64,000 nucleotides of DNA, taken from Candidatus Harrisonbacteria bacterium. GTDB taxonomy: Bacteria; Patescibacteriota; Minisyncoccia; UBA6257; 02-FULL-45-10c. The notes beneath the pieces are model-generated. The model did not search any database. It was not told where the DNA came from and was given only the letters and a program-made list of their open reading frames with translations. The translations under genes were made by a program, and so were the position numbers. Of the stretch, positions 1 through 64,000 are shown one piece after another (position 1 is the stretch's first letter; every line of letters starts with the position of its first letter). The stretch lies in the NCBI GenBank assembly GCA_016214655.1, contig JACROC010000005.1, positions 3,078 through 67,077 of the forward strand. The letters are read 5' to 3'.

Positions 1-137
1 TCCCGCATTTTCTTTAACAATTCTTGGATATCCTTGCGGGAATATTTTTTAAAATCAAAATCAGCCACCTTTTTCCTAAGCAGTTTAACGTCTTTTTTGT
101 TATCTATAGTCCAAATTCCATTTAAAGTCATGGTATT

Positions 138-416
138 TTATTTCTTTCTAATATCGGATGCTTTCAGGACTTTCATAAAATACGCTCCTTTGTTGTCTAT
201 ATTTTTCCGTTCGGCGACATTTTTTGCCAGCCGTATCAGTTCGTTGTTATCGTAAATCTTGGAAAGCCGCATGTAAAGCGACTTATGTTCCGGGTCGTTT
301 AAAATTTCTGCCAGGGACAAGCCGGTCATCTGATGCGGCTTGTAAACCCTGGATTTTTTTGAGCGGTCTCTCAGAAGCTCAAGGTATTCGCTTCTTAATT
401 TCCTTATATCCTCCAT
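138..416 (-). CDS. hypothetical small protein (92 aa), charged/helical
   Basis: ORF-track ORF with no recognisable motif. The overlapping plus-strand ORF 34..255 looks like low-complexity junk. Confidence 0.4.
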   Translation of the reverse strand: MEDIRKLRSEYLELLRDRSKKSRVYKPHQMTGLSLAEILNDPEHKSLYMRLSKIYDNNELIRLAKNVAERKNIDNKGAYFMKVLKASDIRKK

Positions 417-437
417 AATTATTATAATAAGTTTAAT

Positions 438-995
438 ATGAAAAAGAGATTATTCATAGCCATTAATCTGCCGGAAGATGTTAAGGATAAAATTGAAAAA
501 GCGGTAGAGGAAATACGATATAAATTTATAAACGACGTCCGTTTTTTGTCCAGGGATAATTGGCATATAACCATAACTTTTTTAGGCGACCAGGACGATA
601 AATCTCTGCCGGCGATTATTCAGAGCATGAAGGGGGCGACATCGGGTTTCCAGCAGCCAATTATTAGATTTGCGGATATTGATTATGGCCCGAAAGGCAA
701 GCCGCCGCGAATGATTTGGTTAAACGGCGCCGCCGAGTCGGCGAAAGATTTAGACGTCTTGAAGAGAAATTTAGACGACGGCTTAGTTGAAAACGGAGTT
801 ATATTTAAAAAAGAGCGACGCCATTTTAATATCCACATCACTCTCGCCAGATTTTCCTTTAGCGAAGATTTGCCGGTTATTAAATCCGATTTTAAAACCA
901 GCTTTCAGGCAAAGTCGCTGGACATGATGGAATCGCGCTTTTTACGTTCTGGCGCCGAGTATAATCTTTTGCAAACTATGGCATTTAAACTATAA
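438..995 (+). CDS. thpR: RNA 2',3'-cyclic phosphodiesterase / 2'-5' RNA ligase (2H phosphoesterase family)
   Basis: Carries the two H-x-T-x motifs (HITITFLG and HITLARF) typical of the LigT/ThpR 2H family. Length about 185 aa fits. Confidence 0.75.
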   Translation: MKKRLFIAINLPEDVKDKIEKAVEEIRYKFINDVRFLSRDNWHITITFLGDQDDKSLPAIIQSMKGATSGFQQPIIRFADIDYGPKGKPPRMIWLNGAAESAKDLDVLKRNLDDGLVENGVIFKKERRHFNIHITLARFSFSEDLPVIKSDFKTSFQAKSLDMMESRFLRSGAEYNLLQTMAFKL

Positions 996-1013
996 TAATC
1001 AGATAAAGCTAAA

Positions 1014-2294
1014 ATGCCCAAAAAGCATTACTTAAAAGAGGTCATTCTCTATACCGGATTGTTTATTGCGTTAGCCGCCGTGGGCGCCAGCTCTTTTTAT
1101 TTCGGGTATCAGCGGGGGGCGGCCAGTCCTCGGAAGGTTACGGTGGAAAATCTTACCAATCTTGAAGGAAAAGAAAATTTAAAAACCGATTTCGGCGTTT
1201 TTTGGGAGGCTTGGGACGTTCTAAAAAAAGAGCATCTCAAAGGGGAGGAAGCAAAGGATAAAGATTTAGTTTACGGGGCTATTAAAGGTTTGGTCAGTTC
1301 GCTTGGCGATCCCCACACGGTATTTTTTCCGCCGGAGGATTCCAAGAAATTTGAAGAAGATGTTTCCGGCAATTTTGGCGGAATCGGAGCGGAAATCGGC
1401 ATCAGGAGCAATCAGCTGGTGGTGATAGCTCCGTTAAAAGGGAATCCGGCGGAAAAAGTCGGATTAAAAGCCGGTGATAAAATTGTCGCGATTGACGGGA
1501 AGGGTACGGAGGGGGTAGATGTGAATGAGGCGGTTAAAAAGATCAGGGGAGAAATCGGCACTGAAGTTACGCTGACGATTTTTAGGGATGGCTGGGAACG
1601 AACCAAGGATTTTAAGATTATGCGGGCAAATATTGAAATACCAACTTTGGAATGGGAGCTGATCCAAAAAGACAGCAAAGAATTGGCACATATTAAGCTT
1701 TTCAGTTTTAATCAAAACGCCCCGGCGGTATTTTATAAGGCGGCGCTGGCGGTTTTACTTGGCAAAGCGGACGGAATAATTTTGGATTTAAGAAATGATC
1801 CGGGAGGATATCTGGAGGTGGCGGTTAATCTTGCCGGCTGGTTTCTGAATCGCGGAGAAGTTATCGTGACGGAAAAATTCCGCCAAGGAGATCCGATTGT
1901 TTTTTATGCTAACGGCAACGGCGCTTTGAGAAATGTGCCCACCGTAATTTTAGTAAATAAAGGATCGGCATCGGCTTCGGAAATTTTGGCCGGGGCTTTG
2001 CGCTCTCAGCTCGGAATTAAATTAGTCGGAGAAAAAACTTTTGGCAAGGGGACTGTCCAGGAATTGAGGCCTTTAAGCGACAATTCTAAAATAAAGCTGA
2101 CTATTGCCAACTGGGTTTTGCCGGACGGCCATATTATAGATGATCAGGGGCTGAAGCCGGATGTTGAAGTGGAAATAAAAGAGGAGGATTTGGAAAAAGC
2201 GGAAAAGAATAAAATTAAAATAGATCCCCAATTAGATAAAGCCGCGGAGGTTCTTTTAGAAGAGATCAAGCAAAAATTATTGGTGCAAAGCTAA
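1014..2294 (+). CDS. ctpA: C-terminal processing peptidase, S41 family (PDZ domain)
   Basis: N-terminal TM segment and PDZ region (GIGAEIG...[13 protein letters not shown]). S41 catalytic motifs are DLRNDPGG and [13 protein letters not shown]. Confidence 0.85.
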
Positions 2295-2563
2295 AGGACG
2301 TTTACAACCGTAGCGTAGCGTTGGGACCCGTCAAAGCGGGTTTTTTTGGCAGACTTAAATTTAACTTTGCCGGTTTTCATGGCAAAAATTGTATCATCGC
2401 CGCCCAGTTTAACATTAAGTCCGGGCAAGTATTTCGTGCCTCTTTGCCTTACGATAATTTGTCCGGTGTCCACCATCTGGCCATCGGATCTTTTAATTCC
2501 GAGCCGCTTGGACTCTGACTCCCTATTATTTTTTGCCGCACCAACCGATTTAGTATGTGCCAC
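2291..2563 (-). CDS. rpmA: 50S ribosomal protein L27
   Basis: Begins (GTG start) [22 protein letters not shown]..., the canonical L27 N-terminus. The 3' end overlaps the ctp stop by 4 nt (convergent). Confidence 0.9.
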
Positions 2564-2570
2564 ACCATTT

Positions 2571-2650
2571 AGCTGTTAGCTGTTAGCTATTAGCTGTTAG
2601 AAATTTTAATTTATCTAAAAGCCAAAAGCTCAAAACCAAAAGCTGTAATT
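2571..2650. repeat. tandem heptamer array (AGCTGTT)x4 plus partially complementary array (CTAAAAGCC-like) directly upstream of the rpmA start
   Basis: Direct reading: agctgttagctgttagctattagctgttag followed by ctaaaagccaaaagctcaaaaccaaaagct. In the mRNA sense this gives (CUAACAG)n directly before the GTG start of rpmA. Confidence 0.8.
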
Positions 2651-2672
2651 TATTAAGAAATTATAGTACCAT

Positions 2673-2834
2673 ATGACCGATATGTCAAATATGTCTAATT
2701 GGGCTGATAAGCTTAAAAAACGCGAAGTTATCTTATTTTTAATCTTATTTTTGATCAGTTCTCTTAGTTTTGGACTAGGTTATTTGTTGGCGAAACAAGA
2801 AGGAGCGGCGCCTATCATTATTGAGAAACAGTGA
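2673..2834 (+). CDS. possible small membrane protein (about 53 aa, MTDMSNMSNWADKLKKREVILFLILFLISSLSFGLGYLLAKQEGAAPIIIEKQ)
   Basis: Unannotated short ORF in a 295-bp gap with one clear TM helix. No obvious SD. Coordinates approximate. Confidence 0.3.
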   Translation: MTDMSNMSNWADKLKKREVILFLILFLISSLSFGLGYLLAKQEGAAPIIIEKQ

Positions 2835-2858
2835 TAGGACTAATAAGTTCTATAGGAC

Positions 2859-3620
2859 CTATAGGTAGCCTGTTTGTTTCAGCCATTTGATATTTTCCCA
2901 CTCCCAAAGTTTTTTCGCTCCCAGAAATGCCTGAAAATCTTCTTTCCAAAACGGAAATTCTTGAAGTTCAGTAATGCCAGTTAAGTCTGACCATTGGTGC
3001 GCGCTTTCCTCGCAGGGTTTGGATTTTCCTCGGCGGATTTTATTTCTTCCGCCTTTGGGACGCATAGTTGCTTTGCATTGGAGGCAAGTCTTTATTTGGT
3101 CAATGCGGAGAATCCAGCGGGTTTCTAAACTCGGCAATTCTGCGAGAAGCGCTTCAATATAGGCGGAGGTTTGCAGATTATAATCCCGGTAAATGGCTTG
3201 AGAGGTTTTAATGTCCAAAACTCCGAATTTGCCGTCAATTAAAGCCAGGGTGTCTATGGTTCCGGCGTAGCGGTGTTCCGGGTGAAAAATCCTTTTTTCC
3301 ACGAACTCTTTGTCAACGTGGATATTTCGTTCATCCAAGAAATTTAAAAAGCCATTGATGGCCGGCGCAATCTCCACGGGTATTTCCGGTTTTTCTCCGA
3401 CCAGAAATTTTTCGGTAACTTCGTGGATTAAAGTCCCTTCTTTGGCGGAATTTTCCGTCATTTCTCTGGCGGCATTATAACTGGCAGCTTCGCCATAGAA
3501 TCGGTAGAGAGCGGGCTTGGATTTAATTTCCACGATTTTAGTTACGCGCGGATACCAATGACCGTCAATTTCATAACCGCATTTTTCTTTAAAATCTTCT
3601 GCGTTTTTAAAGTCGTACAT
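2859..3620 (-). CDS. PD-(D/E)xK nuclease with Cas4/RecB-like Cys cluster (orphan Cas4-like)
   Basis: Has a D..(D/E)xK core (GTIDTLALIDGKFGVLDIKTS). One N-terminal Cys (KCGYE) plus a C-terminal C-x2-C...C cluster (TCLQCK...KPC) resembles a Cas4-type Fe-S ligand set. No CRISPR array or other cas genes in the window. Confidence 0.55.
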   Translation of the reverse strand: MYDFKNAEDFKEKCGYEIDGHWYPRVTKIVEIKSKPALYRFYGEAASYNAAREMTENSAKEGTLIHEVTEKFLVGEKPEIPVEIAPAINGFLNFLDERNIHVDKEFVEKRIFHPEHRYAGTIDTLALIDGKFGVLDIKTSQAIYRDYNLQTSAYIEALLAELPSLETRWILRIDQIKTCLQCKATMRPKGGRNKIRRGKSKPCEESAHQWSDLTGITELQEFPFWKEDFQAFLGAKKLWEWENIKWLKQTGYL

Positions 3621-3731
3621 TGTTTAATTCTAGGCTAAATCCGATTGGCTGTAAAATCTTAACGTATTTGTGGGGCTTATGGGATTTATGAGACAGATGG
3701 GTTCTGTGGTAAAATTATAAGAAATATATTT

Positions 3732-5333
3732 ATGGCAGAAAAAAAACAACCAACAGCTTTAATTATTTTTGACGGTTTTGGCATTACCGTTGAGAAGAGG
3801 GGTAATGCCATTGCCGCGGCCAAAACTCCCAATTTAAATCAAATCAGCCAATATTATCCCGGTACTACTTTGCGGGCTTCCGGCGTTGAGGTCGGTTTAG
3901 CCTGGGGAGAAATGGGCAGTTCGGAAGTCGGCCACGCCAATATGGGCGCGGGATTGGTAGTCTATCAGAACCTGGAAAAAATTAATTTAGCCATCCGTGA
4001 TGGCTCTTTTGCTCAGCTCCCAGCTTGGAAGAGGCTAGCTGATCACGCCGTTAAAAATAACTCCAATATTCATTTAATGGGGCTTCTATCTAACGGCGGC
4101 GTCCATTCCCATATTGAGCACATTCTGGCTATTTTACGCAATATTAAAGATTTGAATTATAAAGGCAAGGTTTTTATCCACGCTTTTACTGACGGCCAGG
4201 ATGTGGCTCCGCAATCTGCTTTGATATTTTTGAGTATCCTAAAGGAAGAAATGAGTAAAATTAAAATCGGCGAGATAGCGACTGTGATGGGGCGATACTA
4301 TGCAATGGATAAAAATGAGGAATGGGAACGTACTCAAAAAGCTTATGACTGCTTAACTGAAGGATCCGGAGTTAAGGCCGCGGATCCGGAACAAGCGATC
4401 CTAGACTCTTATTCTAAAGAAGTAAAAGACGAGCATATAAAGCCGGTCGTTATTGTGGATAAAAAAAATCAGCCGGTTGGCCTGGTTAAAGAAGGCGATG
4501 TTCTGATGTTTTTTAATTTCCGCGCCGATCGGGCGAGGCAGATCACCCGCTCTTTTATATTTGCCGATAAATTTGACAAGTTTCCGGTTAAAAAATTTAA
4601 AAATTTGCTGTTTGTTCCCCTGACGCAATATGGACTGGATTATCCGGTAGAGCCGGCTTTTCCTCTCCAGAATATTAAAAATCCGCTTGCCAAAGTTGTT
4701 TCTGACGCCGGAAAAACTCAATTTCATATCGCGGAAGCGGAAAAATACGCCCACGTAACTTATTTTTTCAATGGCGGTCTGGAAACACCGTTTCCAGGAG
4801 AAGATCGGGGCATTATTCCTTCCAAGAAAGTAAAAGGATTTGATGAAAAGCCGGAGATGAGCGCTCATGAGATTACCGGGCGGGTTATCTCGGAATTAGG
4901 AAAGAATAATTATGATTTGTATGTTATCAATTTTGCTAATGGCGATATTGTCGGCCACACCGGTAATTTTAAGGCCGCGGTTAAAGCGATAGAGGTGCTG
5001 GATGAGTGTATAGGTAAGATTAAAGATGAGGTTTTAAAATTAGGCGGCACGTTGGTGATAACCGGCGATCATGGCAATGTGGAAGAGATGATTAACTTAG
5101 AAACCGGCGAGACTGATAAAGAACATTCCACTAATCCGGTGCCGTTTTGGGTTATCAGCGCGGACATTAAAAAAACCTCGGCTATCGAGGGCGTAACTCA
5201 AGTTGAACCCGGCGGAATCCTGGCTGATATTTCACCGACTATTTTGGAATTGATGGGAATATCAAAGCCGGAAGAGATGACAGGGAGTAGTTTAATAAAC
5301 GTGGTTTCTTATTGTCCGCTGCCTAAGGAGTGA
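3732..5333 (+). CDS. gpmI: 2,3-bisphosphoglycerate-independent phosphoglycerate mutase
   Basis: Colinear iPGM signature (LIIFDGFG, EVGHANMGAG, TGDHGN). An extended -10 (TGGTAAAAT) lies about 25 nt upstream. Confidence 0.9.
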   Translation: MAEKKQPTALIIFDGFGITVEKRGNAIAAAKTPNLNQISQYYPGTTLRASGVEVGLAWGEMGSSEVGHANMGAGLVVYQNLEKINLAIRDGSFAQLPAWKRLADHAVKNNSNIHLMGLLSNGGVHSHIEHILAILRNIKDLNYKGKVFIHAFTDGQDVAPQSALIFLSILKEEMSKIKIGEIATVMGRYYAMDKNEEWERTQKAYDCLTEGSGVKAADPEQAILDSYSKEVKDEHIKPVVIVDKKNQPVGLVKEGDVLMFFNFRADRARQITRSFIFADKFDKFPVKKFKNLLFVPLTQYGLDYPVEPAFPLQNIKNPLAKVVSDAGKTQFHIAEAEKYAHVTYFFNGGLETPFPGEDRGIIPSKKVKGFDEKPEMSAHEITGRVISELGKNNYDLYVINFANGDIVGHTGNFKAAVKAIEVLDECIGKIKDEVLKLGGTLVITGDHGNVEEMINLETGETDKEHSTNPVPFWVISADIKKTSAIEGVTQVEPGGILADISPTILELMGISKPEEMTGSSLINVVSYCPLPKE

Positions 5334-8300
5334 AGCGCATTGGTGCTGGAGGAGGAACTGGCGGCGGAGCAGCGGGGGATTGCGGCGCAGGTGGTTGCGA
5401 CATAGGCGGCTGCGGCGTGGCCGCGGTGCCAGGTTTCATTTTAATATCCAGCGTTGGCAGGCCCGCTTTTTCTAATATCAGTGATTCAGACCGGAATGAC
5501 GCGAAGCCGGCTTTAGAGCAGGTGATATAATATTTACCGGGCGTAAGCAGGAAGTGGAAACGTCCTTGCTCATCGGTAACTTTAGTGGCTAAAAGCCAAT
5601 TTTTTTCTTCGTCAAAAATTCTGACGACCGCCAATGACAGGGGAGAGTTAGTGGCTTCATCAATAATCGTGCCGAATGGTTTGAGTAACCGGAAAGTGAA
5701 GTAGATTTTTAACGAATCTAAAATTATATAAACTATGAGCGTGAAGTAGTTCAGAAAGTTTGGGACAATAGCAAGAGAAACAATGCTGACCAGAGTTCCA
5801 AAAGCCAGCAGATACGGATTTAAAAGTTCGATAAATCTCTTAAGGGCGTTCCATATATTGACTCTCTTAAGATATTCCAGACTGATTTCTCCGATGCTCG
5901 GAGTGATGGAAAGTTCTAAGTTAAGAATTTGATCCGTTGTAGATATGGTAATAGCTTCTGTTTCAAAGGTTTCGTATCCGTTCTTAGAAACTTTAATGTA
6001 ATATTTTCCCGAACCTACTAATGCGCCAAAGCGTCCTTCTAAATCGGTAGTTTGGCTATCCTTTAATTTTTTAAACTCTGATTCATAGATTTGGATAGTT
6101 GCCGCCTGGAGAGGTTTGCCGCTTAATTTATCAATAATTCTTCCCCATGGCTTGCGCCGTTTGAACCGGATTAAGCCGAGTAAATAAAATCTGCTCAAAC
6201 TTAATGTTTGAAGCACTTGGGAAAGATTAATTGCGAAAGTGGCGCTGCCGGCAGTAGCGGTAACAGTTACTGCTCCGGCAGTTGCGGTAGAAACGGTTAT
6301 GGAAACTGGTGTTGCAATATCGTCCACTGTTTTTCGCGTGCCCGGATCTTTCCTTAATATTGCGACGGTTTTCTGAACCTCGCTATTTAATACTTTTAAT
6401 GATTCGGTGAATTTAAAACCCTTGGAGATTATTATATTAACCGTGGAATTTGGCGGAAGATTTTCAGCGTTCCATTTGACATTATATTTTTTCCCGATAG
6501 TTAAAGTTTCTCCGCCATTCGGATATAGGAGTTTAATTGACGGACCGCCGGCAGTTTGGGCGTAAGCAACCAACTGGTTAGCGGTAAAAATTTTTCCGAG
6601 TGATGCCGGTATAAATAAACTGCTAATTTCTCCTTCTGTATTTTGCAAAGCGGCCAAAGAAGCAACTAAGTTGAAAGGCGCATCACTGCTATCCTGAATT
6701 GACGAATCGGCAGAGGAGACCACGGTTATTCTGTAGTCGCTGCCCGGGGTAAGCGCTAAGGTGCCAACTTCGCTGGCCAGAACTCCCTTTGAAGTGCTCC
6801 AGGTATGCCGTCCGGTATTTGGAGCGTCGCTTACGATTATTGCAATCCCAGCAGATCCGGTAGTGATGCCTTTAAATGTTTCCAGGAAGCCAGTTGTTAC
6901 TGCATTTCCGATTTCTGCCGCTTCTGCACCAAGGCGGCGGACAGTTTCCAGGGCTTCAGCTGTGGAAACCCGAGCTTCGGCGGCTTCAATAATAGCGTTT
7001 AAAGAATTCGTTGTGATGGCGGTGATATCCAGTCCGGCGGTTTGCGCCTCAGCTAATTCTATAATGATATTGGTGAAGGCGATGGAGCTGATGTCTGAAA
7101 TATTTACCCCTTGGTCTGCGGCCGCATCTAAAGCGGTAATGATAGTGCTTAATGCTTTTGAATCAAGGGTGCTTACATTAACGCCGGAGGTTTGCGCTGA
7201 ACTAAGACCCTGAATAAATAACGACATAACCTCACTATCAATTGTTGTTAGATTTACGCCGGTACTGGCGGCGATATCTATCGCTTGTATCGTGGCAGCT
7301 AGCACTGCGCTATCAACGGCTGAAATGCCGGCGCGTGTTTCAGCAGCCGCATCCATAGCCAGAATGACCGATGAGATGGTTTGGGTATTAAGTGTAGTTA
7401 CATCAACCCCACTCGTCGAGAGCGTATCTACTGCCTGAATAACCGATGATAAAGCTTCGGTATTAATTGTCGTGACATCTGTTCCTTCGGTCGCCGAGGT
7501 ATTAACTGCCTGAATTACTGAAATAAGAGTTTGGGTATTAATTGCGGAAATATCCACGCCGGCTGTTGAAGCCGCGTCTACTGCTTCCACGACCGCCGCT
7601 AATGATTGGGTATCTATTGAAGCAACATCGGTTCCAGTATTTGCGGCAGTGTTTAGAGTTTCAATTACTGTTACGAGGGTATCGCTATTAAGCGTAGTAA
7701 CATCTGATCCTATGTCGGCGTTGCTATCCACCGCTTGTACAACCGCAGCCAGGGTTGTGGCATCGATTGTTGATACATCCAGCCCGGCCGTTGCGCTAAG
7801 TTCTACCGCCTGAAGAACAGCGCTTAATGTATCGTTGCTAATAGTGCTAGTTTCCGTGCCTTCTGCGGCCGACTGCGCTACGGCTTCGGTAACGGCGGTG
7901 ATAGTTTCTGCGCTTGCCGTAACACCAGTTGTTTCTACTGCCGTGGAGACGCTAGTTTCGGCTGTTGCAGTTTGTTCGGTTGTTGGCGTAGGAGTCGGAG
8001 ATGGCGTCGGTGTCGGTTCTGGACTTGGTGCCGGAGCCGGGGCTGGAGCTGGTGTCGGTTCTGGACTTGGTGCCGGAGCCGGCGTTGGAGCCGGTGCCGG
8101 AGCTGGCGTTGGAGTGGGAGATGTTCCTGCACCCGCGCCCGCTCCACCACCGCCACCACCTCCACCGCCGCCTCCACCAGTAGTGCAAGTGGTTGATTCT
8201 GGAGTAATAGTGTAGGTCAAAGATCCGCCGCTGGATGGCATGGTGATAGTTAGGGTGTTTTTGGTGTCGCTGCAGCTGGTGGTTAGGTAATCTGTTCGTG

Positions 8301-8544
8301 AAGCAGTGAGAACTCTCCGGTTGGCAGAGCTGATGCTAAAGCGCTGGTTCGGCGCCATTATGATGGTAAAACTGTTTTCGTCAAAGGCGATTTCGTCTAA
8401 AAGATTAGAACCACTTTCCACATCTAAAAGAATTCCAGCGACGGAAAGCTGGACTTCTCCGGGAGTTAATTCAAAATCCGCAAGCGCCGTGCCGGATAAT
8501 AAAAGCGATAGCAATAATAATCCCACCCCTGCTTTTTTGACCAT
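5323..8544 (-). CDS. giant secreted/surface repeat protein (1073 aa)
   Basis: Signal peptide, poly-Gly run, long Pro-Thr/Pro-Ala linker, and about 14 tandem ~28-aa repeats (consensus about TxGxDVxTIxxxxLxxVIQAVD). It has two carboxypeptidase-regulatory-like beta-sandwich segments (VTDEQGRFHF..PGKYYI and LEGRFGALVGSGKYYIKV) flanking a hydrophobic TM block, and a Pro-rich C-terminal tail. Confidence 0.85.
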   Translation of the reverse strand: MVKKAGVGLLLLSLLLSGTALADFELTPGEVQLSVAGILLDVESGSNLLDEIAFDENSFTIIMAPNQRFSISSANRRVLTASRTDYLTTSCSDTKNTLTITMPSSGGSLTYTITPESTTCTTGGGGGGGGGGGGAGAGAGTSPTPTPAPAPAPTPAPAPSPEPTPAPAPAPAPSPEPTPTPSPTPTPTTEQTATAETSVSTAVETTGVTASAETITAVTEAVAQSAAEGTETSTISNDTLSAVLQAVELSATAGLDVSTIDATTLAAVVQAVDSNADIGSDVTTLNSDTLVTVIETLNTAANTGTDVASIDTQSLAAVVEAVDAASTAGVDISAINTQTLISVIQAVNTSATEGTDVTTINTEALSSVIQAVDTLSTSGVDVTTLNTQTISSVILAMDAAAETRAGISAVDSAVLAATIQAIDIAASTGVNLTTIDSEVMSLFIQGLSSAQTSGVNVSTLDSKALSTIITALDAAADQGVNISDISSIAFTNIIIELAEAQTAGLDITAITTNSLNAIIEAAEARVSTAEALETVRRLGAEAAEIGNAVTTGFLETFKGITTGSAGIAIIVSDAPNTGRHTWSTSKGVLASEVGTLALTPGSDYRITVVSSADSSIQDSSDAPFNLVASLAALQNTEGEISSLFIPASLGKIFTANQLVAYAQTAGGPSIKLLYPNGGETLTIGKKYNVKWNAENLPPNSTVNIIISKGFKFTESLKVLNSEVQKTVAILRKDPGTRKTVDDIATPVSITVSTATAGAVTVTATAGSATFAINLSQVLQTLSLSRFYLLGLIRFKRRKPWGRIIDKLSGKPLQAATIQIYESEFKKLKDSQTTDLEGRFGALVGSGKYYIKVSKNGYETFETEAITISTTDQILNLELSITPSIGEISLEYLKRVNIWNALKRFIELLNPYLLAFGTLVSIVSLAIVPNFLNYFTLIVYIILDSLKIYFTFRLLKPFGTIIDEATNSPLSLAVVRIFDEEKNWLLATKVTDEQGRFHFLLTPGKYYITCSKAGFASFRSESLILEKAGLPTLDIKMKPGTAATPQPPMSQPPAPQSPAAPPPVPPPAPMRFTP

Positions 8545-8681
8545 AAATCCGTGAATTTTAGTAACAATAGAATTATACCATAACTATATTAAAAATCTTA
8601 CCCCTTCAGCGTGAAACTGTGGATAACTTACATTATATATATACCCACGGTTTTGATATAATTATATTGTAGTTTGTAGGT

Positions 8682-11192
8682 TTGTATCGGATCATGAAAA
8701 AGAAAATAGTGCGTAAAAGACGGGGTACGATATCGCGATTATCACGGAAAAAAACGAAAATCTCGAAGTCACAATCTTTTTTCGGCGGTATCCGTTTAAT
8801 TTCTTTTATTTCTGCGGTTGTGATTGCGACTGTGTACGTAGTTTTTATTGTTTCTGGGGCTGCTAATACGACCATTGGTAATAACATCAGCACCAACGGC
8901 AGTTTAAGCGTTTCCGGCACCACAACTTTTAATGGTGTGTCATACACTTGGCCGTCGGCTGACGGATTAAGCGGGCGAGTCTTGTCCACCAACGGTTCCG
9001 GTGGTTTAAGCTGGTCAGCTGCCTCAAGCCAGTGGACCACTTCCGGAAGTAATATTTATTTTACCGGCGGCAATGCCGGCGTTGGCACAACGACTCCTAA
9101 CTGGCTATTACAGGCGGCTGGCACCAGGCCATTTTTTGCTTTATCTGATATTTCTGCCGGTTCCAATCTGAAACATTGGACTCTTTCATCTCAAGGCGGG
9201 AATTTATACATAGCCACTTCCACCGACGCTTATGCAACCAGTTCTATTTCTGCTTTAATGATTAGTAATGCTGGTAATATCGGTATTAGCGGTGTTGCCA
9301 CCAGTACTGCAAAATTATTTATTACCGATGGCGTTGCTACCGGCTCTCCGGCATACAGCGATCTTGTGCCGCAAGCTCTTTCTTGGCAAGCAGCCGCAGG
9401 AAATGCATACACCGGTATAGAAAATACTGCTTATGGCATAAAAGTAGCCATGTCTAGTTTTAATGATTCAGAGAGCGGTTCTTATGGAGAAATCGGCACT
9501 GCCACCAATCATCCCTTCAGGCTTTTTACGAATACCGCAACAGCTCTTAATATCACCACAAGTCAACTCATTGGTATTGGCACCAGCACTCCTTATGCGC
9601 GTCTGACAGTTTGGGGCGATAACGGAAGCGGGAAGAGTTTTGAAGTCGTTAATAATGCCTCCTCAACTTTGTTTATGGTTAAGGAGGCGGGTAATGTCGG
9701 TATCAGTTCCACTTCTCCATCCCAGACTTTTTCAGTGCAGGGCAATTCGCTATTATCCGGAAATCTTGGTGTTGCCAGTGTTACCGCGACCGGAACATTA
9801 ACTCTTTCCGGAATCTCCGGAACTTCCACAATTGCTTCGGGACAAGGATTTGCTATCGGCACAAGCCAGTTAGTTGTAGTAGGAGCCACCGGAGATATTG
9901 GCATCGGCATAACCAATCCGATTGCAGATTTTCAAGTTATCGGAAAATCTTATTTCGGCACGGAAACTTCGCTTTCAAGCGATCTAACTTCAGCTTTTGG
10001 CACGCCGCGCGTTGTTTCGGTTGGCAACAATAATTCCGCTGACGGTTTTGTAAATATTACAGAAGGGAATAATGCTGTTGGTGCGCGTTTTAGAGGCGCG
10101 AAAACTAGATCTACAGATAATGATGCGGACACCATTGTACAAAGTGGCGATAATCTTTTGGAATTAACTTCTTTTGGAGCTGACGGAGCATCTTATCGTT
10201 CCGCGGCTGAAATTTTAATGGAGGTTGATGGCACGCCGGGAAGCTCTGATATGCCTGGAAGAATAGTTTTTTCTACCACTCCGGACGGATCAGCCACTCT
10301 AAATGAGCGGATGAGAATTACTAATGCCGGTTTAGTGGGAATTGGCACTACCTCGCCATCTGCGGCATTGGCATTGGAAAATTCCGCAGTCAACACCAAA
10401 CCCGCCCTTCTCATTAAAGCCGGAGGAGCGGGGGATGGTAATATAGCCATCTCCGTGGACGCGGATGATACCTGCCGAGACTCCGTTAACGTCGCCACCT
10501 GCGTATTAAACGACTTAGCAGAACTCTTCCCAACTACCGAAGAACTGGAAGGAGGAGATATTGTGATGTTTGATCCAGAGAACCCATTTTATATCAAAAA
10601 AGCCCTAATGACTAATGACTCTATGACTAATAACTTATTAGCCGGCGTCATCTCCACTTCTCCAGCCATAGTATTTGAAGGATCTGGTCTCAAAGCTTTG
10701 GGAGGCAAATACACTTCTACTTTAGATAAGGCTCCTTTAGCCCTCTCCGGACGTATCCCAGTCAAAGTTAACCTGGAAGGAGGGGATATCCAGATCGGAG
10801 ATCCCATTACCATCTCCTCTATACCCGGAGTCGGTAAAAAAGCCACTCAAACAGGCAAGATAATAGGATATGCCCTCGAACCTCTCACCACCCAATCTCA
10901 ATCTTACGAGGTCTCACCTCATAAGATTATGATTTTTGCCAACTTAACTTATTATCAATCTTCGGAGGTTGAACCTCCGGATATTGAGGTATCGTCTTCG
11001 GGAGGTTCAACCTCCAATTTATTGAGCTTGATTATTGATACGGTAAAGAACTGGTTAAATTCTATGCAGGTTACGATTGAGAATGGTAAGTACGCAAGGG
11101 GATTGCGACATGCCTCCAGCAGAAGAAATTGCAATAGACGAACAGTCGCCGCCACCGGAGCAGAATCCAGTCATAAATACAGAAAGCTCTGA
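8682..11192 (+). CDS. membrane-anchored fibre-like repeat protein (836 aa)
   Basis: Basic N-terminus plus one TM helix, then repeated G-N-(V/I)-G-I-(G/S)-T-(T/S)-S-P-xxx-L-x-V motifs (at least 5) typical of phage tail-fibre-like or bacterial fibre proteins. Divergently arranged with the 5323..8544 gene. Confidence 0.85.
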   Translation: MYRIMKKKIVRKRRGTISRLSRKKTKISKSQSFFGGIRLISFISAVVIATVYVVFIVSGAANTTIGNNISTNGSLSVSGTTTFNGVSYTWPSADGLSGRVLSTNGSGGLSWSAASSQWTTSGSNIYFTGGNAGVGTTTPNWLLQAAGTRPFFALSDISAGSNLKHWTLSSQGGNLYIATSTDAYATSSISALMISNAGNIGISGVATSTAKLFITDGVATGSPAYSDLVPQALSWQAAAGNAYTGIENTAYGIKVAMSSFNDSESGSYGEIGTATNHPFRLFTNTATALNITTSQLIGIGTSTPYARLTVWGDNGSGKSFEVVNNASSTLFMVKEAGNVGISSTSPSQTFSVQGNSLLSGNLGVASVTATGTLTLSGISGTSTIASGQGFAIGTSQLVVVGATGDIGIGITNPIADFQVIGKSYFGTETSLSSDLTSAFGTPRVVSVGNNNSADGFVNITEGNNAVGARFRGAKTRSTDNDADTIVQSGDNLLELTSFGADGASYRSAAEILMEVDGTPGSSDMPGRIVFSTTPDGSATLNERMRITNAGLVGIGTTSPSAALALENSAVNTKPALLIKAGGAGDGNIAISVDADDTCRDSVNVATCVLNDLAELFPTTEELEGGDIVMFDPENPFYIKKALMTNDSMTNNLLAGVISTSPAIVFEGSGLKALGGKYTSTLDKAPLALSGRIPVKVNLEGGDIQIGDPITISSIPGVGKKATQTGKIIGYALEPLTTQSQSYEVSPHKIMIFANLTYYQSSEVEPPDIEVSSSGGSTSNLLSLIIDTVKNWLNSMQVTIENGKYARGLRHASSRRNCNRRTVAATGAESSHKYRKL

Positions 11193-11208
11193 ATAAAACT
11201 ATAAATAT

Positions 11209-11240
11209 AAAAAATCTCTCGTTACAGAGAGATTTTTTAT
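11209..11240. terminator. bidirectional rho-independent terminator
   Basis: Perfect 11-bp stem aaaaatctctc-gttaca-gagagatttttt with A/T runs on both sides. Lies between the end of the 8682..11192 gene and the convergent 11353..12057 gene. Confidence 0.65.
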
Positions 11241-11352
11241 AATTTATGTATTTTAGGCTTTTAAACGAATATCAGTTTTCTCAGCTAGTTGAAGAACCCA
11301 TCGTTTAAAGTAAATGAAAAGCCGCTCCGATGAGCCATCGGAGCGGCTTGCT

Positions 11353-12057
11353 CTAGTGAGGCATGATGCACTTGTACTGGATGTCGCCCTTGATCCGGCG
11401 GGGCAGCAGGTCTCGTTTCGGCTTTTCCGTATTGCCGCCTTGCTTGCTTTTCTCGCATGCCAGTCTGGCGCGTGCCAGCGATCTTTGCTGGGAAACACCG
11501 CCGTTGTTCAGCCAGTTATTCACTATCCCGGTGCAGAACTCCAAATCGCCGGTCTCGATCATTTTGCAGTGATCGAAATCGCCGATTTCGTCTGCTTTTT
11601 CTTCGGCTTGTAGCTTCATGTGTTCCTGGAGATACCGTAGGGGATAGTAGGCGTGCAGCGTTTCGTGGCAGCCGACATCGTTCATGGTTGCCTCGAAGTT
11701 TGACTGGTCGTAGTTGAGGTCCAGGATCGAGCGATAATATATTTCTATCACTCGTTTTTCGAACATGCCATTTACCCAGACATCATACTGCACTCCCAGT
11801 ACATTAGCTTCGACGCCTTTCACCTTGGTGTACGGTTTTAAGACTATTTCCGGGTGCGGAGCGTCAACGGGTATGCCGAGACGCAGGCGCACTGCATCTG
11901 AGACGGTTTTCCCAAGGTCCAGATCATAGGTGAATTGAAATGGCTCTTCCACTATGATCTTTCTCCGGTCGGTTGTGTGCCTGATTTGAAGATTGGTGCA
12001 TCCCAGATAGGGAAGCACCAATGCGGCCATCAGCCAGAAGCGTATGTGGGTTTTCAT
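11353..12057 (-). CDS. lipoprotein with HExxH motif (putative zinc metallopeptidase), on a GC-rich islet
   Basis: Lipobox signal peptide (LVLPYLGC) and an HETLH zinc-binding-type motif. Strong SD (AAGGAGGT). Local GC is clearly above the window background. Confidence 0.7.
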   Translation of the reverse strand: MKTHIRFWLMAALVLPYLGCTNLQIRHTTDRRKIIVEEPFQFTYDLDLGKTVSDAVRLRLGIPVDAPHPEIVLKPYTKVKGVEANVLGVQYDVWVNGMFEKRVIEIYYRSILDLNYDQSNFEATMNDVGCHETLHAYYPLRYLQEHMKLQAEEKADEIGDFDHCKMIETGDLEFCTGIVNNWLNNGGVSQQRSLARARLACEKSKQGGNTEKPKRDLLPRRIKGDIQYKCIMPH

Positions 12058-12098
12058 CAGTTTACCTCCTTGCGCTAAATTTTCAAGCTTTCAATTAC

Positions 12099-12127
12099 AT
12101 TATATAGTAATTTTTATCATTTGTCAA
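12099..12127 (-). promoter_or_regulatory. consensus sigma70-type promoter (TTGACA-17-TATAAT) for the 11353..12057 gene
   Basis: Minus-strand reading is TTGACAaatgataaaaattactaTATAAT followed by GCGCAAGGAGGTAAACTG-ATG. Confidence 0.6.
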
Positions 12128-12139
12128 CTTTTTCCGTTC

Positions 12140-12176
12140 GCTATAAAAATTAAAAACCACTAACTTTCGTTAGTGG
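12140..12176 (-). terminator. rho-independent terminator of the small lipoprotein gene
   Basis: Minus strand reads CCACUAAC-gaaa-GUUAGUGG then UUUUUAAUUUUU. The stem includes the stop codon of the 12170..12370 gene. Confidence 0.5.
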
Positions 12177-12370
12177 TGGGATATGGCGCATTTTATTTCT
12201 ATCTTTTCTTTGTTTGTAATCCGATTTTTCTTGATTGCCAGGTTGTCTTTCGTGCCGGATTTTTGAATTGCCGTGCCGGCGTTCAGTTCGGTTTTTCTTG
12301 GGCCTAAAGAGCTGCAACCGACTAGAGTAAATATGCCGAAGGTTGCGACAGTCAGGATTCTGGTTTGCAC
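12170..12370 (-). CDS. small lipoprotein (66 aa)
   Basis: GTG start preceded by GGAGGG. Lipobox signal peptide ILTVATFGIFTLVGCSS. Has its own terminator. Preferred over the overlapping 12150..12530 ORF. Confidence 0.5.
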   Translation of the reverse strand: MQTRILTVATFGIFTLVGCSSLGPRKTELNAGTAIQKSGTKDNLAIKKNRITNKEKIEIKCAISHH

Positions 12371-12562
12371 CGAAGTCCCTCCGTACCCATTTTAAAGGAG
12401 CAGTGATAGAATAACCTAATTTAACTTGTGAGTCAATAAGTATATGTAACTGTAGGGGACTATGAAAAACCTTATTTTTTGTACTAACCAAGTGTCGCAC
12501 AAGGTAGCTTTTGTGACATATACTTAGCACGAAAAAGAGGGCCGCTGTTTAAGACCGTTATA

Positions 12563-12829
12563 TTAAGATATTCTATCCATCATCTGTTTTAAGACGTCAA
12601 CGATAAAATATATCAGTTTAAATACCAATTCGCCGATTTTTGAGAATACTAGTTGTAAATTAATCCCTATATTCTCTAATACCCAACGGCCGATAGCTGA
12701 TGATAAATCTAGGAGTTTTTTGAAGAGTTCTAATAGATCTGCCCCGTTTTGCGGTACATAAGTCGCCATTTGATGGGCGGTTTGTACAAACAGATCAAAA
12801 GCCCTAAAAAACCATTCCATTACCATCAT
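12563..12829 (-). CDS. hypothetical protein (88 aa), last gene of the ftsW-murG-gltX-M23 operon
   Basis: Starts 12 nt after the M23 peptidase stop on the same strand. No recognisable motif. Confidence 0.4.
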   Translation of the reverse strand: MMVMEWFFRAFDLFVQTAHQMATYVPQNGADLLELFKKLLDLSSAIGRWVLENIGINLQLVFSKIGELVFKLIYFIVDVLKQMMDRIS

Positions 12830-12840
12830 TATACCATAGC

Positions 12841-14109
12841 CTAGAGATACTTTCCCGGGTCTAGGTCACCGCCATATGGCATTATTGGCCCGCAGTTAAT
12901 CTTACTTGAGCCAATTCTGAAGGTTTGGCTGGCATATACTGTCAAGTGGAGGTGCGGACCGGTCGCATAGCCAGTATTTCCTACATATCCAATTAATTGG
13001 TCACGTTGAACTTCATCTCCCTTTTGAACCGCCTGTAAAGACAGGTGCGCGTATAGAGTTGTCAAATTATTTGGGTGTTCAATTACAATAAATTTGCCGT
13101 ACGCTGCTTTGTAACAATATTTATCTTGATTCCAAACTTCAAGCACCTTTCCTTTTTCTGATGCATAAACCGGAGTTCCTATTGGAGCTGCAAAATCTAG
13201 TCCGTTGTGCCACTGGCCTTTGTAACCTAAGCGGGCAAAACTGGTTGCTCCATAACCCTGAGAGAGTATTCCTCCTGGGACTGGCATGGCCAGCACGCCT
13301 GGCCGCGGAATTGGCAAGAGACTCGGATCAATTTTAGCTCTTAGTTCCGCTTCCAGTTTTTCTATTTCTGACGCAATGGCTGCCTGCTGTTTTTCCAGAT
13401 CACTGATCAATTTTTGATAATTTTTTTCCTGGTTTTTTGTTCGGACCAGCAGATCTTGCCTATCATTTTTTTCTTCAGCCGTGATTGATTTCCGGTTTTT
13501 TAAGTTTTGATTTTCTAATTCCAGTTTTGATTTTTTATCCCCGGTTAGATCTAATTTATCGGATAGTTCTTCATCTAAAACTTCTAATTGTTGTATTTCG
13601 GTTGCTATCCGGTCATTAAAATCGGCTAAATTTTGTATTTCCGATAAACTGGCGGCAAGGCTTTTATGTTTTAAAAGCATAATCAGCGTATTTTCGCTGT
13701 CTTTTTTCTGCACTGTCCTCAAGATTTCGGCAATGCCAGACCGCTGTGTTCCTATTTTTGAACGGACGCCGCCAATATCGTATTCTAAGGACTGGATTTC
13801 CAGTTTAAGTTTGTCAATGTTGATTTCACTGGAACGGATGCTGAGATCAAGCTGGCGGAGGCGATAGTCAATCTGCTTGATTTCTTTTTGGAGAGATTTG
13901 CCCTTTCCCTCGGTTGCCTCCAGCTCCTTTTGGGTTTGCGCGATTTTCTGATTTACCTCCTGCAGTTCACGGGCTTTGTCGTTAATGGCGTTTTTTAGGT
14001 CCGCGGGGATTTCATTAGCGAATGAATAATGAATCAGGAATGATGAATAAAGGAGGGCTGGTAAAAACCAATAAATAAATTTGCGCATAATTCTTGGTTC
14101 ATAATTCAT
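12841..14109 (-). CDS. coiled-coil M23 family metallopeptidase (EnvC/NlpD-like murein hydrolase activator)
   Basis: N-terminal TM/signal and long coiled coil. C-terminal M23 motifs are HNGLDFAAPIGTPVYA and GYATGPHLHLTVY. Confidence 0.8.
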   Translation of the reverse strand: MNYEPRIMRKFIYWFLPALLYSSFLIHYSFANEIPADLKNAINDKARELQEVNQKIAQTQKELEATEGKGKSLQKEIKQIDYRLRQLDLSIRSSEINIDKLKLEIQSLEYDIGGVRSKIGTQRSGIAEILRTVQKKDSENTLIMLLKHKSLAASLSEIQNLADFNDRIATEIQQLEVLDEELSDKLDLTGDKKSKLELENQNLKNRKSITAEEKNDRQDLLVRTKNQEKNYQKLISDLEKQQAAIASEIEKLEAELRAKIDPSLLPIPRPGVLAMPVPGGILSQGYGATSFARLGYKGQWHNGLDFAAPIGTPVYASEKGKVLEVWNQDKYCYKAAYGKFIVIEHPNNLTTLYAHLSLQAVQKGDEVQRDQLIGYVGNTGYATGPHLHLTVYASQTFRIGSSKINCGPIMPYGGDLDPGKYL

Positions 14110-15518
14110 GATTCCAGCTTCTGGATTGCCATTTCTATTCTTCTAAGCGTTTCTTCTTTTCCGATAAAGCTCATTATTTCAAACGGGCCAGGCGATTTGT
14201 TTTTTCCGGATAAGGCAACGCGCAGAGGCCAGAGAATCTCTCCCCTGCCGTTGGTATTGGCAAGTGGCATGATTTCCGCTTCCAATTCTTTTTGACTGAA
14301 TTCATTAATTAAAAGACTGCGTAATAGTTCTTGAGTTAATTTTAAGTTAGTCAGGGTTTTTTCTGCGGACGATTCTTTCCAGATTAAAAGGTTCTTATCA
14401 TATTCATGTATGTCGAAAGAATCTTTCAGGGTTTGGAAATCTGTTAATTTCTGCATTCGGCTCCTCCCTACTTCTAAAAGTTTAAGGGCGTTATTTTTAT
14501 CAGATATGATTTCCGGTTTATTTTTATAAAAATCGATTAAGGCTCCGTAAAGATCTTTTGTGCTCATATTTTTTATATATTCTCCATTAAGCCAATCAAG
14601 TTTTTGAATATTAAAAATTGCGCCGCTCTTTTGAACTCTCTCAAGACTGAATTCTTTTATCAATTCTGATAACGAGAAAATTTCCCTATCATCCGAGGGA
14701 TGCCAGCCAAGTAAGGCGATGAAATTAATCAGCGCCTCTGGTAAATAACCCAAGTTTTTATATTCAAAAACTCCTGTTGCTCCGTGGCGCTTAGAAAGTT
14801 TAGACCGATCCGGGGCTAAATTCATTGGTAAGTGGGCAAAGGCCGGGATATTCCAGTCAAACATTTTATATAGAAGCATGTGTTTTGGTGTTGACGGCAG
14901 CCATTCCTCAGCTCGAATGACGTGAGTGACACTCATTTCATGATCATCAACTACTGATGCCAGATGATAGGTTGGGTAACCATCGGATTTAATTAATATT
15001 TGATCGTCGAATAGCGATAAATCAAAAATAATCTCGCCGTGTATTAAATCGTTTACGGCAATACTCCCCCCTTTCGGCACTTTCATTCTTATCACGAATT
15101 CTTCGTCAGCGACGTCGTTCTTTTTCAAATTTAACTCCCGGCAATGTCCTTTATAGCGCGGAGGTTTTTTTTCGGCTATTTGCCGTTCGCGATCCGCAGT
15201 TAATTTTTCTTTGCTGCAAACACAAATATAGGCGTGGCCATTATTCAGCAGTTCGTTGGCGGCCTTTTTGTATATTTCCAGTCGTTCTGATTGGATAACT
15301 ACTTTATCGTTATTATCTGGAACTAAACCAAGCCAGTTAAGCGCTGCTATGATATGGCCGACCGATTCCGGAATATAGCGTTCACGATCTGTGTCTTCAA
15401 TCCTTAACAAGAATTTTCCACCGTTATGCCTTGCGAATAAAAAGGCAAACAACGCGGTTCGCGCGCCGCCAACATGCAATTCTCCGGTTGGGCTGGGAGC
15501 AAATCTTGTGACAATCAT
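14106..15518 (-). CDS. gltX: glutamate--tRNA ligase
   Basis: HIGH motif (PSPTGELHVGGART) and KMSKS-type KLSKR. Full-length class I GluRS. Confidence 0.9.
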   Translation of the reverse strand: MIVTRFAPSPTGELHVGGARTALFAFLFARHNGGKFLLRIEDTDRERYIPESVGHIIAALNWLGLVPDNNDKVVIQSERLEIYKKAANELLNNGHAYICVCSKEKLTADRERQIAEKKPPRYKGHCRELNLKKNDVADEEFVIRMKVPKGGSIAVNDLIHGEIIFDLSLFDDQILIKSDGYPTYHLASVVDDHEMSVTHVIRAEEWLPSTPKHMLLYKMFDWNIPAFAHLPMNLAPDRSKLSKRHGATGVFEYKNLGYLPEALINFIALLGWHPSDDREIFSLSELIKEFSLERVQKSGAIFNIQKLDWLNGEYIKNMSTKDLYGALIDFYKNKPEIISDKNNALKLLEVGRSRMQKLTDFQTLKDSFDIHEYDKNLLIWKESSAEKTLTNLKLTQELLRSLLINEFSQKELEAEIMPLANTNGRGEILWPLRVALSGKNKSPGPFEIMSFIGKEETLRRIEMAIQKLES

Positions 15519-15519
15519 T

Positions 15520-16677
15520 TTATGAAATAAAAGTTAATAAATATTTTGCGATAATTGTTGCGGCGTCCGGCCGGTAAAAACTTCTGGCTGCGTCACTCAT
15601 TTTTTGAAGTAGCTCCGGATTTTTAAATAATTTATTTAATTCATCCATGATTAAGTGGCTTAAAAGGTTGGCTTCTTCAATGACGATTGCCGCTCCGATA
15701 TGTGCGTAGTTGTAGGCATTTTCACGCTGGTGATCATTAGCAGATTCCGGCAACGGAATTAAAATGGCCGGTTTTCCAAAGGCGGCTAGCTCAAAGATGG
15801 AGCCGGCGCCCGATCTGGAGATTGCGAAATCGGCAGCTGTCAGCGCGATGCCCATATTATCTTGGAAAAACGGGACAAAATGGTAACGCTTTTTAAGATT
15901 TTCATCCCAGTCTTTGGCTAAAAATTCAAATTCCTTTTTATAGTTGTCATAATTGGTAATGCCTACCTGATGGAGTATTTGGAAGTCTTTAATAAATACT
16001 TCTAAGCTTTCCAAAACAAAGTTATTAAGCCGTTCTGCGCCTTGGGACCCACCGATAATCAAAAGCAGTGGCTGGCTGGAATCAAATCCAAGAAGTTTTT
16101 TTGCTTCGGCCAATGCCTTATCTCCCGCTGGTTCAAGGTCCGCAATTTGCTGGAATAAAAATTCTCGCACCGGGTTCCCGATTACTTCAACATCTTTTTT
16201 CGGGAAGTATTCATCTGTAGATGCGAAGGCCAGAAATATTTTTTTTGCCAATTTACCGGAGATAGAATTGGTTAAGCCGGGAATGGTATCTGATTCGTGA
16301 ATAACAACCGGAATCAGATAAAAACGGCTGACTAAAATTATCGCTAGCGCGCCGGGGCCTCCTTTGGAGAAAACTACGTCCGGCATAAACCAAAATAGTT
16401 TCCAGAGCAGTTGGATTAAACTTAAGAAAAATTTCGGAATATCAATAAGATTAAGCGGAGTCCAGTACCGCCGTAGTTTGCTGGAAATGATTGGAACAAA
16501 ATCAATATCACTGTTTATGATATCTTCAGCATATCCCCTAGCACTGCCGAAATATCGCATATCCAAAGTGATTCCGTATGGTTCAGCCAGGGTTTTTAAT
16601 TCACCAGCAACCGCAATCAGCGGGTAAATATGCCCGCCGGTTCCTCCACCAGCAAGCAGAACTCTCAATTTTTTCAT
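15520..16677 (-). CDS. murG: undecaprenyldiphospho-muramoylpentapeptide beta-N-acetylglucosaminyltransferase
   Basis: N-terminus LLAGGGTGGHIYPLIAVA and the GT28 C-terminal domain. Confidence 0.9.
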   Translation of the reverse strand: MKKLRVLLAGGGTGGHIYPLIAVAGELKTLAEPYGITLDMRYFGSARGYAEDIINSDIDFVPIISSKLRRYWTPLNLIDIPKFFLSLIQLLWKLFWFMPDVVFSKGGPGALAIILVSRFYLIPVVIHESDTIPGLTNSISGKLAKKIFLAFASTDEYFPKKDVEVIGNPVREFLFQQIADLEPAGDKALAEAKKLLGFDSSQPLLLIIGGSQGAERLNNFVLESLEVFIKDFQILHQVGITNYDNYKKEFEFLAKDWDENLKKRYHFVPFFQDNMGIALTAADFAISRSGAGSIFELAAFGKPAILIPLPESANDHQRENAYNYAHIGAAIVIEEANLLSHLIMDELNKLFKNPELLQKMSDAARSFYRPDAATIIAKYLLTFIS

Positions 16678-17786
16678 GTATATTTAGATATATTGATTAT
16701 TATACCCGAAATTGTCATAAAAATAGCTAAGGCCGTGCCACCATAGCTGATATAGGGCAGTGGTACGCCGGTAAGCGGCAGAATCCCGGAAATCGCTCCG
16801 ATGTGGATAAAGGTCTGGATAGCGATTAAAGAACCAAAGCCGATTAGCAATAATTTTCCGAAATCATCCGGTATTTTCTTAGAAAGCAGAAAAATCCTGA
16901 CTGCCAGCACTACAAAAGTAAGTATTAATAAGATTGATCCGATAAACCCTAATTCTTCGGCAATAATCGCAAAAATAGAGTCTTCAATCGGTTGCGGCAA
17001 ATACCGCAGCTTAGTTGTTGATTTTCCAAAACCAACTCCCCATAACCCGCCCGATCCGATAGCGATGAGTGATTGGTTAAGTTGGTAGGAAGAAGTTTGG
17101 GTATTCTGGCTGGGATCCAAAAAACTTTTAATTCTTTCCCATCTGTACGGTGTCAAATAAGATATCACCAGTAAAGCCAAAATTCCTAGAATTATGGTGC
17201 TGATGATGTAAGAAAATTTGGCGCCGCTGGTAAAATAAATTATTAAGGCAGTCATGATTAGAATCGCCGCAACGCTAGTGGATGGCTGGAGGATTAACAG
17301 TAGCGCAACTAATCCAGAAATAATTAAAAACGGCACAAATCCCCCCCAAAAACTTTTTTGCCGGTAAGCTTTGCCGCTTAGCCAGGCAGCGATATAAACA
17401 ATAAAGGTAATTTTTAGAAGTTCCGATGGCTGGAAAGTGAGCGGCCCCAGATTTAGCCAGCGAGCGGCGCCGCCGGAAGTTACTCCGAGCTTGGTGAATA
17501 CTAGTAAAAGCATGGCGATCGAAATAAGCAATAAAAATGGAGCAACGCCTTGGTAGTGCTTGTAATAAAATTTGGAACCGAACCAGATGCCGGCGATACC
17601 TAACGATAAGCCGAATATTATTTGATGCTTAAGGTAAAAGTAACTGTACCCGAATTTTGCCTGACCCAAATCAGAAGAAGCGGAAGCCAGCATAATCAAG
17701 CCGAAAATTACCAGAAAAAAAGTGCAAATAGGAATTACATAATCTGGAGCATGTCCATTACGCGAATTAAGTTGGGAGTATCGCAT
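16674..17786 (-). CDS. ftsW: SEDS-family cell-division protein FtsW/RodA
   Basis: About 10 TM helices and the SEDS signature region (GSGGLWGVGFGKS..LP). Immediately upstream of murG. Confidence 0.8.
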   Translation of the reverse strand: MRYSQLNSRNGHAPDYVIPICTFFLVIFGLIMLASASSDLGQAKFGYSYFYLKHQIIFGLSLGIAGIWFGSKFYYKHYQGVAPFLLLISIAMLLLVFTKLGVTSGGAARWLNLGPLTFQPSELLKITFIVYIAAWLSGKAYRQKSFWGGFVPFLIISGLVALLLILQPSTSVAAILIMTALIIYFTSGAKFSYIISTIILGILALLVISYLTPYRWERIKSFLDPSQNTQTSSYQLNQSLIAIGSGGLWGVGFGKSTTKLRYLPQPIEDSIFAIIAEELGFIGSILLILTFVVLAVRIFLLSKKIPDDFGKLLLIGFGSLIAIQTFIHIGAISGILPLTGVPLPYISYGGTALAIFMTISGIIINISKYT

Positions 17787-17816
17787 TTGGTGAGATGGCT
17801 AAAAGTTAAAAGCTTC

Positions 17817-19304
17817 TTATATTGGCAGTCCGGCCAAGTTATCGGTTATTTTTCCGTCTTGGACGGCTATTTGGCCGTTGACAATCACGTTGACCATTTG
17901 ATTGTCTTTAAACATTGCCAGATCCGCAAACCACCCTTCTTTAACTGTTCCGCGTTTTTCCAGGCCGAAAATCTCGGCAGGAGAACTAGTTATTTTCTGA
18001 ATTGATTTTTCAATTCTGACGCCTTTTTCGGCGGCCATTTTCAGAAATTGAGTGAAGGTATTTAAAGATCGTTCCGGTTTCAGGAGGGCCGGGGAATCTT
18101 TCGGGCTGGCGCTGTTGGAGCCGATCAAAGCGCGGGGATGGAATAAGGCTTCTTTCAAAAGTTCTGAGTTAATATTTTGATGCAGAAATAGCGCCTTCAT
18201 TCTGGTAATCTCCATTATTGCCAGCAAGCCATCACAAATATTCAATCCCCTATTTTCTGAAAATTCTTTTAAGTTTTTTCCTACTATGGAATTATTGTCC
18301 CTGGCCTCCGCGATAATTAGTTTTTTCGGATTTATTTCCGAGTTGCCTAGTTCCTTCAGGATGCGAACGCGATGCCTTTGCTGGCTGATAATAGCCAGCA
18401 TATTTTCCAGTCCGCCATGCTGTGCCCAGGCCGGCAAAAGCGTGTAAATCGGAAGAACGCTGGCGTTAAACGGGTTCATTTCCAGGTATAGATTCGCCTT
18501 ATTTAGGTTAGCATCAATTAAGTCTTTTGCTTCGCGGAATTGGTTTTCCCAGCCGAGTATCGGCCGAAAATGGCTGATAATCACCGATGCCTTGCTTTCT
18601 TTTGCTATTTGAATAGTTTCTTTTACCGATTCGACTAAGCCTCCTCTTTCGTCTCGCAAATGAGTCGCATAAACGCCTTTATATTTTGTCAAGACCGCCA
18701 GTAAATTTTTAATCTCTATATACGGAACATTTTTGGAATGAGAATATCCTAAGCCGGCTGATAAGCCCCTCCCCCCTTCTTTCAAGGAATTGGAAAGCGT
18801 ATTTTTAAATATATCCATTTCCGAATCAGTCAGATCCCGGATTTCTTCCCCGATCAAATCTCGCCGGATAGTGGAGTGGCCGACTAGGGTGGTAAAGTTC
18901 ACGCCCAATCCCAAGCGGCGGAGAACAGATTTGAGTTCGGCGAGAGTCACCCAGCCAACATTGATCTGGTCTGGATCGGCCCATTTCCGGATTGATTTCA
19001 ATGATCCATAAAGCAGCGGAGCTAAAGATGATCCGCATTGGCCGCCGATAATAGTAGTTACGCCCTGAAGCAGAAAATCTTTTTGGGACGGATTGGTGAA
19101 TAAAGTTAAATAGTGGTCGGAGGTTGAGTGGCAATCAATAAATCCCGGCGTAAGCGTAAGGCCCAAGCCATCAATTATTTGTTCGGCTTTCTGGTTCGGA
19201 AAATTACCGATTGCGGAGATGCGATTGTCTTTTATCAAAATATCGCCTTTAAATGAAGGTTGCCCGGTTCCATCGATAATTTGAGTATTTTTGATAAGTA
19301 ACAT
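17817..19304 (-). CDS. amidohydrolase-family protein (D-aminoacylase-like)
   Basis: N-acyl-D-amino-acid deacylase-like architecture (IIDGTG...GFIDCHSTSDH). The usual HxH metal motif is replaced by C-H-S-T-S-D-H. Confidence 0.65.
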   Translation of the reverse strand: MLLIKNTQIIDGTGQPSFKGDILIKDNRISAIGNFPNQKAEQIIDGLGLTLTPGFIDCHSTSDHYLTLFTNPSQKDFLLQGVTTIIGGQCGSSLAPLLYGSLKSIRKWADPDQINVGWVTLAELKSVLRRLGLGVNFTTLVGHSTIRRDLIGEEIRDLTDSEMDIFKNTLSNSLKEGGRGLSAGLGYSHSKNVPYIEIKNLLAVLTKYKGVYATHLRDERGGLVESVKETIQIAKESKASVIISHFRPILGWENQFREAKDLIDANLNKANLYLEMNPFNASVLPIYTLLPAWAQHGGLENMLAIISQQRHRVRILKELGNSEINPKKLIIAEARDNNSIVGKNLKEFSENRGLNICDGLLAIMEITRMKALFLHQNINSELLKEALFHPRALIGSNSASPKDSPALLKPERSLNTFTQFLKMAAEKGVRIEKSIQKITSSPAEIFGLEKRGTVKEGWFADLAMFKDNQMVNVIVNGQIAVQDGKITDNLAGLPI

Positions 19305-19306
19305 AG

Positions 19307-19574
19307 GCGATGTCTAAACTAATATTCTTACTAAATTAAATAATTGATTTTGCATCAAGTTTGAGGCGCGAGGAAGAAATTGTGGGGTTACCCACGTTTC
19401 TGACAAGTAACGAAAAAATTGAACAAAATCAATTATCCCGTCGGGCAAGGCTATTTTATTCAACTCCTTCGTTACTCCTCCTCGCTGTGGTAAAACCACA
19501 AGCTCGTCGTCGCGCCTTGGATTTGGAATAAAATAGCTCTTGTTAATTAGTGATAATATTAGTTTAGACATCGC
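19307..19574. ncRNA. copy B of a 268-nt highly structured intergenic element (candidate novel structured RNA, strand undetermined)
   Basis: Perfect 20-bp terminal inverted repeat (gcgatgtctaaactaatatt / aatattagtttagacatcgc). Internal 13-bp helix (ataattgattttg / caaaatcaattat). Hairpins gtggg-gtta-cccac and tgtggt-aaaa-accaca. Colinear with and homologous to the element at 27036..27303, with compensatory changes in every helix. Confidence 0.5.
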
Positions 19575-21930
19575 TTATTAATGGCTGAGCTGTTTCTCCC
19601 CTAGCTAAGCCGTATTTGGTCCTGGAAAATTCTTTTAATTTATCCCGTACTTGCGAATTTCCTCTTGGTAATGGCAGGGGTTTAAGATTGAACGGTTTAG
19701 AAGTCTGGCCATTAATAAGTAATTTTGCATAGGCATTAAAGTTATCCACGTTGATTAAATCATTTTTAGTGAAAACCGGTTCAAATTGCTTGATTAATTT
19801 TTCCGCATCTTCAGCGCCAACGCGGAATACCAGCATGGAGCCGACATTGCCGAAAACCGCGTCGCGGATTTTTTCTGGTATTTGGGTAATAAATTGATGC
19901 GCGATGGTCAGATTCAGCCGATACTTACGGGCTTCGGATAGAATAACTTCAATTGAACTGGTGGTGAAGTTTTGAAATTCATCAATAAATAGATTGAAAT
20001 CTTTCCGTTCTTCTTGCGGCATATCAACGCGTGAAAGCGCGGACATCAAGAGTTTGCCAACAATAATCATACCCAGTAAATTAGCATTAAGATCGCCAAT
20101 CCGTCCCTTAGCCAGCTTGACTAGCAAGATTTTGCCGGTATCCATAATTTCTCTGAATCTTAATGATGATTTTGGTTGGCTAATAATTGGACGGACGTAA
20201 TCATTGGCAATAAAGTTGTTGAATTTTGAAGTTATATAAGGAGCCATTTCTGAAAGCGCCGCTTCGCCCTTGATCACAGCCACTTCTCTTTCCCAAAAAT
20301 CTTTAACTACTGGATTTTGGCAGCGGGCTAATTTTTTTTCGCGATAATCGGTATCGGTTAATACGCGCGGTATATCCGCAAGAGTCGCCGGTTCATAAGG
20401 CGCATCCTCCATTAAAAGCAAGAGTGAATTTCTCATGTATTGCTGGAATATCGGTCCCATCGCTTCGCCACTATCAGGAAAAAGTTTTAGTAAGATTCCA
20501 AGTATCTCGTCAACGATAAAAGTTTTTTGTTCTGGATGCGTGAAATCATATTCCAACATATTTAAACTTAGGGGTCGTTCTAAATCGCCCGGGTCAAAAA
20601 CAACGACATCGTTTAACCTATTTTCCGGAATAAGGCCCATGACGTTATCAACGTCGTCTCCGTGCGGATCGATTATAGCTACTCCTTTTCCGTTTTGAAT
20701 ATCATTGAGAGCGATGTTCATCATGGCATTAGTTTTACCGGTGCCGGTTTGTCCAATAATGTAGATATGGCGGCGGCGGTCGTCATTGCTGATAAAAACT
20801 GGCTTCCGTTCCCCGCGGAACAAACTTTCTCCCAAGAGCGTTCCTTCTTTTGGCAGATTGGGCGGAGGTGCGGATTCCCGTGTTTTAAGCCACTTGATCT
20901 TCGGAGTTTCGGTGGTTGCGATTGGGAAATGGAATAGGCTGACTAATTCATCCGCCCCGATAATTACTCTTTCTTTTTCTTCATACTGCCTGAAAATATA
21001 TCTGAAAATAAACTCTTTCTGGTTTCTTGGCTTCAGCGCGCGAAAACTGTTTTTAAGCGGTGCCTGGAATTGTTCAAACGAGCCGGCTAAACTATTCAGA
21101 ATCTCCTCAGCCCGGTATTGGCTGGCTGCTGAAGCGACTAAACGGACGTTAACCGCAAAAAGCGGTTTGGCAATTTTTTTCTCCAGCGCTTTTATGGTTT
21201 CTTCTTCTACTATGGGCTTGGCAGCTTCTTTTTCTTCTGGTTTAGTTCCCTTCATTGCTTTTTGGATATCTTTGAAGGAGATCATGTATTTGCTCATGCT
21301 TAAAACCTCATTTAATCGTTCTCCTTTTTTCAGCATATACATGAAACTGGTGATGGCCTTCTTAGCTTTTGATGGGGCGGGTTTTACTACGATTTGCATC
21401 GCCGCTCCTTCTCCAATGGTCTGCATTTTGGAGAGATTGCTGATAATTGGGGCAAAGGTGTCCAGTGCCGCTTCCTCGTAAGTCCGGATTGGCAGAGCAA
21501 AATGTTCTTTTTGCTGGAGATAAACGCCGAGGTTTACGCCTTGATGGTTGAATATATTATAATCTTCTACTTCTTCTACAAAGGCATCGTGCCATAAACC
21601 TTGAATTTGTTTTTTGATAAATTCAATAGAATCTTTTGGTATAGAAACATAAAAATGGATTTCTTCCCCGATATTATGCACTGCAATTTCCAGAGTAAAA
21701 GGTATTTTTAGGCTGGCTAACGCGCTTAAAAGTTGGGCAGTAAGATTGATTTCTTTCAGCGGGTCTTCTTTGGTTTCTGCGGCTATTTTTTTAGGCAATT
21801 GTACCAAGAGAAGCCGCAGCTTCAAAGCTTTAATGAAGTATTTATGGTGTATTTTTTTAGCAATCCAGAAAGCTATAAAACCGGCCGCCGCCACGGCTAA
21901 AATTAGATAACTGATGGACAAAATACTCAT
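19564..21930 (-). CDS. membrane-anchored VirD4/TraG/TraD-like P-loop ATPase (type IV coupling-protein family)
   Basis: N-terminal TM. Walker A is IIGQTGTGKTNAMMN and Walker B is NLFIDEFQNF. Overall layout resembles TraG/TrwB-type conjugation or T4SS ATPases. Confidence 0.65.
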   Translation of the reverse strand: MSILSISYLILAVAAAGFIAFWIAKKIHHKYFIKALKLRLLLVQLPKKIAAETKEDPLKEINLTAQLLSALASLKIPFTLEIAVHNIGEEIHFYVSIPKDSIEFIKKQIQGLWHDAFVEEVEDYNIFNHQGVNLGVYLQQKEHFALPIRTYEEAALDTFAPIISNLSKMQTIGEGAAMQIVVKPAPSKAKKAITSFMYMLKKGERLNEVLSMSKYMISFKDIQKAMKGTKPEEKEAAKPIVEEETIKALEKKIAKPLFAVNVRLVASAASQYRAEEILNSLAGSFEQFQAPLKNSFRALKPRNQKEFIFRYIFRQYEEKERVIIGADELVSLFHFPIATTETPKIKWLKTRESAPPPNLPKEGTLLGESLFRGERKPVFISNDDRRRHIYIIGQTGTGKTNAMMNIALNDIQNGKGVAIIDPHGDDVDNVMGLIPENRLNDVVVFDPGDLERPLSLNMLEYDFTHPEQKTFIVDEILGILLKLFPDSGEAMGPIFQQYMRNSLLLLMEDAPYEPATLADIPRVLTDTDYREKKLARCQNPVVKDFWEREVAVIKGEAALSEMAPYITSKFNNFIANDYVRPIISQPKSSLRFREIMDTGKILLVKLAKGRIGDLNANLLGMIIVGKLLMSALSRVDMPQEERKDFNLFIDEFQNFTTSSIEVILSEARKYRLNLTIAHQFITQIPEKIRDAVFGNVGSMLVFRVGAEDAEKLIKQFEPVFTKNDLINVDNFNAYAKLLINGQTSKPFNLKPLPLPRGNSQVRDKLKEFSRTKYGLARGETAQPLISDV

Positions 21931-21938
21931 AATTTTTT

Positions 21939-22337
21939 TTAAAGCAGATTTCTTGTCTTTAACTCGTCATAAATTTTCCCAGTCAGAGAATCGTGCAGGG
22001 CGTCTAGAATAAAGGGCCCGTACTTTTTTGCCTCCTCTACTGCCGCATCAATTCCTTTGTGGAAGGTAATATCCAGGAGCTCTTCCACCTTTAATTGGAT
22101 TTCCGGGGATTCTTGCTGTAGATATCCTGGTAAAACCGGTGAGGGCTGGGCAGTTGCTGGTGGCACAGCCGGCCCTGTTTGCGGCAAAATCCGCGCGCCT
22201 AGTGCAGATTTCACCAATTCTTTTTCCGGCGTTGCCTGCGGCATTTTTCCTTTTAATTCTTGGATTTCCCTAACTAAACGCTCAATATCTTTTTCCAGCG
22301 CGCCATGCTCAATTTTTGGTTGGAAAGATGGCTCCAT
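21939..22337 (-). CDS. hypothetical protein (132 aa), co-directional upstream partner of the TraG-like ATPase
   Basis: ORF-track ORF with a Pro/Ala-rich central region. No recognisable motif. Confidence 0.45.
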   Translation of the reverse strand: MEPSFQPKIEHGALEKDIERLVREIQELKGKMPQATPEKELVKSALGARILPQTGPAVPPATAQPSPVLPGYLQQESPEIQLKVEELLDITFHKGIDAAVEEAKKYGPFILDALHDSLTGKIYDELKTRNLL

Positions 22338-22352
22338 GTTAAAATAAAGTTA

Positions 22353-23939
22353 ATGTTTAAAAAACTAAAATTATTAGTTATTAGTCATTGGTTACTAGTT
22401 GTTATTATAATTATAGCTTCCTTCTTACGGCTCTACAATTTAACTGAATTGCCTCCAGGCCTTTATCCTGATGAGGCTATGAACGGCAATAATGCAGTAG
22501 AGGCGTGGGAAAACCGGGATTGGAAGGTATTTTATGGGGAAAACTTCGGCCGGGAGGGATTATTTATTAATATTCAGAGCTTATCCGTGGCTGCTTTCGG
22601 TAATCAGCCATGGGTTTTAAGGCTGCCAAGCGTCATTTTTGGGATATTAACGGTATTGGGGCTTTATTTCTTTACCAGAGAACTATTTGTGAATTATGAA
22701 TCAAGAATTAAGAATCATGGAGATGATCCAAAAGCCCATAATTCATTATTCAGTATTTATTATTCAGAAAAAATAGCATTATTAGCTAGTTTTCTGCTAG
22801 CTACGAGTTTTTGGCATATTAATTTTTCTCGTATAGGGTTTCGCGCCATCATGGCGCCCTTCTTTTTAACTTGGACACTGTATTGGCTATTATTAGCTCT
22901 TAGAAAAAAACAGGAAGGTCAATGGTCAGGTGTCAGATGTCAGTTGTTGTCAGCCTCGGCCGGCCTGATATATGGTCTTGGTTTCTATAGTTATATCGCT
23001 TATCGCGCCACCCCTTTTCTTGTGGTTTTTATCTTTTGGCTTTCAATGTTTAGATGCGGATGGAAGAATGTTGTGAGGGTCGGTGCGGCATTTGCCGCAG
23101 CCGCGATTTTGATTGCTTTGCCGCTCGGAATTTATTTTTTACATAACCCGCAAGATTTTTTTGGCCGCACAGCCGGCATTTCAATTTTTGCATCGGGAAC
23201 GCCGATTCGCGATCTAGCTTTTAATATTTTAAAAACTGCCGGAATGTTTAATGTGGTTGGCGATTTTAATTGGCGGCATAATTTTGCTGGCAGGCCGGAG
23301 CTTTTCTTCCCGGTAGGAATAATATTTTTGATAGGACTATTTTTTGCAATACGAGATTTAATTAAAAATGCAAAAATCAAAAATCAAAATGACAGTTCGA
23401 AAATTTTCCATTTTCCATTTTCTATTTTGACTTCTTGGTTAGTTGTCGCTGCTTTGCCGGTCGTGATATCTAATGAAGGTCTCCCCCATGCCCTTCGTTC
23501 TCTTTTGATGGTTCCACCAGTTTTTGTCCTGGCTGCAATTGGCGGATTAAAGGTTTATGATTTTTTAAATAACTTGGTCGGGGATTCTTGGTTAAACAAA
23601 TTAAGCTTTTTGTTTGTGGCTGTCCTATTATTAGAAGCGTACTTGGTTTATTTTATGGCTTGGGGCAGGCATCCGACTGTTAAAACTGCATTTGCATATC
23701 GGGATTATTTAATCGCTCAGCAGCTTAATTATTTACCGAAGGAATTGCCTAAATATATTGTAGTAAGCGATGCAACCGGAGTAATTGAGCGGGATAACCC
23801 AATTTCACTCCAATCCGTTTTATTTTTAACTGATACTTTTACTGATACGAAGCGGCGGGAAAAGAATTTTATATATGTTACTCGAGATCAATTTAATTTA
23901 ATATCTCTTCCGAAAAACAGTCTTATTATAAAATTGTAA
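22353..23939 (+). CDS. GT-C glycosyltransferase of the PMT/ArnT family (GT39/GT83-like)
   Basis: Multi-TM protein with the first-loop acidic motif (YPDEAMNG) typical of ArnT/PMT. The ORF track starts at 22305, but that overlaps the upstream gene, so the ATG at about 22353 (MFKKLKLLV) is more likely. Confidence 0.75.
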   Translation: MFKKLKLLVISHWLLVVIIIIASFLRLYNLTELPPGLYPDEAMNGNNAVEAWENRDWKVFYGENFGREGLFINIQSLSVAAFGNQPWVLRLPSVIFGILTVLGLYFFTRELFVNYESRIKNHGDDPKAHNSLFSIYYSEKIALLASFLLATSFWHINFSRIGFRAIMAPFFLTWTLYWLLLALRKKQEGQWSGVRCQLLSASAGLIYGLGFYSYIAYRATPFLVVFIFWLSMFRCGWKNVVRVGAAFAAAAILIALPLGIYFLHNPQDFFGRTAGISIFASGTPIRDLAFNILKTAGMFNVVGDFNWRHNFAGRPELFFPVGIIFLIGLFFAIRDLIKNAKIKNQNDSSKIFHFPFSILTSWLVVAALPVVISNEGLPHALRSLLMVPPVFVLAAIGGLKVYDFLNNLVGDSWLNKLSFLFVAVLLLEAYLVYFMAWGRHPTVKTAFAYRDYLIAQQLNYLPKELPKYIVVSDATGVIERDNPISLQSVLFLTDTFTDTKRREKNFIYVTRDQFNLISLPKNSLIIKL

Positions 23940-23949
23940 ATCCTGGTAT

Positions 23950-24972
23950 TTAACCATGCCTTATTTCGATAACATCACCATCTGCGACGACGTAATCCTT
24001 TCCTTCTAAGCGTAGCCATCCTCTTTGTTTGGCTTTAGCCCAGCCGTCAGCTTCTAGAAATTTTTGCCAATTTACCGCTTCTGCGCGGATGAATTTGTTC
24101 TCAAAATCGGTATGGATCACACCGGCGGCTTGCGGCGCTTTAGTCCCCCGTTCTATTGTCCAGGCGCGAGTTTCATCTTCTCCAGTCGTAAAAAAACTGA
24201 TTAAATTTAAAATCTCATATGATTTTTTAATTAGGTCGGATAAATTCAGATCTTTTCCTAAATTTACGATTACATAATCAGCGCCAAGGTCTTTTATTTT
24301 TTTCTTTAACTCCCCTGACACATCGTCTGGATCGCCATTTAATAAATAAATCTGCGGTTTAGCGGTGAGTAAATTTAATGTGCGAATTTTCTCATTTTCT
24401 AGCACCCCTGAAAACTCTTTGGTAAATAGCATTTTTCCCTGCTCTAAGGCGGTCTTAGCTTTTTGCAGCATTTCTAAATCCTTTTTGGCTTGTGGTGAGC
24501 TTGTCGAACCAGCCGATCGCGCCTCCCCATCAATTTTTTTGAAGTTTTTTTCTACTGTATCCAGATCTTTAAGCGCAAGCTCGGTATTGATAATTTCCAT
24601 ATCTCTAATTGGATCCACGGTATTTTCTATGTGGATAATTTCATCCGACGGGAAGCAGCGCAGGACTTCCACGATGGCATTAGTTTCCCGGATATGGTTC
24701 AAAAATTGATTGCCAAGTCCTTCACCAGCATTGGCGCCTTTAACTAGTCCGGCAATATCATAAAATTCCACGATGGCCGGGATTTTTTTTGCCGACTTAC
24801 TCATCTCGTTCAGTTTGTCCAACCGTTCATCCGGGACAGTGACAATGCCGATATTCGGATCAATGGTGGCAAACGGATAATTGGCAATCAATACTTCGTT
24901 TTTGGTAATGGCCTTAAATAATGTGGACTTTCCAACATTTGGAAGCCCAACTATGCCCATTGATAGTTTCAT
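23950..24972 (-). CDS. ychF: ribosome-binding ATPase YchF (Obg-family GTPase)
   Basis: G1 motif GIVGLPNVGKSTLF and the YchF-specific NYPFATIDPN. C-terminal TGS domain. Confidence 0.85.
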   Translation of the reverse strand: MKLSMGIVGLPNVGKSTLFKAITKNEVLIANYPFATIDPNIGIVTVPDERLDKLNEMSKSAKKIPAIVEFYDIAGLVKGANAGEGLGNQFLNHIRETNAIVEVLRCFPSDEIIHIENTVDPIRDMEIINTELALKDLDTVEKNFKKIDGEARSAGSTSSPQAKKDLEMLQKAKTALEQGKMLFTKEFSGVLENEKIRTLNLLTAKPQIYLLNGDPDDVSGELKKKIKDLGADYVIVNLGKDLNLSDLIKKSYEILNLISFFTTGEDETRAWTIERGTKAPQAAGVIHTDFENKFIRAEAVNWQKFLEADGWAKAKQRGWLRLEGKDYVVADGDVIEIRHG

Positions 24973-25023
24973 AGATCTTTTATATTATAAATGCGTACTT
25001 TGAAATTTAAAAGGGCTGTGGCA

Positions 25024-26154
25024 ATGAAAAAGCTGGTTTTGACTGGAGGGCCATGCAGCGGTAAGTCCACCGCTATCAGTTTTCTCCGGGAAAAGCTTTC
25101 CGAGCAAGGATTTGAAGTTATTTGCGTTCCGGAGGTGGCGACGATAGTCATCGGCGCCGGGGTCTCTCCTGCTCATTTGTCACTGGAAGATATCCTGATT
25201 TTTCAGGAGAAGATTTTGAAAACTCAGATTCATTTAGAAAATATGTTTGCGGATTTTCTAAAAATGAGAGGCAATGATGATGAAAAGCGAGTGTTGATCT
25301 GTGATCGCGGCTGTATGGATGTGAAGGCTTATGTGTCGTCTAAGCAGCTGCGGATTATTTTTAAAAATAATGATTGGGATAAGACGTCTTTGCGGGATCA
25401 AAGATATGACGCGGTATTCCATTTGATTACCGCCGCTGAAGGTAAGGAAGAATTTTATACTCTGGAAAATAATGCGGCGCGCTCAGAAACTCCTGAACAG
25501 GCTCGCAAGTTAGACCTAAAAATCCGCAAGGCTTGGCTTGGGCATCCTCACCTCCGGGTAGTAGATAACTCTACTGATTTTGACGGCAAACTTAAGAGAT
25601 TATTGCGATCGGTCCAGCAGTCGCTTGGGATTCCTGTGTCCTTGGAGATCGAAAGAAAATTTTTGCTCGCCCCATGGTTTCTTCAAAAAAATATCCCGGT
25701 TCCTTATCAAGAAATAATTATTGAGCAGTGTTATTTGGAAAAGCGCGGCGACGGAATGACAAGACGGATCCGGAAGCGTTGGCAGAAGCATTCTGATTCT
25801 GTGTTTTATCTCACCGAAAAGCGGTCAACTGGGAACGCCAGAGTAAGAGTGGAAACCGAAAAGCATATTACTGCAAAGCAATATCAGGCATTAAAACAAG
25901 AGGCAGACCAAACAAGAGATATTATCGGAAAGCAACGGCTTTGTTTCCTTTGGAAAAATCAATACTTTGAATTGGATGTCTTTTTGGAGCCGGAAAAATT
26001 GCGGGGTCTTTCGGTCTTGGAAATCGAACTAACTGAAGAAAATGATAAAGTGGAATTGCCGGACTTTTTGAAGATTCAGCGCGAAATAACCGAGGATGAA
26101 AGTTTTTCCAATTCCAGCTTGGCAAGAAAAGATTACGATTTTAAATCGGCCTAG
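25024..26154 (+). CDS. P-loop ATPase (NadR/AAA_28-like) fused to a C-terminal CYTH (triphosphate tunnel metalloenzyme) domain
   Basis: Walker A is LTGGPCSGKST. The C-terminal half begins with the CYTH ExExK motif (LEIERKFLL). ORF track starts at 24991; the ATG at about 25024 is preferred. Confidence 0.7.
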   Translation: MKKLVLTGGPCSGKSTAISFLREKLSEQGFEVICVPEVATIVIGAGVSPAHLSLEDILIFQEKILKTQIHLENMFADFLKMRGNDDEKRVLICDRGCMDVKAYVSSKQLRIIFKNNDWDKTSLRDQRYDAVFHLITAAEGKEEFYTLENNAARSETPEQARKLDLKIRKAWLGHPHLRVVDNSTDFDGKLKRLLRSVQQSLGIPVSLEIERKFLLAPWFLQKNIPVPYQEIIIEQCYLEKRGDGMTRRIRKRWQKHSDSVFYLTEKRSTGNARVRVETEKHITAKQYQALKQEADQTRDIIGKQRLCFLWKNQYFELDVFLEPEKLRGLSVLEIELTEENDKVELPDFLKIQREITEDESFSNSSLARKDYDFKSA

Positions 26155-26167
26155 GCCGATTTTTTGT
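26143..26167. terminator. hairpin terminator between convergent genes
   Basis: atcggcc-tag-gccgat followed by tttttt. Confidence 0.55.
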
Positions 26168-26172
26168 TAGCA

Positions 26173-26922
26173 TCATGATTTCTCGGGCAGGAATTCCCAG
26201 AGGGCTTCAAAAATTGATCGCTGAGTTTTGGCAAAGGTTTCGCTTTCTACAATTAGTATTACGTCTTCAAATGACGGCGAGATCAAGGCTACGCGATCGC
26301 CAAAAATAATCGTGGTAAAGGGAATCTTATAAATATGCGGCAGCATTTTGGAAATGCGATTCTCCTGCTTATCTTTAGCGATGATCTCCTTAGCGTATTC
26401 GGAAAAAGCGATCAGCTGCCGGCTTTTAATTCCGAGTTTAAGTTTTTCCTTGATTATTTTACCGGTGATATAACCCTTTTGGACAAAGCTGAGCATTTCG
26501 CGCGGATCTGTCATAATCAGGTATTCCGTAAGGCCGGATTTAAAAATCATCTGCCAGATTCTTTTAAATCCTTCAGCGCCGTTCAGGAAAAGCACGCGCG
26601 GTTTTTTGGCAGTTTTATTGCGAATCGAATTTAGCAATTCTAGGTTTTTGGCAAACTGTTCTACCCTGCTTTTGGTATGTTCTAAGATTTCGGCCGGATC
26701 TTCAGCGACAAAATATGTCCGCTTTTTGGATTTTGCTTCCAGTACTAGTTTCTTTTTCTTGAGCCCATCTAAGAGCGGGTAAAGGCCGGTTCTTTTAAGC
26801 CCGGTTTTTTGCGCAATTTCCTGTACTGTCCCTTCTCCCAAGGCCAGGAGCGCAAGATAAATCTTGGCTTCTTTTATATCCAGTCCGATTTCGACTAGTA
26901 ATTTTAATAATTTCTTATCCAT
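26173..26922 (-). CDS. TrmB-family transcriptional regulator (winged-helix HTH)
   Basis: N-terminal TrmB-type wHTH (LLVEIGLDIKEAKIYLALLALGEGTVQEIAQKTGLKRTGLYPLLDGL) and a C-terminal effector domain. Confidence 0.75.
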   Translation of the reverse strand: MDKKLLKLLVEIGLDIKEAKIYLALLALGEGTVQEIAQKTGLKRTGLYPLLDGLKKKKLVLEAKSKKRTYFVAEDPAEILEHTKSRVEQFAKNLELLNSIRNKTAKKPRVLFLNGAEGFKRIWQMIFKSGLTEYLIMTDPREMLSFVQKGYITGKIIKEKLKLGIKSRQLIAFSEYAKEIIAKDKQENRISKMLPHIYKIPFTTIIFGDRVALISPSFEDVILIVESETFAKTQRSIFEALWEFLPEKS

Positions 26923-27035
26923 ACTTCTAAAGTATAGCAGAAATTACTAAGGGCGTGGCCGTGATTGTTGTCAAAAGTTTAAACAAATTGCCTTGGTTTA
27001 TTCTCTGCATGGATCATCATTATATCAGTATATTA

Positions 27036-33923: not shown

Positions 33924-35750
33924 CAAAAGATTTTGACTTTTTCGAATTTTATCGTATTTTTGTTGGTATCAGCGGCAGCGGTATTTTTATTTAATGTTGC
34001 GGCTGGAGACTCGGCTATTTTTGATGAAACCGCCCATATTGTTGCCGGCTATACATATGTTAAGCATCTGGATTATCGTTTTAATCCTGAGCATCCGCCG
34101 TTAGTGAAAATGCTGGCCGGTTTGCCGCTTTTATTTGAAAATTTTAACTTCCCTACTGACAAAGGCTATTGGGAAGGATTAAATGAGCAGTGGTGGGCTG
34201 GCAATGAATTTTTATATAAATCCGGCAATGACGCGGATAAAATAATTCTTTTAGCCAGAATTGGCCCGATCCTTCTTACGCTCCTTACGATAATTTTTAT
34301 CTATATTTTTGCCAAAGGAATAATCGGGCGCCATTGGGCGTTGTTCCCGGCTTTTTTATTTGCTTTGTCCCCTATTGTTTTAGCTCACGGGCATTATGTT
34401 ACTACTGATATTGGCGCGGCCCTTGGCACACTTTTAACAATTTATTATTTTTTAAAGTTTTTATTTGATCAATCACAAAAGAATTTAATTTCAGCCGGTT
34501 TGGCATTTGGGTTTATGCAGGCGGTAAAGTTTTCCGGCGTGCTTTTGATCCCTTATCTTTTCATATTAGCAGTAATTTTTTGGTTTATTAAGAGAGATCC
34601 ATTTTTGTATAAATATCTTTGGAATACGGTTTTAGTCATGGCAATCGGATATGTTTTTGTGGTTTATCCGCTTTATCTTTTAACTACTTGGAATTATCCA
34701 ATCGAAAAACAAGTTGCCGATACAGAAGCGGTCATCGGCGACTTCCGTATTCAACCTCTGGCAAATTTAAATATCTGGATGGCCGGTAATAAAATTTTGC
34801 GTCCTTTCGGAGAGTATTTGTTGGGGGTGCTGATGGTGCTTCAGCGATCGGCTGGCGGTAATAATGCTTATTTCCTCGGGCAGCTTTCCTCTCATGGCTG
34901 GTGGTATTATTTTCCGCTTGTTTATTTTATGAAAGAATCTTTGCCAACTTTATTTGTTATTTTATCAGCGGGTATTCTAGGGGCGATTCGTTTATTGGCA
35001 GCTTTCGGATATGGTCCGCGAAAGGCCTGGGAGAAATTTAAAGAGTACTTAAGTGTGCAGTTTGCGGAATTTTCCATGATTATCTTTATTATTCTTTACT
35101 GGCTTTCCAGCATTACCAGCCCTCTAAATATCGGGGTCCGCCATATTCTTCCGACTATTCCATTTATTTATATCTTATCAGCCGGAGCATTGCGAAAATG
35201 GTTTTCCTTCCAGCCTACATTGATCAGTATAAATTTAAAAGAGAGATTAAAAAATCTTTCACACACAATTTTTAATTTTTGGGTAAAAGCAGTTATTTTA
35301 AGTGCGTTGGTGATTTGGCTGGCAGTGGAAACTACTCTGGCGGCGCCATATTTTTTGTCTTATTTTAATAATTTTTCCGGATGGCGCGAAAACGGATTTT
35401 ATTACGTGACTGACTCTAATTTTGACTGGGGGCAGGATCTAAAAAGACTTAAAACTTGGACACGAATAAACTTAGAACAAAATGAAAAAATTGCGGTGGA
35501 TTATTTTGGCGGCGGCGACCCGGCATATTATCTTGGCGATCAATTTGTGCCATGGTGGTCGGCTAAAGGCAGCAGTCCTAAAGATGAGGGAATAAATTGG
35601 CTGGCGATTTCTGCAAACGTGCTTCAGGGTGCCTTAGCAACGCCAATTCTTGATTTCCAAAAAAATCCGGCTGACGAATACCGCTGGCTGGAAAACCCAT
35701 ATGGCTTTATTGATCGGGCCGGAACTTCTATATTTATTTACAGACTTTAA
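33921..35750 (+). CDS. GT-C glycosyltransferase of the PMT/ArnT family (second copy)
   Basis: Multi-TM protein with the DETAH / EHPPL loop motif typical of PMT/ArnT enzymes. ORF track starts at 33894 (TTG); the ATG at about 33921 is preferred. Confidence 0.75.
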   Translation: MQKILTFSNFIVFLLVSAAAVFLFNVAAGDSAIFDETAHIVAGYTYVKHLDYRFNPEHPPLVKMLAGLPLLFENFNFPTDKGYWEGLNEQWWAGNEFLYKSGNDADKIILLARIGPILLTLLTIIFIYIFAKGIIGRHWALFPAFLFALSPIVLAHGHYVTTDIGAALGTLLTIYYFLKFLFDQSQKNLISAGLAFGFMQAVKFSGVLLIPYLFILAVIFWFIKRDPFLYKYLWNTVLVMAIGYVFVVYPLYLLTTWNYPIEKQVADTEAVIGDFRIQPLANLNIWMAGNKILRPFGEYLLGVLMVLQRSAGGNNAYFLGQLSSHGWWYYFPLVYFMKESLPTLFVILSAGILGAIRLLAAFGYGPRKAWEKFKEYLSVQFAEFSMIIFIILYWLSSITSPLNIGVRHILPTIPFIYILSAGALRKWFSFQPTLISINLKERLKNLSHTIFNFWVKAVILSALVIWLAVETTLAAPYFLSYFNNFSGWRENGFYYVTDSNFDWGQDLKRLKTWTRINLEQNEKIAVDYFGGGDPAYYLGDQFVPWWSAKGSSPKDEGINWLAISANVLQGALATPILDFQKNPADEYRWLENPYGFIDRAGTSIFIYRL

Positions 35751-35763
35751 TAAAAAAGACCCC

Positions 35764-36168
35764 TTAGGGGTCATAATATAGCGGCTTGCGGTCGGATGTA
35801 TTTCTAAGACAATATTCTACGTACCTTACGCGTTTCCACTTTATTCCTATGGCGGGCCAGTCTTCAACGCGAAACCAATCACCTGTTCTTGCACTGTTTA
35901 CTTTGTCAATTTTTTCATAAAAACGTTCCCCATCAAGATGGTATAAATAAATTCCTTTTTCGTTGCTAGTTAGGAATTTACCACAAATCGGCACTAAATC
36001 ATGTTCATCATTTTCTACGGTAACTAATAAAACCTCTCCTTGTTTAACGAGTGTATTCAGGCTTTTTCGTTCCTGTTTTAGTTGTTTAGTATCACTACCC
36101 AAACTTGCGCAACTGCTTATAGTAAGAGCTAAAAATAAGCTAATTGACACTTTACCCGCGTTTTTCAT
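35764..36168 (-). CDS. lipoprotein (134 aa)
   Basis: Signal peptide with lipobox (LALTISSC). Confidence 0.55.
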   Translation of the reverse strand: MKNAGKVSISLFLALTISSCASLGSDTKQLKQERKSLNTLVKQGEVLLVTVENDEHDLVPICGKFLTSNEKGIYLYHLDGERFYEKIDKVNSARTGDWFRVEDWPAIGIKWKRVRYVEYCLRNTSDRKPLYYDP

Positions 36169-36234
36169 ACCCCGCCGTTATTTATTAAAGAGCGATTGCT
36201 ATATATTAGGACTAATTCATATTCTTGTCAATCA

Positions 36235-36266
36235 TTGACAGAATTACATAATTTATGTTAGTATAT
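36235..36266 (+). promoter_or_regulatory. promoter (TTGACA..TAGTAT) overlapped by the palindrome TTGTCAATcATTGACA
   Basis: cttgtcaatcattgacagaattacataatttatgttagtatatat. The perfect -35 element lies inside an 8+8 inverted repeat, a candidate operator. Confidence 0.5.
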
Positions 36267-36346
36267 ATTCGAGAGAGGATTTGCGTCCTCTCCTGCTATG
36301 CCGAGAGAGGCATAGTAAAACTACGAGAGAGTAGCAAGGAGGGAAC

Positions 36347-36829
36347 ATGAAGTTCGTTAAAAACTTCGTAAGAGTAGAGGCTCTGGCGCTCCAGCGGGCG
36401 CTCGAGCTTCAGAAGGAAACCGACCGCGGCAGTCTCTACCTGGCAAGTTCTGAGCTCCAGAATGAGTTTGGCTGGGCAGTAGATCTGGCCAGCCGCGGAG
36501 AAGATGTTTGCGACCTTGAGGGTAAGGTTGTGGGACATCGAGAACTCTCCCCTGCGCAACTTGGTCTTGCAGGAGAGATCGATGAATTCACGGCCGTTGA
36601 CTTTTCCGGCCGCGGCGATGCATATCTTGAGCGACTATACCTTTTCGCTTTCAACGATCCGAAGATACACAAAAGATCGCTTTTTGTGTTCGTGAAGATC
36701 GTGAGGCAGACAAGAGACAGCGATTGGGAGATTGTAGTGGAATCCGCCTGGAAGGCCAACGATGGCGTGTATTCAAACCAGGACAATCTTATCTACCGAG
36801 ATTTTCGAAAGAAGGAATTGGTTCACTGA
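36347..36829 (+). CDS. acidic hypothetical protein (160 aa) on a GC-rich islet
   Basis: Strong SD (AAGGAGGG). GC is far above the window background. The leader carries three hairpins, each displaying CGAGAGAG. Confidence 0.65.
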   Translation: MKFVKNFVRVEALALQRALELQKETDRGSLYLASSELQNEFGWAVDLASRGEDVCDLEGKVVGHRELSPAQLGLAGEIDEFTAVDFSGRGDAYLERLYLFAFNDPKIHKRSLFVFVKIVRQTRDSDWEIVVESAWKANDGVYSNQDNLIYRDFRKKELVH

Positions 36830-36833
36830 TATC

Positions 36834-36871
36834 AGCCCCAGGAAGGTAAAACTTCCTGGGGCATTTTTTTA
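36834..36871 (+). terminator. strong rho-independent terminator
   Basis: gccccaggaag-gtaaaac-ttcctggggc followed by attttttt. Confidence 0.7.
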
Positions 36872-36874
36872 TTA

Positions 36875-37657
36875 CTACAAATTCTTATAAAAAATCCTAT
36901 TCTCTACTCTTAAGTCTATATATTGTACATTTTTAAGCCCGGTTTTTTCCATAAGCGATTGCAGCGATTCTAAGTTTAAAGTCGGATCAAAACGGATGCT
37001 GAATAATAAATCCGGACCAGAATAAGTTTTTACGTGAATCTCCTGAAGTTCTCTTTTAAAAATTATTTCTTTAATTGGCATTCGGATTCTTTTCAATCCG
37101 TCTACTACCGCAATTAAATTAGGGGCGAATCTTTCTTCAATGATTTTTGTATTTTTTATTGCAGTAGCAGGACTGATATCCTGAACAGTTAAAATTAAAG
37201 ATCCCTCGGTTTGGGGTGCATTTTCAAAAAGTATTCCCTGTTTATCTAACCAGTAGCAATTATTATTTTTATCGCACCAGATTGCAAGCCGTTCACGCTC
37301 TTGGGCGTCAATAATTATAGATTGCCTTAACCAGTCTCTTTTGATTACTGCTTCTGCCAAGGCGGTTTTAGAAAGATCCGGATTATTTACGTCCCACACC
37401 AATAGGTTTTTATCCCCCAGAAAATTTTTAACTCGAGTAGTAAGTATTTGCGGTTCTATCATGCGCAGGATTTCATCAATCCGGTATCCGGATACACCCG
37501 CTACCCTGAATTCTTTAATCTTGAATATGGGAGAATAAACTAACGTATAAATAATTAAAATGAGTATCAGAATCAATATTAAAAATCCGAAATAAATTTT
37601 GATTCGGAAATTTCTGCCCTGCTTATTTATTTGATGTTGGTCGAGATAGCTTTGCAT
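36875..37657 (-). CDS. ftsQ: FtsQ/DivIB-like cell-division protein (TM plus POTRA)
   Basis: Single TM (ILILILILIIYTLVY) then a POTRA-like region (IKEFRVAGVSGYRIDEIL). Weak family similarity. Confidence 0.55.
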   Translation of the reverse strand: MQSYLDQHQINKQGRNFRIKIYFGFLILILILILIIYTLVYSPIFKIKEFRVAGVSGYRIDEILRMIEPQILTTRVKNFLGDKNLLVWDVNNPDLSKTALAEAVIKRDWLRQSIIIDAQERERLAIWCDKNNNCYWLDKQGILFENAPQTEGSLILTVQDISPATAIKNTKIIEERFAPNLIAVVDGLKRIRMPIKEIIFKRELQEIHVKTYSGPDLLFSIRFDPTLNLESLQSLMEKTGLKNVQYIDLRVENRIFYKNL

Positions 37658-37662
37658 TCATT

Positions 37663-37742
37663 ACAGCGTTTAGCGGTTAGCGTTTAGCGGTTAGGGCAAA
37701 AAAATATTTTCCTAAACGCTGTACGCTGTACGCTGTACGCTA
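37663..37742. repeat. heptamer tandem arrays (GCGKTTA)x4 and (CGCTGTA)x3 forming an imperfect hairpin between alr and ftsQ
   Basis: acagcgtttagcggttagcgtttagcggttaggg ... cctaaacgctgtacgctgtacgctgtacgcta. In the mRNA sense (CUAAACG/CUAACCG)n ends 9 nt before the ftsQ AUG. The distal array overlaps the alr stop. Confidence 0.8.
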
Positions 37743-38849
37743 AGTAACCACTCTTTCAATTAACGGATTAATTCTGGTTATCAATTCATAATGTATAGTC
37801 CCCATTTTTTGGGCGACGTCAAAAGCGGAAAGCCCCTCTCCTTTTTGTCGTCCGATAATAGTGGCTTTGTCTCCGACTTTGCAGGAGATATTGCCCGCAT
37901 CAATTACCACCAAATCCATGGAAACTCTGCCTAAAACTTTGGCTTTTTTTCCGTTGATTAATACTTCCCCTACTCCGGAAAGCGTGCGCGGAAAGCCGTG
38001 CCAGTACCCGATTGGCAGTATTGCCATTTTAGTCGGTTTCTGGACTCGTTCCACCAAATCATAACCAACAAAATCCCCAGCTTTCAATTTTTTTATTTCA
38101 CTTATTACCGTGTGCCAAGAAAGAGCCGGCTTAAATTTAAGTTCTGGTCGCTGGATTGTCAGTTCTTTTGACGGCCAGAGTCCGTAAAGCCCAATACCGA
38201 TTCTTACCATGTCTAACTGATATTTTGGATTAACTAACGTTCCGCCGGTTGCGGCAGCATGACACAAGATGTTTTTGAATCCGGATCTTTCTAAAAGATT
38301 CAGGGCTTTTTGGAAACTGGCAAACTGATTCTCGGTGTAGGTCGGGTAATTTATATCTTTGGCGGATGCAAAATGAGTATAAGCGCCAATTAAATTTAAT
38401 CCCCTTTGTTTAATTAATTGGGTTACCGGCCGCAGATCGCTATTATAAAATCCTTGGCGGTGCATACCGCTGTCAATTTTTAAATGGAATGCCGGCTTCC
38501 ATTTGCTGGCGGTTAAAGCCTTTAAGGCGTCCCAATTAGAAACAGTAATAGTCAGACCGTTTTTAGCCGCAGATTCTAGATAAAAAGGCAGTGATGGTCC
38601 AAGCACCAAAATTGGCTTTTTAATGCCATTTTCTCGCAATTTACGGCCCTCCGGCACGCTGTCAACGCAGAAACCATTTATGCCAAGTTGAGTAGCTATT
38701 TTGGAGAATGTTGTAAGTCCATGCCCATAGGCATTAGATTTAACCACTGACCAAAGCTGGGTTTTGGGAGTTAGTAAGGACTTTATCTGCTTTATGTTAT
38801 GGGCTATGGCTTTAGAATTGATCTCTACCCAGGTTTTATATTTTTGCAT
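37740..38849 (-). CDS. alr: alanine racemase
   Basis: PLP-binding motif VVKSNAYGHG and a full-length fold. Confidence 0.85.
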   Translation of the reverse strand: MQKYKTWVEINSKAIAHNIKQIKSLLTPKTQLWSVVKSNAYGHGLTTFSKIATQLGINGFCVDSVPEGRKLRENGIKKPILVLGPSLPFYLESAAKNGLTITVSNWDALKALTASKWKPAFHLKIDSGMHRQGFYNSDLRPVTQLIKQRGLNLIGAYTHFASAKDINYPTYTENQFASFQKALNLLERSGFKNILCHAAATGGTLVNPKYQLDMVRIGIGLYGLWPSKELTIQRPELKFKPALSWHTVISEIKKLKAGDFVGYDLVERVQKPTKMAILPIGYWHGFPRTLSGVGEVLINGKKAKVLGRVSMDLVVIDAGNISCKVGDKATIIGRQKGEGLSAFDVAQKMGTIHYELITRINPLIERVVT

Positions 38850-38937
38850 AATTTTTGCTATTGAAACCAGTATTTTAATACTCTATTATAGATTTAAGTT
38901 CTTTTACTCATCTTATCAAAAAATTGGGAGGTTGAAT

Positions 38938-39456
38938 ATGGTTGATTTGAGAGAAAAATACCGGGAATTAAAGGTGTACATAGAAAGTATGCCACCTTTG
39001 GTGGCTGCCTTCGTGATAATGATTATTGTCACCATACCGCTGGATATATTAAGCGTATATTGGGGCTGGGTTAATAAAGCAGAATTGGAGGCCCTGCGTA
39101 ATTTAATCAGGCAGAGTTCTCTAAAGGAAATAGCTTTTTCAACTCTGGTTTATGCCCCTCTTTTAGAGGAATTTATGTACCGAGGCCCGGTGCGGTTACT
39201 AGTTTTATTTTTTCCGAATGTCACTACTAAAAATCTTATTGCTTGGCTTATAATTTTAGCCCCGACATTCTATTGGGCAATGATTGCTGGTGGAGGTGGG
39301 CATGGCATTCCACTGGATGCGCTGGCAATCGGTATTATCTGCGGATGGGCGGTAGTGGAAACTAAGACGCTTGAATCGGCAATCGCCTTGCATATCTTTT
39401 ATAATGCGCTTAATCTTGTGGGCGTGCTTATCCGTTACCGATTTTTATCTCTTTAA
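38938..39456 (+). CDS. CPBP-family intramembrane glutamic endopeptidase (CAAX protease / Abi-like)
   Basis: EExxxR motif (LLEEFMYRG) plus downstream His-containing TM motifs. Strong SD GGGAGG 6 nt before the ATG at about 38938. ORF track starts at 38764. Confidence 0.7.
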   Translation: MVDLREKYRELKVYIESMPPLVAAFVIMIIVTIPLDILSVYWGWVNKAELEALRNLIRQSSLKEIAFSTLVYAPLLEEFMYRGPVRLLVLFFPNVTTKNLIAWLIILAPTFYWAMIAGGGGHGIPLDALAIGIICGWAVVETKTLESAIALHIFYNALNLVGVLIRYRFLSL

Positions 39457-40722
39457 TACCAAGATAATTTTGCAATACCTTGGGGACTAATACAGTCCCC
39501 TTTTCTGTTTGATAGTTTTCTATGATAGCGATAAGAATTCTTCCAATGGCAAATGCAGTTGCGTCATTCATGTGCACTAACTCTGTATTGCTATTATTTC
39601 TTTTCACCCGGGTTTTGAGGCGCCGGGATTGATAATCCGTCATAAGATCTGAGGTGTGAGTTTCCCGGTATTTATTTTGGCTAGGCATCCAAGTTTCTAT
39701 ATCTATCTGCCTGGCATCCGGCCCGCCCATATCTCCGGTACAGACAGATACGACCCGATACGGAAGTTTTAGGCTTTGCATAAGATATTCTTGAATGCTG
39801 ACTATAAAATCCTGTTCCGAGCGGGACAGTTCCGGAAGTGTAAATGATTCAAGTTCTATCTTATCAAATTGGTGTACGCGCAGGATTCCGTAGACGTCCT
39901 TTCCATAACTTCCAGCCTCCCGGCGAAATGCCGAAGAAAAACCAACATACCTGATTGGTAATTTATTTTCCGGAATTATTTCATCCATATGCAGCGGTCC
40001 AAGCGTATGTTCAGCGCTGCCGACAAGATAAAGACCTTCTTTTGGAAGATAAAATCTTTCATCTTGTTGTCCCGGATCGAGGCGGGCCATCCGGGTAAAG
40101 GTTTCTGGATTTATCATTACCGGCGGAATTACCGGAATAAATGGCTTATCTGGGAAATCCGGACTGATTTTTTCCGCTACTTTTTTAATAAAATTTTTAT
40201 CAGTCAGCAATGAAAACACATACTGAACAATTGCAAATTCCATGATTGCCAATTGTCCTTTTAGATAATTGAATCGCGAACCGACCACTTTGCTGGCAGT
40301 TTTTGTATCAATTATATCCAGCGCCTCTCCAAGTTCCATGTGGTCTTTTGGTTTAAAATTAAATTTTGGTATTTCTCCCCAGGTCCGGATAACTTGGTTT
40401 TCGTTTTCGTCTTTTCCAATTGGCACGTCTTTAAATGGCAGGTTTGGGATCTGATATAAAATTTCAGTCCGTATTTTTTCTAATTCGTTTAAATTATTTT
40501 CAATTTTCTTTATTTCCTCTTTTAGTTTTTTGGCCTCTTCCACCCTTTTTGCTTCCCCAAGTTTTTTTTGTTCGGCGCGCATTTCGTCAAATTTTTGCGT
40601 CAAAGCGCGCCATTTTCGGTCCACTTCAAGGAATTTATCTACTAGCGCTGGGTCCGCGTTTTTAGCGGCAATTCCCCTTCTTACGGATTCAGGGTATTTG
40701 CGTATGAGATTGATATCTAGCA
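39428..40722 (-). CDS. serS: serine--tRNA ligase
   Basis: N-terminal coiled coil (MLDINLIRKYPE...) and a class II core. ORF track extends to a TTG at 40762; the ATG at about 40722 is preferred. Confidence 0.9.
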
Positions 40723-40779
40723 TAGTTATTAGTTTAGTATAGAATATCTTAAATAAAAACAAAAACCCCCTTCGGGGTA

Positions 40780-41103
40780 TTATTCAAAATATCTAGGATG
40801 CGGCTGAAGATGTTCTGCTGGGATATTCACGAGTTTCCGGTCAAATCTTGGTTCGTGGGTTGCCGGTTCTTGGTCTGAATCAGGTTCAATTCTGACTAGC
40901 GGGCCAACTCCACACCGGTCCTTCATCACGCAAAGGTCCATCGTCCGGTCTATCAGGCTGACTTTTGCTCCTTGCCTGACGGCAAGTATTGTTGCGGGGA
41001 AGTTTAGGTCTTGGGAAAAGAGAATAATCTCTACGTCTTGATTAACTAGCATCAAAAGAAGTCTTGGGATATAAACTACTTCCTTTGGAGCGTCGGCCGT
41101 CAT
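40780..41103 (-). CDS. hypothetical protein, possible NYN/LabA-like C-terminal fragment (107 aa)
   Basis: Strong SD AAGGAGGTG 4 nt before ATG (MTADAPKEVVYIP...). DVEIILFSQD...AVRQGAKV resembles the second half of a NYN domain. Moderately GC-rich. A weak CCCC-UUC-GGGG hairpin plus U-run follows. ORF track starts at 41160. Confidence 0.4.
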   Translation of the reverse strand: MTADAPKEVVYIPRLLLMLVNQDVEIILFSQDLNFPATILAVRQGAKVSLIDRTMDLCVMKDRCGVGPLVRIEPDSDQEPATHEPRFDRKLVNIPAEHLQPHPRYFE

Positions 41104-41308
41104 GCCACCTCCTTGCTGTCTGAAGTTGTCGGAAAAGAAAAAGACTCCTGAATCCATCAATTATATCTCAAAGATCAAAACTAAGACGAGCTTGCCTTAG
41201 TAGTTGATCCTTAGGGATAGAGTCGATAGACCGCAAGAGTCTTTGCCCTTTCCTTTTCAGGATAATAGTTATTTTATAGCATACTTTAATTTATTTTTCA
41301 AGTACCAT

Positions 41309-41337
41309 TGACTTTTTGTATAGTTTAATGTAATATA
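41309..41337 (+). promoter_or_regulatory. sigma70-like promoter TTGACT-17-TAATAT
   Basis: ttgactttttgtatagtttaatgtaatat is followed by the SD GGCGGAGGTGG and the ATG at 41362. Confidence 0.5.
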
Positions 41338-41361
41338 AAGAAAATCTGGCGGAGGTGGAAA

Positions 41362-42006
41362 ATGAGAAAGTTCCTGCCGTTGCTAGCTCTTTTATTATTA
41401 AAAAATGGAAAGATTCCGAATGAAGTTCGGCAATCCCCCGTTGTCTCTCATAATAAGTTCGGAGTGGTTTTTTCCTCAAAGCAGCACGATCCCGATTGGC
41501 TGTGGCAATTTAACGTTGATTATCGGTTTATCAGCCGGACTTTATGGCCGGAATTGCTGAGAATTACGAATACAGATCCGGGGTTGCGGATTCCAATAAT
41601 CAAATTAAGCGAGGAGGAGCCGTTTGAGAATAAAATTTTGATTTTTGGGAGATATATGACTGCACAAAAGGAGATCCGCGTATATTATTTTAACATTTAT
41701 AGTTATATCGGAAGAATGAATTTGGCCAGAAGGCAAAAATTGGATGCTAAAGAGTGTAATGTTCAGCTATACTCCAATATTGCGCATGAACTTTTGCATT
41801 ATATTCTTCATATGAAAGGCATATCTTGGGAAAACCAGAATCATCATCATCTGATGTATGAAAGCGGCATTTCCCGGGGGGCCAATAAGTTCATTACGCT
41901 GTATTTCTATTCATCCGGATTATCTTACGCTACAGATATGAGTTATCTGCGAGAGAAAAACGATGAATATCTCCGCGTTGCAAAACTCAATAAATCCAGC
42001 CCCTAA
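41362..42006 (+). CDS. secreted HExxH-motif protein (putative zinc metallopeptidase)
   Basis: Signal peptide MRKFLPLLALLLL and the motif IAHELLHYILH. Confidence 0.55.
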   Translation: MRKFLPLLALLLLKNGKIPNEVRQSPVVSHNKFGVVFSSKQHDPDWLWQFNVDYRFISRTLWPELLRITNTDPGLRIPIIKLSEEEPFENKILIFGRYMTAQKEIRVYYFNIYSYIGRMNLARRQKLDAKECNVQLYSNIAHELLHYILHMKGISWENQNHHHLMYESGISRGANKFITLYFYSSGLSYATDMSYLREKNDEYLRVAKLNKSSP

Positions 42007-43469
42007 AAAGGCTGGATTATTTTTTTAAGCTTCATTAATGGAAAGGTTTGGCATTCTCTGGCAGTTTTATTGGCTAAAAAGCTGAATACCCGTTCACTCA
42101 TGCCGAAACCGCAAGTTGGCGGCATTCCGTATCCCAATGCCTCAACAAAATCCTCATCTTTCATCTGCGCCTCTTCGTCTCCCGCCTCTCTCAATTTCAT
42201 TTGCTGGTCAAAGCGCTGTTCTTGTTCTATCGGATCGTTAAGTTCGCTATAGCCATTGCCTAATTCAGAACCAGCAATGATAACTTGAAATCTTTGGGTT
42301 AGTTCCGGATTTTTCTCGTCTTTTTTTGCCAGGGGTGAAACTTCCACTGGTGCGCCGACCAGGAAGCCTGGTCCGGGAATTTGCCTGCGGCAATATTTCC
42401 AAAGGTTGTCTATGGCTCTGGTAAGATTAAATCCTTTCCGGTCATATTCTATTTTAAGTTCGTTAAGTTTTTTTTGAATTTCTTCTAGATTGGTGTTTAG
42501 GATATCAACGCCGGTATATTTTTTAACTGTCTCCCGATAATTGTATCTTACCCATTCCCTGTCCAGATCCACTTTAAAATCGCCGATGGTGAATTTAAGG
42601 GTTCCAAACGCTTTCATTGCAATATATTTATATAATTCCTCCACTAATTTCATTCCCATTTCATAATCGGCGTAAGCCCAATAAAATTCCATCTGGGTAT
42701 AATCCTGCAAGTGTTCGGCATCCATGCCTTCGTTTCTGAATTGCCGGCCGATTTCAAAAGTTTTTTCAAATCCAGCTACCATCAGTCTTTTCTGCCATAG
42801 TTCTCCCATGGATATCCGCAAGTAAACATCTATATCCAGAGCGTTGTGATGGGTTATAAATGGCCGGGCATCTGCTCCGCCGGGAGTAGTTTCCAGAACT
42901 GGAGTTTCTACTTCCATAAATCCCCTGTCTGTCAAAAAAGTTCTGGTTGCATTCCAGAATTTTGCTTTTTTTCCCACTAAATCCTTCACTGCCGGATTAA
43001 AAATCATATCTAAATATCTTTTTCTTAATCTTTCTTCTTCGTTATGAAAACCATACCAGGCGGCTGGCAGCGGCCGGATGCTTTTGGTGGCCATTATTAA
43101 TTTTTGAGCATCCACGCTTTTTTCACCCTTTTTGGTTTTAAAAAGAGTTCCCTGAGCAATAACAAAATCACCGATATCAAGATTATCTTTCCAGATTTGA
43201 AAGTCCGGGACTTTTTTCCTAGTTAAGACAGCCTGTATCTTGCCGCTTTCATCTTGGATGTCTAAAAATATTACGCCGCCTTGGATTCTCATGCCCGTTA
43301 TTCTTCCGCCAATGAAAATTGCTTTCTTAAACAGCGATAAAAAGAAAAAGCGACGCAGCACGTCACCGATGTAATCCCTTTTTGCTGCTTTAGCCGGGTA
43401 AGGATTATAGCCGGCTTTTATCAGATTGTCGCGTTTTTTAAGACGTTCTTTAATAAGGTCTTCAAGCAT
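42003..43469 (-). CDS. lysS: lysine--tRNA ligase (class II)
   Basis: N-terminal OB-fold (GGRITGMRIQGGVIFLDIQDESGKIQ), motif 2 FRNEGMD and motif 3 region. Confidence 0.9.
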   Translation of the reverse strand: MLEDLIKERLKKRDNLIKAGYNPYPAKAAKRDYIGDVLRRFFFLSLFKKAIFIGGRITGMRIQGGVIFLDIQDESGKIQAVLTRKKVPDFQIWKDNLDIGDFVIAQGTLFKTKKGEKSVDAQKLIMATKSIRPLPAAWYGFHNEEERLRKRYLDMIFNPAVKDLVGKKAKFWNATRTFLTDRGFMEVETPVLETTPGGADARPFITHHNALDIDVYLRISMGELWQKRLMVAGFEKTFEIGRQFRNEGMDAEHLQDYTQMEFYWAYADYEMGMKLVEELYKYIAMKAFGTLKFTIGDFKVDLDREWVRYNYRETVKKYTGVDILNTNLEEIQKKLNELKIEYDRKGFNLTRAIDNLWKYCRRQIPGPGFLVGAPVEVSPLAKKDEKNPELTQRFQVIIAGSELGNGYSELNDPIEQEQRFDQQMKLREAGDEEAQMKDEDFVEALGYGMPPTCGFGMSERVFSFLANKTARECQTFPLMKLKKIIQPF

Positions 43470-43473
43470 ACGC

Positions 43474-43935
43474 TTACTCTATGGAAATTACAGTGTACTC
43501 CACTTTTCCGCCTGGAGTTGTAACCAAAACTTTATCACCAACTTTTTTATTCAAAAAAGCGCTGCCTAGGGGTGATTCGTTAGAAATTAAGCCCGCCTCC
43601 GGCTTCGCTTCATTAGAACCGACGATAGTAAGTTTTCTTCGTTGCCCGTCTGCTTTTTCCACCTCAACTGTTGAACCAATGGAAACATTAGTTGTGGATT
43701 GTGATTTTTCGATAATTGCTGCACTTTTAATCATATCTTCCAATTCGCCAATCCGAGTTTCTACTTGCGCCTGCTCTTCTCTAGCGGCAATATATTCTGC
43801 GTTTTCCGAAAGATCGCCCAATTCTTTTGCGCGCTTTAATCTTTCTCCGACTTCAATACGCCGCCTACCCTTAAGGTCGGCAAGCTCTGTTTTTAATTCT
43901 TCTAACCGCTCTTTTGTAAAATATTGTTTATCCAT
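43474..43935 (-). CDS. greA: transcription elongation factor GreA
   Basis: N-terminal coiled coil with GDLSENAEY and a C-terminal FKBP-like domain. Confidence 0.9.
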   Translation of the reverse strand: MDKQYFTKERLEELKTELADLKGRRRIEVGERLKRAKELGDLSENAEYIAAREEQAQVETRIGELEDMIKSAAIIEKSQSTTNVSIGSTVEVEKADGQRRKLTIVGSNEAKPEAGLISNESPLGSAFLNKKVGDKVLVTTPGGKVEYTVISIE

Positions 43936-43938
43936 ATT

Positions 43939-44670
43939 TTAATTTAAATTATAAGTTTTCCTCCATAGCCACCAGCGTATTTTAACAGTTTCTGCCAGAA
44001 CTTGCAAATAGGTTTTTAGAGAAACATGCGTACGAGGATCATTTACCCAAAATATCGGCATTTCCTTGATTTTGTATCCTAGGGCTTTTGCAATTGCCAG
44101 AGCTTCAGCGTCAAAACCCCATCGGTCGATTTTTGTAAGATGAAAAATTTTTTCAGCTGTTTCGTCCGAAAAACACTTAAATCCGCATTGGGTATCCCAA
44201 ATTCCCGGAAGAAGCAGTGTCTGGATTATTAGATTTCCAATGTTGCCTAAAGCTCGTTTATAAACTGGTTGTGCCGGAAGGGTTCGTGCGCCTTTTGCGT
44301 CTCTGGAACCGATCACTATTTCATACCCTTCTTTAAAATATGGAATCATTTTATTAAATTCCACAATTGAAGTGGAATTATCTGCGTCCATAAATAATCG
44401 CCAAGTTCCCTTTGCAGCTAGCATGCCTTGCCGCACTACTGCGCCCTTGCCTCTGTTTTCTTTATTATTAATTAGTTTAAGATTTTGGATTAGCGGCATA
44501 AAGCGATTTACGATCTCGGCGGTATCATCGGTTGAGCCATCATCGACTATTAAAATCTCATATGAATACTCCTGCTGTTCCAGGTGTTTATCAATATCAA
44601 TAAGCGTCAGCGGCAAACGCTTGGCTTCATTGTAAGCTGGAATTATAACTGATAAAAATGGTCGCGCCAT
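43939..44670 (-). CDS. GT2 family glycosyltransferase (polyprenyl-phosphate sugar transferase-like)
   Basis: VIIPAYNE and VDDGSTDDT GT2-A signature. Confidence 0.8.
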   Translation of the reverse strand: MARPFLSVIIPAYNEAKRLPLTLIDIDKHLEQQEYSYEILIVDDGSTDDTAEIVNRFMPLIQNLKLINNKENRGKGAVVRQGMLAAKGTWRLFMDADNSTSIVEFNKMIPYFKEGYEIVIGSRDAKGARTLPAQPVYKRALGNIGNLIIQTLLLPGIWDTQCGFKCFSDETAEKIFHLTKIDRWGFDAEALAIAKALGYKIKEMPIFWVNDPRTHVSLKTYLQVLAETVKIRWWLWRKTYNLN

Positions 44671-44689
44671 GGGGTTACATAATAATTAT

Positions 44690-44730
44690 AACAAAAAAAT
44701 AAAGCCCCGTCTCTAAAAGTACGGGGCTTG
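44690..44730 (-). terminator. rho-independent terminator of the small-protein gene
   Basis: Minus strand reads GCCCCGU-acuuuuagagac-GGGGCUUU then AUUUUUUU. Confidence 0.6.
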
Positions 44731-44740
44731 ATTGGGTAGT

Positions 44741-44894
44741 TCATTTATTTCTTCCGACGCTAAACAGGCAGAGAATCATCATGACATATGCGAATGTTGC
44801 CCAGCCGTAATCCTTCTTTGCCAGATTAACAACTACCAGCGCCAGATTAATTCCTGCCAGTATTAGTTGTGTTCGGATACTTGTGATACCCATT
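44741..44894 (-). CDS. unannotated small membrane protein (about 50 aa, MGITSIRTQLILAGINLALVVVNLAKKDYGWATFAYVMMILCLFSVGRNK)
   Basis: Perfect SD AAGGGAGG 7 nt before the ATG. Two hydrophobic helices. Dedicated terminator. Absent from the ORF track (too short). Confidence 0.5.
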
Positions 44895-44948
44895 TAACTA
44901 CCTCCCTTTTTGGTTTTTAAAGAATTAGTTATATAATAGAATATTATT

Positions 44949-45701
44949 TTATTTCGTCAATACTTCTGGTTCCTTTTCAGTAATAACAATAGTATGCTCA
45001 AAATGCGCGGATAAACTTCTATCTCTAGTGGCATAGCTGTCATCGTCGAGTTGCAGAATATATGGGTCTCCGGCACTAACCATTGGCTCCAAAGCAAGCA
45101 CCATGCCCGGTTTTAATCTCATACCGGTATTTTTTTGCCCTTCATTAAATATCGGCGGGTCTTCATGTAATTCTCTCCCTACCCCGTGTCCAGTTAATCC
45201 TTTTATAACTTTAAGGCCATGTTTAGTGACATAGTTATTAATTGCCCAGCCAATATCCCCCAGGGTTTTACCGGCACGGCACTCTTTAATTCCAAGCATA
45301 AGGGCATTTTTGGTAGTCTCAATAAGCTGTTTGGCTTGGGGAGAAATCTTTCCGATTCCTACCGTAAAGGCTCCGTCGGCAATATAACCTTGATAAGTAA
45401 CGCCGAAATCTAATTTTAATAAATCACCAGATTTTAATTTATAGCCGGTCGGAACCCCGTGCACTACTACTTCATTTAATGAGGAGCAAACAGAGGCGGG
45501 AAAGGGCTTTTCTGCTCCATGCGGCTGATAACCGCAAAAAGTCGGCTCTGCGCCGGCTTGTTCGATAAGTTTTTTGGTAAGATTATCGAGTTCTTTCAGG
45601 GAAATTCCTTCTTTAGCTGCTTCTTTAACTTGCTTGGCAACATTCGCTAAGATTTTTCCGGCAATTCGTATTAATTTAATCTCTTCCGGAGTTTTTATCA
45701 T
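44949..45701 (-). CDS. map: type I methionine aminopeptidase
   Basis: Pita-bread fold with metal ligands (D..D..H..E..E pattern) and colinear MetAP-I similarity. Confidence 0.9.
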   Translation of the reverse strand: MIKTPEEIKLIRIAGKILANVAKQVKEAAKEGISLKELDNLTKKLIEQAGAEPTFCGYQPHGAEKPFPASVCSSLNEVVVHGVPTGYKLKSGDLLKLDFGVTYQGYIADGAFTVGIGKISPQAKQLIETTKNALMLGIKECRAGKTLGDIGWAINNYVTKHGLKVIKGLTGHGVGRELHEDPPIFNEGQKNTGMRLKPGMVLALEPMVSAGDPYILQLDDDSYATRDRSLSAHFEHTIVITEKEPEVLTK

Positions 45702-45702
45702 T

Positions 45703-46398
45703 TCATTTTCTTTTTGCGCTTAATTTTTTTAAGATATTATCAAACACCCTGTAAGGCATTGGCCTGCCGCTGATCGAGATAATTTTGTACCTCCTTTTTT
45801 TGAGGCCGGCCAGAATAGGCAAAGTACGTTCTTTATATTCTTTAATTCTGGTTCGAAAAACTTTTGGATTATCTACTGTCCGACGTTTTAATCCTCCGCC
45901 GCACAACGGGCAGGTTTTGTGATGATGCGTTGCGTCGCTATATAAAATAGCGGTTCCACAGATAGAACAAATTTTTCTCTTGGCATTTCTCAATATGGAG
46001 AGCTCCGGCTGTATTTTTAAAAATATCGGGACCATATTTTTTTTGCCGAAATTTTTTTCCAAAACGCTGATTAGGCCCTCATGATTTTTGTCGCCAAAAG
46101 CCTCAAAAACTGTCCGCGGTGAACCGCTGAATACTAAACCAAAACCGGCCTTGGCAATTTCTTTGGATTTTTTGGCGGTGAGTTTTAAAACAAAGGCGGG
46201 ATCTACCAGTGCTCCGGAATCAAATATTTTTCCCGCTTTTCGGATTTCCGGATTTTTCTGTGTTGTCGGATCGTGCACGACTTGCTCCAGATATTTCCCG
46301 GTGTCAAAATGAACCATTCCGAGTTTTCCGGCCAGCAGATTGGCTTGCGTTCCCTTCCCGGATCCCGGCGGTCCGTATAACATGATCACTTTGCGCAT
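45703..46398 (-). CDS. adk: adenylate kinase (long form with zinc-finger LID)
   Basis: P-loop GPPGSGKGTQ and a LID with C-x2-C...C-x2-C. Confidence 0.9.
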   Translation of the reverse strand: MRKVIMLYGPPGSGKGTQANLLAGKLGMVHFDTGKYLEQVVHDPTTQKNPEIRKAGKIFDSGALVDPAFVLKLTAKKSKEIAKAGFGLVFSGSPRTVFEAFGDKNHEGLISVLEKNFGKKNMVPIFLKIQPELSILRNAKRKICSICGTAILYSDATHHHKTCPLCGGGLKRRTVDNPKVFRTRIKEYKERTLPILAGLKKRRYKIISISGRPMPYRVFDNILKKLSAKRK

Positions 46399-46446
46399 GA
46401 AGATATTATAGCATTTAAATCAAAAACGGCTCAATCTGAGCCGTTT

Positions 46447-47709
46447 TTATTCATATTCCCGCAAAACGAGCTGTGAATCAATTTGCCGCATCATTTCGAT
46501 GGCAACGGAAACTACGATGAGAAGCGCTGTGCCGCCAAGGCTTAGAAGCTGAATGCCAGTTAAAATTTGGGTCAAGTTAGGAAGGATAGCAATAACTCCC
46601 AAAAAAAGCGCTCCGAACAAAGTGGTCCGATTAATAATTTTACCCAAGAATTCGCCGGTTGGCTGTCCAGGACGGATTCCTGGCACAAAACCGCCGCTTC
46701 GTTGCAGATTCTTAGAAATTTCCTGCGGATCAAAAGTTACAGCTGTATAGAAGTAAGTGAAGAGCACCACTAAGACAAAATAAAGACCGCTGTAGATAAT
46801 TTGATTAGTAAGGAAACGATTTACTAACTCGTTGAGTCTGATTGATAAGTCTGGCGAAAAAAGAGCTGAAATTTGCGCTAAAAATTGCGGGAAGAGCAGT
46901 AAAGAGATGGCAAAGATAATCGGAATAACCCCGGCTTGGTTGACTTTCAGCGGCAAATAACTAGAAACTCCCCCGTAGACCTTATTGCCCCGCACTCTTT
47001 TGGAATAAGAAATCGGGACTTTTCTTTCGCCCTCATTAATAAATACTACTCCGGCAATAACTATAATGCTTAATATTAGAAATGCGATATAGGTAGGTAT
47101 GAGACTGGAATCATAGTTTAAAAGAATTCCCTGAATGGTACTGGGGAGCCTTCCTACGATACCGGAAAAAATCAGAAGCGAAGTACCATTGCCGATTTTT
47201 TGTTCGGTAATTAAATCTCCGAGCCACATTAAGAATACAGAACCAGTAGTAACCAATACGATATTTCTCACCGTATCAAACGGCGACAACGGTACTAGAA
47301 CTTGCTGGGAAATTAAAAGATTTAAAAAACCATAAGCTTGAAGCGCTGCCAATGGGACAGTCAGATAGTGTGAGAGGCGGTTGAATTTAGCTCTCCCAGC
47401 CTCTCCTTGTTCATAGTAAATCTCTTTCAGTTTCGGGAAAATCATGGTCAAAAGCTGCATAATGATAGAAGCAGTGATGTACGGGCCAACGCCTAACATA
47501 ACTATTGAGAGGTTGGATAAGGCTCCGCCGGAAAAAATGTTAAAAAAACCAAGCAATTGGTTAGAGGTCAAAAAAGTGCTTAGCCGTTCCACATCTACTC
47601 CTGGAATCGGAATAGCGGCAAAAATTCGGAATACCACAAGTAAGCCCGCTACTACCAGGATTTTTTTTCTAAGTTCGGGAATTTGGAATAGGAGCAAGAA
47701 TTTTTGCAT
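46447..47709 (-). CDS. secY: preprotein translocase subunit SecY
   Basis: 10 TM helices and colinear SecY similarity. Confidence 0.9.
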   Translation of the reverse strand: MQKFLLLFQIPELRKKILVVAGLLVVFRIFAAIPIPGVDVERLSTFLTSNQLLGFFNIFSGGALSNLSIVMLGVGPYITASIIMQLLTMIFPKLKEIYYEQGEAGRAKFNRLSHYLTVPLAALQAYGFLNLLISQQVLVPLSPFDTVRNIVLVTTGSVFLMWLGDLITEQKIGNGTSLLIFSGIVGRLPSTIQGILLNYDSSLIPTYIAFLILSIIVIAGVVFINEGERKVPISYSKRVRGNKVYGGVSSYLPLKVNQAGVIPIIFAISLLLFPQFLAQISALFSPDLSIRLNELVNRFLTNQIIYSGLYFVLVVLFTYFYTAVTFDPQEISKNLQRSGGFVPGIRPGQPTGEFLGKIINRTTLFGALFLGVIAILPNLTQILTGIQLLSLGGTALLIVVSVAIEMMRQIDSQLVLREYE

Positions 47710-47712
47710 AAT

Positions 47713-48096
47713 TTATTTGACGGTACCGCCGGCCTTTTCTATCTTTTCTTTGGCGCTTTTGGATACTGCCAATCCTTGGATTGTGACCGCCTTTTTCAGC
47801 TTTCCAGCTCCGAGAATCTTTACGTTGCCAAAATCTTTCCTGGAAAATATATTTTCAGGATTTTTTTGTAAATCGTCCAAATTTAATACATGTGGTCTTT
47901 TATTAAAACTTTTATTTTTGTAACCACGAAGCTTGGGAAGACGAATCAACAAATCTCGGATAGCCGGCCGAATGCGGTGGCCGGATCTGGATTTTTGCCC
48001 CTTAGTTCCCCTTCCGGCGGTCGTGCCTCTTTTGCCCCCACGCGCCACTCTTTGACTCCTCTTATTTTTTTGTTTTGAATTTTCAAATAAATTCAT
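47713..48096 (-). CDS. rplO: 50S ribosomal protein L15
   Basis: Gly/Arg-rich N-terminus RVARGGKRGTTAGRGTKGQKSRSG. Confidence 0.9.
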   Translation of the reverse strand: MNLFENSKQKNKRSQRVARGGKRGTTAGRGTKGQKSRSGHRIRPAIRDLLIRLPKLRGYKNKSFNKRPHVLNLDDLQKNPENIFSRKDFGNVKILGAGKLKKAVTIQGLAVSKSAKEKIEKAGGTVK

Positions 48097-48105
48097 ATTA
48101 ATTTT

Positions 48106-48615
48106 TTACGACTTATGATTCATTTCTGATTTTAACTGGGACAATGCTCTCATGGTAGCCAAAGCATTAGTCAATTTATTTGGCGTCCGGCCAAGGCATT
48201 TGGCAGTAGCATCTTTTATACCCGCTAAAGACAATACTACTCGGACTGCGCCACCAGCTTTTAAACCATGGCCTTTGACGGCCGGACGAATTAATACATC
48301 GGCTGCGCTGAATTTCGCCCTTACTTCATGAGGAATAGTCGTATCTTTCAATGGTATCCGAATCAGATTTTTTTTGGCCTCTCTTTTGGCTTTTTCAATT
48401 GAAAGCTGGACGTCCGAGCCCTTAGCTATTCCGACGCCAACGTTGCCCTTCTCGTCGCCGATTACCAAGGTAGTGCGGAACCTTAATCTTTTGCCGCCAG
48501 CAACTACACGGGCCACTCTACGTAAATCAAGCACCTTTTCTTTGTACTGTTCTTTTTTTTCTTCGGGCCGGAATGGCCTCCCGCTTCTTCTTGGTCTTTT
48601 AGCTGTTGTTTCCAT
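48106..48615 (-). CDS. rpsE: 30S ribosomal protein S5
   Basis: VVAGGKRLRFRTTLVIGDEKGNVGVGIAKG. Only a 9-nt gap to rplO, so there is no room for rpmD (L30). Confidence 0.9.
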   Translation of the reverse strand: METTAKRPRRSGRPFRPEEKKEQYKEKVLDLRRVARVVAGGKRLRFRTTLVIGDEKGNVGVGIAKGSDVQLSIEKAKREAKKNLIRIPLKDTTIPHEVRAKFSAADVLIRPAVKGHGLKAGGAVRVVLSLAGIKDATAKCLGRTPNKLTNALATMRALSQLKSEMNHKS

Positions 48616-48639
48616 AAATTTTTAAAATTAATTTTGTAA

Positions 48640-49050
48640 TTATAACACCAAACCTTTTACCCTAGCGCCCTCTGCGACCGCCCTTATTCTTCCATGATAC
48701 AAATAGGTTCCCTTATTAAAGACCGCCTTTTTAATGCCTAATTTTTGGGCTTGTTCAGCTAGTTTTTCACCGAGTAATTTAGCTTGTTCAGTCTTATTTA
48801 ATTTATCGGATTTTGACAGAGTTTTAGTGGATTCGAAGGCTAAAGTTTTTCCGGTCGCGTCATCTATTAGTTGCGCAGTAGTATAGCGATTACTGCGAAA
48901 TACTGAAAGTCTTGGCTTTTCAGCCGTTCCAAAAATTTTTGCCCGGTTTCTATTTTTTCTTCTTGCCTTTCTTAAATTTTTTAGTTTGACGTTTTTCATA
49001 ATGGGTCCTATTAAACTTATTTTATTTTTATGCCGCGGCGGCTGTAGCAC
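48640..49050 (-). CDS. rplR: 50S ribosomal protein L18
   Basis: FRSNRYTTAQLIDDATGKTLAFEST. The ORF-track GTG start overlaps rplF; an internal ATG (MKNVKL) at about 48998 is an alternative start. Confidence 0.85.
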   Translation of the reverse strand: MLQPPRHKNKISLIGPIMKNVKLKNLRKARRKNRNRAKIFGTAEKPRLSVFRSNRYTTAQLIDDATGKTLAFESTKTLSKSDKLNKTEQAKLLGEKLAEQAQKLGIKKAVFNKGTYLYHGRIRAVAEGARVKGLVL

Positions 49051-49582
49051 CGGCGACTTTTTTACCGGCTTTTAATTTAACCACCTCGCCTTTATAACGA
49101 ATTCCTTTTCCTTGATACGGTTCTGGTTTTTTTATGGTCCGGATTTTGGCGGCGGTTTGTCCAACTAAATTTTTATTCGCCCCGGATATTTTTATAAAAT
49201 TTTTTTCTACGGCTATCTTGATTCCTTCCGGAGTTGGGAATTTAATTGGATGGGTAAATCCAACGTTTAAAATCAAAACACTTCCTTCCATGGTTGCCCG
49301 GTAACCCACTCCTTGAATTTCCAGCTCTTTGATAAATCCAGAATTTACTCCGTTAACGGCATTTTGTGTCAACGCGCGCATAGTTCCCCAATTTGCCCGG
49401 GATTGTTTCTCTTCTCCGGCGGCAGTTACTATAATTTGATTATCTTTTAACTCAATTTGAGTATGTGGTAAAACCGGCAACATTAAAGTTCCTTCTTTTC
49501 CTTTTACTTCCACTAAATTATCTTTTATTTGTACAGTAACTCCCTGAGGAATCACTATTGGTTTTTTTCCTACTTTGCTCAT
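49028..49582 (-). CDS. rplF: 50S ribosomal protein L6
   Basis: MSKVGKKPIVIPQGVTV... with duplicated L6 domains. Confidence 0.9.
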   Translation of the reverse strand: MSKVGKKPIVIPQGVTVQIKDNLVEVKGKEGTLMLPVLPHTQIELKDNQIIVTAAGEEKQSRANWGTMRALTQNAVNGVNSGFIKELEIQGVGYRATMEGSVLILNVGFTHPIKFPTPEGIKIAVEKNFIKISGANKNLVGQTAAKIRTIKKPEPYQGKGIRYKGEVVKLKAGKKVAGATAAAA

Positions 49583-49636
49583 TGTTAGGTGTTGGGTGTT
49601 AGGTGTTAGATAATTTTTCTAAAACCTAAAACCTAA
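49583..49636. repeat. heptamer arrays (GGTGTTA)x3-4 and (CCTAAAA)x2-3 between rpsH and rplF
   Basis: tgttaggtgttgggtgttaggtgttag ... ctaaaacctaaaacctaa. In the mRNA sense (CUAACAC)n ends 1 nt before the rplF AUG. Confidence 0.85.
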
Positions 49637-49641
49637 TTAAA

Positions 49642-50022
49642 CTACCAAATTTCAAATAATAATTGTCCCCCAATTTTTTGCCTTTTCGCTGTTTTGCCGT
49701 CCATGATACCCTTAGAAGTTGAAAGCACTAGCAAGCCATATCCTTGTCTTACTGATTTTAATTCCTGATAGCCAGCATATAATCTTCTGGATGGTTTACT
49801 GAGAATGCGTATGCCTTGAACTACTCCTTTGCCGTCATTGTATTTTAGTTTGATGTCAATTATCCTTTTTGGCATTCTGCCCTTTTTAAAAGCCCCATCT
49901 AAAAATTTATGTGCGACTAAAAGTTCGGCAATAGCGAAATCCATATTGCTATACGGAGATTTAACACTCTCTTTCTTAACTGCCTGGGCATTTTTAATTT
50001 TGGTTAATAGATCGCAATACAT
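49642..50022 (-). CDS. rpsH: 30S ribosomal protein S8
   Basis: Colinear S8 similarity. Confidence 0.9.
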   Translation of the reverse strand: MYCDLLTKIKNAQAVKKESVKSPYSNMDFAIAELLVAHKFLDGAFKKGRMPKRIIDIKLKYNDGKGVVQGIRILSKPSRRLYAGYQELKSVRQGYGLLVLSTSKGIMDGKTAKRQKIGGQLLFEIW

Positions 50023-50046
50023 GATTTTATATAGTAGCTTGTTGAA

Positions 50047-50232
50047 TTACCACGATGATTTTTTTACTCCCGGTATTTCTCCTTTAGTTGCCAATTCACG
50101 GAAGCAGATCCGGCAGAGATCAAAATCTCTTATATATCCCCTTTTTCTTCCGCAACGGAAACATCTCCGGACGGTACGGGTAGAAAATTTTGGTTTCTTT
50201 TTGGATCTTGCTACTACTGATGTTTTAGCCAT
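50047..50232 (-). CDS. rpsZ: 30S ribosomal protein S14, zinc-binding type (61 aa)
   Basis: C-x2-C...C-x2-C ([20 protein letters not shown]). Confidence 0.9.
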
Positions 50233-50248
50233 AATTATAAGTTACTAA

Positions 50249-50788
50249 TTATTTACTAAATGGTATTCCTAATTGTTTATACAAATCCATCGATTTTTCT
50301 CGATCGCGAATTTTAGGCACTAAAGTGATTTCCATTCCAAAATTTACTTTAGTGATATCCAAGCTTACCTCGGGAAAAACCGAATGTTCTTTTAAACCGA
50401 TAGTCAAATTGCCGTTTTTATCCACCGCTTCTTTTTTGATTCCGCGGAAGTCACGCAAGCGTGGCAGGGCAACATTAACCAATTTCTTTAGAAATTCATT
50501 CATTCTTTCTTGCCGCAGAGTAGTTTTTAAGCCAACCACTGTTCCGGTCCTTAATTTAAAACCGGCAATAGATTTTTTAGCTGGCCGGACAGCCGGTTTT
50601 TGTCCGGTGATCGCGCTTAACTCCTTGGTTAATTCAGGTAAAATCTTATCAAAATTCGGCTGGCCCGAAAGACGTCCAGTGCCGACGTTGATTACAATTT
50701 TCTCAAGTTTTTTATTACTTTCATTCATAAGATTGAATTTATAATACAGCTTTACACTTTTTGCAATAACGGATTTTAGCATCACCAT
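50249..50788 (-). CDS. rplE: 50S ribosomal protein L5
   Basis: KLEKIVINVGTG. The N-terminus (LKSV...KFN) aligns with bacterial L5, so the 5' end overlaps the rplX 3' end by about 50 nt in another frame. Confidence 0.85.
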   Translation of the reverse strand: MVMLKSVIAKSVKLYYKFNLMNESNKKLEKIVINVGTGRLSGQPNFDKILPELTKELSAITGQKPAVRPAKKSIAGFKLRTGTVVGLKTTLRQERMNEFLKKLVNVALPRLRDFRGIKKEAVDKNGNLTIGLKEHSVFPEVSLDITKVNFGMEITLVPKIRDREKSMDLYKQLGIPFSK

Positions 50789-51044
50789 CTACTCGATAAC
50801 CAACTCTTGTAGGTTCGCCGCAGGAACGGCAAACCAACATTGTGTTGGAAGCATTTAGCGGACGGGAGATAGTAATCGTTTCTCCTTTTTCGCCTTGTTT
50901 TTTTGGTCGTTGATGTTTTTTAAATACATTTGCGCCCTCAACTAAAATACGGCCGCTCCGCCGGTCAACTTGCAAAATCTTTCCTCTTTTACCCTTATCT
51001 TTGCCCGTTATTATTTGGACATTGTCGCCTTTACGTAATTTCAT
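50739..51044 (-). CDS. rplX: 50S ribosomal protein L24 with C-terminal zinc-ribbon extension
   Basis: KOW motif (KGDNVQIITGKDKGKRG) and a C-terminal CRSC...CKKC. Confidence 0.9.
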   Translation of the reverse strand: MKLRKGDNVQIITGKDKGKRGKILQVDRRSGRILVEGANVFKKHQRPKKQGEKGETITISRPLNASNTMLVCRSCGEPTRVGYRVDGDAKIRYCKKCKAVL

Positions 51045-51053
51045 GATAATTTT

Positions 51054-51422
51054 TTATACTACTTCTTCCGCCATTGTAAATACGGTTTCAAATTTCTTTT
51101 CTTTAATTTCCCGCGGCAGTGGCCCGAAAATGCGGGTTCCTTTTGGTTCCTTTTTCTCATCTATGATAACTACGGCGTTATCATCAAAACGCAAATAAGA
51201 CCCGTCTTTCCGGCGCAGCGCTTTTCTTTGTCTGACTACCACGCATTTTACGATGTCTTTCTTCTTGATAGCTTTTCTTGGTTCTGCAATTTGGACCGAA
51301 GCAATAACAATATCCCCGATTTCCGCATATCTTTTTCGGCTGCCGCCCAAAACTCTAAAACAACGCACGATTTTGGCGCCGCTATTATCCGCTACTTTTA
51401 ATATGGAACGTTCTTGTATCAT
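51054..51422 (-). CDS. rplN: 50S ribosomal protein L14
   Basis: [17 protein letters not shown]. Confidence 0.9.
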
Positions 51423-51513
51423 AGGTTAGGGGTTAGGGGTTAGGGGTTAGGGGTTAGGGGTTAGAAAAATTTATTTATAAAATTCTATACCCTCAACCCT
51501 ATAACCTAAACCC
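51423..51513. repeat. (GGGGTTA)x6 tandem array plus C-rich partially complementary array between rpsQ and rplN
   Basis: ggttaggggttaggggttaggggttaggggttaggggttag ... ccctcaaccctataacctaaaccc. In the mRNA sense (CUAACCC)6 ends 1 nt before the rplN AUG. The G-strand has five or more GGGG tracts and is capable of forming a G-quadruplex. Confidence 0.9.
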
Positions 51514-51766
51514 TTGAAATAACTACCCATCTTTTTTCTTTGCTCATCGGCCTGGTTTCTTGGATGATTACCTGATCTCCGACTTTATATTCATTATTTT
51601 CGTCATGGGCTTTAAATTTTTTGGTAACCTTAAAATACTTTTTATATTTGGGGTGTAATTTTAACGAAGTAATCGCCACAACTACGGTTTTCTTCATTTT
51701 GTCGGAAACTACCGTAGCTTGTAATTTACGTCCGGCTGATACCGGTTTATTGAGTGTCTCGGGCAT
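51506..51766 (-). CDS. rpsQ: 30S ribosomal protein S17
   Basis: Colinear S17 OB-fold similarity. Confidence 0.9.
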
Positions 51767-51770
51767 ATGT

Positions 51771-51977
51771 TTATTGTTTATTTAATTTGGCTTCTTTTAA
51801 AATTGTATTAATAATCGCCACTTTTTCTTTAAATTTCCTGATTTCGCGCACGTTTTTAACTTTGCCGGCAGCCAAATCAGTTTTTAATTGCCATAAAGCA
51901 TCTTTGCTGCTTTGCAGGTCTTTCAATAATTCTCCACTATTCTCGCCTCTTAAACTATTTAAATCGTTTTTACGCAT
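51771..51977 (-). CDS. rpmC: 50S ribosomal protein L29
   Basis: LRKNDLNSL...LKEL. Confidence 0.85.
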
Positions 51978-51983
51978 GATAAT

Positions 51984-52397
51984 TTATTGTTTAACAACAA
52001 TTTTGGTTTTTACCGGAAGTTTGTGGCCGGCTAAACGAAGAGCTTCTTTGGCTATATCCGCAGAAACGCCGTCAACTTCAAATAAGACGCGTCCTGGCCT
52101 TACCGGACAAACAAATTCTTTGACATCTCCTTTCCCTCCGCCCATAGTTACTTCCGGCGGTTTTTGGGTAATCGGTTTGTCGGGGAAAATTCTGATCCAC
52201 ACTTTTCCTTCTCGTTTCATAAAATTGCTGATAGCGCGCCTGGCTGCTTCAATTTGCCTGCCAGTAATCCAAGTTCCGGTTTGCGCTTTTAATCCAAAAT
52301 TGCCGTAAGCTAAAGTGGTGCCACGAGTTTCAATTTTACGATTAATGGAACGGCCTTTCTGCCATTTCCTATGTTTTATTTTCTTTGGTACAAACAT
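51984..52397 (-). CDS. rplP: 50S ribosomal protein L16
   Basis: [16 protein letters not shown]. Confidence 0.9.
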
Positions 52398-52412
52398 AAA
52401 AATTTGAATATT

Positions 52413-53072
52413 TCAGACTTTTTCGCCTTTAAAAATCCATACTTTGACTCCTACAGCTCCATAATTTGCAAAAGCGGTCGCTTCCCCGTAATCAATATCC
52501 GATCGGAGAGTGGTTAATGGCAATCTGCCTCTAGAAAGCCATTCGCGGCGGGCTATTTCGTTGCCGTCCAATCTTCCGGAAAGTTTAATTTTGGATCCTT
52601 GCACGGAGCGATTTTGCATTATTAAATCCAGATATTTCTTCATAGTTCTTCGGAAAGGCATTCTTTTTTCCAAATCCCAGGCGATCTGTTGGGCAATTAC
52701 CGAAGCGGAAATATCATCTCTTTTGATTTCTTCAACGTTCACGCTGATAGGCGTAGATTTTTTATCTTTTTTTCCTTTGTTCAGTTTAGACAGCGCAGTT
52801 TCAATCGCTTTGGTTAATTCTTCAATGCCTTTTCCGCCGCGCCCTATGACTAAGCCCGGTTTGGATGCTTTAATAAAAATCCGGCAATTAGAGCTGTTCC
52901 GCTCAATATCAATTTTATCTATGCCGGCGCTGCCGATTTTCTCCTTAATGACTTTGCGGATAGTTAAATCTTCCTTTAGCAATTGTGGCAGGTCTTTTTT
53001 TACAAACCATCTGGATGACCAGTCTTTAGTGATCCCTAATCTATATGAATTTGGCTGAATTTTGTGTCCCAT
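52413..53072 (-). CDS. rpsC: 30S ribosomal protein S3
   Basis: MGHKIQPNSYRLGITKDW and a KH domain. Confidence 0.9.
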   Translation of the reverse strand: MGHKIQPNSYRLGITKDWSSRWFVKKDLPQLLKEDLTIRKVIKEKIGSAGIDKIDIERNSSNCRIFIKASKPGLVIGRGGKGIEELTKAIETALSKLNKGKKDKKSTPISVNVEEIKRDDISASVIAQQIAWDLEKRMPFRRTMKKYLDLIMQNRSVQGSKIKLSGRLDGNEIARREWLSRGRLPLTTLRSDIDYGEATAFANYGAVGVKVWIFKGEKV

Positions 53073-53089
53073 AATTTTAACTTCAATAT

Positions 53090-53596
53090 CTATACACTCT
53101 TGCGTTGAAATATTTTTTTGAAAAATCCGACTTTTTCTTTCGGCTTTTGTTCGTGTTTTTCGATTTCTAGTTTAGGTTTTGTGACTTTACCAGCTTTTTC
53201 TTTTTTCGGCAATTTGGCCTTTTTAACTTCGGCAATATTAAATCTAGGTGCCTTAGCCTTTTCACGGTCTTCCACGATTAGTAAAACGTGGCTGGTTTTT
53301 TTCTGAATCGGAGTAGCCCTGCCCATGGCTCTGGGTAAAAATCGTTTCATCATTGGTCCTTGATCTACTCGGATACTTTCAATAAATAAATTATCCGTGT
53401 TTAATTTGTAATTATTTTTAGCATTGGCAATCGCGGAACGCAGTAATTGCAAAAGCGGTTTGCCGGAACGCTGTGGCCTAAATAAAAGTTGCGCCTCAGC
53501 TTCATTTACTGACAATCCTTTTAAAGCAGAAGCAACCAAGCGTACTTTTCTGGGAGCAACGTGTAAATGATTCAGTTTTGCGATTACTTTTGTCAT
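53090..53596 (-). CDS. rplV: 50S ribosomal protein L22 with Lys-rich C-terminal extension
   Basis: Colinear L22 core followed by about 50 aa KKEK-rich tail. Confidence 0.9.
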   Translation of the reverse strand: MTKVIAKLNHLHVAPRKVRLVASALKGLSVNEAEAQLLFRPQRSGKPLLQLLRSAIANAKNNYKLNTDNLFIESIRVDQGPMMKRFLPRAMGRATPIQKKTSHVLLIVEDREKAKAPRFNIAEVKKAKLPKKEKAGKVTKPKLEIEKHEQKPKEKVGFFKKIFQRKSV

Positions 53597-53602
53597 ACTT
53601 TT

Positions 53603-53932
53603 TTATTTTTTAGCTGCCGGTGCCGATGGCGCTGAACCTGCTGGCTGAGCCGCAGCCGCTTCCAATTCGCGCTGCATTTTACCGCCGTGCCTAACGAACT
53701 TCCTAGTGGGCGCAAATTCTCCCAAACGATGTCCCACCATCTCTTCCTTTATCAAAACCTCAATAAAATTTTTGCCGTTATGGACGCCAAAAGTAAAGCC
53801 GACCATTTCCGGAGCTATTTCTGAATCGCGTGACCAAGTCTTAATAACCGTATTGTCGCCAATCCGTAATTTAGATATTTTTTTCAATAATTTTGGATCT
53901 ACATGCGGACCCTTTTTTGATGATCTGCTCAT
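53603..53932 (-). CDS. rpsS: 30S ribosomal protein S19 with Ala/Pro-rich C-terminal tail
   Basis: [11 protein letters not shown]...TWSRDSEI...GHRLGEF. Confidence 0.9.
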
Positions 53933-53938
53933 GTTACG

Positions 53939-54763
53939 TTATTTCGGTCTTCGCTGCATAATTAATTTATTTGACCACTTTTTACGGTTCCTGGTTTTTC
54001 TGCCGCCGGTAATATTCCCCCAGATATCTTTCGGGCGCTTAGTGCCTCTTTGGGTTCTTCCTTCACCGCCTCCATACGGATGATCAACCGGATTCATGAC
54101 TTTACCGCGGACAGTCGGCCTGATTCCAAGCCAGCGGGACCGCCCGGCTTTGCCGATTGTTACTAAATTCCAGTCAGGATTTGAAACTTGGCCTAAAGAC
54201 GCATAGCCATCCGCGGGAACCTTGCGTACTTCTCCGGAAGACATTTTTAGAATTGAATATTTTCCCTCTTGTCCGAGAACTTCAGCATAAGATCCGGCGG
54301 ATCTGGCAAGCTGTCCGCCCTTGCCTATTTGCATTTCAATATTATGCGCTTGATAACCAATTGGGATATTTTTAACCATCAACCGATTTCCTATTTTTAA
54401 AGGAGCGGCAGGAGCGGTTAAAACATCATCGCTCACTTTCAGATCTTTCGGCGCAAGTATGTATCTCCTTTCTCCGTCTTTATAAACAACCAAAGCGATA
54501 AAAGCAGTGCGGTAGGGATCGTATTCGATAGTTTCCACTTTTCCGGGAATGTTTAATTTATCTTGTTTAAAATCAACAAGACGGTAGAGCTTTCTGTTTC
54601 CGCTTCCTTGATGCCTAGTGGTAATTCTTCCGTGGTGATTTCTCCCGGCTTTGTCCGACAGTTTTGCAGTTAATGGCTTGTATGGCTCCGTAGCAGTGAC
54701 TGCGCCGTAATCTACGCTGGTCATTTGTCTGCGCGCCGGAGATGTTGGTTTATATTGTTTCAT
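53939..54763 (-). CDS. rplB: 50S ribosomal protein L2
   Basis: Colinear L2 similarity including the GGGEG region. Confidence 0.9.
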   Translation of the reverse strand: MKQYKPTSPARRQMTSVDYGAVTATEPYKPLTAKLSDKAGRNHHGRITTRHQGSGNRKLYRLVDFKQDKLNIPGKVETIEYDPYRTAFIALVVYKDGERRYILAPKDLKVSDDVLTAPAAPLKIGNRLMVKNIPIGYQAHNIEMQIGKGGQLARSAGSYAEVLGQEGKYSILKMSSGEVRKVPADGYASLGQVSNPDWNLVTIGKAGRSRWLGIRPTVRGKVMNPVDHPYGGGEGRTQRGTKRPKDIWGNITGGRKTRNRKKWSNKLIMQRRPK

Positions 54764-54765
54764 AA

Positions 54766-55056
54766 TTATTGCGGCAATACGTCTAATTTCTGCCCTTTTT
54801 GGAGGGTCATAATTATTTTCTTATAGCCAGGCTTAGTGCCAACCGACATCCCCAGCCTTCTTGTTTTATTTTTCGTATTAATAACATTGGTTTTAATAAC
54901 CTTTACTTTATAGATAGCTTCCACCGCTTTTTTAGCTTCAGTAGCACTGGCATTATTATCAACTAAAAATACATATTTGCCACCTCCGCTTAAACTGGTT
55001 GATTTTTCAGTGACGATTGGGTTTTTTATTAAAAATTTATTTGCCATATTAATCAT
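54766..55056 (-). CDS. rplW: 50S ribosomal protein L23
   Basis: Colinear L23 similarity. Confidence 0.85.
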   Translation of the reverse strand: MINMANKFLIKNPIVTEKSTSLSGGGKYVFLVDNNASATEAKKAVEAIYKVKVIKTNVINTKNKTRRLGMSVGTKPGYKKIIMTLQKGQKLDVLPQ

Positions 55057-55669
55057 GGGCTGATAATTCTTTCAGTGCTTTTTGATCTATTAAAATATAT
55101 TTGTGATTTAAAACATCAAAAACATTTAAATTTTCAGCTAATATACAATCCAGATTAGATAAATTCCTGGCCGCGCGGACAACATTTTTATTTTCATTGG
55201 CTACCACTAAAAGCGCGGATTTTCCGCCACTAAGATTCTTAACTGCATTTGCGATGCTCTTGGTCTTTAAATCGGGCAATTCTAATTTATTCAGAATTTT
55301 TAATTCGTCCATAACTAATTTTTTGGATAAAGCGCTGTTTAACGCCAATTGGAGCATTTTTTTATTAGTTTTTTGAGAAAAATCCGTAGTATTTCTTGGT
55401 CCAAATGAGACCCCGCCATGTCGCCATAGAGGTGAACGAATTGAACCGTGTCTAGCTCTGCCAGTTCCTTTTTGACGCCACGGTTTAATGCCGCCCCCGC
55501 TTATCTCGCCCCTGGTTTTGGTATGAGCTACCGGTTGGCGTAAATTAGCCGCGATAGATTTAAAAACCTGGTGGACTAGTGCCGCATTCCATTCTGTAGA
55601 TAAAAAAACCGGCGCTGCCATTTCGCTCGTAACATTACCGTCTTGATTGTATACTTTGATATTTTCCAT
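55049..55669 (-). CDS. rplD: 50S ribosomal protein L4
   Basis: Colinear L4 similarity. Confidence 0.9.
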   Translation of the reverse strand: MENIKVYNQDGNVTSEMAAPVFLSTEWNAALVHQVFKSIAANLRQPVAHTKTRGEISGGGIKPWRQKGTGRARHGSIRSPLWRHGGVSFGPRNTTDFSQKTNKKMLQLALNSALSKKLVMDELKILNKLELPDLKTKSIANAVKNLSGGKSALLVVANENKNVVRAARNLSNLDCILAENLNVFDVLNHKYILIDQKALKELSAHD

Positions 55670-55686
55670 AAGATTTATTGGGCGGC

Positions 55687-56112
55687 CTATTTGCTGATTG
55701 TTATTTTCCCATTAATATTTCCCGGGACAGAGCCTTTAACCATTAATAAAGATTGATCTTTATCCACCATAACTATTTTCAGATTGCGGATAGTTTTTTT
55801 GACTGCCCCCATGTGGCCAGCCATTTTTCTTCCTGGAAGAACACGTTGCGGAGAGGTATTACCAATAGAACCTGGCGCGCGATAACGATTTTTTTGTCCA
55901 TGGGTTTTCGGTCCACCGGCAAAACTCCATCGTTTAACTACGCCTTGGAATCCCCTGCCCTTAACTATGCCGGATATCTTAACTTGATCCCCCTCTTTAA
56001 AGGAATCGAGTTGTGCTCCATCTTGTATCTTTAGAGGCGAAACCGGCACGACTATGTCGCCTTTCCATATCTGGGTCATTTTTAATTTTGTCGCTAAAAT
56101 TTTCATACTCAT
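55687..56112 (-). CDS. rplC: 50S ribosomal protein L3, shortened form (141 aa)
   Basis: N-terminal LKMTQIW block and C-terminal KGRGFQGVVKRWSF...HRAPGSIG block are present. About 60 aa of the central region found in E. coli and B. subtilis L3 is absent. Confidence 0.85.
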   Translation of the reverse strand: MSMKILATKLKMTQIWKGDIVVPVSPLKIQDGAQLDSFKEGDQVKISGIVKGRGFQGVVKRWSFAGGPKTHGQKNRYRAPGSIGNTSPQRVLPGRKMAGHMGAVKKTIRNLKIVMVDKDQSLLMVKGSVPGNINGKITISK

Positions 56113-56186
56113 TAAAAATCACCTCGCAAGATTAGCAAGGTGATTTTTTAAAATGCTTTTAGCTAATCCTTACGATGCGATATAGT

Positions 56187-56513
56187 TTACACCATTTTGA
56201 TTTCTATATCAACACCTGCAGGTAAATTCAAGTTCGAAAGCGATTCGATGATTTTTTGATTTGGATTCAATATATCAATCAGCCGTTTATGAACTCTCAA
56301 CTCAAATTGTTCACGCGAATCTTTGTGAACAAAAGTCGAGCGATTAACGGTGTACTTTCGAATCTCGGTGGGTAAAGGTATGGGGCCAATGATTTCCGCA
56401 TCATGACGTCTTGCGGTATCAATAATTTGTCTGCAAGAATTATCAATCAGCTTATGGTCGTAAGCCTTTATCTTTAACCTCAATTTTTCCTTTTCAATGT
56501 CTTTTTTCGCCAT
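56187..56513 (-). CDS. rpsJ: 30S ribosomal protein S10
   Basis: Colinear S10 similarity. Confidence 0.9.
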
Positions 56514-56582
56514 TCTAATAGCGTTTTATGCGTCTAATTTCATCTTTCAAGTATCTTGACGCCCGATACCTGATGTTTGGAT

Positions 56583-57782
56583 CTATTTATTAATTTTGGT
56601 TACTACTCCGGCGCCTACGGTTTTACCGCCTTCCCGGATGGCAAACCTTTGTTTTTCCTCAAGAGCTACTGGAGCAATCAATTTAACAGAGAGTTTTATC
56701 GTGTCGCCTGGCATAACCATTTCCATTCCTTCCGGTAAGATTACTTCCCCGGTAACGTCAGTGGTGCGGATATAAAATTGCGGTTTGTATCCCTTAAAGA
56801 ACGGAGTATGTCGTCCGCCTTCTTCTTTGCTTAACACATATACTTCAGTTTCAAATTCGGTATGCGGAGTTACTGATCCCGGCTTGGCTAATACTTGACC
56901 GCGTTCTACGTCCTCTTTTTTCAATCCGCGGAGCAATACCCCGACGTTATCACCGGCTCTTCCCTCATCAAGCAATTTATTGAACATTTCGATACCGGTA
57001 ACCACGGTTTTGGTTGTAGGACGAAGACCAATAATTTCAATTTCTTCGTTAAGTTTAACCATACCTCTTTCTACGCGGCCGGTTACTACAGTACCGCGGC
57101 CCTCAATAGAGAAAATATCTTCTATCGGCATTAAGAATGGCTTACTGGTATCGCGGACCGGTTCCGGGATAAATTCGTCTAAAGCCCTAACTAAATCCAA
57201 AATAGGTTTTACAGCTTCATCATCCGCAGATTTGGCTTCTAATGCTTTTAATGCAGATCCCCGAATAACCGGGGTGGTATCACCCGGATATTCATATTTC
57301 TTTAAGAGTTCGCGCACTTCGGATTCAACTAAGTCAACAAGTTCTTTGTCGTCAACCATATCCACTTTATTAAGGAAAACTACAAGGGCCGGCACGCCGA
57401 CCTGGCGGGCAAGTAAAATGTGTTCACGGGTCTGAGGCATTGGGCCGTCAGCTGCGGATACAACTAAAACTGCGCCGTCCATCTGAGCAGCGCCGGTAAT
57501 CATGTTTTTAATATAATCGGCGTGTCCCGGAGCATCTACGTGCGCATAGTGGCGCTTTTCAGATTCATATTCGGAATGGTGAAGCGCGATGGTAATACCA
57601 CGGGCTTTTTCTTCCGGAGCATTATCGATATCGTCAACCTTCTCTTCCTTGGATGCGAGACCTTTTAAGAAAAGGACATGTGTTAAGGCCGCGGTTAAAG
57701 TAGTTTTACCGTGGTCGACGTGTCCAATAGTGCCGACGTTTACGTGCGGCTTTTTCCGTTCAAACTTAGCTTTTTCTGCCAT
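56583..57782 (-). CDS. tuf: elongation factor Tu
   Basis: [18 protein letters not shown] and NKVD G-motifs. Confidence 0.95.
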
Positions 57783-58014
57783 AGCTTTTACATTTTTTGG
57801 CGGATTTTAAGCCATTCCGCCGATTTGTTAATTTTTAATTATTTTAAATTAATTAGCTCTCGACGCGTAATACAAAATAGTATATCTCAAAAGCTCTAAA
57901 ATAGTCAAGGGGGGCTTTCTGTGGATAGTCAAAACCGAATTTTCTGCATTGCATTTGGAGCCAATAATTGATATTTTAAATGAAACGGCTCTTTTAAAAT
58001 CTAAAGGATAATAA

Positions 58015-58647
58015 ATGCCGATTTGGCTGGAGCTGACGCTTGTTTTTACGGCAATTGAATCGCTTATTTGGACATTTGACGGGCTTGGGTTGGTAAAATG
58101 GTTAGCGGCTACTGCACTCTTAGAAATAGTAATTTACAGCTGGCATAAGCGCGGAGATACCTGGAGCTCATTAGGCATTACTTCGATTGATCGGAAAAAA
58201 GATGTATTACTACTGGCTTTTACTTTTTTAATTTTATGGGGAGCAGTAATGCTGGTTGCAGAAATTTGGAATCCCGGCGTGTTCGGAACAATAAATCTGT
58301 TAAATCCGATCCAGCATTTTTTCTGGTATTTGATCTGGGCCTGGTTTCAGCAATTATGTTTTAATGGTTATTTTGTAAATCGTCTGCAGACGGTTTTAAA
58401 AAATAAATTTTGCGCAATGATTGCCGCCGGATTGCTTTTCGGACTGATACATCTTCCGAACCCGGTTCTGGTTGTTGTTACAATCATCGGTGGTATAGTC
58501 AGCGCGTATTTTTATGGGCGAAACCGGAATCTTTGGTATTTAGCGATTGGCCATGCAGCGCTTGCGGTTACAATTCATCATTTTTTGCCGATTGCCTGGC
58601 ATCATCAAATGCGAATTGGGCCAGGATTTTACACTTGGCACCCTTAA
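58015..58647 (+). CDS. divergent CPBP/Abi-like multi-TM protein inserted between tuf and fusA, opposite strand
   Basis: Six or more TM helices with FGLIHL and AIGHAAL CPBP-type motifs. The canonical EE motif is not obvious. Confidence 0.5.
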   Translation: MPIWLELTLVFTAIESLIWTFDGLGLVKWLAATALLEIVIYSWHKRGDTWSSLGITSIDRKKDVLLLAFTFLILWGAVMLVAEIWNPGVFGTINLLNPIQHFFWYLIWAWFQQLCFNGYFVNRLQTVLKNKFCAMIAAGLLFGLIHLPNPVLVVVTIIGGIVSAYFYGRNRNLWYLAIGHAALAVTIHHFLPIAWHHQMRIGPGFYTWHP

Positions 58648-58749
58648 AATGAAGCCTCTTGCAGGCTTCACCCCGCCGACGGCGGGGTTTGTTGCTTGTA
58701 GTCAAATCTATCCCCAACTTTGAGTCGGGGCTTTCTTTGGACAAACAAT

Positions 58750-58783
58750 AAAAAATCCCGTTACTTCAGAACGGGATTTTTTG
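58750..58783. terminator. bidirectional terminator
   Basis: aaaaaatcccgtt-acttcaga-acgggatttttt. Preceded by three more GC hairpins (gaagcct..aggcttc, ccccgcc..ggcgggg, cccc..gggg). Confidence 0.6.
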
Positions 58784-59051
58784 TTTTTTTGCGCGACTCG
58801 CAAAGGAAATCCTCGATAATTTTTTTGGTGTCATTCGGATCCGGATCAGGCACCTTGGGGTTATCATCTCCTCCGTCATTCCATCCGCCGCCGTTATCAT
58901 CAGGCAGCCATAAAGTAAAAAATGTTATCAGAAAAAATATTGCCCAAATTGTCAGAAATACTGAATGGGGTAATTGCCATTTGATGGTTAGGGCGATAAA
59001 TGCCAGCCAGAAGCCATTAATAAGTAATGCCCAGCATAACCGTTTAATCAC
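58761..59051 (-). CDS. small membrane protein (96 aa, 2 TM, Gly/Asp/Pro-rich tail)
   Basis: ORF-track ORF with two clear hydrophobic helices. Confidence 0.45.
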   Translation of the reverse strand: MIKRLCWALLINGFWLAFIALTIKWQLPHSVFLTIWAIFFLITFFTLWLPDDNGGGWNDGGDDNPKVPDPDPNDTKKIIEDFLCESRKKTKNPVLK

Positions 59052-59155
59052 AACCTGACATTTATTTTCTTTTGTTTTAAGAACTGAAATTAAATTAACA
59101 CTTTAGGCAGTACAAAACAAGTAAAAAGTACTTATAAAAAGAGTTTAAAGCAACC

Positions 59156-61258
59156 CTATTTCTTTCCTTCCTTAATCAATTCTGAAATATTATTAGGAAC
59201 TTCTTCGTAGTGGGAAAATTCCATGTTAAAGTTGCCTCTCCCTTGCGTCATAGACCGGAGCTTGGTTGCATAACCGAACATTTCTGAAAGCGGAACTTTG
59301 GAATCAATGACTTTAATGCTGGCCCGATCATTCATAGCTTCGATTTTTCCGCGCTTGGAACTGATATCTCCGGTTGCGTCGCCCATAAATTCAGTTGGAA
59401 TTAGAGTTTGTACTTTCATTATAGGTTCAAGAATCACGGGTTTAGCCCGTTTAGCAGCCTCCTGGAGCGCCATTGAACCGGCAATTTTGAATGCCGCTTC
59501 CGATGAATCAACCTCGTGATACGAACCGTCATATAAAGTAACCTTGATATCATTCAACGGATAGCCAGCGACAACGCCTTTTGCCATAGCTTCAACAACT
59601 CCCTTTTCAACCGGTTTAATAAATTCTTGCGGAATAACGCCGCCCTTAATTTCATCTACAAATTCAAATCCTTTTCCCCTTTCTAGCGGTTCAACGCGAA
59701 GGCGTACATGCCCATACTGACCTCTGCCTCCGGACTGTTTAATATATTTTCCCTCCGCTTCCGCCCCCGTTTTAATCGTTTCGCGATATGCTACTTGCGG
59801 ACGCCCAACATTAGCAAGCACGGTAAATTCCCGCTTCATGCGGTCAACGATAATTTCTAGGTGTAATTCACCCATGCCCCAGATGATCGTTTCTCCAGTT
59901 TCGGCATCGCCGGTAACACGGAAAGTCGGATCCTCATCGCTTAATCGGCGGAGCGCTATGCCCATTTTTTCCTGGTCAGCTTTGGTTTTTGGTTCAATCC
60001 GGAGAGAGATAACTGGTTCTGGGAAAATAATTTTTTCCAGAATAATTGGATTTTCTTCATCACAAAGCGTGTCTCCGGTGGTGGTATTTTTTAGCCCTAC
60101 TATAGCGCCCAAATCTCCGGCATTAATTTCCTCTACTTCTTCTCTTTGATTGGCGTGCATCCGCACCATTCTGCCAATGCGCTCTCTGTCTCCTTTGGTG
60201 GAATTCAAAATATAACTCCCTCTTTTTGCCGTGCCGGAATAAACCCGGAAAAAAGTCAAACTGCCCACGAACGGATCGGCGGCAATTTTGAATGCCAGCG
60301 CTGAAAGATGGGCTTCGTCTTTAGGTTCTCTGGTAAGTTCGGCGCCGCTTTTCGGATCAATGCCCTTAACAGGCGGCACATCTAAAGGAGACGGCAAATA
60401 ATCAACTACTGCGTCCAGCACCAGCTGCACTCCTTTATTTTTCAGCGCAGAACCGCAAACAACCGGAACAATAGTATTGGCAATAGTTGCCTTCCTTAAA
60501 ACTCTTTTTAATGAATCTAAATCCGGCTCCTTGCCCTCCAGGTAGCCAGCCATAACCACATCATCTTGTTCAACAATTTTTTCGATTAATTGATGGCGCC
60601 GCCTTTTAGCCTCTTCGACTAAATTACCGGGAATTTCTCCCTCCACTATTTTTTCACCTTTTTCCCCTTCAAATCTATAAGCTTTCATTTTCAAAAGATC
60701 TATCACGCCTTCAAAATTTCCTTCTAATCCGATTGGAATTTGAATTGGAACCGCATTCGGAGTCAATCTCTCTAAAATAGAATTATAACTTCCATCAAAG
60801 CTGGCACCGGTTCTGTCCAATTTATTGATAAAGCAAAGCCGGGGAACCTTATATTCATCAGCATAGCGCCAATTAGTTTCGGACTGCGGTTCTACACCGG
60901 ATACTCCGTCAAAAACCACTACTGCTCCGTCCAAAACACGGAGCGACCGTTTCACCTCAACCGTAAAATCAATATGTCCCGGAGTGTCGATTAAATTAAT
61001 GCGATGCTCAAGTTGCTTATCACCTTTTTGATAAGTAGGGATCCAGAAGCAAGTGGTGGCGGCAGAAGTAATAGTAATACCGCGTTCTCTTTCCTGTTCC
61101 ATCCAGTCCATAATGGTATCGCCCTCATGCACCTCGCCGATTTTATGGGAAACTCCGGTATAAAAAAGAATCCGTTCAGAAACGGTAGTTTTTCCTGCAT
61201 CTATATGCGCGATGATCCCTATATCGCGGGTTTTTTCTATTGGATATTGTCGAGGCAT
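59156..61258 (-). CDS. fusA: elongation factor G
   Basis: [17 protein letters not shown] and the full five-domain length. Confidence 0.95.
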
Positions 61259-61266
61259 GAAATCTA

Positions 61267-61941
61267 CTATAAATAAGGCTGTAACTCATTAATAATTTCT
61301 ATTACTTCGTTTACTTCTTTCGGAGTAAGCAACCCCGGGCGTTCTTTTCTTGCATTCTGGACTATCTTAGCAATTGTTTGTTGAAGGTGCTGTATATTTT
61401 CTTTTGAGATATTCCAAGCTCCCGGAGTAGCCATACCTTCCACGATATCCTGTAGATTGGAAACATCTGCACGATCTTCTTGATGTTCACACGCTTCATC
61501 TAAAAAATTTTCAGTTATTTCTTTTGATAATCCAGCTTGTGCACATGCGCTTTCCATAGCTTTTATCTCTTTTTCTGTTATTTGAGTTCTTGATGCAACA
61601 GTAATATTTTCCTTAGATTGTTTAATTTTTTTGTTGAAATATTCAATTTTTTCTTCCGGCATTTTTTTAGGCGCCTCGTCATCCGTTAAAAAAAGCTCAG
61701 CGGCCATCAATGGAGCAGTTAATGAATTTGTGCGGTACTTACTGCGTTTGCTGGCTAAAAATTTTTCTCGTGCTGCCGGGTCAGTAGCGCTTCTTTTTAT
61801 TAATTCTTTTTGCTGTTCGTCCGAAAGATATTCGCCCGGTTCATCGGGACGATTTAGGAAAGATTTAAAAATTTTTTTGGCTGCTTCAGAGGCTTTCTCT
61901 GATTCCGGAGGAATTTCGAACTTAGGCATATTTTCGTGCAT
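61267..61941 (-). CDS. hydrophilic hypothetical protein (224 aa) inserted between rpsG and fusA
   Basis: Tight spacing: 3 nt after rpsG and 8 nt before fusA. No TM, no known motif. Confidence 0.55.
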
Positions 61942-61944
61942 AAA

Positions 61945-62412
61945 TTATCTTGCAAAATGAGCAAAAGCCCTGTTGGCCTCTGCCATTTTATGGGTATCTT
62001 GTTTCTTTTTAATAGCTGATCCTTCATTTTTGGAAGCTAGTAATAATTCTTCGGCTAATCTTTGCGCCATTGGCTTTCCGGTTTTTTTCCTGGCCGCGTC
62101 AATAAGCCAGCGGGTTGCCAGCATGAATTTGCGCTCTTGCCTTACTTCTATAGGTACTTGGTAATTTGCTCCGCCAACTCTCCGGGTTTTCACTTCAACC
62201 ATTGGAGAAATATTTTCCATCGCTTTTTCAAAAATTGACAGCGGTTCTTGCCCAGTTTCTTTTTTAAGCTGTTCCATGGCGTCATACATTACTTTGGTAG
62301 CCACTCTTTTTTTGCCATCTTCCATTAAATAATTAATAAAACGGCCAAGCGCTACACTGCCATATTGCATATCCGGTTTATGTTCTCTTTGATAATTACG
62401 CTTTTTTCTCAT
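61945..62412 (-). CDS. rpsG: 30S ribosomal protein S7
   Basis: Colinear S7 similarity. Confidence 0.9.
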
Positions 62413-62825
62413 GTTTTTTTAGGTCTTTTTGCTCCATACTTAGACCTTTGCTGTTTTCTGGCCTCTACCCCGCTGGTATCCAAAATTCCTCTTACGATAT
62501 GATAGCGGACTCCCGGAAGGTCTTTAACGCGGCCGCCGCGGATCATAACTACTGAGTGCTCCTGTAAATTATGGCCTTCTCCGGGTATATAAGCGGTAAC
62601 TTCCATACCATTGGTTAAACGGACGCGGGCTACTTTTCTTAAGGCTGAATTCGGCTTCTTTGGTGTAGTGGTAAAAACTTTAAGACAGACCCCTCTTTTA
62701 AAAGGCGAAGCGGATTTTACCGGACGGTTTTGAAGATAATTAAAATATCGCCCCAGCGCCGGAGATTTAGTTTTAGAAACTTTTGTTTTTCGGCTCCCTT
62801 TCATGAGCTGTCTGATTGTTGGCAT
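62409..62825 (-). CDS. rpsL: 30S ribosomal protein S12
   Basis: MPTIRQL...[11 protein letters not shown]. Confidence 0.95.
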
Positions 62826-62967
62826 ACCCGGTGCTACAACTTTGACTGGCGCTTAAAAAATTAAGCGTTAAATCAATCTTTGCAGTACGTATTAATATAA
62901 AATTACTAATTTTTCTTAATATATCCTCCCGGAGCTTATTTGGTCAAAGTTGTAGCTACCGGGCATG
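62823..62967 (-). repeat. copy C2 of the inverted-repeat-bracketed ~145-bp element; its proximal arm embeds the rpsL start codon
   Basis: catacccggtgctacaactttgac (CAT is the rpsL ATG) ... gtcaaagttgtagctaccgggcatg. Internal hairpin cgcttaa-aaaa-ttaagcg. Shares blocks ATAAGCT and GCAAAG..TTGATT with copy C1. In the gene orientation the distal arm region reads TTGACC-18-TATATT. Confidence 0.7.
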
Positions 62968-63036
62968 ATAAAAAATAGTATATCAGATATAAACATAATG
63001 TGTCAACGAAAATAGGCCTTACGGCCTATTATAAAT

Positions 63037-64000
63037 TTACTTTTGAAGTAACAGTTGATTTGCTACTCTCAATGCTTTTTGAAGCTGAAGATCTTCGGCT
63101 TCAGTCTTTATTCGGGCCGGATTTTTAACCTTGATATCCGGCTTAACGCCAATGCCATGGATTTTAACCTTTTTTGAACCTACGAAATACTCGGAAACTG
63201 TCAGGTGTAATACGCCGCCATTTTGCAGCGGCATCAGGCTTTGTACAACGCCTTTGCCGTAACTCGGTAAACCAATGACTGTGGCGCCAACTTCTGATTG
63301 GAGATAGGCAGAAAGAATCTCTGAAGCGCTGGCGCTATGGCCGTTTTGGAGAACAATCAATTTAAAATTTTTAAATTTACCGGTCATTGCATTTAATGCT
63401 CCTTGAATCATTAATTGCGCGCCGCTTTTTTCGAAATCTCCTTTGCGTCTTTTTTCGTAAACTACTTCATTGCAGCTGTCGGAAAATACGCAGGCTGCGG
63501 CAATAACATAATGGAGTAATCCCCCGGGGTTATTCCGGACATCTATAATTAAAACCTTAACCTTTTCCCTTTCAAAATTTTGTAAGGTGAGGTAAAAATC
63601 TTGCAGAAAGTCTTCGCCGCTGAATTCTATCAATTTAATATAGCCGACCCCGTTGATTTTCTTGGATTCAACCCGTTCAATTTTTATGATTGCTCGTATA
63701 AGTGAAAGGTCTTTTTCTTTATTATTCCGCAAAATTTTCAATTTTATCGGAGTGCCAATTTCGCCCCTGATTAATTCAACTGCCGCCTGGACAGGTAATC
63801 CCTCTAAAGAAGTCCAATTGGAATTATTAGTTGAAGTAGCGATGGCCAAGATGAAATCGCCGGGCCGCAATCCTGCTTTTTCCGCGGGAGTATTTTTTAC
63901 TACTCCGGTAACTTCTATTAATTTATTTTCTTCTTTAGCAGAAAGCACTACGCCGATACCGCCAAATTTTCCTTTAAAAGAATCTTTTTCTTGGTCGTTG
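63037..64000 (-). CDS. second S41 C-terminal processing peptidase, 5'-truncated by the window edge
   Basis: PDZ (GLRPGDFILAI) plus IIDVRNNPGG and [10 protein letters not shown]. The reading frame stays open to 64000 (..FGGIGVVLS..), so the true start lies beyond the window. Confidence 0.8.
   Translation of the reverse strand, partial: NDQEKDSFKGKFGGIGVVLSAKEENKLIEVTGVVKNTPAEKAGLRPGDFILAIATSTNNSNWTSLEGLPVQAAVELIRGEIGTPIKLKILRNNKEKDLSLIRAIIKIERVESKKINGVGYIKLIEFSGEDFLQDFYLTLQNFEREKVKVLIIDVRNNPGGLLHYVIAAACVFSDSCNEVVYEKRRKGDFEKSGAQLMIQGALNAMTGKFKNFKLIVLQNGHSASASEILSAYLQSEVGATVIGLPSYGKGVVQSLMPLQNGGVLHLTVSEYFVGSKKVKIHGIGVKPDIKVKNPARIKTEAEDLQLQKALRVANQLLLQK

Follow-up and report, generated by a model that had tools for sequence, protein, structure and literature searches.

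What are the tandem 7-nt repeats that lie directly in front of ribosomal-protein start codons in a genome of Candidatus Harrisonbacteria (Parcubacteria/CPR)? We analyzed 64 kb ("the window") of this genome, which is at least 271 kb long, and so covered about a quarter of it. Between rpsQ and rplN, the mRNA reads GGGUUUAGGUUAUAGGGUUGAGGGUAUAG, a 20-nt A/U loop, (CUAACCC)5 CUAACC, U, and AUG, and the array ends 1 nt before the ATG of rplN (51422). Between rpsH and rplF, it reads UUAGGUUUUAGGUUUUAG, a 9-nt loop, CUAACAC CUAACAC CCAACAC CUAACA, and AUG; this array abuts the ATG of rplF (49582), and it pairs with the (UUAGGUU) array with one U.C mismatch per unit. A preliminary description had given the same reading of both sites. 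It also stated that the 5' array overlaps the stop codon of the preceding gene, which is correct for rpsQ (TAG at 51506-51508, inside the array at 51485-51514) and for alr, which precedes ftsQ, but not for rpsH, whose TAG (49642-49644) lies 5 nt upstream of the array at 49619-49636. Scans for promoters and terminators gave nothing in the two ribosomal-protein hairpins (49583-49641 and 51424-51514, minus strand). We rejected an intrinsic terminator or attenuator: there is no GC-rich stem with a U tract, and the start codons come directly after the hairpins.

Period 7 stands out across the window. We delimited the arrays with Tandem Repeats Finder and compared a strong and a looser scan of periods with expectation. 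The strong scan gave seven arrays of period 7 (0.1 expected), none of the other periods from 5 to 14, and one of period 4, equal to expectation. The looser scan gave 15 segments of period 7 (0.3 expected) and about 0-1 for each other period, except for period 12 (four). The same holds in 80 ribosomal-protein loci of relatives, taken as 8-kb slices of genomes: there are 114 segments of period 7 and 3-35 of each other period. The relatives' arrays are concentrated in about 20 genomes, and relatives carry 3-6 heptamer copies per 8 kb. The units in the window are CTAACCC, CTAACAC, CAGCTAA, CTAAACG, GAATTAT, and AAAAATC; two unit families (GAATTAT and CTAACCC) are each found at two loci. The claim that the arrays are a genome-wide feature and mostly pair into imperfect hairpins is borne out by the period scan of the window and by the folds.

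The full architecture is present at four intergenic or leader sites in the window, upstream of rplN, rplF, ftsQ, and rpmA (Table 1). A C-poor, purine-rich array at the upstream stop codon is followed by an A/U-rich loop and then by a G-free (CUANNNN)n array that ends 0-7 nt before the start codon. The start-proximal placement that had been described is real and recurs in relatives, where the array end is likewise 0-7 nt from the start. The ftsQ site was already named as having this paired architecture, and it has the strongest fold of the four. The rpmA site was also named, and the architecture is there, but it is not intercistronic: the hairpin lies behind a sigma-70 promoter that matches the consensus at 12/12 positions, so it is in a 5' UTR, and the GTG start is 5 nt past the array. 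The gene at 33370..33720, which had been listed as another case, has a single start-proximal array with no partner array and no significant fold (z = -0.9). Promoter and terminator scans of this divergent region (33.7 kb) gave weak matches only. Inside this ORF is an array that is the reverse complement of the CTAACCC family, which is the opposite type to the start-proximal arrays. The preliminary description had overlooked several arrays: one at the gltX/M23 junction (14019-14114), which spans the stop codon of gltX, the start of the M23 peptidase, and the codons for its signal peptide; two inside the GT39 ORF (22684-22769 and 23358-23436); and the weaker ones.

Table 1. Period-7 arrays and associated features in the 64-kb window
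Feature	Position	Strand	Evidence or context
Start-proximal array (CAGCUAA)x4.6	2569..2600	-	5 nt before rpmA GTG (2563); fold z -3.3
5' partner array of rpmA leader hairpin, AGCUUUUGG-type, period 7/14	2617..2644	-	
Consensus sigma-70 promoter, TTGACA-17-TATAAT, 12/12	2660..2688	-	
Weaker period-7 arrays	10605, 22367, 22914		
Paired arrays (GAAUNAU)n ... (UUAUUCA)n	14019..14114	-	fold z -1.7
Paired arrays, GAAUUAU family, inside GT39 ORF	22684..22769	+	aa 128-155, indel-variable loop
Paired arrays (AAAAAUC)n-AAAAUGACAGU ... (AUUUUCC)n inside GT39 ORF	23358..23436	+	aa 352-378
G-rich GGGUUAG-like array, in frame inside ORF 33370..33720	33472..33503	-	
Unpaired start-proximal array (CUAGUCG/CUAAUCA)x4	33724..33761	-	3-7 nt before ATG at 33720
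Start-proximal array (CUAACCG/CUAAACG)x4.3	37660..37694	-	upstream of ftsQ-like ATG (37657); fold z -4.5
5' array (CGUACAG)x3.7	37716..37745	-	contains alr stop TAG (37740-37742)
Start-proximal array (CUAACAC)x3.9, one substitution, 90%	49583..49609	-	Tandem Repeats Finder, fold
5' array (UUAGGUU)x2.6	49619..49636	-	sequence, repeat scan, fold
Start-proximal G-free array (CUAACCC)x5.9	51424..51464	-	Tandem Repeats Finder: period 7, 100% match, score 82
A/U-rich loop of rpsQ-rplN hairpin	51465..51484	-	minimum-free-energy structure; no promoter/terminator match
Degenerate complementary 5' array GGGUUUA GGUUAUA GGGUUGA GGGUAUAG	51485..51514	-	sequence, repeat scan, fold

The hairpins might be cis-acting mRNA elements: they could couple translation, stabilize the mRNA, or be candidate sites for RNase III or other processing, with the G-free array as a standby leader. 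In the coupling variants, the hairpin would bring the stop and start codons side by side, or it would open when the upstream ribosome arrives. The hairpins do fold better than shuffled sequences (z = -2.2 for rplN, -2.6 for rplF, -4.5 for ftsQ, and -3.3 for rpmA), and the structures at all four sites are periodically bulged. Across 46 hairpins of this kind, the stem starts a median of 6 nt past the stop codon and leaves a median of 9.5 nt unpaired before the start codon (the 3' tail is longer than the 5' tail in 30 cases and shorter in 13), so that the unpaired spacing with the hairpin formed (median 16 nt) approaches the native spacer (median 8 nt). The constant polarity (purine-rich 5' arm and pyrimidine-rich 3' arm in 30/46, reversed in three) and the G-free start-proximal arm (6% G in the last 25 nt, as against 20% in other long spacers) would suit a leader. 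Compared with the 5' arm, the 3' arm is also somewhat more regular (p = 0.015) and somewhat better conserved from copy to copy (p = 0.02). There is a precedent, as the hairpin-forming STRR (short tandemly repeated repetitive) arrays between hupS and hupL in Nostoc, Anabaena, and Lyngbya were suggested to stabilize the transcript or to couple translation (PMC2670836). A genome without Shine-Dalgarno sequences would fit as well. Their absence at the arrays had been pointed out and is confirmed, but it is not specific to the arrays, as only 7/68 genes have an SD-like 4-mer.

The tests for selection on the RNA go against this explanation. It had been proposed that the hairpin sequesters the start codon, but in partition-function folds, the start regions of rplN, rplF, ftsQ, and rpmA are at least as accessible as in neighboring genes that lack arrays, and the unpaired stretch before the start argues against sequestration too. 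Compensatory variation between the two arms had been suggested as a check: in two element families, the covariation term was unfavorable, and the changes in the arms were one-sided, giving A.C or U.C breaks. The antisense strand is more stable than the sense strand in 37/45 cases; G.U pairs make up 4.5% of pairs in the sense and 11.6% in the antisense; and a test of G.U versus A.C asymmetry, which selection on the sense RNA should have satisfied, ran in the opposite direction. Furthermore, the arrays are patchy, the closest relatives lack them at the orthologous junctions, such a role would be meaningless for in-frame arrays within ORFs, and signatures of terminators or promoters are absent. 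We find no support for selection on the mRNA fold and weak support for a regulatory role of the arrays, and we consider a cis-acting mRNA element unlikely, if worth keeping in mind. Nor do the elements match a ribosomal-protein autoregulatory leader or any other curated RNA family: Rfam covariance models gave no matches at the gathering threshold in the window or in 10 related loci. (The scan for tRNA and tmRNA genes found none.)

Stop codons in all three frames are found in 19/46 elements, versus 11/135 in the comparison set. We do not take this as a defining or designed feature, because any stop-bearing 7-nt unit gives three-frame stops automatically and several families lack them. We also dropped the idea of a relay micro-ORF that runs through the element, which was read by eye in the AAAATGACAAT family only and is not general.

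The relatives suggest another kind of explanation. Spacer lengths in ribosomal-protein operons have a bimodal distribution: spacers shorter than 30 nt make up the majority, and inserts of 60-220 nt are sporadic. In the four closest species (85-88% identity in L14), neither S17-L14 (spacers of 3-10 nt) nor S8-L6 (17-31 nt) has an array insert. Both filled and empty sites are seen among genomes with 90-91% nucleotide identity in rplN, with the flanking codons conserved. For example, the S8-L6 spacer is 95 nt in L018 versus 19 nt in L022 and 9 nt in L015, and the S5-L15 spacer is 74 nt in L018 versus 5 and 45 nt in L022 and L015. At the alr-ftsQ junction, the syntenic relative L161 has just TGA TT ATG, versus a hairpin of 82 nt in the window, and the protein ends are unchanged. 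(In a metagenome scan, the best match to L5 was 66% identical, so that no close relative came to light, and a look-up of the exact L14 protein gave no record.) The preliminary description had held that absence from all close relatives would point to recent neutral expansion of a microsatellite. The arrays are indeed missing from the four closest species, but families of these elements are found elsewhere in other relatives; together, these results point to mobile or rapidly turned-over elements rather than to a regulator that has been conserved or to a microsatellite of purely local origin.

Similar copies are dispersed within and between genomes. The hairpin (UUAGGUU)n-loop-(CUAACAC)n, including its U.C mismatch, is found at three non-orthologous junctions in three species: S8-L6 in the window, S5-L15 in L018, and L22-S3 in L047. 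The AAAATCAAAATGACAAT family has 10 matches in nine loci (0.6 expected), all in the sense orientation and in spacers as well as ORFs; eight of the matches are close and are in eight genomes. Copies from the same genome are more similar than copies from different genomes (p ~ 1e-8 to 1e-10). L020 has three copies whose 37-nt 3' arms are near-identical, and L047 has five copies within 7 kb, with shared flanks such as TAATAATTCAAG.

We propose that the elements are small, non-autonomous, STRR-like hairpins with arms of tandem heptamers, and that they behave like REP, MITE, or RPE elements. We put the probability of this at roughly 55%. The absence of any sign of RNA-level selection (in covariation, strand stability, wobble pairs, or accessibility) and of any Rfam, promoter, or terminator match counts in its favor, and the architecture does not look like a dedicated switch or regulator of ribosomal-protein genes. 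On the other side, the architecture is strikingly stereotyped in its polarity, low G content, and distance to the start codon; wherever we could read it, the orientation with respect to transcription was the same; and the more regular and more conserved start-proximal arm would also fit a functional module at that place. The 3' arms are enriched in CUAA. Among the Pfam-scanned proteins of the 64-kb window, there is no transposase (RAYT, IS200/IS605, IS630, etc.) or other mobilizing gene. In comparisons above the level of strains, we could not define a target-site duplication: several filled sites have TA or TAA at either end, which is suggestive, but the TTAG/CTAA cores of the units confound this.

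Could the arrays instead be purely local microsatellites, which arise de novo at each site by slippage, acquire their inverted copy through template switching, and neither move nor function? The rplN 3' array is perfect (100%), which implies a recent expansion; orthologous elements in L018 and L047 differ in length by 14 nt, or two units; and the closest relatives lack the arrays. Also, heptamers are the most common long simple repeats in many bacteria, and an origin by polymerase slippage has been proposed, according to the account of Mrazek 2007 that is given in PMC4679880. However, local slippage does not account for identical two-arm hairpins, with the same mismatch, at non-orthologous sites of different species, or for a non-repetitive core (AAAATCAAAATGACAAT) that is conserved in eight genomes, or for several near-identical copies per genome with shared flanks. 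We find this explanation improbable.

REP/BIME, Correia, and other MITE-like elements, as well as the palindromic elements of Rickettsia (RPE), are short, hairpin-forming, non-coding, and multi-copy. The heptamer elements resemble them in being hairpins with dispersed similar copies, in their presence or absence at orthologous sites of close relatives, and in their insertion between co-transcribed genes. They differ in that their arms are tandem heptamer arrays instead of unique inverted repeats, and in that we found neither a cognate transposase in the 64-kb window nor a clear target-site duplication. The same genomes contain other palindromic inserts with classical terminal inverted repeats, which also sit flush between TAA and ATG, so flush placement belongs to the niche and not to the heptamers.

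As with RPE, some of the elements are inserted in frame into protein loops. The segments encoded by the GT39 arrays are loops of variable length that are present in some homologs and not in others. They are missing from the protein of the closest relative (P0016); at the DNA level, their counterparts in L161 and L162 are heptamer hairpins. The array at 23358-23436 belongs to a family that is present in eight genomes. As GT39 is a membrane glycosyltransferase and a slip of one unit would shift the frame, the arrays might act at the DNA level, by 7-nt slippage and phase variation of a surface glycosyltransferase, or else through a G-quadruplex on the template strand or a cruciform. But these in-ORF arrays are imperfect and their peptides are conserved across species, which argues against frequent frameshifting, and for slippage upstream of genes there is no promoter or SD spacing to alter.

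The G-quadruplex had been suggested for rplN, where the plus strand at 51424-51464 reads (GGTTAGG)n with GGGG runs; (GGGGTTA)6 gives six G4 tracts. The suggestion applies to this array and to no other. Rehm et al. 2015 described GGGNATC and GGGGAYT heptamer repeats in Xanthomonas and Nostoc, and the GGGGAYT repeats form G-quadruplexes in vitro (PMC4692102). (GGGGTTA)6 resembles the (GGGGATT)n of this type, and these repeats share with ours a preference for gaps between co-oriented ORFs, some inverted pairs, and the polarity relative to ORFs (G-rich in the sense strand just past stop codons and G-rich in the antisense strand just upstream of ORFs). In our window, however, four or more consecutive tracts of at least three Gs are found only at 51424-51464, and G runs as such are confined to one array among about 15, so the common denominator cannot be a quadruplex. 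Action at the DNA level therefore seems very improbable as an explanation for these elements.

For placement, a close match is the TAACTGA direct repeats, which MacGregor 2015 (PMC4679880) described in marine Beggiatoaceae and in some cyanobacteria and Bacteroidetes. Both kinds of heptamer array (2-6 copies in TAACTGA) are forward-oriented, a few nt before the start codons of genes without Shine-Dalgarno sequences, and are found in ribosomal-protein operons. They also share stop codons in all frames, a patchy phylogenetic spread, indels in steps of 7 nt, and a TAAC core (the units here can be written as TAACCCC, TAACACC, TAACAGC, and TAACCGC). The window has no TAACTGA arrays, and TAACTGA/TAACTAA runs are found in two relatives (L020, 7073-7109, and L071, 5308-5338). 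The TAACTGA system uses one unit genome-wide and has no predicted secondary structure, whereas our units are site-specific and most arrays are paired.

A protein-binding role was proposed for the Beggiatoaceae repeats (PMC4679880). By analogy, the G-free (CUANNNN)n might be a binding array for a putative protein, for instance ribosomal protein S1 or a cold-shock protein, that recognizes single-stranded RNA, covers about 7 nt, and promotes or represses initiation. Besides the shared placement, this would fit the enrichment of CUAA (in 52% of 3' arms versus 24% of controls), the unpaired array at 33724-33761, and the homogeneity of copies within each genome. But the units vary within one genome (CUAACCC, CUAACAC, CAGCUAA, CUAAACG, and CUAGUCG) and between genomes, and CUAA is missing from the arrays of 6/17 genomes; with such different units, a single sequence-specific reader is unlikely. 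Also, we did not identify a candidate protein, and the 5' arm, which is half of each element, would be left unexplained. We doubt this explanation strongly.

By kind of repeat, the elements are related to the STRR heptanucleotide sequences that Mazel et al. reportedly found in cyanobacteria in 1990, and whose function has been unexplained since. Like these, ours are tandem 7-nt units in at least three copies, and period 7 is in excess both in the window and among relatives; the arrays lie mainly in intergenic regions of operons (the exceptions are the in-frame arrays within ORFs), and they form hairpin-capable inverted arrays and many scattered multi-copy families with lineage-specific units. 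We did not find the canonical units of STRR1-3 (CCCCAGT, TTGGTCA, and CAACAGT), so the two are alike in kind but belong to other sequence families. Furthermore, our elements are in a CPR bacterium whose genome is smaller than 1 Mb and whose spacers are close to zero, and an element therefore takes up all of the space between the stop and the start codon; there is an explicit polarity, with the G-free arm at the start codon; and in-frame coding insertions are documented. A full-text literature search turned up no report of such heptamer repeats in Patescibacteria, so this is apparently the first sighting of heptamer hairpin repeats in a CPR genome.

If the elements are mobile hairpins, then they probably spread between sites within a genome and colonized the near-zero gaps between genes, a number of 5' UTRs, and coding loops that tolerate inserts in certain Paceibacteria/Parcubacteria, with gains and losses on the timescale of species divergence. 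The arrays would grow or shrink by slippage, 7 nt per step. In the predicted mRNA fold, a bulged hairpin would take up about 80% of the insert and leave an unstructured, G-free leader of about 10 nt before the start codon, similar to the native A-rich, G-poor upstream context of this SD-less genome. We suggest that this is why the elements are tolerated, and that the stereotyped architecture may be the form of insert that selection tolerates in packed and probably translationally coupled operons.

A more speculative extension, which we think quite unlikely, is that the elements were domesticated as portable junctions in an SD-less bacterium. The hairpin would join the stop and start codons, and the G-free tract would be a platform for initiation. 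Terminating ribosomes could then re-initiate at the downstream start, and a putative S1-like or cold-shock-like protein could read the G-free tract in a 7-nt register, independent of its sequence. If this were true, then the heptamer hairpins of CPR, cyanobacteria, and Beggiatoaceae would be one convergent solution to coupling without Shine-Dalgarno sequences. 

Genomes of this type, with tiny spacers and no Shine-Dalgarno sequences, reduce the system to a stop codon, a two-array hairpin, a G-free leader, and a start codon. Related metagenome-assembled genomes are densely sampled and give many filled and empty sites, so whether the elements are selfish passengers or coupling devices is testable. 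On the practical side, the arrays explain why gene calls in CPR genomes have oddly long spacers, starts other than ATG, and loops that vary, and they are likely hotspots of assembly breaks.

We also considered a link to viruses. (CTAACAC)3 is found in 18 stretches of viral contigs and (CCTAAAT)3 in 23, but composition-matched controls are comparably frequent (10 and 31), so there is no special viral link. A phage contig that is rich in paired heptamer arrays (L164) had no match in a phage-database search. This contig and another viral contig (L174) are examples of the paired heptamer architecture outside of CPR.

The most economical explanation for the heptamer arrays in the window is that they are STRR-like heptamer-repeat palindromic elements of CPR genomes, similar in behaviour to MITE, REP or RPE elements. 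One protein of the window matches HZB99_01610 of a Candidatus Harrisonbacteria metagenome-assembled genome (271,595-bp contig) at 100% identity, so the source belongs to the Parcubacteria/Paceibacteria, within the CPR. In the rpsQ-rplN mRNA (minus strand), the 5' array GGGUUUAGGUUAUAGGGUUGAGGGUAUAG, whose first unit contains the rpsQ stop codon, is followed by a 20-nt A/U loop, (CUAACCC)5 CUAACC, a single U, and the AUG. The rpsH-rplF mRNA reads UAG, 5 nt, (UUAGGUU)2.6, a 9-nt loop, CUAACAC CUAACAC CCAACAC CUAACA, and AUG. Tandem Repeats Finder detected both pairs of arrays, and the array at 51424-51464 is perfect (5.9 copies). So the arrays that the preliminary description reported can be read directly in the sequence, and period 7 is enriched: the window has 7 strong period-7 arrays (0.1 expected) and none at other periods from 5 to 14, while period 4 gave one array, which is the expected number. 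A looser scan found 15 period-7 segments (0.3 expected).

Other heptamer arrays in the window
Feature	Position in the window	Location
Paired arrays	2569-2644	Upstream of rpmA
Paired arrays	14019-14114	Spanning the gltX/M23-peptidase junction
Paired arrays	22684-22769 and 23358-23436	Within the GT39 glycosyltransferase ORF
Paired arrays	37660-37745	Spacer between alr and the ftsQ-like gene
Start-proximal array, unpaired		Upstream of the gene at 33720

The imperfect hairpin that had been proposed is supported as a predicted fold. Each of the four pairs in leaders or intergenic spacers folds into 4-6-bp helices with a break every 7 nt, and the energies are better than those of shuffled sequences (z = -2.2 to -4.5). 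Scans of the ribosomal-protein hairpins found no Rfam match, tRNA, promoter, or terminator. A perfect promoter (TTGACA-17-TATAAT) precedes the rpmA hairpin, so this hairpin is in the 5' UTR.

Our comparison covered 80 loci of the ribosomal-protein operon, taken from genomes that represent their species (L14 identity of 70-88%). Period 7 was the dominant tandem repeat in these loci, with 114 segments versus 3-35 for other periods, and the arrays were concentrated in about 20 genomes. Across 13 gene junctions, spacer lengths were bimodal: most were -20 to 30 nt, with sporadic inserts of 60-220 nt that were scattered across genomes and junctions. Heptamer hairpins account for 46 of the 181 long spacers. 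In the four closest species, the S17-L14 spacer is just 3-10 nt and the S8-L6 spacer is 17-31 nt, so these two arrays are not conserved even in near relatives. The preliminary description had considered that the arrays might be absent from relatives; this is true of the ribosomal-protein junction arrays in the four closest species, but heptamer hairpins are present at other junctions and in other genomes.

Some sites are filled in one genome and empty in another. At S8-L6 and S5-L15, heptamer hairpins are present in locus L018, but the spacers of L022 and L015 are short and plain; rplN is 90-91% identical at the nucleotide level in this comparison, and the codons flanking both junctions are conserved. 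Similarly, alr-ftsQ in the syntenic relative L161 is simply TGA TT ATG, while in the window an 82-nt hairpin runs exactly from stop to start and leaves both protein ends unaltered. At the murG-gltX spacer of L161 (3240-3400), we noticed that the polarity is reversed: the CTAAAT-type array comes first, and the array that adjoins the start codon is of the TTTAG type. They are about 70 nt apart with TATAAT in between, and may be two half-elements or a variant that carries a promoter.

Similar elements are also found at non-orthologous sites. The (UUAGGUU)n-loop-(CUAACAC)n hairpin is present at S8-L6 in the window, at S5-L15 in L018, and at L22-S3 in another genome (L047), with an identical U.C mismatch once per unit at all three sites. 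Another family, with the non-repetitive core AAAATCAAAATGACAAT, had 10 matches in 9 loci (0.6 expected by chance), of which 8 were close and were spread over 8 genomes; all matches were sense-oriented, and they were found in both spacers and ORFs. Copies are more alike within than between genomes (p ~ 1e-8 to 1e-10). For example, one family is present five times within 7 kb of L047, with the flank TAATAATTCAAG in common, and locus L020 has three copies whose 37-nt 3' arms are near-identical. We infer from these patterns that the elements are mobile; Pfam scans of the window proteins found no transposase. The arrays probably change in length by slippage, in steps of 7 nt.

In the four aligned hairpins of L020 (5301-5376, 5939-6039, 6583-6678, and 7574-7665), (T/C)ACC lies directly before the ATG, so the copies share a conserved -4 to -1 context. 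Just 3' of GAATATAG/CCTAAAT hairpins (L018:6164; L047:5527 and 5989), the start codon is TTG, and the aligned codon in relatives with empty sites is ATG. Elements of the (AAAAATC)n-AAAATGACAAT family (L001:1901-2033, L020 S3-L16, L029 L14-L24, and L040 S14-S8) have a GC mini-hairpin at the centre, such as TCCCGCAGGGA. By eye, they also contain a possible relay ORF of 21-28 codons (MTIKNSKL... or MTMQNVKL...), which runs from the 5' arm into the 3' arm and stops shortly upstream of the next gene's start.

The arrays within the GT39 gene encode the peptides VNYESRIKNHG...HNSLFSIYYSE and KIKNQND...FHFPF. Both are in length-variable loops with invariant blocks on either side, and only some homologues have similar peptides; the protein of the closest relative (P0016) is among those that lack them. 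The DNA that matches these segments in L161 and L162 also consists of heptamer arrays in pairs, with six such arrays in one gene of L162. The GAAUUAU family is also found at the N-terminus of the M23 peptidase, in the same reading frame as in GT39. These in-frame insertions parallel the Rickettsia palindromic elements.

We think it is unlikely that the elements function in translational coupling or initiation, even though their placement and polarity are constant. Where the two arrays pair cleanly, the 5' array starts at -3 to +18 nt relative to the stop codon, and 0-7 nt separate the 3' array from the start codon; the composition is A45/C5/G21/T29 for the 5' arm and A37/C27/G1/T35 for the 3' arm. 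Among the 46 heptamer hairpins, 30 have a purine-rich 5' arm and a pyrimidine-rich 3' arm and 3 are reversed, as compared to 22 and 47 (reversed) of the other long spacers. A palindrome has this same polarity whichever DNA strand is read, so the polarity belongs to the element type. The start-proximal arm is also modestly more regular and conserved, and CUAA is enriched (52% vs. 24%). However, the start codons of rplN, rplF, ftsQ, and rpmA have accessibilities of 0.33-0.83, which is within the range of 12 neighbouring genes, so our results do not bear out the suggested sequestration of the start codon. Nor is there compensatory variation between the arrays: in two family alignments, the covariation term was unfavourable and the changes were one-sided.

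The strand asymmetry of the hairpins is opposite to what would be expected under selection for an mRNA stem. The antisense strand is more stable in 37 of 45 hairpins (by 4.6 kcal/mol on average), and the proportion of wobble pairs is lower for the sense strand (4.5%) than for the antisense strand (11.6%), so differences between the arms are A.C or U.C in the mRNA. This is consistent with depletion of G on the sense strand upstream of start codons: the last 25 nt are 6% G in heptamer hairpins and 20% G in other long spacers. Typically, 6 nt separate the stop codon from the stem and 9.5 nt separate the stem from the start codon. The tail on the 3' side is usually longer than that on the 5' side (30 vs. 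13 cases, p = 0.002), and the predicted hairpins take up about 83% of the insert. Although the array genes do lack a Shine-Dalgarno sequence, as had been noted, this is not special to them. An SD-like 4-mer of any sort precedes only 7 of the 68 genes in the window, so the lack is genome-wide; the sequence upstream of genes is 40% A and 14% G. The stereotyped form of the palindromic elements may be what operons without Shine-Dalgarno sequences tolerate.

Related repeats have been described in other bacteria. In Beggiatoaceae, TAACTGA heptamer repeats lie a few nucleotides from the start codons of genes without Shine-Dalgarno sequences, including ribosomal-protein operons (PMC4679880). In cyanobacteria, STRR heptamer hairpins between hupS and hupL were suggested to affect transcript stability or translational coupling (PMC2670836). 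The polarity of our elements matches that published for the G-rich heptamers (GGGNATC/GGGGAYT) of Xanthomonas and Nostoc (PMC4692102). A full-text literature search turned up no published heptamer repeats of this kind in Patescibacteria. Paired (TTAGNNN)n...(CTAANNN)n arrays are also present in some viral contigs (such as L164 and L174); counts of (CTAACAC)3 in viral contigs were no higher than those of composition-matched control heptamers.

We also noticed other palindromic inserts. An element of about 140 nt with perfect 19-nt terminal inverted repeats (TCCCTCACCCTTCAAAGAT ... ATCTTTGAAGGGTGAGGG) precisely fills the gap from TAA to ATG at two L018 junctions (3223-3371 and 6725-6866). Its presence varies among close genomes (see L022 and L015 at L16-L29 / L6-L18), and it resembles a classical MITE. 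Other inserts between genes, about 200 nt in length, have a long stem ACCCCGCACC...GGTGCGGGGTGCTC (variants CCCGCAC and CCCTCCCC) with more hairpins on either side, folding energies down to -70 kcal/mol, and no Rfam match. These are at S17-L14 in L018 (3785-4000) and L049, at S8-L6 in L029, L042, L044, and L050, and at L24-L5 in L007.

In the window, the 74-nt S10-L3 spacer (56113-56186) has an 11-bp perfect inverted repeat (AAAAATCACCT ... AGGTGATTTTT) that is not heptamer-based and ends 1 nt upstream of the ATG of L3, whose ORF is just 141 amino acids. Two nested inverted repeats at 27068-27211 (23 nt at 91% and 22 nt at 82%) are inside a doubtful 91-amino-acid ORF (26993..27268), and could represent one more palindromic insert or else a structured RNA. 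Repeats of period 42, 24, and 9 at 8008-8178 encode Gly/Ala/Pro-rich tracts of a 1073-amino-acid protein with CarboxypepD_reg domains, which is probably a surface protein. Finally, the cumulative GC skew of the window climbs to about 42 kb and then drops (40000-44000). This may mark an origin or terminus of replication, or may only reflect the change to genes that are all on the minus strand.

Follow-up and report, generated by a model that had tools for sequence, protein, structure and literature searches.

The inverted repeat (C2) that abuts the start codon of rpsL, at positions 62823-62967 of the window (the whole 64,000-nt stretch of Candidatus Harrisonbacteria DNA analysed here), is confirmed to be real and not a product of chance. 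It is probably a non-coding miniature belonging to a family of mobile elements that occupy host start codons and whose full-length members carry a GIY-YIG nuclease gene.

Anatomy of the inverted repeat at rpsL

The rpsL gene (S12, 138 aa; 62409-62825, minus strand) is the first gene of the str operon, and, as the first-pass annotation of this DNA had recognized, its product has the canonical N-terminus MPTIRQL and the neighbouring arm ends exactly at its ATG. Read on the minus strand, the plus-strand span 62823-62967 is C-ATG-CCCGGTAGCTACAACTTTGAC, 96 nt, GTCAAAGTTGTAGCACCGGGT-ATG-CCAACA, with arms of 21 nt each (62826-62846 and 62943-62963), a spacer of 96 nt, and a perfect repeat core of 14 nt (62833-62846 and 62943-62956). 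The distal arm, CCCGGTAGCTACAACTTTGAC (62943-62963, minus strand), which holds one bulged A, is homologous to codons 2-8 of the GIY-YIG gene (PGATTL/S..), and the ATG that precedes it (62964-62966, minus strand) is the 5' copy of a duplicated start codon, the position at which the GIY-YIG ORF starts in full-length members. The 3' copy of the duplicated ATG (62823-62825, minus strand) is the rpsL start codon itself. The proximal arm, GTCAAAGTTGTAGCACCGGGT (62826-62846, minus strand), holds a TAG (62836-62834), 8 nt short of the host ATG, at which the GIY-YIG ORF of full-length members terminates. The earlier view that the ATG is not element-borne is correct in so far as the rpsL codon is native, but the ATG is duplicated and stands at either end of the element, and the distal copy (62966-62964) had gone unremarked, as had a stronger promoter upstream of the whole element.

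The 96-nt interior (62847-62942, minus strand) is of a kind that we call A-type and is 92% identical to the interior of a second rpsL copy, at locus L023. A stub ORF of 16 codons (MPGSYNFDQISSGRIY, then stop) runs from the distal ATG (62916-62966, minus strand) and encodes no nuclease, while an inner hairpin, CGCTTAA-TTTT-TTAAGCG (62850-62867, minus strand), adjoins the proximal arm and is common to the A-type copies.

The 14-mer core occurs four times in the window, against 0.29 occurrences expected, and none of 100 shuffled sequences gave four. The two matches outside C2 belong to copy C1 (33776-33923, plus strand), which lies on the start codon of a gene for a GT-C/PMT glycosyltransferase. 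C2 folds with a predicted energy of -53.7 kcal/mol (z = -6.9) and C1 with z = -6.5, and the 14-mer excess over shuffles together with the folding z-score rules out a chance repeat. RNA folding predicts a stem of 25 bp with one bulged A in which the rpsL start codon is base-paired, and the C at 62967 pairs with the G of that ATG, a G that is invariant in all 15 arm variants although an A would give better pairing. The claim that C1 shares the architecture of C2 was borne out, as their proximal arms are 100% and their distal arms 88% identical and both take the same position on a start codon. The interiors of the two copies are 53% identical, which is the level of shuffled sequence, and the inner hairpin of C1 carries two compensatory pairs.

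No transposase or recombinase was found among the large and small ORFs of the window, and no similar DNA in plasmid, phage, or viral collections. An Rfam scan of C2 gave nothing at gathering score, the sole match with E<1 being a generic hairpin that scored 23 bits where 54 were required. A ribosomal-protein leader or other known cis-regulatory RNA was rejected on the absence of an Rfam model match and on the seven of 11 rpsL lineages without the element. A scan of about 230 kb of related DNA for other families of start-abutting hairpins returned one unrelated case, at 19304.

Occupied and empty rpsL sites in related genomes

Loci of relatives whose S12 proteins are 85-95% identical provided 11 lineages for comparison. 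The element is present at the exact rpsL position in four of these: the window, L023 (with the same arms as the window), L034-36 (with the inner part of the arms altered to CAACTGCGAT/ATCGCAGTTG), and L001-05 (with arms CCCCTTAGTGAAACTTCGG/CCGAAGTTCTACTAAGGGG). The site is empty in the other seven (L030-33, L037, L038/39, L040, L041, L042/43, and L044), where TTGACA, 17-18 nt, TATAnT, and 9-19 nt lead to the ATG without a Shine-Dalgarno (SD) sequence. Filled sites have the same promoter, then 10 nt, then the distal ATG, and alignment of filled and empty sites opens a gap of ~140 nt between the two ATG copies. Because the promoter leads directly to the ATG in seven lineages, the element is best described as an insertion, with (T)ATG duplicated on its two sides.

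The ends of most copies read TATG/TATG, with a rare GATG/GATG pair in L008 that favours a target duplication of 3-4 bp. Duplication of 5 bp, ATGCC, is ruled out by second codons that vary between copies, and the element ends do not agree with duplication of TA as in Tc1/IS630.

The arms as the ends of a GIY-YIG nuclease gene

Sequence comparison shows a 95-codon GIY-YIG (UPF0213/Slx1-like) nuclease gene that begins in one arm and ends in the other. Two intermediate copies carry the connection. From its distal ATG, the miniature at L013 reads MPSATTLTMLFYVYVLESLKDKKMYTGFTSNLRKRINQ... and matches Pfam PF01541 over positions 2-32 (30.6 bits against a cutoff of 22.6); it is a clean internal deletion in which the first 84 nt of the ORF are joined straight to the proximal arm (z = 24.7). 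The element at L008 is 260 nt long and is a near full-length pseudogene of the GIY-YIG protein (E = 8e-33). The deletion in one and the decay of the other indicate that miniatures do arise from full-length elements.

A composite of the L013 and L008 fragments, used as a query, found 328 homologous proteins, typically of 95 aa, such as MPGATTLITFFYVYVLES...RFLAKRLKSYYKSKL. Among the best 120 of these 328, at least 64 begin with MP[GS][AT/N]T.., which is ATG CCC GGT GCT ACA ACT of the distal arm, and at least 71 end with [QK]SKL, which is TCA/TCG AAG TTG TAG of the proximal arm. The one intact in-situ locus inspected (L045, 701-996) shows the same arrangement in place: after the stop codon of a PrgI-like gene come tt and then ATG CCC GGT GCG ACA ACT TCG ATC, and the 95-codon ORF runs on to CAA TCG AAG TTG TAG, then CACCGGGT, and then the ATG of a TraC-like gene. 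The full-length element is about 296 bp, with the first and last codons of its ORF inside inverted repeats of ~20 nt, and its layout is host initiation signals, ATG, nuclease ORF, TAG, 8 nt, ATG, host gene. Two database proteins have been called across a tandem junction of the form ..GTTGTAGCACCGGGT-ATG-CCCGGTGCTACA.., and the source genome itself has an intact GIY-YIG member, MBI4991992.1, which lies outside the window and shares a 271,595-bp contig with the S12 of the window (MBI4991941.1), 51 accession numbers away.

The nearest solved structures to the 95-aa protein are UPF0213 proteins and the structure-specific nuclease SLX1, and against the NCBIfam model for group I intron endonucleases it scores 22 bits with a cutoff of 56. 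Nuclease activity, mobility, and the identity of the moving enzyme are predictions at most, and the ORF could be a passenger.

C2 has the features of the family in its pairing arms, which match CCCRGTGCTACAACTTTGA / TCAAAGTTGTAGCACYGGG, in an ATG at both ends of which the 3' one is native, and in a TAG 8 nt before the host ATG. It has no recognisable GIY-YIG ORF between the arms, and is therefore a miniature derivative rather than an autonomous copy. No similarity to the GIY-YIG ORF was detectable in the C2 interior and stub ORF, and descent of this interior from the nuclease ORF could likewise not be detected. Since the interior is unlike the ORF, the assignment of C2 to the family rests on the arms, the ATG duplication, the geometry of TAG, 8 nt, and ATG, and the intermediates at L008 and L013.

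Position on host start codons

Arm scans of public genomes and metagenomes, with extra copies found inside the recovered loci, located the family in Harrisonbacteria and other Paceibacteria-type CPR genomes of 33-57% G+C. Sixteen different host genes have a copy on the start codon, and in all 19 gene-by-lineage cases the start is the native one. The hosts are rpsL, fusA, rplO, rplE, hisS, a murD-like ligase, mreB, a pilM/ftsA-like gene, fpg, a class V fructose-bisphosphatase, the GT-C gene, and five membrane, secreted, or unassigned genes, including the host at L008. Pfam matches to the host proteins start at profile positions 1-3 and at protein residues 1-15, and since the profiles begin so near the protein starts, the N-termini are native.

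Every copy has a proximal arm that runs into the host start codon as ...GG(T)ATG, and in all but one the distal end is likewise (T)ATG. The sequence ahead of the distal ATG is the initiation context native to the host gene, and its form varies. It may be a -10 box at a distance of 6-12 nt, of the leaderless type; GGAGG and 7 nt (L028); the 3' end of a tRNA (L013); or, 2-15 nt away, the stop codon that closes the preceding cistron (L020 rplO, L001 fusA, and L045, the three operon-internal cistrons among the hosts). Comparison of the copies revealed no target motif around the insertion sites beyond a T at -1. Targeting of the transcription bubble of leaderless promoters was considered and rejected, as copies also lie behind an SD sequence (L028) and at the three operon-internal positions (L020 rplO, L001 fusA, and L045).

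This distribution bears on the proposal of the first-pass annotation that C1 and C2 represent a shared regulatory module of a core operon, which the comparison does not support. The element is missing from seven of 11 related rpsL lineages, its arms are the termini of a GIY-YIG gene and sit on 16 unrelated host genes, and GCA_001818705.1 has a copy at another gene (L007) with its rpsL site empty (L031). The suggestion that the arms be compared across relatives gave a divided answer: they are conserved or covarying in L023, L034, and L001, and seven of the 11 lineages have no element. The annotation had itself named lack of arm conservation upstream of rpsL in related genomes as refuting its proposal, and the seven element-free lineages come near to that.

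Interiors and evolution of the arms

Between groups, interiors resemble one another only as far as shuffled sequences do, whereas arm identity is 84-100%. The A-type miniatures are found at seven loci, which include unrelated genes, and have in common the hairpin beside the proximal arm. No conserved peptide runs from the distal ATG of the miniatures, and no inverted interiors were seen, all detectable interior similarity being in the same orientation relative to the gene.

Across the 15 arm variants, 97% of positions are paired and nine of the 25 pairs have changed on both sides, an outcome equalled in none of 500 shuffles. Arm variants are genome-specific, and the two copies on the L001 contig have the same divergent arms around unrelated interiors. 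Arm changes alter encoded residues outside the catalytic domain (TTL versus TTS; KSKL versus QSKL), which places the constraint on the nucleic acid and not on the protein. Mismatches of the G-U and A-C types are equally frequent, with no sense/antisense asymmetry of G-U, so that pairing may be kept at the level of DNA rather than RNA. Exchange between copies is also evident. L014 and L021 represent one locus with flanks that are 98-100% identical, yet their interiors differ by 16%, and one of the two interiors is a 98% match to the hisS copy on the same contig (L018), a pattern indicating that copies are replaced by, or converted from, one another.

A model for the element and the expression of rpsL

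The element appears to have no start signals of its own and would act as a start-codon trap, expressed only when it sits on a functional start codon, which would explain why autonomous copies are found only there and would also explain the position of miniatures formed in place. The distal ATG would inherit the host's initiation context and, in full-length copies, start the nuclease ORF. Ribosomes leaving this ORF may then reinitiate at the host gene, making it a translationally coupled second cistron, in the way that operon-internal genes appear to start in this SD-less genome. It is possible that the arms form a hairpin or cruciform that the Slx1-like nuclease recognises, and such recognition would account for the structure-preserving, genome-specific evolution of the arms. 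Miniatures would be generated by internal deletion and might be moved or converted in trans.

A further reading, which we put forward only tentatively, is that these are members of a putative new class of element in which the sole gene is a 95-aa structure-specific GIY-YIG nuclease and the start-codon trap has a stem with a dual role. Integration at an ATG would duplicate the ATG, the ORF would take over the host promoter and initiation context, and ribosomes would be returned to the host gene by termination and reinitiation 8 nt downstream. The arm stem would then serve as the DNA substrate of the nuclease and would also make host translation depend on translation of the element, with rpsL, fusA, rplO, rplE, hisS, and mreB as the dependent essential genes. 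Miniatures like C2 would need a further way to initiate at an AUG held in a 25-bp helix without an SD sequence.

How rpsL may be transcribed is suggested in part by predicted promoters around C2. The native promoter consists of a -35 element, TTGACA (63001-63006, minus strand), which aligns with the -35 of element-free rpsL loci, and an extended -10 element, TGaTATACT (62977-62985, minus strand), which ends 10 nt before the distal ATG; as TTGACA-18-TGaTATACT (63006-62977), it lies upstream of the whole of C2 and scores 11/12 in a promoter scan. The promoter-like site TTGACC-18-TATATT that the first-pass annotation had pointed out is present inside the element (62918-62947, minus strand), with its -35 built from the inner end of the distal arm, and scores 10/12. 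It is kept in L023 and has a similar counterpart in L007, and is missing from most other copies; being seen in only 4-5 of the 15 arm variants, an internal promoter was rejected as a property of the family. Judged by sequence, the native upstream promoter is the stronger candidate of the two. The GGGAGG (62930-62925, minus strand) lies about 100 nt upstream of the rpsL ATG, too far off to be an SD sequence, as had been stated.

Transcription from the native promoter (63006-62977) would run through the entire element, and the predicted leader has its 5' end ~3 nt from the 25-bp stem, which would bury the rpsL AUG. The predicted probability that this AUG is unpaired is 0.00-0.03 in the full leader, and 0.65-0.94 for a transcript that starts internally or for a stem cleaved 12 nt ahead of the AUG. 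C2 has no upstream ORF ending at the stop codon in its arm, so the coupling design cannot explain expression of rpsL there. The source genome has almost no SD sequences, short leaders, and short intercistronic gaps, and rpsL and rpsG overlap. Translation of rpsL from C2 could depend either on transcripts from the internal site, which lack the distal arm, or on cleavage of the stem by RNase III. Use of the internal promoter is the leading possibility, though short of an even chance, and processing by RNase III follows it as a serious candidate; unmasking of the AUG by ribosomes that start at the distal AUG is unlikely, and some other route is less likely again. RNase III and RNase J are retained in CPR genomes (PMC12641178), RNase III-cut insertions occur in CPR rRNA (PMC11270868), and Correia hairpins are bound or cut by RNase III (PMC2649163). 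Hairpins of the RNase III-processed class are expected to have at least about 20 bp of uninterrupted double-stranded RNA, and the C2 stem is predicted at 25 bp.

Alternative explanations

One potential objection to treating C2 as a mobile miniature stems from its conservation. Over its full 147 nt, the element shows 94% identity between the window and L023, at loci where rpsL four-fold sites are identical at 40 of 79 positions (~51%) and the upstream spacer is 59% identical. A passive relic would explain neither of the two causes that this identity admits, selection or recent transfer or conversion. The identity may reflect purifying selection on the whole element, including the internal promoter, at rpsL (an exaptation), or recent delivery of the same variant into both lineages by transfer or conversion, as at L014/L021. 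On the former account, C2 has been exapted as a cis-regulatory leader of the str operon that governs how rpsL is translated or how stable its mRNA is; it might, for instance, keep RNase J off with a 5'-terminal stem or be bound by a ribosomal protein. Such a role would be in keeping with the covarying arms, with a stem that begins ~3 nt from the predicted 5' end, and with the presence of the element in four rpsL lineages. We consider this unlikely, since seven of the 11 rpsL lineages do without the element, the rpsL copies of L034 and L001 have arms that differ from those of C2 and interiors that are largely different, the same arms and the A-type interior recur at unrelated genes, and the copy replacement seen at L014 versus L021 means that the high identity could reflect recent conversion.

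The terminal inverted repeats, the direct repeat of 3-4 bp, the absence of an ORF from C2, the multiple copies, and the variable interiors would equally suit an ordinary MITE moved by a conventional transposase, DDE or other, for which the GIY-YIG ORF is cargo or coincidence. Such an origin is improbable, because no transposase was found in the window or in any locus, because arm sequence supplies the N- and C-termini in most of the best 120 GIY-YIG homologues, a systematic association, and because random targeting would not place all 19 of 19 cases on start codons. Least probable by far is an inverton, in which a recombinase flips the 96-nt segment with TTGACC-18-TATATT and thereby turns rpsL on and off. 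The same inverted repeats do occur at several loci, with a promoter-like site between them and a size like that of known small switches, but interior similarities are in one orientation only, most copies lack the promoter-like site, there is no recombinase gene in the vicinity, the empty sites and the ATG duplication point to insertion, and the gene is essential.

Comparison with known systems

Placed beside known systems, the family of GIY-YIG miniatures and full-length elements shares features with homing endonuclease genes of the T4 Seg and I-TevI kind, which are likewise small selfish GIY-YIG genes between host genes, ride on host transcription, and decay to pseudogenes before being lost. 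Known homing enzymes, however, combine a DNA-binding domain of their own with a single long target that is specific to one gene, whereas the 95-aa element protein is little more than the catalytic domain, and the element is found in 16 genes, always on the start codon, with inverted repeats that overlap its own coding ends. A classical free-standing homing endonuclease gene was therefore rejected, on the missing DNA-binding domain and the 16 host genes.

C2 also has the generic properties of a MITE, which are terminal inverted repeats, a flanking direct repeat, a length below ~400 bp, the lack of a transposase ORF, and several copies (PMC3184786). The longer element with the same ends is that at L045, which encodes a predicted GIY-YIG nuclease. 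We know of no bacterial insertion-sequence family that uses a GIY-YIG nuclease as its transposase. Correia elements (CREE) are ~100-150 bp, with terminal repeats of ~20-26 nt, and are co-transcribed with neighbouring genes, form long hairpins, and can create promoters (PMC2649163, PMC3184786). They differ from the present family in having a TA duplication, a conserved core, and many intergenic sites, in contrast to a duplicated (T)ATG, interiors that are often unrelated, and insertion only at start codons, and the ends of the present element are shared with a GIY-YIG gene. A Correia element (CREE/NEMIS) was rejected because the duplication is (T)ATG and not TA and because the arm sequence is unlike the Correia 26-bp repeat. 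Neisseria REP2 and Borrelia IR-A/IR-B lie directly upstream of many unrelated genes and are fused to the ATG (PMC3184786). REP2 has its own promoter and ribosome-binding site (RBS) and no terminal inverted repeats, whereas here the arms pair across the insert, the promoter is outside, and there is no RBS. A REP2-type repeat was dismissed on these three points, namely the terminal repeats, the native promoter outside the element, and the missing RBS.

In the same group of organisms, CPR rRNA genes contain non-intron insertions that encode GIY-YIG proteins, and hairpin inserts that are removed by RNase III without ligation (PMC11270868). Those insertions lie in rRNA genes, and the present elements on the start codons of protein genes. 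A likeness of another kind is to the REPIN-RAYT system, in that a small single-domain nuclease is present in the same genome; the enzyme here is GIY-YIG and the position is the start codon. REPINs have two inverted conserved arms around a less conserved spacer, and their arm sequences are uniform inside any one genome but vary from lineage to lineage. The RAYT enzymes belong to the HUH/Y1 type, and REPs have a GTAG head and a short palindrome and are extragenic, typically near gene 3' ends.

A search of the literature found GIY-YIG insertions described in CPR rRNA genes, and found neither inverted-repeat-bracketed GIY-YIG genes nor insertion at start codons, so the family appears to be undescribed. 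The element combines features of MITEs with those of free-standing nuclease genes, and the chance that it constitutes a new class is substantial. If the main reading holds, a GIY-YIG-based type bounded by inverted repeats would be added to bacterial mobile DNA, the many small "GIY-YIG nuclease family protein" annotations in CPR genomes would be accounted for, and a selfish gene would have solved the problem of its own expression by settling on the start codons of host genes, some of which belong to the core translation machinery. It would also offer a natural test of initiation in bacteria that are almost without Shine-Dalgarno sequences, based on close relatives whose rpsL is with or without a 25-bp helix over the AUG. 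A practical consequence concerns annotation, as gene callers extend or misplace starts at these sites, and ORFs have been called through the arms, as with the TTG start at 33894 and P0270/P0276.

Element copies in related genomes

Among the loci from related genomes, L014, L021 and L018 include two strains that carry the inverted-repeat element on one host gene, and here the flanks are 98-100% identical but the element interiors, the DNA between the two arms, are just 84% identical. In one of the strains the interior matches, at 98% identity, the hisS copy found on that strain's contig. The mismatch of the interiors between near-identical flanks, together with the close match to the hisS copy, is evidence for replacement of one element copy by another at this host gene. 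The copy at fpg (L022) is the only one without an ATG at its distal, upstream end (about 520-536, ..GCTAA-CCCAGTG), and at this locus the reading frame upstream may continue into the arm.

The database records of two of the related loci, L008 and L013, are titled 'uncultured Candidatus Saccharibacteria'. The closest relatives of the GAPDH encoded at L008 are proteins named Liptonbacteria, Brennerbacteria, Wolfebacteria and Paceibacterota, an affinity that makes the Saccharibacteria label of the L008 record doubtful. At L007 (2435-2914, minus strand) an ORF carries a LAGLIDADG motif (LAYIAGFLDGDGS), and the sequence adjoining it is devoid of long ORFs; this ORF may be an insertion in an rRNA gene, of the kind reported for CPR.

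Gene starts and intergenic sequences of the window

Shine-Dalgarno sequences are nearly absent from the window, with 8 weak matches at 64 starts, and a -10-like box precedes the ATG of many first genes by 6-12 nt, which suggests that these are leaderless or have very short leaders. In the relative at L042, where the site is empty of the element, rpsL has GTG rather than ATG as its start (547-549). Intergenic tandem repeats with a 7-nt period (51424-51464, 49583-49609, 37665-37741, 33728-33755, 33473-33496, 22371-22408 and 2569-2600) directly adjoin gene starts, examples being GGTTAGG x5.9 and CGACTAG x4. One such repeat lies immediately upstream of C1, the element copy on the glycosyltransferase start codon.

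Two paralogous intergenic segments of ~160 nt (19305-19563 and 27030-27310) have a common predicted multi-stem fold, in which 12 of the 50 predicted pairs are altered on both sides, and each is surrounded by a longer inverted repeat, I1 or I2. Comparison of both segments with Rfam gave no real match. At the 19305-19563 segment, a 20-nt arm nearly reaches the gene at 17817..19304, stopping 2-3 nt short of its start codon. The two segments look to be a structured RNA not yet described, or else a second family of repeat elements.

The str operon and S12 homologues

An ORF without a Pfam family separates rpsG from fusA in the str operon, both in the window (61267-61941, minus strand, 224 aa) and in the relative at L001 (2895-3311, 138 aa). 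In two database homologues of S12, P0001 and P0003 (215 and 199 aa), the S12 core is duplicated, and both are probably chimeric products of assembly.
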